DNA of 33,728 nt from Actinomycetota bacterium (GCA_046744275.1 JBKOYW010000411.1:1-33728), one strand, 5' to 3'. Positions 1 through 33,728 are shown, counted from the stretch's first letter. Numbers and translations are program-made. Notes: generated by a model from the letters alone, not told the origin.

Positions 1-238
1 GCGCCATACTCGGCACTCCTGGCTCGCTTCCCCCGGGGATCGGAGCCACACGCGAAGGGAGGGAGGCGAACAGCCTGGCGTGCGACGTCACAAGCCTACT
101 CGGCGCCGGCGCGCTCGGCGCCGTGGAATTACGGGTACGCTGATGACAACGGGGAGCCCAGCCTGACGTCGCTCGTTCGGTGTTGTCGAGCGCGTAGCGC
201 CACCTGAACTCCACAACACGTCGTCAGGAGCAGAGCTG

Positions 239-1216
239 GTGCTGCGAACGCAGGGCACGCCGGTGCGCCGCCGCAGCGTGCTCACGACCGTCGCCGGAGC
301 GCTTGTGGTGACGGCGGTGCTGGCGTACGTGCTGGCCGACCGTCGCGAGGAGTTCGGCGCGGCGCTGCGGGCGGCGCCGCTCGGGATCCTGCTCGCGGCC
401 GCCGCCCTGCAGCTGCTGGCTCTGGTGTCGCGGACGGAGGCGTGGCGCGTGTCCGTCGCGGCCGCGGGCGGCACCGTGGGTCGCCGGTGCCTGTATCGCG
501 CGGCCAGCATGGGCTACCTCGGCAGCCAGCTCAACAGCCACGTCGGCACGGCGGCGCGCATCGCGGCACTGCGCCGTGCAGCGCCGGGCGAGTGCCCGCG
601 CGTCCCGGCTCTGATCGCGGCGGAGGTGCCGATCCTCACCGTCGAGGCGACGCTGGCGGCGCTGGCGTCGTTCACGCTCGTCGGTCCCCTCGGGCTCCCG
701 TGGTGGCTGCCGCTCGTCTTCCTGGCCGCCGCGGCGCTGCTCGTGGCTGGCCTGCAGAAGGTCGCCCGCCGCTGGCGCGAGGGGTTCTGCAGCGGCCTGG
801 CCGTCCTGCGCAGCCTGCACGGGCGGAACGTCGTGGTCGCGCTGATCCTCGTGGCGGTCGGGTCGCAGATCGCGCGCAACTGGCTGATGCTCCAGGCCGT
901 CGGCGTCGACGCGTCGCTGCTGGACGCCACCGCCGTTCTGATCGCGATGGTCACGCTCACCCAGCTCCCGATCGGCCCCAGCGTCGGCGCGGCGGCCGTC
1001 GTCGTCATACTCGGCGCCAACGGAGCCGCGCTCACCGCCGCGGCCGGGGTCCTGCTGACCGCGACGGGAACCGCCGGCGCGCTCGCCTACGCCGGATGGG
1101 CGGGGATCGATCGACTGTGGACGCTGCGACGCGGCACGACGCGCCGCGCACCCGCGCCTCCGCCGCATCCGCGCGTCGCTCCGGAACCGCAGCCGGCGAT
1201 CGGAGCTGCGCGGTGA
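239..1216 (+). CDS. Polytopic membrane protein, flippase-like / lysyl-phosphatidylglycerol-synthase TM-domain (UPF0104-like) family (tentative)
   Basis: 325-codon ORF. GTG at 239 lies 8 nt after AGGAG (226-230). The translation is a series of hydrophobic helices with an Arg-rich N-terminal stub and a Pro/Arg-rich tail. Third positions are G/C-rich. The family name is recalled, not searched. Confidence 0.55.
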   Translation: MLRTQGTPVRRRSVLTTVAGALVVTAVLAYVLADRREEFGAALRAAPLGILLAAAALQLLALVSRTEAWRVSVAAAGGTVGRRCLYRAASMGYLGSQLNSHVGTAARIAALRRAAPGECPRVPALIAAEVPILTVEATLAALASFTLVGPLGLPWWLPLVFLAAAALLVAGLQKVARRWREGFCSGLAVLRSLHGRNVVVALILVAVGSQIARNWLMLQAVGVDASLLDATAVLIAMVTLTQLPIGPSVGAAAVVVILGANGAALTAAAGVLLTATGTAGALAYAGWAGIDRLWTLRRGTTRRAPAPPPHPRVAPEPQPAIGAAR

Positions 1217-1229
1217 GGCTGCTAGCCGC

Positions 1230-1628
1230 TCAGTAGTCGAACTCGAACCAGACGCGCGTGCGGCGGTTCTCGCGGGTCATGCCCCAGCGTCGCGTCAGTT
1301 GCTCGACGATGAAGAGGCCGAAGCCGCCGTTCTCGTCCGATGCCATCGCGCCCGGGCGGGGAACGAGTCCGGGTCCCTCGTCGGTGACCTGGACGCACAG
1401 GAACTCGGGCTTCGGCGTGGCGGCGAGCCAGACCGCACCGCTCGGCGCGCCGTGGCGCACGGCGTTCGTGACCACCTCCGTGACCACGAGCTCGAGATCG
1501 GGTCGCTTGGAGCTGCCGACCAGTCCGACCGCCAGCGCAGAGAGCCAGGCGCGCGCCTCCCTGACCGCAAACGGCTCGGCGACCAGCACCAGCTCCTGCC
1601 GCCCTGTCGCCTGCGTCGGGGTCGCCAT
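1230..1628 (-). CDS. GHKL ATPase, RsbW/SpoIIAB-like anti-sigma-factor serine kinase (HATPase_c)
   Basis: Lies in ORF 1230..1724. Motifs VVTEVVTNAVRHG, VTDEGPG and GGFGLFIV match the N and G boxes of anti-sigma kinases. I placed the start at ATG 1628 (MATPTQ...) because the full ORF would collide with the divergent cydA start at 1723. The start is uncertain. Confidence 0.7.
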   Translation of the reverse strand: MATPTQATGRQELVLVAEPFAVREARAWLSALAVGLVGSSKRPDLELVVTEVVTNAVRHGAPSGAVWLAATPKPEFLCVQVTDEGPGLVPRPGAMASDENGGFGLFIVEQLTRRWGMTRENRRTRVWFEFDY

Positions 1629-1722
1629 CGCCCGAAGCCTAACCAAGGGGGAATGGGATCTCAGCCGGACGATCTCTGGGCGGACCGCGTCTTGACGGCG
1701 CCGGGGAGTAGAAACCGTCCGC

Positions 1723-3084
1723 ATGCTCGTGCAGATCGCGCAGGCGCTCGGCCCGGCCGAGCAGGACTACCTGCTCCAGGCCCGGCAGATGCAGGCCCTG
1801 TCGTTTGCCGTCCACATCCCGCTCGTCTGCTTCGGCGTGGCGTTCCCGGCGCTCGTCATCGGGATGGAGTGGCTCGGCCGCCGCCGCCGCGACCCGCTGC
1901 TGCTCGCGCTCGCCCGCCGCTGGTCGAAGGCGATGATCGCCCTGTTCGCCGTCGGCGTCGTCACCGGGACGATCCTGTCGTTCGAGCTCGGGCTGCTGTG
2001 GCCCGAGTTCATGGCGACCTACGGCGACGTGTTCGGCCTTGCGTTCGCGCTGGAGGGCTTCTCGTTCTTCGTGGAGGCGATCTTCATCGCGATCTACGTC
2101 TACGGCTGGGACCGCCTGTCACCGCGCGCGCACATGTCGGCCGCGGTGCCGGTGGTGATCGCCGGCCTGACCGGGTCGCTGATGGTGATCTCCGTCAACG
2201 GCTGGATGAACCACCCGTCCGGCTTCCGGCTCGTGGACGGGCGGGCGGTCGACGTCGAGCCGTTCGACGCGCTGTTCGGCAACGCGTACTTCTGGCACGA
2301 GATGGTGCACATGTACCTGGCCGCGTTCCTGGTCGCGGGGTTCGTCACGGCGAGCGTCTACGCCGTCGCGGCCCTGCGCGGGAGGCGCGACCGCTACGTC
2401 CGCGTGGCCATGGCGGTGCCGCTGGTGGTGGCCGCGGTCGCCGCGCCCGCGCAGGTTGTCGTCGGCGACTGGGCCGCGCGCGAGGTCGCCGAGAACCAGC
2501 CGACGAAGCTCGCCGCGTTCGAGGGCCTGGGGCACACCCAGGAGGGCGCGCCGCTCCACATCGGCGGCTGGTACGACGAGGCGACCGGCGAGGTCCGATA
2601 CGGCCTCGCGATCCCGCGGCTGCTGTCGCTGCTCGCCTTCCACGATCCGAACGCGACGGTGGAGGGGCTCGACCGCGTCCCGCCCGAGGACCGCCCCCCG
2701 GTGAACGTCGTGCGCGTGGCGTTCTTCACGATGGTCGGCATCGGGACCCTGATGGCGCTCTTCGGCGTGGCGCTCCTGATCGTCTGGTGGCGCCGGCGCG
2801 CGCTGCCCGCGGGACGCTGGTTCCTGCGTTCGGTCGCGGCGCTCGGCCCGCTGTCGGTGGTCGCGCTGATCGCCGGCTGGGTGACGACGGAGGTGGGCCG
2901 CCAGCCGTGGGTCGTCTACCGCTTCATGCGCACTGAGGACGCCGTGACGGGCGCGGACGGCATCCCGCTCGGCTACGCGGCGCTCGTCGTGATCTACGCG
3001 GCGCTCGCCGCCGCGACGGTGTGGCTCCTGCGGCGGTTGGCGCGCGCTCCGCTTGAGCTCGAGGTGGCCGATGAGCCTCGCTGA
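1723..3084 (+). CDS. cydA: Cytochrome bd ubiquinol/menaquinol oxidase subunit I (copy 1)
   Basis: 453 aa. Signature stretches: LSFAVHIPL, GLLWPEF, FFVEAIFIAIY, NGWMNHP, QPTKLAAFE, GWVTTEVGRQPWVVY. Short Q-loop type. Its stop overlaps the cydB start. Confidence 0.93.
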   Translation: MLVQIAQALGPAEQDYLLQARQMQALSFAVHIPLVCFGVAFPALVIGMEWLGRRRRDPLLLALARRWSKAMIALFAVGVVTGTILSFELGLLWPEFMATYGDVFGLAFALEGFSFFVEAIFIAIYVYGWDRLSPRAHMSAAVPVVIAGLTGSLMVISVNGWMNHPSGFRLVDGRAVDVEPFDALFGNAYFWHEMVHMYLAAFLVAGFVTASVYAVAALRGRRDRYVRVAMAVPLVVAAVAAPAQVVVGDWAAREVAENQPTKLAAFEGLGHTQEGAPLHIGGWYDEATGEVRYGLAIPRLLSLLAFHDPNATVEGLDRVPPEDRPPVNVVRVAFFTMVGIGTLMALFGVALLIVWWRRRALPAGRWFLRSVAALGPLSVVALIAGWVTTEVGRQPWVVYRFMRTEDAVTGADGIPLGYAALVVIYAALAAATVWLLRRLARAPLELEVADEPR

Positions 3085-4318
3085 GGTGCCGCTGCTCCTC
3101 GCGCTGATCGGCCTGGCCGCCTATGTCGTGCTGGGCGGCGCCGACTTCGGGGCGGGCCTCTGGTACATGCTGCTGCCGGGCGAGCGGCGGCGGCCGCTGC
3201 GCGATCACACCTACCACGCCATGGGGCCGGTGTGGGAAGCGAACCACGTGTGGCTGATCTTCGTGCTCGTCGTCGTGTGGACGGCCTATCCCCGCGCGTT
3301 CGGCGCGATCTTCTCGACGCTATACGTGCCACTGTTCGTCGCCGCGCTCGGGATCATCCTGCGCGGCGCGTGCTACGCGCTGCGCGGCGCCGTGTCCGAT
3401 CCGCGCGAGGAGCGGATCCTCGGCGCGCTCTTCGGCGCTTCGTCGGTCGTCACGCCGTTCGCGCTCGGCGCCGCCATCGGCGGCATCGCGTCCGGGCGGG
3501 TGCCGCTGGGCAACGCGGCCGGCGATGCGATCGACGCGTGGCTGAACCCGACGTCGATCACCATCGGCGTGCTGGCGGTCGCCACGAGCGCCTACCTGGC
3601 CGCGGTGTGGCTGACCGGAGACGCGGCCCGCGCCGGGCGCGACGACCTCGTCGAGGCGTTCCGCACCCGCGCGCTCGCGACCGGAGCGATCGCGGGCGCG
3701 GTGGCGCTCGGGGCGCTGCTCGTGCTGCAGGCGGATGCCGAGCGGATCTACGACGGCTTGACCTCAGGCTCGGGACTCGTCGCCCTGCTCGCCTCGGTCG
3801 CCGCTGGGGCGGTGACGATGGTGTTCGTCGCGCAACGCCGGCTGGAACCCGCGCGCTGGTCCGCCGCCGTGGCGGTCGGCGCCATCGTCGCCGGGTGGGC
3901 GCTCGCTCAGCGGCCCGAGTTACTGCCCGGGCTGACCGTCGAGCAGGCCGCGGCGGGCGACGGGACGCTGGTCGCGCTGCTGGTCTCGATCGCGGTCGGC
4001 AGCGTGATCCTGATCCCGTCGCTCGTCCTGCTGTTCTCGCTTGTGCTGCGCGGGCGCTTCGACGAGCGGCCCGAGGAGCTCGGGTCGCTCGACCACGCGG
4101 GACGGCGACCGGTCACCGCTGGCATGCCGGCGCCCGAACCGGGGCGCCGTGCCGGCCTTGCGGCGGTGATCTGCGCTGCGATCGGCGTCCCGCTCACGTT
4201 CTTCTCCGACACCGGCGCGGCGCTCGCGCTGGGCGTCGTCCTGCTCTTGGCCGCGGTCGCGGCCGGGATCGTCTTCCTCGTGCCACAGGTCACGCTCGAG
4301 GACGCGGACGAAAGCTGA
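3071..4318 (+). CDS. cydB: Cytochrome bd oxidase subunit II (copy 1) with a C-terminal extension of about 85 aa
   Basis: ATG 3071 lies inside ORF 3053..4318 and overlaps the cydA stop (3082-3084). Motifs GGADFGAG and GPVWEANHVWLIF are typical of CydB. It is 415 aa, against 355 aa for copy 2. Confidence 0.9.
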   Translation: MSLAEVPLLLALIGLAAYVVLGGADFGAGLWYMLLPGERRRPLRDHTYHAMGPVWEANHVWLIFVLVVVWTAYPRAFGAIFSTLYVPLFVAALGIILRGACYALRGAVSDPREERILGALFGASSVVTPFALGAAIGGIASGRVPLGNAAGDAIDAWLNPTSITIGVLAVATSAYLAAVWLTGDAARAGRDDLVEAFRTRALATGAIAGAVALGALLVLQADAERIYDGLTSGSGLVALLASVAAGAVTMVFVAQRRLEPARWSAAVAVGAIVAGWALAQRPELLPGLTVEQAAAGDGTLVALLVSIAVGSVILIPSLVLLFSLVLRGRFDERPEELGSLDHAGRRPVTAGMPAPEPGRRAGLAAVICAAIGVPLTFFSDTGAALALGVVLLLAAVAAGIVFLVPQVTLEDADES

Positions 4319-4340
4319 GACGCGCCGTCGCCCGAGCCGC

Positions 4341-4970
4341 TCAGGTCGTGAGCCGCACCGGGAGGGTCGCGATCCAGGTCAGCGCCACGACGAACACGAG
4401 GCAGCCGAGGCCGAGCAGCGCTCCCCGGATCCGGATCGCCTCGAGCTTGGCGCTGAGCCCGGCGAAGAAGAGCGCCATGGCGAACAGCACGACCCCGAGC
4501 ATGTAGTTGTTCGCGCGCTGGTTGGCATCTTTCGCCCGCTCGGAGGCCGCGGCGGCGCTCGCCTCGAGGCGCTCGGCCTCGGCCGACGCCGCCAGGCGGT
4601 ACTGCGGCATCGCGAACGGCGTGGGCGGCGCGGCCGCGTCCTCGAACGGCGAGGTCGCGAGCCAGCTCGCGAACGCCGGCTTGAACTCGTCGCGGAAGCG
4701 GGTCCGGTAGAAGCCCGCCAGGGCTGCCCGGTGCTGCTGGCGCGCGTCGATCCACTGGACGAACGTGGCGACGTCGATCTGGACCTGCCGGTTCGCGAGC
4801 GCCGCAGCGCGGTTCTCCGCGATCCGGGTGGCCGTTCCCTGGCCGGTCTCCCGTGCCTGCTCGCCGGTCCACTGGCGTGTCTGGTAGGCGGCCCATGCCG
4901 TCGCCACCGTCGCGAGGGAGAGCAGCACGGCGGCGGCCAGCTCCAGCGAGCGGCCGCTAGGTGAACGCAT
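4341..4970 (-). CDS. Hypothetical membrane-anchored protein (N-terminal TM, helical middle, two C-terminal TMs)
   Basis: 209-aa ORF. ATG 4970 overlaps the upstream DUF1345-like gene by 14 nt, indicating an operon. G/C-rich third positions. I do not recognise a family with confidence. Confidence 0.6.
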   Translation of the reverse strand: MRSPSGRSLELAAAVLLSLATVATAWAAYQTRQWTGEQARETGQGTATRIAENRAAALANRQVQIDVATFVQWIDARQQHRAALAGFYRTRFRDEFKPAFASWLATSPFEDAAAPPTPFAMPQYRLAASAEAERLEASAAAASERAKDANQRANNYMLGVVLFAMALFFAGLSAKLEAIRIRGALLGLGCLVFVVALTWIATLPVRLTT

Positions 4971-5655
4971 TGACGGCTCGCGCGACGATCAGGCCGAACA
5001 CTGCGAGCGCGACGGTCGACTGCACGAGCATCGCGTACTTGGCGCGATGAGTTAGCGGCATCACGTCGGTCGGGCTGAACGCCGTCGCGTTCGTGAAGCC
5101 GAGATGCAGGTAGTCGAGGAAGACGGGCCGCCAGCCGGGCGGCGCCAGCTCCGGGCTCATGTGCTGCGTAAACGCGAAGTCGACCGGCACCTCCTGTCGG
5201 GAGCGCGCGATCGACCCGCCGCCGTCCATCAGCCAGTACAGCAGCGCGAACGCGAGGTTGTTGCCGAGCCAGACGACGGCGCCGCTCGCGAGGAGCTCGT
5301 CCGGGGAGTCGCTCACGCCCGTGCCCTCGATCAGCTCGGTGATCAGCCGCGTCGTCGCCCACAGCGCGGCCGCGACGAGAATGCCGACGAGGACGAGCGC
5401 GAGGCGTCGCAACCTCCGGCGCTCGGCGGCGCTCCCGGGGTTGCTCGTGAACAGCACCACGAGCAGCACGGCCTCGATCAACGGAACGAGCCATGGCACG
5501 TCCACGACGCTCTCGCCCGGCAGCCAGACGCGCAGGGCGATGTTGAGCGCCATGAAGACCAGCACCGCCACGAGGGGCGGCCAGCGCGACTCGCCGATCG
5601 GCGCCTCGGTCGCTCCGGGGCCGGCCGGGGCGGGTCGGGCGGCGGCGGCTCCCAC
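4957..5655 (-). CDS. DUF1345-like integral membrane protein
   Basis: 232 aa with a GTG start. Four to five TM helices. The C-terminal stretch FLDYLHLGFTNATAFSPTDVMPLT matches what I recall of DUF1345. It starts 4 nt after the upstream gene's stop. Confidence 0.75.
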   Translation of the reverse strand: MGAAAARPAPAGPGATEAPIGESRWPPLVAVLVFMALNIALRVWLPGESVVDVPWLVPLIEAVLLVVLFTSNPGSAAERRRLRRLALVLVGILVAAALWATTRLITELIEGTGVSDSPDELLASGAVVWLGNNLAFALLYWLMDGGGSIARSRQEVPVDFAFTQHMSPELAPPGWRPVFLDYLHLGFTNATAFSPTDVMPLTHRAKYAMLVQSTVALAVFGLIVARAVNAFT

Positions 5656-5659
5656 AGCG

Positions 5660-6121
5660 TCAGTAGTTGCCGAATCCCGCGACGGCCGCGGGGCTCACCG
5701 CCTGCGGCGTCCAGTCCGGCGGGAAGCCTTCGACCGGGCCCCACTTGGCCATCTCGGGTGGGATCACGGTCACCGGGACGCCGAGGCGCTGGATCCGGTC
5801 GGGGAGCTTGTGGTGGTGCCAGCGCGCATGGTGCTCCGGCACGGTGGAGAGGATGATCTCGTCGTAGTCGCCCCGTTCCACGAGGTCGTGGACCGTGGCC
5901 GCCGTGTCGGAGCCGGTCTCGACGGAGGCGACCTCCGCGCCCGCGGCGCGGCCGACGAGGCGCAGCGCGTCCTTGACGGACCAGTCCTGGTCCGCCTCGG
6001 GCGGGACCATGAGGCCGAAGCGGCAGGTCCCGGCGCGCCGGTGCACCTCGGCGAGCAGGGCAGGCGTCGACGCGGTTCGGTTTGCGACGATCAGGACCGT
6101 CGTTCCGGTCGTCTCGGACAT
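5660..6121 (-). CDS. Hypothetical cytoplasmic protein, USP-like (adenine-nucleotide alpha-hydrolase-type) fold suspected
   Basis: 153 aa. A strong SD (GGAGGAG, plus-strand 6127-6133) lies 5 nt before ATG 6121. The TVLIVANRTAS...ILSTVPEHH pattern resembles USP-like proteins. The call is tentative. Confidence 0.6.
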   Translation of the reverse strand: MSETTGTTVLIVANRTASTPALLAEVHRRAGTCRFGLMVPPEADQDWSVKDALRLVGRAAGAEVASVETGSDTAATVHDLVERGDYDEIILSTVPEHHARWHHHKLPDRIQRLGVPVTVIPPEMAKWGPVEGFPPDWTPQAVSPAAVAGFGNY

Positions 6122-6228
6122 CGTTGCTCCTCCTCTCGGTGGCAGAGAGACTCGGCCGGGAGGCCCGGAGTCGCATCATCCGAAAGGGGTGACCCGCCCT
6201 CTGCGCAGCGGGGCGAGCATGGCCCGGC

Positions 6229-6843
6229 ATGATCGGGCACGCGCTGATCCACACGCGGCATGCCGTCCACCCGCTGTCGGAGCGCTGGGTCGCCGCCGGC
6301 TTCGCGATCGGCTCGGCCTGCTTCTTCGTCGGCCCGTTCCCAGGCTTCCTGCAGCTCGTCGGGGCGCGGGCCGACGCCTGGGTGTTCTTCGTCGGCTCGC
6401 TCTTCTTCACGGCGGCCGCCGGCCTCGAGCTCCTGCATGCGACCGCCGATCGCCCGCGCCGCGACGGCACCTGGTGGTCGGCGGCGATCCAGTTCGTCGG
6501 CACCCTGTTCTTCAACCTCAGCACCGGCGACGTGCTGCGCAGCGATCTGACCACCCACCAGGAGGACCGGCTCGTGTGGACGCCGGACGCGCTCGGCTCG
6601 GCCTGCTTCCTGATCTCGGCTGTGCTCGCCTATCGCGCGAGCGAGAAGCCGCGGACGATGGCCGCCGTGAACCTCGCCGGCTGCGTCCTCTTCGGGATCG
6701 CAGCGGTCGCCTCCTACATCGTCCCCGACACCGGCTCGATCCTCGACCTCGCCGCCGCCAACTGGAGCACAGCGCTCGGCGCGCTCTGCTTCCTCGTCGG
6801 CGCCCTGATGCTCGCCCGCCACCACCGAGGTGTGACCCCATGA
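6229..6843 (+). CDS. Six-TM membrane protein with repeated G-S/T-x-x-F helix starts (YrhK-like?), translationally coupled to glutamate decarboxylase
   Basis: 204 aa. The recurring motif appears as GSACFFVG, VGSLFFTAA, VGTLFFNLS, LGSACFLIS, AGCVLFGIA and LGALCFLVG. Its TGA (6841-6843) overlaps the gad ATG (6840-6842). Confidence 0.7.
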   Translation: MIGHALIHTRHAVHPLSERWVAAGFAIGSACFFVGPFPGFLQLVGARADAWVFFVGSLFFTAAAGLELLHATADRPRRDGTWWSAAIQFVGTLFFNLSTGDVLRSDLTTHQEDRLVWTPDALGSACFLISAVLAYRASEKPRTMAAVNLAGCVLFGIAAVASYIVPDTGSILDLAAANWSTALGALCFLVGALMLARHHRGVTP

Positions 6844-8252
6844 CGATTCACCAACCCGTCTCTCACGACGGCGACGACGTCGCCGAGCGCCTCGAAGCGC
6901 TTGCGAGGCAGTACGGCAACCGATTCCTGCTCGAGGCCGCCCCCGATCACCAACTGCCCGAGCACGGGATGACCGCGACCGACGCGATGCGGCTGATCGG
7001 CGAGGAGCTCGTGCTCGACGGGATCCCGATGCGCAACCTCGCCACGTTCGTGACGACGTGGATGGAGCCTGAGGCGCAGCGGGTGATCGCCGAGAACCTG
7101 CACCGCAACTTCATCGACCACGCCGAGTATCCGCAGACCGCCGAGATCGAGCAGCGCTGCATCCGCATGCTGGCCAACCTGTTCCACGCGCCCGGCGAGA
7201 CGACCGGCGCGCGCTGCCAGGGCTCCTCGGAGGCGATCATGCTGGGTGCGCTGTCGCTGAAGTGGAAGTGGCGCCAGCGCCGCGAGGCGGCGGGCAAGGA
7301 CACGGGCAGCCCCAACCTCGTGTTCGGCGGCGACGTGCACGTGGTGTGGGAGAAGTTCTGCCGCTACTTCGACGTCGAGCCGCGGATCATCCCGCTCCAG
7401 CCGCACAAGTACACGATCGGGCCCGAGGATGTCGAGCCGCACGTCGACGAGAACACGATCGGCGTCGCCGCCGTGCTCGGCACGACCTTCACCGGGCACG
7501 CGGACGACGTCCGCGGGATCAACGACCTGCTCGTGCGGCTGCGCGACGAGCGCGGGCTCGATGTCCCGCTCCACGTCGACGCCGCCAGCGGCGGGTTCGT
7601 ATGGCCGTTCCTGTACCCCGACTCGGCGTGGGACTTCCGGCTCGAGCAGGTCCGCTCGATCAACGTCTCCGGGCACAAGTTCGGGCTCGTCTATCCCGGC
7701 ATCGGCTGGCTCGTGTTCCGCGAGCACAGCGATCTGGCCGAGGACCTCGTGTTCTACGAGAACTACCTCGGCAAGACCGACGCGACGTTCACGCTGAACT
7801 TCTCGACCGGCTCGGCCATGGTGCTTGCCCAGTACTACAACTTCGTCCGCTTCGGCCACGCCGGTTACCGCTTCATCATGGAGACGATGCAGGCCAACGC
7901 GCGCTCACTCGCGCAGCGCATCGCCGGCATCGGCGAGTTCCGGCTGGTCGGGCACGACGGCGCCGAGCAGCTCCCGCTCGTCGCCTTCCAGCTCACCGAC
8001 GGCCACGACTTCGACGAGTTCGACGTCTCCTCCCAGCTGGCGGCCGAGCGCGGATGGATGGTGCCGGCGTACACGCTCCCGCCCGATGCGGATCACGTGA
8101 CGATCATGCGCGCGCTCGTCAAGCTGACCCTGGGTCAGTCGCTCGCCGCCACCCTCGCGGACGACATCGCGCAGGCGTGCGAGACGCTGCGCGTGAAGGG
8201 CGGGCTGCACGAGCGGGACCGCCGGAGGGTGAAGACCAACACGGGCTTCTGA
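6840..8252 (+). CDS. gad: Glutamate decarboxylase (PLP-dependent, group II)
   Basis: 470 aa, from ATG 6840 inside ORF 5895..8252. Motifs NLATFVTTWMEPEA, HVDAASGGF and the PLP-lysine motif NVSGHKFGLVYPGIGW match bacterial and plant GAD. Confidence 0.95.
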   Translation: MTIHQPVSHDGDDVAERLEALARQYGNRFLLEAAPDHQLPEHGMTATDAMRLIGEELVLDGIPMRNLATFVTTWMEPEAQRVIAENLHRNFIDHAEYPQTAEIEQRCIRMLANLFHAPGETTGARCQGSSEAIMLGALSLKWKWRQRREAAGKDTGSPNLVFGGDVHVVWEKFCRYFDVEPRIIPLQPHKYTIGPEDVEPHVDENTIGVAAVLGTTFTGHADDVRGINDLLVRLRDERGLDVPLHVDAASGGFVWPFLYPDSAWDFRLEQVRSINVSGHKFGLVYPGIGWLVFREHSDLAEDLVFYENYLGKTDATFTLNFSTGSAMVLAQYYNFVRFGHAGYRFIMETMQANARSLAQRIAGIGEFRLVGHDGAEQLPLVAFQLTDGHDFDEFDVSSQLAAERGWMVPAYTLPPDADHVTIMRALVKLTLGQSLAATLADDIAQACETLRVKGGLHERDRRRVKTNTGF

Positions 8253-8330
8253 GCTCGGGCCAAGATCACCCCCTTCGGACGAGGCGGGGAACGCTGCCTG
8301 GATCGACGCTATCCGTCAGTCCTCGACCAC

Positions 8331-8336
8331 AAGGAG
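8331..8336 (+). promoter_or_regulatory. Shine-Dalgarno AAGGAG, 8 nt upstream of ATG 8345
   Basis: The ACAAGGAG context and the 8-nt spacing are both identical to those of the paralog at 14334. Confidence 0.6.
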
Positions 8337-8344
8337 TGCTGTCG

Positions 8345-8794
8345 ATGTCCGACATCTACCACACGCCGCCGCAGGCGACCGCCGGATTGTCCACCGGACC
8401 GGTCTCGGACTACGGGGTCGAGGACCGCGGCATGGGCTGGCTCGTCTTCGCCGGGATCATGATGCTGATCGTCGGCGTGATGAACGTGATCTACGGGATC
8501 GCGGCAATCGACAACTCGAGCTTTTACGTCCAGGACGCCAAGTACGTCATCAGCGACCTCAACACGCTCGGCTGGGTCGTGCTCGTCGTCGGCGTCGTGC
8601 AGTTCTGCGCGGCCTTCGGCATCTGGCGCGGCGGCCAGATCGGCCGCTGGATCGGGATCGCCACCGCCTCCGCGAACGCGATCCTGCAGCTGCTGTTTAT
8701 CGCGTCGTACCCGTTCCTGTCGCTGGCGCTCTTCGCGATGAACCTGCTCGTCATCTACGGCCTCGCGGCCTACGGCGGCCGGCGCAACGCTTGA
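8345..8794 (+). CDS. Small 4-TM membrane protein, DUF7144-like (HdeD-like topology), paralog 1
   Basis: 149 aa, from ATG 8345 inside ORF 7262..8794. It aligns along its length with the products of 14334..14765 and 29065..29451. Shared stretches are IVGVMNVIYGIAAID, DLNT-GW, GRWIG and LLVIYGL. Confidence 0.8.
   Translation: MSDIYHTPPQATAGLSTGPVSDYGVEDRGMGWLVFAGIMMLIVGVMNVIYGIAAIDNSSFYVQDAKYVISDLNTLGWVVLVVGVVQFCAAFGIWRGGQIGRWIGIATASANAILQLLFIASYPFLSLALFAMNLLVIYGLAAYGGRRNA
8451..8548 (+). repeat. Dispersed paralogous DNA segment, copy A (pairs with 14422..14519)
   Basis: In my ungapped hand alignment, 87 of 98 positions are identical. This includes a 29-nt exact run (8468-8496 equals 14439-14467). 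Confidence 0.8.
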
Positions 8795-8827
8795 CCTCGG
8801 GAGTGGAGCGCACGGAGCCGACGGACG

Positions 8828-9154
8828 ATGCACGTGGAACGCGTGGAGCGGACCCTCCGCCGCCTCGCGCTCAACGATGAGCGGTCCCTGCGCTTCGCGC
8901 TGGCCGACCCGGGGATGGCGAGCGACCTCGACGCCAAGACCCAGGCGCTGATCCGACTCGGTGCCCTGCTCTCGGTCGGCGCCGCGACCGTGTCGCTGCG
9001 CTCCACGGTCGAGCTGGCGGCCGCGGCCGGCGCGACGGATGACGAGATCGTCGGCGTGCTGCTGGCGATCGCTCCGGCCGTCGGTCACGCGCGCGTGGTC
9101 GGCGTCGCCCCGAACCTCGGCCTCGCGCTCGGCTACGACTTCGACGACTCCTGA
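8828..9154 (+). CDS. Carboxymuconolactone decarboxylase (AhpD-like) family protein
   Basis: 108 aa. The pattern LDAKTQALIRLGALLSVGA...AGATDDEIVGVLLAIAPAVG...LGLALGYD matches short CMD-family proteins as I recall them. Confidence 0.75.
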   Translation: MHVERVERTLRRLALNDERSLRFALADPGMASDLDAKTQALIRLGALLSVGAATVSLRSTVELAAAAGATDDEIVGVLLAIAPAVGHARVVGVAPNLGLALGYDFDDS

Positions 9155-9260
9155 GGCGACCGTGCATCCGTCCGCCAGAGCCCGTGTACGCGCACGCGGA
9201 GGCGGGTACAGCCGATGTCCTACCCATGGCCTTGGTACGACATCACCGCCCGCTACTGCT

Positions 9261-9500
9261 GAGCGCCTGACCGCCATTGTCACGGCCCTGAGCAGCGCGG
9301 GCCTGCTGACCGCCGCGATCCTCGTCCCGGCACCGAGCGCCGTCCTCGTTCCCATCGTCGCGGTCTGCATCGCCATGCCGATGGCGGCCGCGTGGGATCT
9401 TTCGCGGGTCACCGCCGCGATCGGACCGCGGCTCGACCCGTACGAGCTGCGTCGCCAGCTCGACCGGCTGCCTGAGACGCCGCACCCGCTCGATCTCTGA
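9261..9500 (+). CDS. Small two-TM protein ending in ELRRQLDRLPETPHPL; start unresolved, possibly frameshifted
   Basis: This is the 3' part of ORF 8961..9500. Third positions become strongly G/C only from about 9261 onward. There is no in-frame ATG or GTG nearby. An ATG at 9215 with GGAGG (9198-9202) lies in another frame and stops at 9260-9262. See the related finding. Confidence 0.4.
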   Translation, partial: ERLTAIVTALSSAGLLTAAILVPAPSAVLVPIVAVCIAMPMAAAWDLSRVTAAIGPRLDPYELRRQLDRLPETPHPLDL

Positions 9501-10371
9501 GGCGCGACAGGCGGCGCTGCAGCAGGAGCGTCGAGATGCCACCCACCAGCAGCATCGCGATGTTGACGGCGAGCACCGCGAGCGCGCCCAGCACCTTCGC
9601 GACCTCGCCCTCGCCCGCCGCGACGCCGAGGTAGGCAGCGGCCGGGATCGTGGTGATCGAGATCCCCACGCCGACGGCGGCGCTGGCGCGCGTCTCGACC
9701 GCCAGCATCCCGGCGATGCCGGCCGCGAGCGCGACGCCGCACGTCGACGTGTTGACCGTGGTGAGCCCGGCCAGCGCCGCCTCGCCGACCTCGAAGCCGG
9801 GCGGCAGCTCGCCGATCGCGCGGAGCCCCACGGTGAGCAGCGCGCCGCTCACGCAGGCGGCACCGAGGCCGACCACGAGCGTCAGGAGCGCCTTCCCCGC
9901 GAGGCTCCACCGTCGCGCGACGGCGGCGGCGCACGCGGCCGTCACCGGCAGCAGATCGGGGCTCACGGCCATCGCTCCGACGATCAGGATCGTGTTGACC
10001 TCGATCACGCCGAACGCGGCGATCACGCCTGCGGCCACCATGAACGTCAGGTAGCGGGCGACCGGCCTGGCGTTCACGGTCGCGTGGCTCAGGACGTCAG
10101 CCCAGATCAGGCTGGCCCCCGAGGGGCCGCGGTGGATCGGCCCGACGTCGTCGAGGCGCACGAGCGCCACGTCCCTGTCCGGCACGCCCCGGTCCGCGAC
10201 CGAAGCGAGCACTCGGTCGGCCGCGCCAGGGCTCACCTCGGCCGTGAGCACCGCCTGGCCGGCTCGGACGGCCTCCGTGATCGCGACGCCGCGGACGGCT
10301 CCGCCGGCGTCCAGCCCGCGGCCGACCGTCTCGAGGGTGCGGGCGTGACCGTAGATCCTCAGCTCGAGCAT
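9409..10371 (-). CDS. DUF389 (TIGR00341-like) membrane protein
   Basis: 320 aa. An N-terminal soluble domain (MLELRIYG...) is followed by Gly/Ala-rich TM helices typical of DUF389. The last ~35 codons have A/T-rich third positions and overlap the convergent small ORF. Confidence 0.8.
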   Translation of the reverse strand: MLELRIYGHARTLETVGRGLDAGGAVRGVAITEAVRAGQAVLTAEVSPGAADRVLASVADRGVPDRDVALVRLDDVGPIHRGPSGASLIWADVLSHATVNARPVARYLTFMVAAGVIAAFGVIEVNTILIVGAMAVSPDLLPVTAACAAAVARRWSLAGKALLTLVVGLGAACVSGALLTVGLRAIGELPPGFEVGEAALAGLTTVNTSTCGVALAAGIAGMLAVETRASAAVGVGISITTIPAAAYLGVAAGEGEVAKVLGALAVLAVNIAMLLVGGISTLLLQRRLSRLRDRAGAASQAAGRAGDAARTGRAAVRSRR

Positions 10372-10494
10372 CGTCCCAGGTCCACGACGTCGTCCACCAG
10401 CGCGCGTCTGTCGCCGGCGAGCAGGACGCGCGCTGGACGGGCCGCACGCAGCAGGCGCGGGTCGAGCACGCGCACGGTGCTCAACCCCCGCGCT

Positions 10495-10710
10495 TCACGC
10501 CTTGCCCGGACCGGGTGAATCGCCGTCGTCGCCGGTGGCGCTGATCACGCGCCAGACGTCGACCGCCACGACGATTGCGATCAGGGCGATCGAGAGCACG
10601 GTCGCCAGTACGAGCCAGACGTCGTCGGTGTCGAAGATCGCGAGGATGCCGAGCATCAGCACCGCGAGGGCGGCGAGCACGAGCAGGAGGAGGCGGGCGA
10701 CCGGGATCAT
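10495..10710 (-). CDS. Small hypothetical two-TM protein (71 aa)
   Basis: ATG start and consistently G/C-rich third positions. Two clear hydrophobic helices are followed by an acidic tail. No family recognised. Confidence 0.5.
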   Translation of the reverse strand: MIPVARLLLLVLAALAVLMLGILAIFDTDDVWLVLATVLSIALIAIVVAVDVWRVISATGDDGDSPGPGKA

Positions 10711-10916
10711 TCCCGCGGATCGTGGGCGGGCTGGGAGGGACCGTCCTCACCCGAACGGGATGAACGTCTGCCGCCCGCGCACCCCGATCGCACGACCGCC
10801 GATGGAGGCGGCAGAGGGATGGCTCCCTACCTCATTAGGGGGGTACGCCTCCTTATGCGAAACAGAGGCGTGCTCCCTTGCCGTGCCACCCGCCGGGCGA
10901 AGAAGCTCACCGTCAG

Positions 10917-13100
10917 ATGACTGACGCGTCCACGCTGCTTCCCGTAGAGCTCGAACGCACGTCGCGCCGGCACCGGCCGCCTCGCCTCCGCACTGACACG
11001 TTGCGACGCGAGCGGCTGCTGCGCCGCCTTGCCCAGACCACCCACGTGCCGCTCGCGCTGATCGTCGCCCCAGCCGGCTACGGCAAGACGACGCTGCTCT
11101 CGCACTGGCTGCAGGACGACGCGCGCCCGGTGGTGTGGCTCACGGTCGACGAGGCCGACGACGACCCGGACAGCCTGATCAGGTCGATTGCGTTCGCGCT
11201 CGACGTGCTCGCCCCGGCCGATCTGACGCTCGCCGAGCTCGTCTACGCGATCGAAGGGCGCGAGGACACGTTCGTGCTCGTGCTCGACGATCTGCACCAC
11301 CTGCGGTCAGAAGACGCGCTCGCGGTGGTCATGGCCGTCGCCGATGCGGTGAGTCCCGGATCGCAGGTCGTCCTCGCCGGCCGCGAGGAGCCCGGCCTCC
11401 CGATCGGGCGCCTGCGTGCGCAGGGGCGGCTGATCGACCTCTGGGCGCGCGATCTCGTCATGACCCGGCGCGAGGCGGCGACGATGCTGAGCCTGGCCGA
11501 CCTCGAGCTCGCCGCCGACGACGTGCAGGTGCTGCTCGATCGCACCGAGGGCTGGCCGGCAGGCCTCTACCTCGCCGCGCTCTCGCTGCGCGGCACGCCG
11601 GACCCGCACCGAGCCGTGGCCCGGTTCGGCGGCGACGACCGGCTGCTCTCGGACTACCTCCGCGACGAGCTGCTGGCAGCGGTCGACGAGGAGCGGCTCG
11701 TCTTCCTCGAGTCGACGTCCGTCCTCGACGAGCTGTCCGGACCGGTGTGCGACGCGGTGCTGGAGCGCACGGGCTCGGGGAGCGTGCTGCGCGACATGTC
11801 ACGCTCGAATCTGCTGGTCGTGCCGCTCGACAACGCCGACGGGGCCTATCGCTACCACGCGCTCCTGGCCGACGTGCTACAGGCGGAGCTGCGCCGCAGC
11901 GAGCCCCGCCGCGAGGCCGAGCTGCACCGGCGGGCGAGCGACTGGTACGCCGGCGCGGGCGACGAGGAGCGCGCGATCGATCACGCGATCGCGGCCGGCG
12001 ACGTCGCGCGTGCCGGTGCGCTGCTCTGGACCACCGCCGCCGCGCGCGTGCTCGACGGACGAGCCGCCGAGGTCCGGTGCCGGCTCGATCGCTTCACGCC
12101 CGACCAGATCGCAGCGCATCCGACGCTCGCGCTCACGGCTGCCGCCCATCACCTCGCACGTGGCGAGCGCGACCTGGTCGAGCACTGGACGGCGGCGGCC
12201 CAGCGCAAGCTCGCCGGCTCCGACGTCGCGTCGCTGGAAGCGGGCGTCGAGATCATGCGCGCCGCGGTGGCGCGCGACGGCATCGGCCGGATGCAGCGCG
12301 ACGCTGCGCGCGCGTACGAGCGCTCGCCCGAGGACAGCCCGTGGCGATCGCTCTGCTGCCTGCTCTCGGGCGTCGGCGCGCAGCTCGCGGGCGATCGCGG
12401 CGAGGCGAGGCCCCACCTCGAGGAGGGCGCACGGCGCGGCGCGATCGCGGCGCCGAGCGTCCAGGCGCTCTGCCTGGCCCAGCTCGCGCTGCTCGCGATC
12501 GACGACGGCGACTGGGAGCAGGGACCGCTGCTTGCCGCGCGTGCCCGCTCGCAGGTCGAGCGCCTCGGCCTCGCGGAGCACCCCCCGACCGCACTCGTGT
12601 TCGCGGTGTCGGCGCTCGTGCGCGCGCATCGCGACCGCGTCGAGGACGCCCAGGCCGACCGGCGCCGCGCCACCGACCTGCTCACCAGGCTCGTGGACTA
12701 CGTCGCGTGGTACGACGTCGAGGCGCGCGTCGTGCTGGCCCGCGCCGCGCTCCGGCTCGGCGACGTGACCGGCACGCGGACGCTCCTCGGCGAAGCGTCG
12801 CGCGCGCTGGCGCACGACGCCGAGGCGGTCGTCCTCCGGGCGTGGATCGACGAGCTTTGGGGGCAGGTCGAGGCGTTCACGGTGACCGAGCTGGTCGGCC
12901 CGTCATCGCTGACGACGGCGGAGCTTCGGGTGCTCGCGCTGATGCCGACCCATCTCTCGTTCCGCGAGATGGGCCGGCGCCTGCACGTCTCGGCGAACAC
13001 GATCAAGACGCACGCGCACGCCGTCTACCGCAAGCTCGACGTCTGCTCGCGGTCCGAGGCGGTCGTGCGCGCGCGCAGCACGGGTCTGCTGGACGGCTAG
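10917..13100 (+). CDS. Large ATP-binding LuxR-family (MalT-like, LAL) transcriptional regulator
   Basis: Starts at ATG 10917 inside ORF 10878..13100. Walker A APAGYGKTTLL, Walker B FVLVLDDLH, a long helical repeat region, and a C-terminal LuxR HTH (LTTAELRVLALM...SANTIKTHAHAVYRKL). Confidence 0.9.
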   Translation: MTDASTLLPVELERTSRRHRPPRLRTDTLRRERLLRRLAQTTHVPLALIVAPAGYGKTTLLSHWLQDDARPVVWLTVDEADDDPDSLIRSIAFALDVLAPADLTLAELVYAIEGREDTFVLVLDDLHHLRSEDALAVVMAVADAVSPGSQVVLAGREEPGLPIGRLRAQGRLIDLWARDLVMTRREAATMLSLADLELAADDVQVLLDRTEGWPAGLYLAALSLRGTPDPHRAVARFGGDDRLLSDYLRDELLAAVDEERLVFLESTSVLDELSGPVCDAVLERTGSGSVLRDMSRSNLLVVPLDNADGAYRYHALLADVLQAELRRSEPRREAELHRRASDWYAGAGDEERAIDHAIAAGDVARAGALLWTTAAARVLDGRAAEVRCRLDRFTPDQIAAHPTLALTAAAHHLARGERDLVEHWTAAAQRKLAGSDVASLEAGVEIMRAAVARDGIGRMQRDAARAYERSPEDSPWRSLCCLLSGVGAQLAGDRGEARPHLEEGARRGAIAAPSVQALCLAQLALLAIDDGDWEQGPLLAARARSQVERLGLAEHPPTALVFAVSALVRAHRDRVEDAQADRRRATDLLTRLVDYVAWYDVEARVVLARAALRLGDVTGTRTLLGEASRALAHDAEAVVLRAWIDELWGQVEAFTVTELVGPSSLTTAELRVLALMPTHLSFREMGRRLHVSANTIKTHAHAVYRKLDVCSRSEAVVRARSTGLLDG

Positions 13101-13264
13101 GCCAGCAGGTTCGCCTTCTGCGCCGCGAACTCCTCGTCGGTCAGCAGTCCCTTCTCCTTGAGCTCGCCGAGCTCCGCGAGTTGCTGGATCGGATCCACCG
13201 CGGGCGGAGCCGGCTCTGGCTCGTACTGCTCGTACTGCTGCTGGGGCGGAGGCGCGTAGCTCAT
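13097..13264 (-). CDS. SHOCT-domain protein (55 aa as encoded), absent from the ORF track
   Basis: My own translation: MSYAPPPQQQYEQYEPEPAPPAVDPIQQLAELGELKEKGLLTDEEFAAQKANLLA. The C-terminal LxxLKxxGxLTxEEFxxxKxxLL is the SHOCT signature. Its ATG overlaps the upstream TGA (ATGA). Its stop overlaps the LuxR-gene stop. Confidence 0.8.
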   Translation of the reverse strand: MSYAPPPQQQYEQYEPEPAPPAVDPIQQLAELGELKEKGLLTDEEFAAQKANLLA

Positions 13265-13392
13265 GCGCCCGGGGACGTAGCCGCCCTGCTCCGACCAGCG
13301 CCGCCCTGGCGGCGCGAGACGCGGTTGCTGACGGCGGTGGCGGTACCGGCGATGGCGGCGGTGCGGACGACGCCGCGAAGCAGTCCGGGCAT
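13261..13392 (-). CDS. 43-codon ORF encoding the TM-helix N-terminal module usually fused to SHOCT (probably a fragment of a split gene)
   Basis: MPGLLRGVVRTAAIAGTATAVSNRVSRRQ... then an Arg/Gly-rich tail. It starts 2 nt after the DUF6325-like stop. From about 13295-13312 onward, the frame of the downstream SHOCT ORF is the more protein-like one (RRWSEQGGYVPGRMSY...). Confidence 0.5.
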   Translation of the reverse strand: MPGLLRGVVRTAAIAGTATAVSNRVSRRQGGAGRSRAATSPGA

Positions 13393-13394
13393 GG

Positions 13395-13808
13395 TCAGGC
13401 TCCCGTGGTGGACTCGGACTCGGTCGCGTCGAGCGACGCGAGGATCGCCTGGACGGGGATCCGCCCGCTGGCGACGAGCTGGCCGCCGCTGCGGCGCAGC
13501 GCGGCGGCGATGGGTGCGGCCCATGCGTTCTCCCAGACGAGCACGACGGCCGAGGTGCCGGGCTCGAGCGCGCTCGCGGCGTCGTCGACGTCGTCGGCGC
13601 CCAGCAGGCCCGAGGACGCGCCGTCGAACTCCGCGAACGCCGCGTGGCCGTTGCCGAGCTCGGTCATCTCGAGCCGCGTCACCGAGCCGTCGTCGGCCTT
13701 GCTGAGGAACGCGACGTCGAGGACCCGGACGATGCCGCGCTCGACCAGGTCCAGCAGCATCGGGGCGATCTCGCCGGCCGGCTGGCTTCCGCGCCATTCC
13801 AGGACCAC
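13395..13808 (-). CDS. DUF6325-like protein, as restarted at GTG 13808
   Basis: 137 aa. Matching stretches: EIAPMLLDLVERGIVRVLDVAFLSKADDGSV and AVVLVWENAWAAP. Immediately upstream in the same frame lie ATG GGG CCG ATC GAC TAG (13826-13809). This means the conserved N-terminus is interrupted by an amber codon. Confidence 0.72.
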   Translation of the reverse strand: MVLEWRGSQPAGEIAPMLLDLVERGIVRVLDVAFLSKADDGSVTRLEMTELGNGHAAFAEFDGASSGLLGADDVDDAASALEPGTSAVVLVWENAWAAPIAAALRRSGGQLVASGRIPVQAILASLDATESESTTGA

Positions 13809-13846
13809 CTAGTCGATCGGCCCCATCTCGTCGATCGGTGTATCGA

Positions 13847-14251
13847 TCATGCCCCGATCCCAGCGTCCCGCCCGTTGCGCTGCGTCATCCGAACCGGATG
13901 AGTCCGCACGGCGAAGTCGTCAGGCCCGATCAGGTCATGGCGAAGCGCGTCCACGAGGAGGCGCACCTCGGCGGCCATGTGCTCGCGCTCGACCCGCCGC
14001 AGCGCGACCGCGATCTGCCACCGCTGGCGCTCGTGGCGCCGCTCGTACGCGTCGACCGCCCACGTCGTCGCGACGAGCTCGCGCGAGGTATCGCATTCGG
14101 CGCAGCTCAGGACGACGCGCACCCGGACGCCGTCGCCGAGATCCTCGGCGCACCAGCGGCTGACGCTCTCCGATCCGCAGAGCGGGCAGCGGCGCAGGTT
14201 CGGCGGGCGGCGTCTGAGCACCGCCCAACCGTCGCACCCGCGGGCTCGCAC
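13847..14251 (-). CDS. Hypothetical zinc-ribbon protein (CPLCG ... CAEC) with a helical C-terminal half
   Basis: Lies in ORF 13847..14440. The 5' part of that ORF overlaps the opposite-strand gene starting at 14334, so I chose GTG 14251 (alternative GTG 14221). Four Cys residues are arranged as two CxxC knuckles. The start is uncertain. Confidence 0.5.
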   Translation of the reverse strand: MRARGCDGWAVLRRRPPNLRRCPLCGSESVSRWCAEDLGDGVRVRVVLSCAECDTSRELVATTWAVDAYERRHERQRWQIAVALRRVEREHMAAEVRLLVDALRHDLIGPDDFAVRTHPVRMTQRNGRDAGIGA

Positions 14252-14319
14252 AAGATCATCCGCATCGTACGAGGCCGCCCGCGGGGCCGGGGTGCAGGCT
14301 TGCCATCGCCCACACCAAC

Positions 14320-14325
14320 AAGGAG
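14320..14325 (+). promoter_or_regulatory. Shine-Dalgarno AAGGAG, 8 nt upstream of ATG 14334
   Basis: The ACAAGGAG context and spacing are the same as at 8331-8336. Confidence 0.6.
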
Positions 14326-14333
14326 CTGACCCG

Positions 14334-14765
14334 ATGGCACAGCCGTACGACACGCCGGGGGCGGCGGGCCGCCCGACGAAGAGCGCGTTCGAGATCGAGG
14401 GCCAGGGATGGGTGACCTTCTCCGGGATCATGATCCTCATCGTCGGCGTGATGAACGTGATCTACGGCATCGCGGCGATCGACACGTCGACGTTCTTCGT
14501 CCAGGACGCGAAGTACGTCGTCCTCAACGACCTCAACACGTGGGGCTGGGTGCTGCTAGTGGTCGGGGCCATCCAGGTCGTGGCCGCCTTCGGCATCTGG
14601 TCGCGCACGGCGTGGGGGCGGTGGATCGGGATCATCTCGGCGAGCTTCAACGCGATGCTCCAGCTCCTCTTCATCTCGTCGTTCCCGCTGGCGGCACTGG
14701 CGTTGTTCTCGATCGACATCCTGGTGATCTACGGCCTCGTGGCGTGGACCTACCGCGAGACGTGA
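14334..14765 (+). CDS. Small 4-TM membrane protein, DUF7144-like, paralog 2
   Basis: 143 aa, from ATG 14334 inside ORF 13977..14765. It is close to paralog 1 at both protein and DNA level. Confidence 0.85.
   Translation: MAQPYDTPGAAGRPTKSAFEIEGQGWVTFSGIMILIVGVMNVIYGIAAIDTSTFFVQDAKYVVLNDLNTWGWVLLVVGAIQVVAAFGIWSRTAWGRWIGIISASFNAMLQLLFISSFPLAALALFSIDILVIYGLVAWTYRET
14422..14519 (+). repeat. Dispersed paralogous DNA segment, copy B (pairs with 8451..8548)
   Basis: See copy A. 87 of 98 positions are identical by hand alignment, with a 29-nt exact run. Confidence 0.8.
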
Positions 14766-14768
14766 CGC

Positions 14769-15686
14769 TCAGCGGTTCTCGACGCGCAGAGCGAAGCTCG
14801 CGCGGGCCCTCCGTCCCGCCGGCACGCTGCGGAGCCCTTCGTGGCTCCGCAGCGCGTCGACCGGCGCGGTCATCGGCTCGAAGCAGATGACCTGTTGGTC
14901 GAGCGGCGCGAAGACCTGCGCATAGCGGTAGAAGGAGGTCAGCTCGACCGTCACGCGGCGGTTTCCGGCGGCGACCGAGAAGCGACATCCGGGCGTCACC
15001 GCGAAGAGGTGATCATATGCGCGCCGCGCGAGCGGGAACGCCTCCGGCGCCAGCTCGGTCGTCGCCCCCGTCGGTAGGCCGCGTGGATCGAGCTCGAGCG
15101 CGGTTCTGGCCGGCAGCTCGACCCACCAGTCCTCGCGGGGCTCGCCGGGCGGCGCCAGGTACGGATGGAAGCCGAACGAGAGCGGCACCGGGCCGTCCGC
15201 GCCGGCGGTCACGGTCGTCTCGACGGTCAGCGTCCCGGCCTCGAGCCGGATCGCCAGCTCGAGCGTGTGCGGGAACGGGAACACGGCCAGGAGCTCGGGG
15301 TGGGCGCCGAAGTCGAGCTCGGCTGTCAGCCACGAGGCGCCGCCGTCGACGAGCCGCCAGCTCGACGCGGCCGCGAGCGCGCCGTGGATCGGCAGGCAGT
15401 GCTCGTCGCCGTGCAGCAGCGGAGAGCCGCGGTCGAGCTCGACGCGCCGTCCGGACGCCTCGTAGGACCAGCCGCCGAGCCGGTTCGCCCACGGGTAGAG
15501 CAGTGGGATGCCGAACACCGCGCCGTGATCGAGGTAGGCGGCCAGCCCGCCGCCGAGCCCGAGCAGCTCGTCGCCGCGATGTCGCAGCGAGCAGCCGACC
15601 ATTCCCGCGTGCGTGGCGAACCGCGCCGTCAGGTCGCCCTCCGGGGCGGCGAGCTCGACGACGTCCGGGTCGAGCGCGGTCGTCAT
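14769..15686 (-). CDS. Aldose 1-epimerase (galactose mutarotase-like) family protein
   Basis: 305 aa. The pattern GIPLLYPWANRL...HG...FGFHPY is typical of the mutarotase superfamily. It is divergent from zwf. Confidence 0.82.
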   Translation of the reverse strand: MTTALDPDVVELAAPEGDLTARFATHAGMVGCSLRHRGDELLGLGGGLAAYLDHGAVFGIPLLYPWANRLGGWSYEASGRRVELDRGSPLLHGDEHCLPIHGALAAASSWRLVDGGASWLTAELDFGAHPELLAVFPFPHTLELAIRLEAGTLTVETTVTAGADGPVPLSFGFHPYLAPPGEPREDWWVELPARTALELDPRGLPTGATTELAPEAFPLARRAYDHLFAVTPGCRFSVAAGNRRVTVELTSFYRYAQVFAPLDQQVICFEPMTAPVDALRSHEGLRSVPAGRRARASFALRVENR

Positions 15687-15770
15687 GAGCAGAGTGTCGA
15701 GCGCGCGGCGAGAGGAATCTCATCCGCATGGGGTGATGGCGCCTGAGGGGGGGTCGGCTTCCGTACAGGC

Positions 15771-17210
15771 ATGGCCACGACAACCCGCGCTCGTGCGCAC
15801 CCCGCAGCGGCTTCGGAAGGGCTCGACGAGCCGCGCCCCGCCGACGTGTTCGTCGCCTTCGGGATCACCGGCGACCTCGCGAGGGTCATGACCTTCCGGT
15901 CGCTCTACCGGCTCGAGCGGCGCGGCCTGCTCGACTGCCCGATCGTCGGCGTCGCGGTCGACGACTGGACCCCGGACGACCTGCGCGAGCACGCCCACGC
16001 CGCCATCGCCGCCTCCGAGCAGGTCGACGAAGCCGTCTTCGAGCGGTTCGCCGCCCGGCTGCGCTACCTGCAGGGCGACTTCGGCGACGCCGACACGTTC
16101 ACGCGGCTCGCGTCCCTGATCGGCGACGTGCGCTCGCCGGTCTTCTACCTCGAGATCCCGCCGTTCCTGTTCGGCACCGTCGTCGCCGGCCTCGCCGGCG
16201 CCGGGCTGACGGAGAACGCGCGCGTGGTCGTCGAGAAGCCGTTCGGGCACGACCTCGCCTCGGCGCGCGAGCTCAACGAGCAGATCCACGAGCACATCGA
16301 CGAGTCGCAGCTGTACCGGATCGACCACTTCCTCGGGAAGATGGGCCTGGCGGAGATCCTCTACCTGCGGTTCGCCAACACCACCTTCGAGCCGATCTGG
16401 AACCGGAGCTACGTCTCGTCGGTCCAGATCACGATGGCCGAGGCCTTCGGCGTCGACGACCGCGGCCACTTCTACGACCCCGTCGGGGCTGTACGCGACG
16501 TCGTGGTCAACCACCTGATGCAGGTGGTCGGCGCGGCCGCGATGGAGCCGCCCGCCGGGGGCGGCCCCGCGATCCTCAAGGACTCGCTGTGCAGCGTGTT
16601 CCGCGCCATGCCGGAGGCCAAGCCGGCGCACTACGTGCGCGGCCAGCACGTCGGCTACCGGCAGATCGACGGGGTCGCGCCCGACTCCGAGACCGAGACG
16701 TACGCGGCGCTGCGGCTGGACATCGACAACTGGCGCTGGTCGGGCGTGCCGTTCTTCATCCGGACCGGCAAGTGCCTGCCGGTCACGCAGACCGAGTTGC
16801 GGCTCGTCTTCCAGCACCCGCCGCGGCTCGGCTTCGCCGGGCAGGGCCGGCGGCCGGAGCCCGACCAGCTGATCGTCCGGCTCGATCCCTCGACCGGGAT
16901 CCGGATGCTGGTCGAGGCGCAGCGCGGCGAGGCGGTCGAGCCGGAGCAGCTGCCGATGGATATCGAGTTTCCGGGCACCGCGGCCGACGAGCCGGCGCCG
17001 TACGAGGTCCTGCTGCACGCCGCCATGCGTGGCGACAGCGCGCGCTTCGTCCGCCAGGACAGCGTCGAGGAGAAGTGGCGGGTCCTGCAGCCGCTGATCG
17101 ACTCACCACCCGGCGTGCACCCGTACGCGAAGGGGACGTGGGGGCCGCCCGCCGCGGACGAGCTGATCGCCGGCCACGGGCGCTGGCACGAGCCGTGGGT
17201 GCCGGCATGA
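15771..17210 (+). CDS. zwf: Glucose-6-phosphate 1-dehydrogenase
   Basis: 479 aa. Motifs FGITGDLA (dinucleotide fold), VEKPFGHDLASA, YRIDHFLGK (active-site signature) and NHLMQV. Confidence 0.92.
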   Translation: MATTTRARAHPAAASEGLDEPRPADVFVAFGITGDLARVMTFRSLYRLERRGLLDCPIVGVAVDDWTPDDLREHAHAAIAASEQVDEAVFERFAARLRYLQGDFGDADTFTRLASLIGDVRSPVFYLEIPPFLFGTVVAGLAGAGLTENARVVVEKPFGHDLASARELNEQIHEHIDESQLYRIDHFLGKMGLAEILYLRFANTTFEPIWNRSYVSSVQITMAEAFGVDDRGHFYDPVGAVRDVVVNHLMQVVGAAAMEPPAGGGPAILKDSLCSVFRAMPEAKPAHYVRGQHVGYRQIDGVAPDSETETYAALRLDIDNWRWSGVPFFIRTGKCLPVTQTELRLVFQHPPRLGFAGQGRRPEPDQLIVRLDPSTGIRMLVEAQRGEAVEPEQLPMDIEFPGTAADEPAPYEVLLHAAMRGDSARFVRQDSVEEKWRVLQPLIDSPPGVHPYAKGTWGPPAADELIAGHGRWHEPWVPA

Positions 17211-19123
17211 GCGCCCAGGTCGCCGACGGCGCGAAGCCGATCCAGCAGGCGGCGCCGCAGAGCGCCGCCGCGCCCTCGCCGTTCACGCCGATCGCGGACT
17301 ACGCGTTCCTGTCGGACTGCCACACCGGCGCGCTCGTCGCCCCGGACGGGGCGATCGACTGGCTGTGCGTGCCGCGCTTCGACGCCCCGAGCGTGTTCGG
17401 CACCTTGCTGGACCGCGGGGCCGGGGCGTTCCGGCTCGGTCCGTTCGGCATCAATGTGCCGCTCGCCCGCGCGTACGAGCCGGGGACGAACGTGCTCAGC
17501 ACGACCTGGCAGACGCCGACCGGCTGGCTCGTCGTGCGGGACGCACTGGTCATGGGTCCGCGGCGCGGCGAGGACACGATCACGCCGCACACGCGCCCGC
17601 CGGCCGACGACGACGCCGAGCACCTGCTCGTGCGGACCTCGGTCTGCATCGAGGGCAGCGTCGAGGTCGAGCTGGTGTGCGAGCCGGTGTTCGACTACGG
17701 CCGCACGACGGCCGAGTGGTCGCTGGCCGGGGACGACCTGCACACCGCTGACGCCTCGGGCGCCGGGCAGACGATCCGGCTGCGCACGGACATGGCGGTC
17801 GGGATCGAGGCGGGCCGTGCGCGCGCGCGCCACACGCTGCGCGAGGGCGAGCGGCTGTTCTGCTCGCTGTCGTGGGCCGAGGGCCTGACATCGCCGGCCG
17901 ACGCGACGGAGGCCACCGAGCGGCTCGACGCCACCGCACGCTACTGGCGGTCATGGGTCGGCCGCGCCCGGATCCCCGACCACCGCTGGCGCCAGCCGAT
18001 CCTGCGCTCGGCGCTCGCGATCAAGGGGCTCACGTATATGCCGACCGGGGCGACGGTCGCCGCGCTCACCACCTCGTTGCCGGAGACGCCCGGCGGCGAG
18101 CGCAACTGGGACTACCGCTACACGTGGATGCGCGACTCGACGTTCACGCTGCAGGCGCTGCACTGGCTCAACCTCGACTGGGAGGCCGACGAGTTCATGC
18201 AGTTCGTCGCCGACATCGAGGCCAACGAGGACGGAGCGCTCCAGATCATGTACGGGATCGACGGGCGCCGCGACCTCACCGAGACGACGCGAGACGATCT
18301 CTCCGGCTACGCCGGCGCACGCCCGGTGCGGGTCGGCAACGGCGCCTTCGACCAGCGGCAGAACGACGTCTTCGGCGCGGTGCTCGACTCGGTCCTGCTG
18401 CACACGCGCCGCAGCGAGCGGCTGCCACGGCGGCTGTGGCCGATCGTGGAGAACCAGGCCGAGTGCGCCTCGCGCGTCTGGCGCGAGCCCGACCAGGGCA
18501 TCTGGGAGGCGCGCGGCGAGCCGCAGCACTACGTCTCCTCGAAGCTGATGTGCTGGGTGGCTCTCGACCGTGCCGCCAAGCTGGCCGGGATCCGCGGCGA
18601 CCCCGAGCGCCAGGCGGCGTGGGGGGCGACGGCGGAGGAGATCCGCGCCGACATCCTCGAGCACGGCATCGACGGACGCGGCGTGCTGCGCCAGCACTAC
18701 GCGACCGATGCGCTCGATGCGTCGACGCTGCTGGCGGCCAGCTTCGGCTTCCTGCCGCCGGACGACGAGCGACTGAAGGCGAGCGTGCTCGCGATCGAGC
18801 GAGAGCTCACCGAGCGCGGGTTCGTCCTGCGCTACAAGACCGACGAGACCGACGACGGCCTATCGGGCAAGGAGGGGACGTTCCTGATCTGCTCGTTCTG
18901 GCTCGTGACGGCGCTCGCCGTCATCGGCGAGCTCCAGCGGGCAAGGGACCTGATGGAGCGCCTGCTGCGGATCGCCTCTCCGCTCGGGCTGTACGCGGAG
19001 GAGTTCGAAACCGACACCGCCCGCCACCTCGGCAACTTCCCGCAGGCGTTCTCGCACCTCGCGCTGATCCAAGCGGCCGCCCGGATCATCGTCGCCGAGC
19101 GGCTGGCGGAGCTGACGTCATGA
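17207..19123 (+). CDS. Glycoside hydrolase family 15 protein (glucoamylase / trehalase-type)
   Basis: 638 aa, from ATG 17207 (ATGA overlap with the zwf stop). Matching stretches: IADYAFLSDCHTGALV...DWLCVPRFD, NWDYRYTWMRDS and GNFPQAFSH. Confidence 0.9.
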   Translation: MSAQVADGAKPIQQAAPQSAAAPSPFTPIADYAFLSDCHTGALVAPDGAIDWLCVPRFDAPSVFGTLLDRGAGAFRLGPFGINVPLARAYEPGTNVLSTTWQTPTGWLVVRDALVMGPRRGEDTITPHTRPPADDDAEHLLVRTSVCIEGSVEVELVCEPVFDYGRTTAEWSLAGDDLHTADASGAGQTIRLRTDMAVGIEAGRARARHTLREGERLFCSLSWAEGLTSPADATEATERLDATARYWRSWVGRARIPDHRWRQPILRSALAIKGLTYMPTGATVAALTTSLPETPGGERNWDYRYTWMRDSTFTLQALHWLNLDWEADEFMQFVADIEANEDGALQIMYGIDGRRDLTETTRDDLSGYAGARPVRVGNGAFDQRQNDVFGAVLDSVLLHTRRSERLPRRLWPIVENQAECASRVWREPDQGIWEARGEPQHYVSSKLMCWVALDRAAKLAGIRGDPERQAAWGATAEEIRADILEHGIDGRGVLRQHYATDALDASTLLAASFGFLPPDDERLKASVLAIERELTERGFVLRYKTDETDDGLSGKEGTFLICSFWLVTALAVIGELQRARDLMERLLRIASPLGLYAEEFETDTARHLGNFPQAFSHLALIQAAARIIVAERLAELTS

Positions 19124-20697
19124 GCGACTACGACGTCATCGTGATCGGCAGCGGCGCCGGCGGCGGAACGCTCGTGCGCCGTCTCGCGCCGACCGGCAAG
19201 CGCATCCTGCTGCTCGAGCGCGGCGACTGGCTGCCGCGCGAGCCGGAGAACTGGTCCGCGCATGCCGTGTTCGTCGACAACCGCTACGTGTCGCCCGACA
19301 CCTGGTACGACGGCGACGGCAGGCCGTTCCAGCCGCAGGTGCACTACTTCGTCGGCGGCGCGACGAAGCTCTACGGCGCGGCGCTGTACCGCCTGCGCGA
19401 CGAGGACTTCGGCGAGCTCGCGCACCACGACGGCGTGTCGCCGGCCTGGCCGATCGGCTACGACGAGATGGAGCCGTACTACACCGCGGCCGAGCAGATG
19501 TACTGCGTGCACGGCGCGCGCGGCGAGGATCCGACCGACCCGCCCGCCAGCGCGCCATATCCGTTCCCGGCGCTGGTGCACGAGCCGCGGATCCAGAAGC
19601 TCTCGGACGACCTGGCGGCCGCCGGCTACGAGCCGTTCCACGCGCCGTGCGGCGTCCTGCGCGATGACGCGAACCCGCCGTTCAGCACGTGCGTGCGCTG
19701 CGCGACCTGCGACGGCTTCCCGTGCCTCGTGCACGCCAAGTCCGACGCCGAGGTGCTGGGCGTGCGGCCGGCGCTCGAGCACGACAACGTGACGCTGCTG
19801 ACCAACGCCGAGGCTCTGCGGCTCGAGACCGACGCGGCCGGGACCACCGTGAAGGGCGTCGTCGTGCGAGGCGAGGACGGCGAGGAGATCTACACCGGCG
19901 ACATCGTGGTGGTGTCCTGCGGCGCGACGAACTCGGCGCGGCTGCTGCTCGCCTCGGCGAGCGACCGGCACCCCAACGGGCTCGCCAACGGCTCGGACCA
20001 GGTCGGGCGCAACTACATGTTCCACAACAGTCAGGCCGTCCTGGCGCTGTCGAAGGACGAGAACCCGACTGTGTTCCAGAAGACGCTCGGGCTCAACGAC
20101 TTCTACTTCCATGGCCCCGACGTCGACTACCCGCTCGGCAACATCCAGATGGTCGGCAAGTCGTCGGCGCCGATGTACCGCGGCGAGAAGCCCGTCGAGA
20201 CGAAGCTCGCTCCTGAGTTCTCGCTCGAGCAGGTCGCCCGCCACGCGATCGACTTCTGGCTCTCCACCGAGGACCTGCCGCGCCCCGAGAACCGCGTGAC
20301 GCTGCGCCCCGATGGGAGCGTCGCGCTCTCGTACACGCCCAACAACGAGGTGCCCAAGCAGAAGCTGTACGTCCAGCTGCGGTCGATCCTCGGCCACCTC
20401 GGCATGCACCACCACCACCTGGTTCCGCGCCACGCGTATCTGAAGAACGACATCCCGGTCGCGGGTTGCGCGCACCAGGCCGGCACGTGCCGGTTCGGTA
20501 CCGATCCCGCGACGTCGGTGCTCGACGTCGACTGCTGCGCCCACGAGGTCGACAACCTGTACGTCGTCGACACGAGCTTCTTCCCGAGCATCGGTGCGGT
20601 CAACCCGGCGCTGACGGCGATGGCCAACGCCCTGCGCGTGGGCGATCGGATCATCGAGCGGCTCGGCGCGACGGCGGGAAGGGAGGTGGTCGCGTGA
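19120..20697 (+). CDS. GMC-family FAD oxidoreductase with an internal Cys cluster
   Basis: 525 aa, from ATG 19120 (ATGA overlap). N-terminal DVIVIGSGAGGG FAD fold. Cys cluster CVRCATCDGFPC at 19690-19725. The C-terminal HQAGTCRFG and NLYVVDTSFFPS motifs are typical of GMC enzymes. Confidence 0.9.
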   Translation: MSDYDVIVIGSGAGGGTLVRRLAPTGKRILLLERGDWLPREPENWSAHAVFVDNRYVSPDTWYDGDGRPFQPQVHYFVGGATKLYGAALYRLRDEDFGELAHHDGVSPAWPIGYDEMEPYYTAAEQMYCVHGARGEDPTDPPASAPYPFPALVHEPRIQKLSDDLAAAGYEPFHAPCGVLRDDANPPFSTCVRCATCDGFPCLVHAKSDAEVLGVRPALEHDNVTLLTNAEALRLETDAAGTTVKGVVVRGEDGEEIYTGDIVVVSCGATNSARLLLASASDRHPNGLANGSDQVGRNYMFHNSQAVLALSKDENPTVFQKTLGLNDFYFHGPDVDYPLGNIQMVGKSSAPMYRGEKPVETKLAPEFSLEQVARHAIDFWLSTEDLPRPENRVTLRPDGSVALSYTPNNEVPKQKLYVQLRSILGHLGMHHHHLVPRHAYLKNDIPVAGCAHQAGTCRFGTDPATSVLDVDCCAHEVDNLYVVDTSFFPSIGAVNPALTAMANALRVGDRIIERLGATAGREVVA

Positions 20698-22007
20698 GCG
20701 CGCCGAACGGGCAGAGCCACGTCGTGATCGTGGGCGCAGGCATGGCGGGCCTCGGGTGCGCGCGACGCCTGGCGGACCACAAGCACGTGCGCGTGACGCT
20801 GATCGACCGGCACAACTACCACCAGTTCCAGCCGCTGCTCTACCAGGTCGCGACCTCCCAGCTTGCCCCTAGCGACGTCGCCTTCCAGATGCGCAAGCTG
20901 TTCCGCGAGCACCCGAATGTCGACGTCAAGCTCGTCGACGTCGCCGCCGTCGACCCGGCCACGCGAACGGTGACCGACAACGACGGGAGTTCGTACGCGG
21001 GCGACGCGCTGGTGGTGGCCACGGGCTCGGTGCCGAACTTCTTTCGCACGCCGGGCGCCGAAGAGCACGCTTTCCCGCTCTACAGCCTCGACCATGCCAC
21101 CCGCCTGCGCTCGCGGATCCTCGGCGCGTTCGAGGACGCCGACCGCGACCCCTCGCTGCTCGACCAGGGCGCGCTGAACTTCGTCGTGGTCGGCGGCGGC
21201 CCGACCGGCGTCGAGGTGGCCGGGGCGCTCGGCGACATGATCCGGGACACGATGACCGTCGAGTACCGCGACCTCGCGGTCTCGGCGGCACGCGTGCACC
21301 TCGTCGATCTCGGTCACGTGCTGCTCTCCGCGTTCTCGGAGACGGCGCACGACTATGTCGCCAAGGTGCTGCAGCGGAAGGGCGTCGAGCTGCACCTCGG
21401 CGTCAGGGTGTCGGAGATCGGGGCCGGTCACGTGACGCTGTCGGACGGGACGAGGATCGCGACCCGGTGCGTCGTCTGGGGAGGCGGCATCAAGGCTGCC
21501 CCGATCGGCCTCGCGCAGGGCGCCGGCGGCCGGGTGGACGTCCTGCCGGATCTCACCGTGGACGGCGCGCCGGGCGTGTACGCCGTCGGCGATTTCGCCA
21601 ACATCCCGGGCCCGGACGGCCACCACCTGCCCCAGCTCGGCTCGGTGGCGCAGCAGAGCGGCAGGTGGGCCGCCGACAACCTGCTCGCCGACTTCGCCGG
21701 CAAGCAGCGCAAGCCGTTCCACTACCACGACAAGGGCATCATGGCGATGATCGGGCGCGGCGCCGCGATCGCCGAGGTGGGAGCGCACCGCCACGAGCTG
21801 CACGGCGCGATCGCACACGCCGCCTGGCTGGGCGTCCACGCGTCGCTGATGACCGGAGTGCGCAACCGGGTCGAGGGCTTCCTCGACTGGGGCTGGGACG
21901 CGTTCTCGCGCACGCGCGGGCCGATGGTGCTCGACCGCTCCGACGCCGCCCGCATCGACTGGGAGGAGGATCGCGTCCCCGAGCCGGCCGCCGCCGGGCC
22001 ATCGTGA
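20694..22007 (+). CDS. ndh: Type II NADH dehydrogenase (NDH-2), FAD/NAD(P)-binding oxidoreductase
   Basis: 437 aa. GTG 20694 (GTGA overlap) is preceded by GGGAGG. Two Rossmann motifs, VVIVGAGMAG and FVVVGGGPTGVE. HQFQPLLYQVAT is typical of NDH-2. Confidence 0.88.
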   Translation: MSAPNGQSHVVIVGAGMAGLGCARRLADHKHVRVTLIDRHNYHQFQPLLYQVATSQLAPSDVAFQMRKLFREHPNVDVKLVDVAAVDPATRTVTDNDGSSYAGDALVVATGSVPNFFRTPGAEEHAFPLYSLDHATRLRSRILGAFEDADRDPSLLDQGALNFVVVGGGPTGVEVAGALGDMIRDTMTVEYRDLAVSAARVHLVDLGHVLLSAFSETAHDYVAKVLQRKGVELHLGVRVSEIGAGHVTLSDGTRIATRCVVWGGGIKAAPIGLAQGAGGRVDVLPDLTVDGAPGVYAVGDFANIPGPDGHHLPQLGSVAQQSGRWAADNLLADFAGKQRKPFHYHDKGIMAMIGRGAAIAEVGAHRHELHGAIAHAAWLGVHASLMTGVRNRVEGFLDWGWDAFSRTRGPMVLDRSDAARIDWEEDRVPEPAAAGPS

Positions 22008-23398
22008 GCGATCTGGTCGTCATCGCGCTGCCGCTGGCCTCGCTGACGGCGGCGCGGAGCCAGATGGCGTTCACGCTCGGGTTTCACATCATCCTCGCGT
22101 CGCTGGGCGTGGCGTTTCCCGCGATCATGCTGATCGCGAACTACCGCGGCCTGCGCCGCAACGACGCCGACGCGCTCCTGCTCGCCCGGCGCTGGTCGAA
22201 GGTCGTGGCGGTGACGTTCGCGGTCGGCGCCGTCACCGGCACGGTGCTCTCGTTCGAGTTCGGGCTGCTGTGGCCCGAGTTCACCGGCACCTTCGGACAG
22301 GTCTTCGGCGTCCTGTTCGCGATCGAGGGGATCTTCTTCTTCCTCGAGGCGATCTTCGTCGCGATCTACATCTTCGGCTGGACGCGCCTGGCTCCCTGGA
22401 CGCACTTCTGGGCGGGGGTCCCGATCCCGCTCTGCGGCATCGGCGGCGCGTTCTCGGTGGTGGCCGTCAACTCGTGGATGAACCAGCCGCAGGGCTACAC
22501 GATGACGAACGGCGAGGTGACGGACGTCGATCCGCTGAAGGTGATCTTCAACCCGGCGGTCCCGTACGAGGTCCCGCACATGATCCTCGCCGCCTACCTC
22601 GTCACGGGCTTCCTGGTCGCGGGTGTGTACGCGGTGGGGATGCTGCGCGGGCGCCGCGACCGCTACCACCGGCTCGGACTGCTGATCCCGCTCACGGTGG
22701 CCTGCGTCGTCACGCCGATCCAGTTCATGGTCGGCGACACGGCCGCGCGCGCGATCGCCAAGGACCAGCCGATCAAGTTCGCCGCGATGGAGTGCGTGCA
22801 GACGACGTCCACCCACGTCACCGAGTACATCTACGGTCGCTGCACGTCGGACGGCGTCAAGGGCGGGATCGGGATCCCCGGCTTCGACTCGTTCCTCGTC
22901 GGGTTCAGCACCGACACGCAGGTGACGGGGCTGGACACCGTCCCGCCCGACGACCGGCCACCCGCCAACACGATGCTGCACTGGGCCTTCGACACGATGG
23001 TCGGCATCTGCGTGGCGCTGATCCTGCTCGGGATCTGGTTCGGCATCGCCTGGTGGCGCAGGCGCGACATCCCGGGAACGCCCTGGTTCCTGCGGGCCGT
23101 CGCGATCTCAGGCGTGGCCTCCGTCGTCGCGCTCGAGTGCGGCTGGATCGTCACCGAGGTCGGCCGGCAGCCGTGGATCGTCTACAACGTGATGCGGACG
23201 AAGGACGCGGTGACGCAGGCGGACGGCGTCTGGGTCACGTTCGCGGCGGTCATGCTGCTGTACGCGTTGCTGGCCGCGACGCTCGTGATCACGCTGCGGG
23301 CGATGGCGCGACGGTGGCGCGCCGCGGACGAGCAGGACACCGACGTGCCGTACGGGCCGTCGCCCGCCGTCCCGCCCGCGTCTGAGGCGACGCAGTGA
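22004..23398 (+). CDS. cydA: Cytochrome bd oxidase subunit I (copy 2)
   Basis: 464 aa, from GTG 22004 (GTGA overlap). It shares the signature blocks of copy 1: FTLGFHIIL, GLLWPEF, QPIKFAAME, GWIVTEVGRQPWIVY. Confidence 0.93.
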   Translation: MSDLVVIALPLASLTAARSQMAFTLGFHIILASLGVAFPAIMLIANYRGLRRNDADALLLARRWSKVVAVTFAVGAVTGTVLSFEFGLLWPEFTGTFGQVFGVLFAIEGIFFFLEAIFVAIYIFGWTRLAPWTHFWAGVPIPLCGIGGAFSVVAVNSWMNQPQGYTMTNGEVTDVDPLKVIFNPAVPYEVPHMILAAYLVTGFLVAGVYAVGMLRGRRDRYHRLGLLIPLTVACVVTPIQFMVGDTAARAIAKDQPIKFAAMECVQTTSTHVTEYIYGRCTSDGVKGGIGIPGFDSFLVGFSTDTQVTGLDTVPPDDRPPANTMLHWAFDTMVGICVALILLGIWFGIAWWRRRDIPGTPWFLRAVAISGVASVVALECGWIVTEVGRQPWIVYNVMRTKDAVTQADGVWVTFAAVMLLYALLAATLVITLRAMARRWRAADEQDTDVPYGPSPAVPPASEATQ

Positions 23399-24462
23399 GC
23401 AGCGCCGACGCCGTCGCGTGGGTGCTGTGGATCGGCGTGACCGCGTACGCGGTGTTCGGCGGCGCGGATTTCGGGGCCGGGTTCTGGAGCCTGGTTGCCG
23501 GCGGCGGCGGTCGCGGCAAGCGCGCCCGTGAGCTGATCGACTGGGCGATCGGCCCCGTCTGGGAGGCCAACCACGTCTGGCTGATCTTCGTCCTCGTGGT
23601 GCTCTGGACCGGGTTCTCGAGCGCGTTCGAGGCGATCTTCTCGACGCTCTTCATCCCGCTCAGCCTGGCCGCGCTCGGCATCGTGCTGCGCGGCGCGGGA
23701 TTCGCGTTCCATAAGACGGCGCGACGCTTCAAAGGCCGACAGCTCGCCGAGCGCATCTTCGGGCTCTCGTCGTTGCTCACGCCGTTCTTCATGGGGACCG
23801 TGGTGGGGGCGGTCGCGTCCGGCCGGGTGCCGGTCGGCAACGCCGCCGGCGATCCCGTCACCAGCTGGCTCAATCTGCTCTCGCTCGTGATCGGCGCGCT
23901 CTTCGTCGCCACGTCCGCGTACCTCGCGGCCGTGTTCCTCGTCAGCGACGCCCGGCGCGCCCGCGCCGCCGACCTCGAGCGCTACTTCACCGTCCGAGCG
24001 CTCACGGCCGCGGTCGCCGCCGGTGCGCTCGCCATCGCCGGCATCTTTGCGCTGCGCGCGGACGCGCGCTTCGTCTACGACGGCCTGACCGGCGACGGAC
24101 TGCCGCTCGTGATCGTGTCGCTGCTGTGCGGACTGGCGGCGCTCGTCCTGCTCCGTCGCGGGGCGCGGCGCGGCGTGCGCCCCCTCGCCGTTGGCGCCGT
24201 CGCCGCCGTCATCTGGGGCTGGGGCGTCGCGCAGCACCCGTACCTGCTGCCGCAGCAGCTCACGATCGACGACGCCGCCGCGCCCAGCGCCACCCTGACG
24301 ACCGTGCTGATCGTGTTCGGCGTCGCCGTCGTGCTCGTGGTGCCGGCGATCGCGTTGCTCTACACGCTCGCACAACGGAGCCTGATCGAGGAAACCTCGA
24401 GCCCGACACCGCGCGCGGCCGGAACGGTTGACGACGCCGTCCGCCGGAGCGCGGGCTCCTAA
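23395..24462 (+). CDS. cydB: Cytochrome bd oxidase subunit II (copy 2)
   Basis: 355 aa, from GTG 23395 (GTGA overlap). Motifs GGADFGAG and GPVWEANHVWLIF. Confidence 0.9.
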   Translation: MSSADAVAWVLWIGVTAYAVFGGADFGAGFWSLVAGGGGRGKRARELIDWAIGPVWEANHVWLIFVLVVLWTGFSSAFEAIFSTLFIPLSLAALGIVLRGAGFAFHKTARRFKGRQLAERIFGLSSLLTPFFMGTVVGAVASGRVPVGNAAGDPVTSWLNLLSLVIGALFVATSAYLAAVFLVSDARRARAADLERYFTVRALTAAVAAGALAIAGIFALRADARFVYDGLTGDGLPLVIVSLLCGLAALVLLRRGARRGVRPLAVGAVAAVIWGWGVAQHPYLLPQQLTIDDAAAPSATLTTVLIVFGVAVVLVVPAIALLYTLAQRSLIEETSSPTPRAAGTVDDAVRRSAGS

Positions 24463-26186
24463 GGCACCGGCGTTCGGGCTCGATCAGCGCGGGTCGCGCT
24501 ACGTTCTGCGCGATCGTCTTGTTGTGCCGGCGTCCGAGACCCGTCCGCGTGGACGAAGTACAGCCTGATGGTCCCGGCCCGGGTCGTCTCGGCCACCAGC
24601 TGCGCGCCGTCGGCGAACTGGTCGCTCATCTCGTCGTAGCTCAGCAGCAGGTCCCGCTCGTGCAGCGGCGGGACGAGGACCGGCGCGTTCGGGTCGGGCG
24701 CGAGCCGGTGCACGTGCCCGTGGCCCAGCTCGATCCGGAGCTCCGCGGCGGCGAGCGCGTTGAAGTCGTCGCTCGACGTGAGCAGCAGGGCATCCGTGAC
24801 CTCGTCGAGCTCTGCCTCGCGGTTCACCGCGTCGACCATCATCCGCCCGCGGTCGGCTTCCAGACCCGCCGCCTGCGCCGCGGCCTGCTCGTGGGCGTCG
24901 CCGGTCCAGATCCGCACGCCTGCGCCTGCGCGGCGCAGGGCGCGGGCCACCTCGAGCGCCCAGGCATGACCGCCGACGACGAGCGCCGTGATGCCCTCGG
25001 CGCCCGCCACTCCGAGCCGGCGCGCGACCGGCACCGCCGTCAGCCCGTACAGCACGACGGTCCCGAAGATCGCGACGAAAACGACGGGCAGGACGGCGTC
25101 GGCGCCGGCGACGCCCTGCTGTGAGAGCTGGAGCCCGAACGCGGACGCCGAGGCCCCGGCCACGATCCCGCGCGGGGCCATCCAGGCGATGAAGCCGCGC
25201 TCACGCAGCGACAGGGACGAGCCCCACGTCGAGAGCGCGACCGCGACGGGCCGGATGATGAGCGCCATGACGGCGACGAGGGCGAGCGCCTCGGGCAGCA
25301 CGGCCTCGACGTCAGCCGGCGAAACCGACGCCGCGATCAGGACGAACAGCACCCCGACCAGCAGCTGGACCAGGGTCTGCTGGAACTCGAGCATCAGCGA
25401 GACGTCGATCGATCGCTGGTTTGCGAGCGCCATGCCCATCGCGGTCGTGGCCACGAAGCCGGCGTCCTCGCGGAGCAGATCGGCGGCGACCAGCGCGCCG
25501 ACCACGGTCGCGAGCGTGAGCGGGACCGCTTGGCGAGGCGCCCGGCGCTGCGCCTCGGCGAGCAGCAGCCGCAACACGACGACGCCCACCACCGCGACCA
25601 GCAGCCCGACGGCGATGCTCAGCAGCATCTCGCCTGGATGCCACGCCTCCCCGGTCGCGGCGGCATGGAACACCAGAACGCCGAGCAGCGCGCCGACCGG
25701 GTCGACGAGCACGCCCTCCCACGTGAGCAGTGACCGGACCTCGTGCTGCGGACGCACGAACGAGAGCAGCGGTAGCACGACCGTCGGGCCGGAGACGACG
25801 AGGATCGCCCCGATCAGCAGCGCGACGCGCTTGTCGAGCCCGCCGATCAGCAGCGCGGCCGCCGCCGACACCGCGAGCCAGGTGACGAGCGCGCCGACGG
25901 CGACGAGCCGGACGACGAGCCGGCGCGCATCGGGGGCGATCGCGCCGAATGAGAGCCGGAGGCCGGCCTCGAACAGGATCACCCCGACGGCGATCGACAC
26001 GAACGGCTGGAAGAGGTCACCGAGCAGCCGGTCCGGATGGACATCGTCGGTCACGATGCCGGCGACGAAGCCGACCGGGAGGAGGACGACGATCGCCGGA
26101 AGCCGCGTCAGCCGCGCGACGAGCTGCGCCGCGACGGCGAGGCCGAGCACGAGGCCGAGGCCGAGAAGGACGTCGTCGCTCGACAT
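24459..26186 (-). CDS. Cation:proton antiporter (Na+/H+ exchanger family) with a C-terminal RCK/TrkA-like domain
   Basis: 575 aa. About 12 TM helices beginning LGLGLVLGLAVAAQLVARLTRLPAIVVLL. The cytoplasmic tail has VVGGHAWALEVARAL (a Rossmann-like motif). Its stop overlaps the cydB stop region by 4 nt. Confidence 0.86.
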   Translation of the reverse strand: MSSDDVLLGLGLVLGLAVAAQLVARLTRLPAIVVLLPVGFVAGIVTDDVHPDRLLGDLFQPFVSIAVGVILFEAGLRLSFGAIAPDARRLVVRLVAVGALVTWLAVSAAAALLIGGLDKRVALLIGAILVVSGPTVVLPLLSFVRPQHEVRSLLTWEGVLVDPVGALLGVLVFHAAATGEAWHPGEMLLSIAVGLLVAVVGVVVLRLLLAEAQRRAPRQAVPLTLATVVGALVAADLLREDAGFVATTAMGMALANQRSIDVSLMLEFQQTLVQLLVGVLFVLIAASVSPADVEAVLPEALALVAVMALIIRPVAVALSTWGSSLSLRERGFIAWMAPRGIVAGASASAFGLQLSQQGVAGADAVLPVVFVAIFGTVVLYGLTAVPVARRLGVAGAEGITALVVGGHAWALEVARALRRAGAGVRIWTGDAHEQAAAQAAGLEADRGRMMVDAVNREAELDEVTDALLLTSSDDFNALAAAELRIELGHGHVHRLAPDPNAPVLVPPLHERDLLLSYDEMSDQFADGAQLVAETTRAGTIRLYFVHADGSRTPAQQDDRAERSATRADRARTPVP

Positions 26187-26192
26187 GGCACG

Positions 26193-27398
26193 TCAGCTCG
26201 GCGCGGCGGCCACGGGGGACGGCTCGGGCGGAGCGGGCTGCTCCTCGGCCTCGGCGGCGCGGGCGCGGGCGAGGTCGGCCGAGATCTTCACGGCGGCCGA
26301 CGTGAGCGGTGCGGCGACGATCAGCCCGATGGTCCCGAACAGGGCGCCGCCAGCGATCGTGACGATGAGGACGGCGAGCGGATGGATGCCGAGCGCGGCC
26401 CCGAACGCGATCGGCTGGATGAGCTGTTGCAGCGCGCCGTTGGCGAGCAGCACGATCACGGCCATCGCGATCGCCTCCGACGAGCCGCCGCCCCCGAGCG
26501 CGACGAGGACGGTGAACGCACCCGCCGTCCACGCCCCGATGTAGGGGATGTATGCGGCGACGAAGTTCACGACCGCGATCGAGCCGGCGAGCGGGACGCC
26601 CAGCACCAGGGCGCCGAGCCCGATGACGATGCCGTTGAACGCCGCGATCGCCGTGACGCCGGCGAAGTAGCCGCGCAGCGAGCCGATGGTGCGCCGGCTG
26701 ATCGTGCGGGCGACCGGCTGCGGGACGCCGAGGTGACGCTCGAGCCAGCTCCTGATCGCCGGCCCGTCCTTGAGCAGGAAGAAGAGGCTGAGCACGGTGA
26801 ACGAGACGAACACCGCGAGCGATGCCAGCTCACTCAACCCGGCGCCGAGGCCGTGGAGCAGGAAGTGGAACGCGCTGCTGACCGAGCCGCTCGCGTCGCT
26901 CTTGGCCTGCGCGGCCGTCTGCGAGCTCACGCCGAGGTCCTTCAGCCAGCCCTCGACCTTGGTCACCGCGCTCTGGAGCTGGGAGTTGATCTCGCCCGAC
27001 TGGGCGGAGATGCCGCTGAGGACCAGCAGGGCGATCCCGATGCCCGCGAGCACGACGAGCAGCAGCACGATCGCGGTGCCGGCCCCGCGCGGCACCCGGT
27101 GCCGCGCAAGTCGCCGCACGAGCGGCGCCAGGACCGAGGCGAGGATGGCCGCCGCGACGACCGGGGTGACGATCGTCTGGGTGAGCGAGAGCAGCCAGAC
27201 GGCCCCCACGAGCATGCCCGCGACGCCCACGAGCAGCCACGCCATGATGCCGAGGTCGCGCAGCCAGGGCGGCGCCGCGAAGATCCCCGACAGCTCGCGC
27301 GCGTCGATCTCGACGAACTCGGTCTCGCCGTTGGCACGCTCTCCGTCGGGGCCCTCGTGGCGCACGCGCCAGTGCAGCGTGGGTCTGAGCTTCCGCAT
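26193..27398 (-). CDS. AI-2E family transporter (PerM / UPF0118)
   Basis: 401 aa. The TM pattern and the FNGIVIGLGALVLGVPLAG...YIPYIG block are typical of AI-2E transporters. It ends 6 nt before the antiporter start, indicating an operon. The N-terminal ~45 aa are soluble and the start is not verified. Confidence 0.82.
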   Translation of the reverse strand: MRKLRPTLHWRVRHEGPDGERANGETEFVEIDARELSGIFAAPPWLRDLGIMAWLLVGVAGMLVGAVWLLSLTQTIVTPVVAAAILASVLAPLVRRLARHRVPRGAGTAIVLLLVVLAGIGIALLVLSGISAQSGEINSQLQSAVTKVEGWLKDLGVSSQTAAQAKSDASGSVSSAFHFLLHGLGAGLSELASLAVFVSFTVLSLFFLLKDGPAIRSWLERHLGVPQPVARTISRRTIGSLRGYFAGVTAIAAFNGIVIGLGALVLGVPLAGSIAVVNFVAAYIPYIGAWTAGAFTVLVALGGGGSSEAIAMAVIVLLANGALQQLIQPIAFGAALGIHPLAVLIVTIAGGALFGTIGLIVAAPLTSAAVKISADLARARAAEAEEQPAPPEPSPVAAAPS

Positions 27399-27484
27399 GG
27401 CCCCATGGTCCGGTCCCGGAGGGAGCCCGGCCTCATGCGGATCGGATGATGCGGCCGGGGCCGGGCGCGGCGAGGGTCACGTGC

Positions 27485-29086
27485 ATGTCCGCCGATCCAC
27501 CCCGGGCCGCCCCGCCCCGAGCCACGCTGGTGCTCGTCGCGCTGATCCTCGTCGCGGGCGTCGCCAACCTGAACCTGTCGGTCGCCAACGTCGCCCTGCC
27601 CGACATCGGCAGGCACTTCGACTCGTCGCAGACGACGCTCGACCTGATCGCGGTCGGCTACTCGCTCGGCCTGGCGGCCACTGTGCTCTACCTCGGCGCC
27701 CTGGGCGACCGCTACGGGCGCAAGCTGATGCTGCTGCTCGGCCTCGCGCTCTCGGTGCCGGCGTGCCTGCTGGCGGCGTTCGCCCCGAGCGACGGCGTGC
27801 TGTTCGGAGCCCGCGTCCTCGGCGGTGTCTCCGCAGGCATGGCGTACCCCACGACGCTCGCGCTGATCACCGCGCTGTGGTCGGGCCCGGGCCGGACGAA
27901 GGCGATCGCGCTGTGGTCGGCGGTCGGTGGGGCGATCGCGTCTCTCGGCCCGCTGATCTCCGGCGCGCTGCTCGAGCAGTTCGACTGGGGGTCGGTCTTC
28001 GTGATCACGTTGCCGCTGGTGGTGATCGCGTTCCCGATGGCCATGCGGTACGTGCCCGGCCACGTCAACGAGACCACCGACCCGGTCGACAGCCTCGGCG
28101 GAGTGCTCTCGGTGGCCCTCGTCTCGGCCCTGATCCTCGCGATCAACTTCGCCGCGGTCCCCGACAAGGGAGACCTGACGCTGGCGCTCGCGGCGATCGC
28201 GGTTGTCGGATTGATCGCCTTCGTCATCCGCCAGCGCCACGCGAGCAACCCGCTGTACGACCTGCACGTCGCGTCGCGACGGATCTTCTGGGTCGCCGCA
28301 TGCGCGGGGATCATCGTGTTCGGATCGCTGATGGGCGCCGCGTTCATCAGCCAGCAGTTCCTGCAGAACGTGCTCGGGTACTCGACGCTCGGCGCGGGGG
28401 CGGCGTTCCTGCCCGCCGTCGTGTTCATGGTGCTCGTCGCCCCGCGCTCGGCCAAGCTCGTCGAGGCGCGGGGCGCTCGCTTCACGCTGCTGTGCGGCTA
28501 CGTGTTCCTGCTGCTCGGCTTCGGCACGATGCTGCTGCTCTGGAAGGAGGGCAGCCCTTACTGGAAGATCGGCATCGCCTACGTCTTCATCGGGATCGGC
28601 GTGGGGTTCGCCGGCACGCCCGCGTCGCACTCGCTGACGGGCTCGGTGCCCGTGCGGCGGGCGGGGATGGCGTCGGGCACCGCCGACCTGCAGCGCGACC
28701 TCGGCGGCGCGATCATGCAGTCGATCTTCGGCGCCCTGCTCACGGCCGGCTACGCCGTGGCCGCCGCCGCGGCGGTCGCCGGCGCGCCGAACAACCAGCA
28801 GGTCAACGAGAGCGTCCAGAACCAGCTCACGAAGTCGTTCGCCGGCGCCGAGTCCGTCGCGCAGCAGTTCCCGCAGTACACGAGCCAGATCACGGCCGCC
28901 GCAAAGCAGTCCTTCCTCGACGGCGCGGACTGGGCGTACACCGCCGGCATCATTGCCGTGCTGCTCGGCGCCGCTCTCGTGGCGTTCCTCTTCCCCTCGA
29001 GGGACGAGGAGGCACGGCTACTCGAGCGCTACCAGGCGGAGGACACGCGGCAGCCCGAGCGCGATCAGGCGCTCGCCGCCGTCTGA
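27485..29086 (+). CDS. MFS transporter, DHA2 (14-TMS drug:H+ antiporter, EmrB/QacA-like)
   Basis: Lies in ORF 27446..29086. LGALGDRYGRKLMLL is MFS motif A, and the length and helix count fit DHA2. ATG 27485 was chosen to leave promoter room. ATG 27446 is the alternative. Confidence 0.86.
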   Translation: MSADPPRAAPPRATLVLVALILVAGVANLNLSVANVALPDIGRHFDSSQTTLDLIAVGYSLGLAATVLYLGALGDRYGRKLMLLLGLALSVPACLLAAFAPSDGVLFGARVLGGVSAGMAYPTTLALITALWSGPGRTKAIALWSAVGGAIASLGPLISGALLEQFDWGSVFVITLPLVVIAFPMAMRYVPGHVNETTDPVDSLGGVLSVALVSALILAINFAAVPDKGDLTLALAAIAVVGLIAFVIRQRHASNPLYDLHVASRRIFWVAACAGIIVFGSLMGAAFISQQFLQNVLGYSTLGAGAAFLPAVVFMVLVAPRSAKLVEARGARFTLLCGYVFLLLGFGTMLLLWKEGSPYWKIGIAYVFIGIGVGFAGTPASHSLTGSVPVRRAGMASGTADLQRDLGGAIMQSIFGALLTAGYAVAAAAAVAGAPNNQQVNESVQNQLTKSFAGAESVAQQFPQYTSQITAAAKQSFLDGADWAYTAGIIAVLLGAALVAFLFPSRDEEARLLERYQAEDTRQPERDQALAAV

Positions 29087-29451
29087 TCGTCGCCGTAGAT
29101 GAAGATGCCGTGGATGACGTAGATGCACAGGAAGAAGATGGCCAGCGACCACCACGGGTAGGAGCCGCCGATCGACAGCAGGGCTCCTATCGCACCGAGG
29201 CTCGCTCCGAGGATCCCGATGAACCGGCCGAACACGTTGCCGGCCATCAGCGAAAGACCGCCGGCGAGCTGGATCAGCCCGAGGACGATCAGTACCCAGC
29301 CCAGTGTGTTGAGGTCGTCGAGCACGTACCTCCGGTCGTCGACGAAGACGTTCGCCCCGTCCAGGGCGCCGATCCCGTAGATGATGTTGAGAATGCCTAC
29401 GAGCAGCAGCAGCGTCGCTGCGAACACGACCCGACCGGTACCTCGCATCAT
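29065..29451 (-). CDS. Small 4-TM membrane protein, DUF7144-like, paralog 3 (more divergent)
   Basis: 128 aa, with GAAGGAGG just upstream of ATG 29451. It keeps LVGILNIIYGIGALD, DLNTLGWVL and GRFIG. Its 3' end overlaps the MFS gene end by 22 nt. Confidence 0.75.
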   Translation of the reverse strand: MMRGTGRVVFAATLLLLVGILNIIYGIGALDGANVFVDDRRYVLDDLNTLGWVLIVLGLIQLAGGLSLMAGNVFGRFIGILGASLGAIGALLSIGGSYPWWSLAIFFLCIYVIHGIFIYGDDQTAASA

Positions 29452-29473
29452 GAACCTCCTTCAGGGGTGAGCC

Positions 29474-29824
29474 TCACCGGTCGCGCAGGGTCGACCAGGT
29501 GACGAGATCAAGCAGGAAGGCCAGGCCGACGAAGACCCACTCGACCCCGAACACGCGGTCGGAGTAGATCCCCCACATCATCGCGTAGGTGATCGTCGTC
29601 CACGGCAGGATGAAGAAGCCGGCGAACCAGATGACCCAGCTCGAGAACGCCTCGCCGATCTGCCGGCTGAAGATCACGAACCCCAAGATGAAGAGCCGCG
29701 GCCAGAAGAACAGCGAGACGACGATCACGAGCTCGACGGCCCGGGAGGGCGAGAACGCGTCGGATCGGGCTCTGGACGATGCCATGGCGCGGATGCTCGC
29801 CGCCGCCGTTGCGGCCATGCTCAT
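29474..29824 (-). CDS. Hypothetical small membrane protein (3-4 TM, Trp/Phe-rich)
   Basis: 116-aa ORF located between the REC gene and paralog 3. G/C-rich third positions. The start is ambiguous (ATG 29824 or 29785). No family recognised. Confidence 0.5.
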   Translation of the reverse strand: MSMAATAAASIRAMASSRARSDAFSPSRAVELVIVVSLFFWPRLFILGFVIFSRQIGEAFSSWVIWFAGFFILPWTTITYAMMWGIYSDRVFGVEWVFVGLAFLLDLVTWSTLRDR

Positions 29825-29840
29825 CCCGATCGGATGAGCC

Positions 29841-30230
29841 TCAGCTCCGCCGGTACGTGTCCCACAGCTGCCGCAGCGTCGCCGGGCAGAAGTCCTGCTT
29901 GCGCAGCGCTGCGGCCGCGCCGGAGCCGCCTGACAGCGCGTCGACGTCGACCGGGTCCTCGTGCGAGATCAGCACGACAACCGCCTGCGGGTGGGCATCG
30001 CACAGGCGCCGCGCGGTCTCGATGCCGTCCATCCCCGGCATCCGCACGTCGATCAGGACCAGGTCGGGCTCGAGCGTCGCCGATAGCGTCAGCGCCTCGC
30101 CTCCCGAGGCGGCCTCGGCCAGCGCCTCGAACCCCGGCGTCGCGGCGATCACATCGTGCGCAGCCGCGCGGGAAACCGCCTGGTCGTCGACCATGAGGAC
30201 GCGCACGGTGCGGTCGGTGGTGGCTCTCAT
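29841..30230 (-). CDS. Single-domain response regulator (REC only)
   Basis: Starts RVLMVDDQ. Phospho-acceptor context LVLIDVRMPGMDG. No output domain. ATG 30230 was chosen, and the ORF extends to GTG 30260. Confidence 0.78.
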   Translation of the reverse strand: MRATTDRTVRVLMVDDQAVSRAAAHDVIAATPGFEALAEAASGGEALTLSATLEPDLVLIDVRMPGMDGIETARRLCDAHPQAVVVLISHEDPVDVDALSGGSGAAAALRKQDFCPATLRQLWDTYRRS

Positions 30231-30331
30231 CCCGGAAGCGCAAACGTCGCATGCGGGCACGTGACCGACAATGACGCCCGCCTGTGTCGGGACCGGGGGT
30301 GTTGGCCTACCGCCTTGGAGCCTGCGAGCGG

Positions 30332-31027
30332 TCAGTCGTGCATCGCGCGGGCCGGCGACGGCAACTCCGACTCCGACAGGAACATCAGCGCGGCCTTCAC
30401 GCGCTTGCTCACGTCGTCCGCGAAGCCGAGCCCGAGCTTGAGGAAGATCGAGTTGATGTGCTTCTCGACGGCACGCTTCGAGAGCACGAGCGACTCGGCG
30501 ATCGCCGTGTTGCTCTTCCCCTGCGCGATCTCGGCCAGCACCTGGCGCTCGCGCGGGGACAGCTCGGCGAGGGCCGAGCGCGCGATCGCAGCCTTGCCCT
30601 TGACGAGCGCGTCCACCAGGCTCGGATCGATGACCGCGCCGCCCCGCACGACCGCCTGGATCGCGTCGCGCAACTCGGCCGGATCGTGGAGGCGCTGCTT
30701 GAGCAGGTAGCCGCGACGATCCGAGCCCGATTCGAGCAACGAGAGCGCGTACACAGGCTCGTCGTACTGGCTGAGCACGACGACGCCCACATCGGGGTGC
30801 GTCTGTCGCAACCGGTTGGCGGCACGGATCCCCTCGTCGGAGTATGAGGGCGGCATGCGGATGTCGGTCACGACGACGTCGGGCGCCTCGCGGTCGACCG
30901 CCTCCAGGACGCCCGGAAGGTCGTCGCAGGCTGCGACGACCTCGAACTCGGGCTCGCCCGCGAGGAGTTGCAGGATCCCGTGACGCGCGATCAGGTTGTC
31001 ATCGGCGACGACGACGCGCACGTTCAT
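30332..31027 (-). CDS. NarL/LuxR-family response regulator
   Basis: 231 aa. REC domain with VVVADDN and VVVTDIRMPP. C-terminal LuxR HTH with LSPRERQVLAEIAQGKSNTAIAESLVLSKRAVEKHINSIFLKL. Confidence 0.92.
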   Translation of the reverse strand: MNVRVVVADDNLIARHGILQLLAGEPEFEVVAACDDLPGVLEAVDREAPDVVVTDIRMPPSYSDEGIRAANRLRQTHPDVGVVVLSQYDEPVYALSLLESGSDRRGYLLKQRLHDPAELRDAIQAVVRGGAVIDPSLVDALVKGKAAIARSALAELSPRERQVLAEIAQGKSNTAIAESLVLSKRAVEKHINSIFLKLGLGFADDVSKRVKAALMFLSESELPSPARAMHD

Positions 31028-31069
31028 CCTCCCCGACTCTACTCCACGGGTCGCACCGGTCTTGCGGTT

Positions 31070-31086
31070 TCACCCTCCGCGGGTGA
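31070..31086. promoter_or_regulatory. Inverted repeat TCACCC-n5-GGGTGA in the divergent response-regulator / kinase intergenic region
   Basis: A perfect 6-bp arm palindrome lying 46 nt upstream of the kinase ATG 31132. It is a candidate operator, based on sequence symmetry and position only. Confidence 0.3.
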
Positions 31087-31131
31087 TGCCGGGTCGCCCG
31101 GCCCCGCAGTACTGTCGCTTGAAGAGGCCCC

Positions 31132-32781
31132 ATGAGCGTCGGCGTACACCTTCGCGTCGCGCGGGATGCCGGGCGCCCGCGCTCGGTGTTCTCCGCGCAT
31201 TCGGTCCGCTATGTCGGCGGCGTAGCCCTGGTCGCGGTCGGCTACGACGTCTTCGCGCAGGGCGGCGAGGCGTTGCTGCTCACGGGTCCCGCGGGGGCAT
31301 TCTGGCCGGCCACCGGCCTGGGGATCGCGGTGCTCTACCTCGGCGGCCTCCGCTGGTGGCCCGGCGTCGTGCTCGGGGATCTGCTCTCGCGCGAGTGGAC
31401 GCTGCTGCCCATCGGCACCGCGCTCGCGGAATCCGCGGGCAACATCGCGAGGGCGCTCGTGGCGGTGATCATCCTTCGGTGGCTGGTCGGCTCGCGGGCC
31501 GCGATGGACCGACTTGCCCACGTCGGCGCCGTTCTGGTGGCGGTCGGGACCGGGGAGGCGATCAGCGCGAGCGTCGCGATGCTCGCCCTCCTGGCCGGCG
31601 GGGTCATCGACGGCTCGGAGATGAGCGTGTTCTGGCGCAGCTGGTGGCTGGGAGGCGTCGCGGGCGGATTGGTCGTCGTCCCCCTTGCGCTTGCGTGGGC
31701 GCAGCCGCCCGCGCCGGTGTGGCGCGGCCGCGGCGCGTTGGAGGGCGCGCTGATGATCGGTGCCGTCGCCGCGCTGAGCGCGGTCGCGCTCTCCGCGCAG
31801 GAGCCGCTGACCTACCTGGTGTTCCCGGCGTTGATCTGGGCGGCCCTGCGCTTCGGCCCGCAGGGCGCGACGCTCGCGGTCGCGGTGGCGGTCGCGGCGG
31901 CCGTGTGGGCGACATCGAACGCGCTCGGGCCGTTCGTCGAGCTGGCACCGAGTGAGAGCGCGCTCAACGTTCAGCTCTACATCATCTTCGCGGCCCTGAC
32001 GACGCTGTGCCTGGCGGCGATCGTCACCGAGCGCCGGCGCGCGGCGCAGGAGCTGTCGGAATCTCGCGCGCGCATCGCCGCGGCGCGCGAGCGGGAGCGC
32101 CGCCGGCTCGAGGGCGAGCTCCACGACAGCGCGCAGAACCGCATCTTCGCGCTGCGGGTCGGGCTGCACCTTGCGCAGGAACGGAGCGGGAAGACGGCGC
32201 CCGAGCTGGCCGCGGCCCTCGGGGAGCTCGTCGACGAGGCCGAAGCCGTCGGCGACGACCTGCGCCGCATCGCGCACGGGCTGTCGCCGCCGATGCTCTC
32301 GACGCACGGACTCGCCGCCGCCCTGAGAGTCGAGGGCGCGCACAGCGCCATCCCGGTGAACGTCGTGGCCGGCGAGATCGGGTTGAGCGCGCCCCACATC
32401 GAGCGGGCGGTGTATCTGTGCTGCCTCGAGTCGATCCAGAACGCGGCGAAGCACGCCGGCGCCGACGCGACGGTCACGGTGCGGCTGCGGCGCGACGAGG
32501 ACGAGCTGCTGTTCAGCGTCGAGGACACCGGCTGCGGCTTCGACCCGCGTACGACGACGCCGGGAGCAGGCCTGGCCAGCGTCCACGACCGCGTCGACAC
32601 CGTCGGAGGGCGCGTCGACGTCCTGTCGGCGCCAGGCCGCGGGACGACCGTCTCCGGCGCGGTTCCGTGGCCGTCGCGCTCGGCGTCGACACCACCCGAT
32701 CGGGATGACCTCGACGAGCCGAGCGTGCGTGATCGTCGGCCGCATGAGCACGCCATTCCGCGGGAAGATCAACCTCGATGA
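31132..32781 (+). CDS. Sensor histidine kinase: MASE1 membrane domain + HisKA_3 + HATPase_c
   Basis: 549 aa. The N-terminal 8-TM region with FWPATGLGIAVLYLGGLRWWPGV is MASE1-like. H-box is LEGELHDSAQNRI. ATPase blocks are ESIQNAAKHA and DTGCGFD. Its 3' end overlaps the sulfatase start by 38 nt. Confidence 0.86.
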   Translation: MSVGVHLRVARDAGRPRSVFSAHSVRYVGGVALVAVGYDVFAQGGEALLLTGPAGAFWPATGLGIAVLYLGGLRWWPGVVLGDLLSREWTLLPIGTALAESAGNIARALVAVIILRWLVGSRAAMDRLAHVGAVLVAVGTGEAISASVAMLALLAGGVIDGSEMSVFWRSWWLGGVAGGLVVVPLALAWAQPPAPVWRGRGALEGALMIGAVAALSAVALSAQEPLTYLVFPALIWAALRFGPQGATLAVAVAVAAAVWATSNALGPFVELAPSESALNVQLYIIFAALTTLCLAAIVTERRRAAQELSESRARIAAARERERRRLEGELHDSAQNRIFALRVGLHLAQERSGKTAPELAAALGELVDEAEAVGDDLRRIAHGLSPPMLSTHGLAAALRVEGAHSAIPVNVVAGEIGLSAPHIERAVYLCCLESIQNAAKHAGADATVTVRLRRDEDELLFSVEDTGCGFDPRTTTPGAGLASVHDRVDTVGGRVDVLSAPGRGTTVSGAVPWPSRSASTPPDRDDLDEPSVRDRRPHEHAIPREDQPR

Positions 32782-33728
32782 TCGCGACTCGACTCCCGAC
32801 TGGGAGCCGTACCTTCAGCCGGTAGCTCCTGCGGGGGCGCCGAGCGTCCTCTACATCGTGCTCGACGACGTCGGCTACTCGGCGATGGAGCCGTGGGGCG
32901 GTCTGATCGAGACGCCGAACATCAACCGGCTCGCCGAGCGCGGGCTGACGTACACGAACTGGCACACGACGGCGCTGTGCTCGCCGACGCGCTCGTCGCT
33001 GCTGACCGGACGCAATCACACGACGAACGGCATGGCCTGCATCGCCGAGGCGACGACCGGCTTCCCGAACTCGAACGGCCACATCCCGTTCGAGTGCGCC
33101 ACGATCGCCGAGGTGCTCGGCGAGCGAGGCTGGAACACGTACATGCTCGGCAAGTGGCACCTCTGCCCGTCCGACGAGACGAACCTGGCCTCGACGAAGC
33201 GCAACTGGCCGATCGGGCGCGGCTTCGAGCGCTACTACGGGTTCCTCGGCGGCGAGACGAACCAGTGGTATCCCGACCTCGTCTACGACAACCACCCCGT
33301 CGATCAGCCGGCGACACCCGAGGAGGGCTACCACCTCACGACCGACCTGACGGACAAGGCGATCGAGTTCATCAAGGACGCGAAGGTCATCGCTCCCGAC
33401 AAGCCGTTCTTCATGTACTTCTGCCCCGGCGCCACGCATGCGCCGCATCACGCGCCGAGGGAGTGGATCGACAAGTACAAGGGCCGCTTCGACATGGGCT
33501 ACGAGGCGTACCGCGAGCTCGTGTTCGAGCGGCAGAAGAAGCTCGGGATCTTCCCCGAAGACGCGGAGCTGACGCCGCTCAACCCGTACGTCGACGAGAT
33601 GAGCGTCGACGGCAAGCCGTGGAACGCCGTCGACGTCGTCCGACCGTGGGAGTCCCTATCCGAGGACGAGAAGAAGCTCTTCAGCCGTATGGCCGAGGTC
33701 TACGCAGGCTTCCTCTCCCACACCGACC
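32744..33728 (+). CDS. Arylsulfatase (Cys-type, formylglycine-dependent), 3'-truncated by the window edge
   Basis: Not in the ORF track because it has no stop. My translation from ATG 32744 is MSTPFRGKINLDD...LYIVLDDVGYS...HTTALCSPTRSSLLTGRNHH-like...GKWHL...YFCPGATHAPHH. The CSPTR motif is the sulfatase CxPxR signature. Confidence 0.9.
   Translation, partial: MSTPFRGKINLDDRDSTPDWEPYLQPVAPAGAPSVLYIVLDDVGYSAMEPWGGLIETPNINRLAERGLTYTNWHTTALCSPTRSSLLTGRNHTTNGMACIAEATTGFPNSNGHIPFECATIAEVLGERGWNTYMLGKWHLCPSDETNLASTKRNWPIGRGFERYYGFLGGETNQWYPDLVYDNHPVDQPATPEEGYHLTTDLTDKAIEFIKDAKVIAPDKPFFMYFCPGATHAPHHAPREWIDKYKGRFDMGYEAYRELVFERQKKLGIFPEDAELTPLNPYVDEMSVDGKPWNAVDVVRPWESLSEDEKKLFSRMAEVYAGFLSHTD

Follow-up and report, generated by a model that had tools for sequence, protein, structure and literature searches.

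Six consecutive plus-strand genes in a 33,728-nucleotide stretch of DNA (the window) from a soil actinobacterium raise the question of whether they form one pathway from sugar to oxygen or only share a switch. They encode a glucose-6-phosphate dehydrogenase (zwf), a GH15 glycoside hydrolase, a GMC flavoprotein, a type II NADH:quinone oxidoreductase (NDH-2, ndh), and the two subunits of a cytochrome bd (cydA and cydB). The first-pass annotation proposed that they are a self-contained sugar-to-oxygen respiratory module. The features discussed are collected in Table 1.

Table 1. Genes and predicted operator sites in the window
Feature	Position	Strand	Basis
zwf, glucose-6-phosphate dehydrogenase, mycobacterial Zwf1 / M. 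avium 4LGV type	15771..17210	+	TIGR00871, PDB 4lgv
GH15 glycoside hydrolase, trehalase-like clade, cytoplasmic	17207..19123	+	Glyco_hydro_15 + TREH_N
Stand-alone GMC flavoprotein, putative glucose (aldose) 1-dehydrogenase	19120..20697	+	6a2u/8hdd, 7w2j matches
ndh, type II NADH:quinone oxidoreductase	20694..22007	+	Pyr_redox_2, PDB 9mqy
cydA (appC), cytochrome bd subunit I, assigned to the qOR-2 subfamily	22004..23398	+	Pfam, PDB 9r2g
cydB (appB), cytochrome bd subunit II	23395..24462	+	Pfam Cyt_bd_oxida_II
Aldose-1-epimerase-family gene, divergent from zwf	14769..15686	-	Pfam Aldose_epim 4.5e-19
MalT-like (STAND/LAL, LuxR-type HTH) regulator, candidate operon activator	10878..13100	+	AAA_22 + GerE domains
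Predicted MalT-type operator TCATCCGCATGGGGTGA, common to the divergent zwf and epimerase promoters	15720..15736	.	pattern TCAYCC-N5-GGRTGA
Operator copy between DUF389 (-) and MalT-like gene (+)	10747..10763	.	pattern match
Operator copy between 153-aa gene (-) and YrhK-like gene (+); ATG 6229 is 37 nt away	6176..6192	.	
Operator copy between DUF6325 (-) and DUF7144 region (+)	13885..13901	.	pattern match
Perfect operator copy TCACCCTCCGCGGGTGA between NarL-type response regulator and MASE1 histidine kinase	31070..31086	.	
NarL-type response regulator	30332-31027	-	
MASE1 histidine kinase	31132-32781	+	
Operator copy, downstream gene not clear	29821..29837	.	pattern match
Second paralogous bd pair	1723-4318		

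The six-gene operon

The operon is confirmed as a real plus-strand unit with 4-nt start/stop overlaps. Translation of the six intervals gives uninterrupted open reading frames of 479 (zwf), 638 (GH15), 525 (GMC), 437 (ndh), 464 (cydA), and 355 (cydB) amino acids. The absence of intergenic DNA reported by the first-pass annotation is borne out exactly at all five junctions, with ATGA at 17207-17210 (zwf/GH15) and 19120-19123 (GH15/GMC), and GTGA at 20694-20697 (GMC/ndh), 22004-22007 (ndh/cydA), and 23395-23398 (cydA/cydB). With 43% of codons in these genes ending in G and 1.9% in A, roughly 4 in 10 TGA stops would form a GTGA by chance, and such a junction alone proves nothing; each ATGA junction has a chance of ~2% and is individually unlikely. 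The GTG starts are backed by homology to solved or profiled relatives that begins 7-13 residues past each proposed start, at residue 7 of the ndh product, residue 13 of CydA (against residue 18 of M. smegmatis AppC), and residue 7 of CydB (Pfam model). For cydB, 23395 is the earliest possible start of the open reading frame. Whatever the true starts, the non-coding DNA at each junction is at most ~36 nt.

The packing is similarly tight elsewhere: a start codon giving a 4-nt overlap exists at 51/57 zwf-GH15, 53/66 GH15-GMC, and 14/15 cydA-cydB junctions of other species. Most GMC-ndh junctions overlap by 4 to 11 nt, and the spacing of ndh and cydA varies between an overlap of 4 nt and a gap of 21 nt. 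Neither a sigma-70-like promoter nor a terminator-like site was found within the six-gene block, and there is no clear -10 hexamer at the expected place upstream of zwf. A terminator-like hairpin lies 3' of cydB at 24492-24515, one of a kind of site whose number is not above chance. A strong Shine-Dalgarno sequence, GGGAGGTG, precedes ndh and gives its GTG start further support; none is present before zwf, GH15, and cydA.

The gene products

All six family assignments made at first hold in profile and structure matches, as does that of the divergent epimerase (Pfam). Zwf scores at equivalog level, with 458 bits for TIGR00871 (cutoff 401) and 443 bits for NF009492 (cutoff 428), and it matches PDB 4lgv (1.7e-158). 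In the E. coli enzyme, K18 and R50 bind the 2'-phosphate of NADP+ (PMC4807051). Zwf of the window is without these determinants: T stands at the K18 position and V, followed by DD, at the R50 position. Among its orthologs, the K18 position is T or S in all 55 in which the β1 motif was found. None of the 57 in which the β2 motif was located has a basic residue at the R50 position, and acidic residues come next. Zwf may use NAD+. The epimerase gene is present in 21/80 related Thermoleophilia loci and has only distant solved relatives in structure comparison.

The GH15 protein matches Pfam Glyco_hydro_15 (PF00723, 1.7e-68) and TREH_N (PF19291, 2.3e-12). It scores 360 bits for the NCBIfam archaeal TreH1 model, under the equivalog cutoff of 820, and 39 bits for oligosaccharide amylase. 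Structure comparison found no solved relative. The family matches point to trehalose or a related alpha-glucoside as substrate, and an alpha-glucoside other than trehalose could be the one.

The GMC protein is supported by sequence comparison as a member of the sugar-oxidizing, electron-transferring FAD/[3Fe-4S] dehydrogenase branch rather than of the oxidases. Its full-length matches are the alpha subunit of the B. cepacia FAD-dependent glucose dehydrogenase (FAD-GDH, 6a2u/8hdd, 2e-37) and the large subunit of Gluconobacter fructose dehydrogenase (7w2j, 3e-28). The family also takes in sorbitol, gluconate, and glucoside-3 dehydrogenases. The catalytic His/Asn pair is kept, with H452 invariant and N495 present in 9/10 sequences of an alignment across four phyla (A1). 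C191, C194, and C202 are invariant in the same alignment and invariant or nearly so (C194 and C202 in 90% or more) among 32 closer relatives (A3). The cysteine spacing is CxxCxxCxxxxC, and the loop aligns with Cys212-222 of the B. cepacia enzyme, the 3Fe-4S ligands, with the register off by 2 residues. The AlphaFold model (pLDDT 52) is too poor for the geometry of this cluster. The protein has neither a predicted signal peptide nor a predicted transmembrane segment, no Tat hitch-hiker or multi-haem cytochrome c gene neighbors GMC in 80 Thermoleophilia loci or 16 other contexts, and the operon has no room for additional genes. Because it has neither these partner genes nor a signal peptide, the protein would be a stand-alone relative and not a member of the complex family. 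Putatively, it oxidizes glucose (or another aldose) at C1.

The ndh product has two GxGxxG dinucleotide-binding folds, as expected of NDH-2, and matches Pyr_redox_2 (6.9e-48). Over residues 7-422, it matches PDB 9mqy, a non-electrogenic NADH:quinone reductase (2e-67), followed by YjlD and Caldalkalibacillus NDH-2. The NDH2_C match is weak (21.9 bits, cutoff 27.7), with the 9mqy alignment running to residue 422. An Asp of the NADH type closes the second Rossmann strand.

CydA scores 427 bits in Pfam, and CydB 210 bits (Cyt_bd_oxida_II, 5e-62), both over the full length. Over residues 13-453, CydA is nearest to qOR-2 structure 9r2g, M. smegmatis bd-II (1.1e-124), ahead of qOR-3 (Geobacillus, 1.2e-79) and qOR-1 (1e-33 to 1e-36). 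In qOR-2 enzymes, a Met (M26) replaces the qOR-1 Phe near haem b595 and is accompanied by the carboxylates E113, E120, and E389 (PMC12994193). The AppC hallmarks M26, E113, F117, E120, E268, E382, and E389 are all kept in CydA, where M21, E108, E115, and E385 align to AppC M26, E113, E120, and E389. The alignment has a single one-residue gap, and the Q-loop is short. By these residues, the cytochrome bd is of the qOR-2 subfamily. That cydDC is not in the block, as first observed, fits this assignment, since sister loci with qOR-1 carry cydDC behind the bd genes. Three of six other actinobacterial records have qOR-2 cydAB without GMC or GH15.

Regulation and conservation of the linkage

A palindrome newly found here, TCAYCC-N5-GGRTGA, lies 35 nt from the ATG of zwf and 34 nt from that of the epimerase. 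The window contains 6 matches against 0.007 expected (0/300 shuffles), all with a spacer of 5, and ATGs lie 34-37 nt from several copies. In related loci, the pattern occurs 102 times in 1.56 Mb, including 36 times before zwf and 9-11 times before separately transcribed ndh, which thus carries the same operator as zwf. Independent metagenome contigs also have it, placed between a cydAB/GMC and a zwf/ndh unit. Other genes preceded by the operator encode SHOCT and PLDc_N small membrane proteins, sulfatases, DUF7144, DUF1269/DUF6325, chloride channels, SulP, AI-2E, and MFS transporters, and a two-component system.

In Actinoplanes, the experimentally defined MalT operator, TCATCC-N5-GGATGA, covers part of the -35 region, with 34.4±1.0 nt between it and the transcription start (Droste et al. 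2020, PMC7567727). Because the palindrome matches this operator and a MalT-like gene with its own copy lies 2.7 kb upstream of the operon, the window would be a MalT-type regulon island with the operon as its metabolic core. The MalT-like protein scores 250 bits for NCBIfam MalT PRK04841, under the cutoff of 537, and its gene is present in 12/80 related loci. The operator lies upstream of 10/21 MalT-like homologs and of 0/6 NarL-type response regulators. A Rex operator was sought and is not present here. The first-pass annotation suggested roles in hypoxia, dormancy, or redox balancing; the regulatory evidence points only to a MalT-type activator, probably sugar-sensing. The term self-contained does not stand. 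The operon belongs to a larger regulon, among whose other members are the epimerase, transporters, ion channels, and several DUF membrane proteins. Glucokinase and lactonase, already noted as missing from the block, are absent from the window along with gluconokinase, which leaves both branches incomplete in cis.

Conservation of the linkage was proposed as a check on the module and was followed in 80 species-level Thermoleophilia genomes. GMC occurs in 80, zwf in 72, GH15 in 70, NDH-2 in 71, and bd in 56, in many orders and orientations; these loci were picked through the GMC protein within one class, and their synteny may be partly inherited rather than selected. NDH-2 is of two paralog types, and bd is either qOR-2 or qOR-1 with cydDC. 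In Streptomyces canus and Embleya, GH15 and then GMC face a convergent ndh-like-cydA-cydB unit, with a gluconokinase gene. Judging from gene order, the linkage kept across Thermoleophilia is independently rebuilt in another order in Streptomycetaceae.

GMC orthologs 50-59% identical were found in 16 contexts in Proteobacteria, Cyanobacteria, Bacteroidota, Bacillota, and Actinomycetota. A GH15, glucoamylase, or glucosidase gene is near GMC in 11-13 of the 16, SMP-30 gluconolactonase in 6, and DoxX in 7. DoxX, a partner of GMC in other phyla, is absent here. A terminal oxidase (bd or haem-copper quinol oxidase) adjoins GMC in 6 contexts. GMC overlaps zwf by 4 nt in Aureimonas and a quinol oxidase gene in Roseomonas, and in the nitrogen fixer Trichormus it is plasmid-borne, with cox genes on one side and cyd genes on the other. 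The neighbors of the ortholog in Proteobacteria and Cyanobacteria also include SDR, VOC, and cupin genes. In several phyla, ion channels and antiporters are repeatedly encoded close to the module. The sugar-to-oxygen path first proposed is upheld in part: the GMC branch and the ortholog neighbors (GH15, gluconolactonase, gluconokinase, and oxidases) strengthen a sugar-to-quinone-to-O2 reading, whereas the GH15 and GMC substrates and the Zwf cofactor are read from similarity.

A proposed route and its relation to known systems

With moderate confidence, the block is taken to be a single transcription unit that forms the catabolic and respiratory center of a MalT-type regulon and a glucoside-to-quinone-to-O2 route. 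The MalT-like STAND activator, probably responding to an alpha-glucoside, would bind the operator at 15720-15736, whose center lies ~42 nt before each of the two divergent start codons. It would switch on the epimerase leftward and zwf-GH15-GMC-ndh-cydA-cydB rightward, probably as leaderless mRNAs. Translation would be coupled through the stop/start overlaps, GH15 and cydA having no Shine-Dalgarno sequence of their own. Cytoplasmic GH15 would release glucose from trehalose or a related alpha-glucoside serving as a compatible or storage solute, and the epimerase would equilibrate the glucose anomers. The stand-alone GMC protein would oxidize C1 of glucose to gluconolactone and pass electrons through a putative Fe-S cluster to menaquinone, directly or via a partner. 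Glucose-6-phosphate made by a kinase encoded elsewhere would be used by Zwf to form NADH, which NDH-2 would reoxidize. The qOR-2 bd would oxidize menaquinol and reduce O2, electrogenically and without proton pumping. Such a function, leading from a glucoside by way of glucose and quinone to O2, is coherent; its substrates, GMC electron acceptor, Zwf cofactor, inducer, and physiological setting are inferred.

A fairly unlikely alternative is a common switch without a pathway. The operon would then be a unit of a general stress, stationary-phase, or osmotic regulon, with independently acting enzymes that have only timing in common: Zwf would supply NADPH for stress defense, GH15 would mobilize a compatible solute, respiration would be tuned by bd and NDH-2, and GMC would be unrelated. 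The operator does precede many functionally unrelated genes, no common pathway was found for the genes of the Actinoplanes MalT region (PMC7567727), and the recurrent ion channels and antiporters fit. However, the pairings of GMC with GH15, lactonase or gluconokinase, terminal oxidase, and zwf survive rearrangement and phylum boundaries, and two bd subfamilies and two NDH-2 paralog types swap at the same position. Timing alone predicts none of the pairings.

It is distinctly improbable that the operon is an O2-scavenging, respiratory-protection device, in which a low-coupling chain removes O2 or dumps reductant with sugar as the sacrificial electron source. The window holds no genes for O2-sensitive enzymes and none recur in related loci, and the regulator resembles a sugar sensor rather than an O2 or redox sensor, with no Rex site. 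In favor of such a device are the proposal that qOR-2 enzymes, up-regulated at low O2 in M. smegmatis, are O2 scavengers (PMC12994193), the fact that NDH-2 and bd make the least-coupled aerobic chain, and the Trichormus arrangement. The carbohydrate logic would differ if GMC acted elsewhere than at C1 of free glucose, on C3 of a glucoside, gluconate, a polyol, or a non-sugar alcohol. The inclusion of fructose dehydrogenase in the family, the SDR, VOC, and cupin neighbors, and the alignment of B. cepacia Asn474/Asn475, the proposed glucose-recognizing residues, to C450/A451 of GMC speak for such a substrate. It is nevertheless very unlikely, as the gluconolactonase in 6/16 contexts and the gluconokinase in Streptomyces point to an aldonolactone product. 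Between them, the conserved linkage and the MalT-type switch point to the favored reading, an undescribed route that burns storage sugars directly through respiration.

Each part of this route has a known counterpart. The GH15 protein resembles the GH15 trehalases of M. smegmatis, M. tuberculosis (Rv2402), and Thermoplasma (TreH1/TreH2) in its catalytic domain, trehalase-like N-terminal domain, and cytoplasmic location, and is much nearer to TreH models than to glucoamylase models. It scores below the archaeal equivalog cutoff and belongs to a clade without a solved structure or assay. The GMC protein shares the N-terminal FAD fold and His/Asn pair with two direct-electron-transfer complexes, the gamma-alpha-beta FAD-GDH of B. 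cepacia (6A2U; PMC6719666) and Gluconobacter fructose dehydrogenase (7W2J), and has a Cys cluster at about their 3Fe-4S position. Those complexes are periplasmic heterotrimers that depend on two further subunits, the Tat hitch-hiker gamma and a tri-haem cytochrome c through which electrons reach ubiquinone. The GMC protein here, in contrast, is predicted to be cytoplasmic, in a menaquinone context, with no gamma subunit and no cytochrome c, and its CxxCxxCxxxxC spacing differs from theirs.

The cytochrome bd resembles M. smegmatis AppCB (9R2G; PMC12994193), a menaquinol oxidase type with a short Q-loop and the same hallmark residues. The role of M. smegmatis bd-II is described as "poorly understood" (PMC12994193). 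There, appCB adjoins cydAB and dedicated dehydrogenases are not reported, whereas here bd is joined by overlaps to NDH-2 and two putative sugar dehydrogenases. The actinobacterial cydABDC operon (qOR-1 and the CydDC exporter) is present as the same cydA-cydB-cydD-cydC unit after zwf-GH15-GMC-ndh in 37/80 sister loci, where it replaces the qOR-2 pair. In its classical form, that operon has no dehydrogenase genes joined to it, and the window has qOR-2 without cydDC.

The closest regulatory parallel is Actinoplanes SE50/110 (PMC7567727), with the same operator, a MalT-like LuxR/STAND regulator in cis with an upstream site, and a spacing of ~34-35 nt, measured to the transcription start in Actinoplanes and to the ATG here, so that only geometry is compared. 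Both regulons include AI-2E, MFS, DUF1269, SHOCT, glucosidase, class II glutamine amidotransferase, and DUF2231 members, and in both gene order is shuffled among species. MalT binding and induction are experimental in Actinoplanes and predicted here. The Actinoplanes MalT regulon has none of zwf, GH15, GMC, ndh, and cydAB, whereas here these genes make up the most conserved operon of the island.

Packing and linkage of the six-gene block

The window, with a G+C content of 72%, is most closely related to metagenome-assembled genomes of Solirubrobacteraceae (Thermoleophilia, Actinomycetota), where the GMC protein is 88% identical. The first-pass annotation described six overlapping genes without spacers, and this description stands: all six intervals translate free of internal stops, and the five junctions read ATGA, ATGA, GTGA, GTGA, and GTGA. 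Third codon positions of the block genes are 43% G and 1.9% A, so GTGA at a stop codon is close to a coin toss and ATGA is not. Homology to solved or profiled relatives begins 7-13 residues downstream of each of the three GTG starts, position 23395 is the earliest start available in the cydB ORF, and ndh has a strong ribosome-binding site. In the worst case, the spacer at a junction is at most about 36 nt. A Shine-Dalgarno sequence is absent from zwf, and GH15 and cydA have no ribosome-binding site.

Across species, a start giving a 4-nt overlap is available at 51 of 57 zwf-GH15, 53 of 66 GH15-GMC, and 14 of 15 cydA-cydB junctions. The GMC-ndh and ndh-cydA junctions are short overlaps or gaps of at most 21 nt in most related loci. 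No promoter-like or terminator-like site was found inside the block, and no Rfam family or tRNA in the window. Convergent with the block is a cation/proton antiporter gene that overlaps the cydB stop codon tail-to-tail by 4 nt; the sole terminator-like hairpin after cydB lies inside the 3' end of this antiporter gene. The Streptomyces canus cluster also has an antiporter homolog nearby.

With one genome scanned per GTDB species, at least 574 loci encode a GMC relative. The best 80 of these, all from Thermoleophilia (Solirubrobacteraceae, Conexibacteraceae, Thermoleophilaceae, and Gaiellaceae), were typed by tblastn against a family panel; they were picked via the GMC protein and represent one class. 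The synteny check suggested at first pass bears out the linkage, with a varied gene order. Genes for Zwf (72 of 80 loci), GH15 (70), NDH-2 (71), and cytochrome bd (56) are present, and these counts are minima because contig ends cut several loci. NDH-2 is of the window type in 43 loci and a 36-45% identical paralog in 28. The bd is qOR-2, as in the window, in 19 loci and canonical in 37, where it is 27-30% identical and followed by the ABC-transporter pair cydDC. The ndh gene is found before zwf, after GMC, or on the opposite strand; bd is upstream, downstream, or divergent; and GH15 is inverted in some loci. Non-orthologous replacement of NDH-2 and bd in one slot, together with rearrangement, argues for selection on the combination rather than for simple inheritance.

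Recurrent neighbours in the 80 loci are a PF04199 'cyclase' (24), a 154-aa membrane protein (24), the epimerase (21), DUF389 (21), a CLC chloride channel (14), a MalT-like regulator (12), an MGH1-like GH63 (10), and phosphoglucose isomerase (7). The PF04199 'putative cyclase' has a metal-dependent hydrolase fold, and in S. canus its gene begins 4 nt past the stop codon of GH15. This protein could be the missing lactonase. The MGH1-like GH63 protein belongs to the mannosylglycerate/glucosylglycerate hydrolase family, is encoded directly upstream of zwf in the 10 loci, and is a second compatible-solute hydrolase near the module. DUF389/TIGR00341 membrane proteins also accompany the module in S. 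canus and the cyanobacterium Gloeothece, CLC channels in S. canus, Paraburkholderia, and Aureimonas, and an aquaporin in Azospirillum. Together, the DUF389, CLC, and aquaporin neighbours hint at osmotic or ion stress.

Coordinates of features in the window and in related loci or plasmid records (L handles)
Feature	Record	Positions	Strand	Remark
Operator	window	6176-6192		
Operator	window	10747-10763		before MalT-like gene
Operator	window	13885-13901		
Operator	window	15720-15736		between epimerase and zwf
Operator	window	29821-29837		stretch with unsupported ORFs only
Operator	window	31070-31086		only perfect copy; between NarL-type response regulator and MASE1 histidine kinase
Response regulator	window	30332-31027	-	NarL/LuxR type
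Histidine kinase	window	31132-32781	+	MASE1-HisKA_3; divergent from response regulator
Second bd pair, cydA	window	1723-3084	+	
Second bd pair, cydB	window	3053-4318	+	
DUF7144 paralog	window	7262-8794	+	
DUF7144 paralog	window	13977-14765	+	
DUF7144 paralog	window	29065-29451	-	
CMD-family gene	window	8828-9154	+	
DUF389/TIGR00341	window	9409-10371	-	
DUF6325/DUF1269-like gene	window	13395-13808	-	
Cation/proton antiporter	window	24459-26186	-	convergent with block
Terminator-like hairpin	window	24492-24515		
154-aa protein	L005	467-931	+	
MGH1-like GH63	L059	13-2157	+	
PF04199	L057	13876-14811	+	
PF04199	L081	6205-7149	+	
DUF389/TIGR00341	L081	3183-4136		
DUF389/TIGR00341	L209	1-182		
Overlapping GMC-zwf pair	L216	7986-11143		Aureimonas
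Overlapping GMC-oxidase pair	L217	7986-10495		Roseomonas

The GMC protein and its partners

[quoted passage not shown] The B. cepacia subunit carries a surface 3Fe-4S cluster on Cys212, Cys218, and Cys222 that relays electrons from FAD (PMC6719666). The aligned loop of the window GMC reads C191-x2-C194-x2-C197-x4-C202. In a 10-sequence cross-phylum alignment (orthologs from Actinomycetota, Proteobacteria, Cyanobacteria, Bacteroidota, and Bacillota), C191, C194, and C202 are invariant and C197 varies, and C194 and C202 are at 90% or more among 32 closer relatives. A 3Fe-4S cluster requires three ligands. The catalytic His/Asn pair is retained, with H452 invariant and N495 kept in 9 of 10. Neither a signal peptide nor a transmembrane segment is predicted in the GMC, and the operon leaves no room for hitch-hiker and cytochrome c subunit genes. 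With neither export signal nor partner subunits, the GMC is by its sequence a cytoplasmic, stand-alone relative of FAD/[3Fe-4S] dehydrogenase catalytic subunits. Compared with the glucose and fructose dehydrogenase complexes, it is a family relative and not a complex member. An AlphaFold2 model from an alignment of near-identical homologs only had a mean pLDDT of 52 and was discarded.

A protein homolog search with the GMC listed relatives at least 79% identical, and the cross-phylum contexts come from tblastn of a plasmid collection. GMC genes are present in 288 records, with top matches 47-59% identical over the full length and drawn from five phyla. Sixteen of the top 30 records were opened, a sample of the top matches and not a census. 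A terminal oxidase gene adjoins the GMC in 6 of these 16 contexts; 11-13 have a glycosidase gene, 6 a lactonase gene, and 7 DoxX.

In S. canus and Embleya, GH15 and then GMC lie opposite a convergent ndh-like-cydA-cydB unit, whose cydA is 52-53% identical to that of the window and is thus assigned to qOR-2. S. canus, the annotated one of the pair, also encodes gluconokinase, a Na+/H+ exchanger, DUF389, and a chloride channel. Paraburkholderia fungorum, Burkholderia PAMC 28687, Mesorhizobium, Gloeothece, and Nostoc C052 have a GH15/glucoamylase-type gene, SDR, GMC, DoxX, SMP-30 gluconolactonase, and VOC, and P. fungorum additionally a cyo-like quinol oxidase. Roseomonas has DoxX, gluconolactonase, cupin, and VOC genes and no glycosidase gene; its GMC overlaps by 4 nt with subunit II, the first gene of a haem-copper quinol oxidase operon. 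The order in Lichenicola is oxidase subunits, GMC, GH15. Trichormus variabilis has coxBAC, GMC, and cydAB, plus a second cydAB pair. In Aureimonas, GMC overlaps zwf by 4 nt, and a chloride channel follows. The Aureimonas and Roseomonas overlaps, both from outside Actinomycetota, are independent instances of predicted translational coupling with the same logic. A lactonase or gluconokinase gene near the GMC suggests that the product is an aldonolactone and that glucose is oxidised at C1.

Proteobacterial and cyanobacterial GMC orthologs (loci L082, L086, L209, L210, L215, L217, and L218) are accompanied by a conserved set comprising DoxX, a cupin or hypothetical protein, SMP-30 gluconolactonase, VOC, and often SDR. 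DoxX may be a membrane or quinone partner that is absent from the Thermoleophilia GMC.

Zwf scores above the NCBIfam equivalog cutoffs and is of the mycobacterial Zwf1 type (M. avium 4LGV, 1.7e-158). It is without both residues that confer NADP preference on E. coli G6PDH. Among its orthologs, T or S occupies the K18 position in all 55 with that motif located, and the R50 position, located in 57, never has a basic residue and is followed by D/E. The same pattern has been noted for the actinobacterial G6PDH clade (PMC4807051). The lack of the NADP-preference residues makes NADH production by Zwf plausible. GH15 has a trehalase-like N-terminal domain and scores 360 bits with the archaeal TreH1 model, below the equivalog cutoff, and 39 bits with the oligosaccharide-amylase model. 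No solved relative of GH15 was found, even at E=10. Residues 7-422 of NDH-2 align with a non-electrogenic NADH:quinone reductase of known structure (2e-67), and the acidic NADH-type residue is present.

The best match of CydA is Mycobacterium smegmatis bd-II, AppCB (PDB 9R2G, 1.1e-124), and all qOR-2 hallmarks (M26, E113, F117, E120, E268, E382, and E389) are kept. AppCB, a menaquinol oxidase with a short Q-loop, is the first qOR-2 member to be characterised; low O2 up-regulates it, and its role 'remains poorly understood' (PMC12994193). qOR-2 is the second commonest bd subfamily, and its first structure came only in 2026. Of 6 actinobacterial records with qOR-2 cydAB, 3 also have the GMC/GH15 set, so this link is frequent but not obligatory.

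A second qOR-2 bd pair is located 18 kb upstream of the operon. Its CydA and CydB are 50% and 47% identical to the operon copies, and no strict MalT-type site precedes it. The unnamed protein of ~154 aa has hydrophobic segments and accompanies bd genes, mostly at a position following cydDC or cydB, and comes directly behind cydB in L001, the closest relative. It has no Pfam/NCBIfam match, its gene is missing from the window, and it could be an accessory subunit or assembly factor of bd.

A predicted MalT-type operator

A palindrome upstream of zwf is common to related loci. TCAYCC-N5-GGRTGA occurs six times in the window against 0.007 expected, with a spacer of 5 only, and 0 of 300 dinucleotide-preserving shuffles reached six copies. 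All six are outside genes with a family assignment. The related loci, 1.56 Mb in all, contain 102 strict sites: 36 are before zwf, 9-11 before a separately transcribed ndh, and others before epimerase, cyclase, CLC, and MalT-like genes and transporters. A metagenome scan with the 14-base palindrome gave many matches in low-GC contigs, probably by chance, and analysis was kept to a GC of at least 0.62. Independent contigs carry the operator, as an extended palindrome, between cydAB/GMC and zwf/ndh units, and also before MalT-like regulators, SHOCT, PLDc_N, sulfatases, DUF7144, DUF1269/DUF6325, CLC, and SulP. Loci from Streptomyces, Proteobacteria, and Cyanobacteria gave no operator match, so they must be regulated in another way.

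The target of a LuxR-family MalT-like activator in Actinoplanes sp. SE50/110 is 5'-TCATCC-5nt-GGATGA-3'; this site overlaps with the -35 region, and 34.4±1.0 nt separate its end from the transcription start (PMC7567727). The Actinoplanes MalT region has AI-2E, MFS, DUF1269, SHOCT, glucosidase, class II amidotransferase, and DUF2231 in common with the present regulon, but none of the six operon genes. The window copy between the two divergent genes starts 34 nt past the epimerase ATG and stops 35 nt short of the zwf ATG, and an in-frame zwf start is at exactly +35 in seven further loci. With this spacing, a single site, its centre near -42, could serve leaderless transcripts in both directions.

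The best PDB match of the response regulator is DevR/DosR (5.6e-18). DosR/DevR-like control by this protein was rejected as the primary regulation: the site is upstream of 0 of 6 homologs versus 10 of 21 MalT-like genes, and the motif is the published MalT site. The response regulator and histidine kinase are probably a member of the MalT-type regulon and not its master, which would give a regulatory cascade. Redox control by Rex was also rejected, as its operator is absent even with 3 mismatches. DUF7144, DUF6325/DUF1269, and CMD families, all present in the window, recur beside operator sites on unrelated metagenome contigs. Two of the three DUF7144 paralogs form the C-terminal end of implausibly long ORFs, whose starts may be mis-set or frameshifted.

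Proposed pathway, alternatives, and known systems

The identities, overlaps, rearranged synteny, cross-phylum association of GMC with glycosidase, lactonase, and oxidase genes, and the common operator with a MalT-like gene in cis were computed here. The reading favoured, at somewhat better than even confidence, is a MalT-controlled operon that leads from glucoside to glucose, menaquinone, and O2. A predicted MalT-like activator, sugar- and ATP-dependent by analogy, would switch on the epimerase gene and the six-gene mRNA, where GH15 and cydA would rely on translational coupling. GH15 would split trehalose or a similar alpha-glucoside to free glucose. Because enzymes of this family act with inversion at the anomeric centre, an epimerase makes sense. 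The GMC, a putative FAD/Fe-S dehydrogenase, would convert glucose to gluconolactone and reduce menaquinone directly or via a partner, giving reducing power ahead of any ATP expenditure. Zwf would oxidise glucose-6-phosphate, plausibly giving NADH, whose electrons NDH-2 would hand to menaquinone. Both sugar branches would meet at 6-phosphogluconate, and the qOR-2 bd would reduce O2 in an electrogenic reaction without proton pumping.

Genes under a shared switch need not form a shared pathway. The regulon is heterogeneous, with many genes for ion transporters and other membrane proteins, and the Actinoplanes study did not arrive at a common pathway; specific gene pairings nevertheless survive across phyla, where the regulon does not, and this explanation is considered unlikely, if worth some weight. 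That the real purpose is oxygen scavenging or reductant dumping agrees with a proposal for qOR-2 oxidases, but no O2-sensitive enzymes are linked and the regulator resembles a sugar sensor, leaving it with a low probability. Lower still is the probability that the GMC acts on another substrate: the family is versatile and the glucose-recognition Asn residues of the B. cepacia enzyme are not kept, but the lactonase and gluconokinase neighbours favour C1 oxidation.

Beyond the operon, a joint reading is offered tentatively and is itself more doubtful than probable. The stand-alone GMC would represent a widespread class of cytoplasmic aldose dehydrogenases that pass glucose electrons straight to the respiratory chain. 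The glucose would come from GH15-type hydrolysis of trehalose and other compatible or storage glucosides, and the partner would be the host's quinol oxidase, whether bd qOR-1, bd qOR-2, or haem-copper. The physiological electron source of qOR-2 in Thermoleophilia would be this 'glucoside respiration' along with NAD-linked Zwf and NDH-2, and the MalT-type regulon would have this chain as its main output.

A conserved link between qOR-2 and particular dehydrogenases in one operon gives a concrete, testable answer on the electron donors of this oxidase. The GMC is a candidate for an unstudied enzyme class, cytoplasmic FAD/Fe-S proteins that lack cytochrome and hitch-hiker subunits; it occurs in 574 or more species-level genomes and in several phyla, near glycosidases, lactonases, or oxidases. 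The operon also offers a functional handle on a MalT-activated actinomycete island that had yielded no common pathway. Thermoleophilia are abundant in soil and seldom cultured. Regulated burning of trehalose-type solutes via a low-coupling chain would bear on soil survival, rewetting respiration, and maintenance energy.

In the open-access literature, no description of a zwf-GH15-GMC-ndh-cydAB cluster was found. The same literature yielded no description of a recurrent association of stand-alone FeS-type GMC, GH15, and a terminal oxidase, or of a respiratory operon recruited into a MalT-type island. The parts (Zwf, GH15, GMC, NDH-2, qOR-2 bd, and the MalT-type regulon) are all from known families, and the operon is not a categorically new system.
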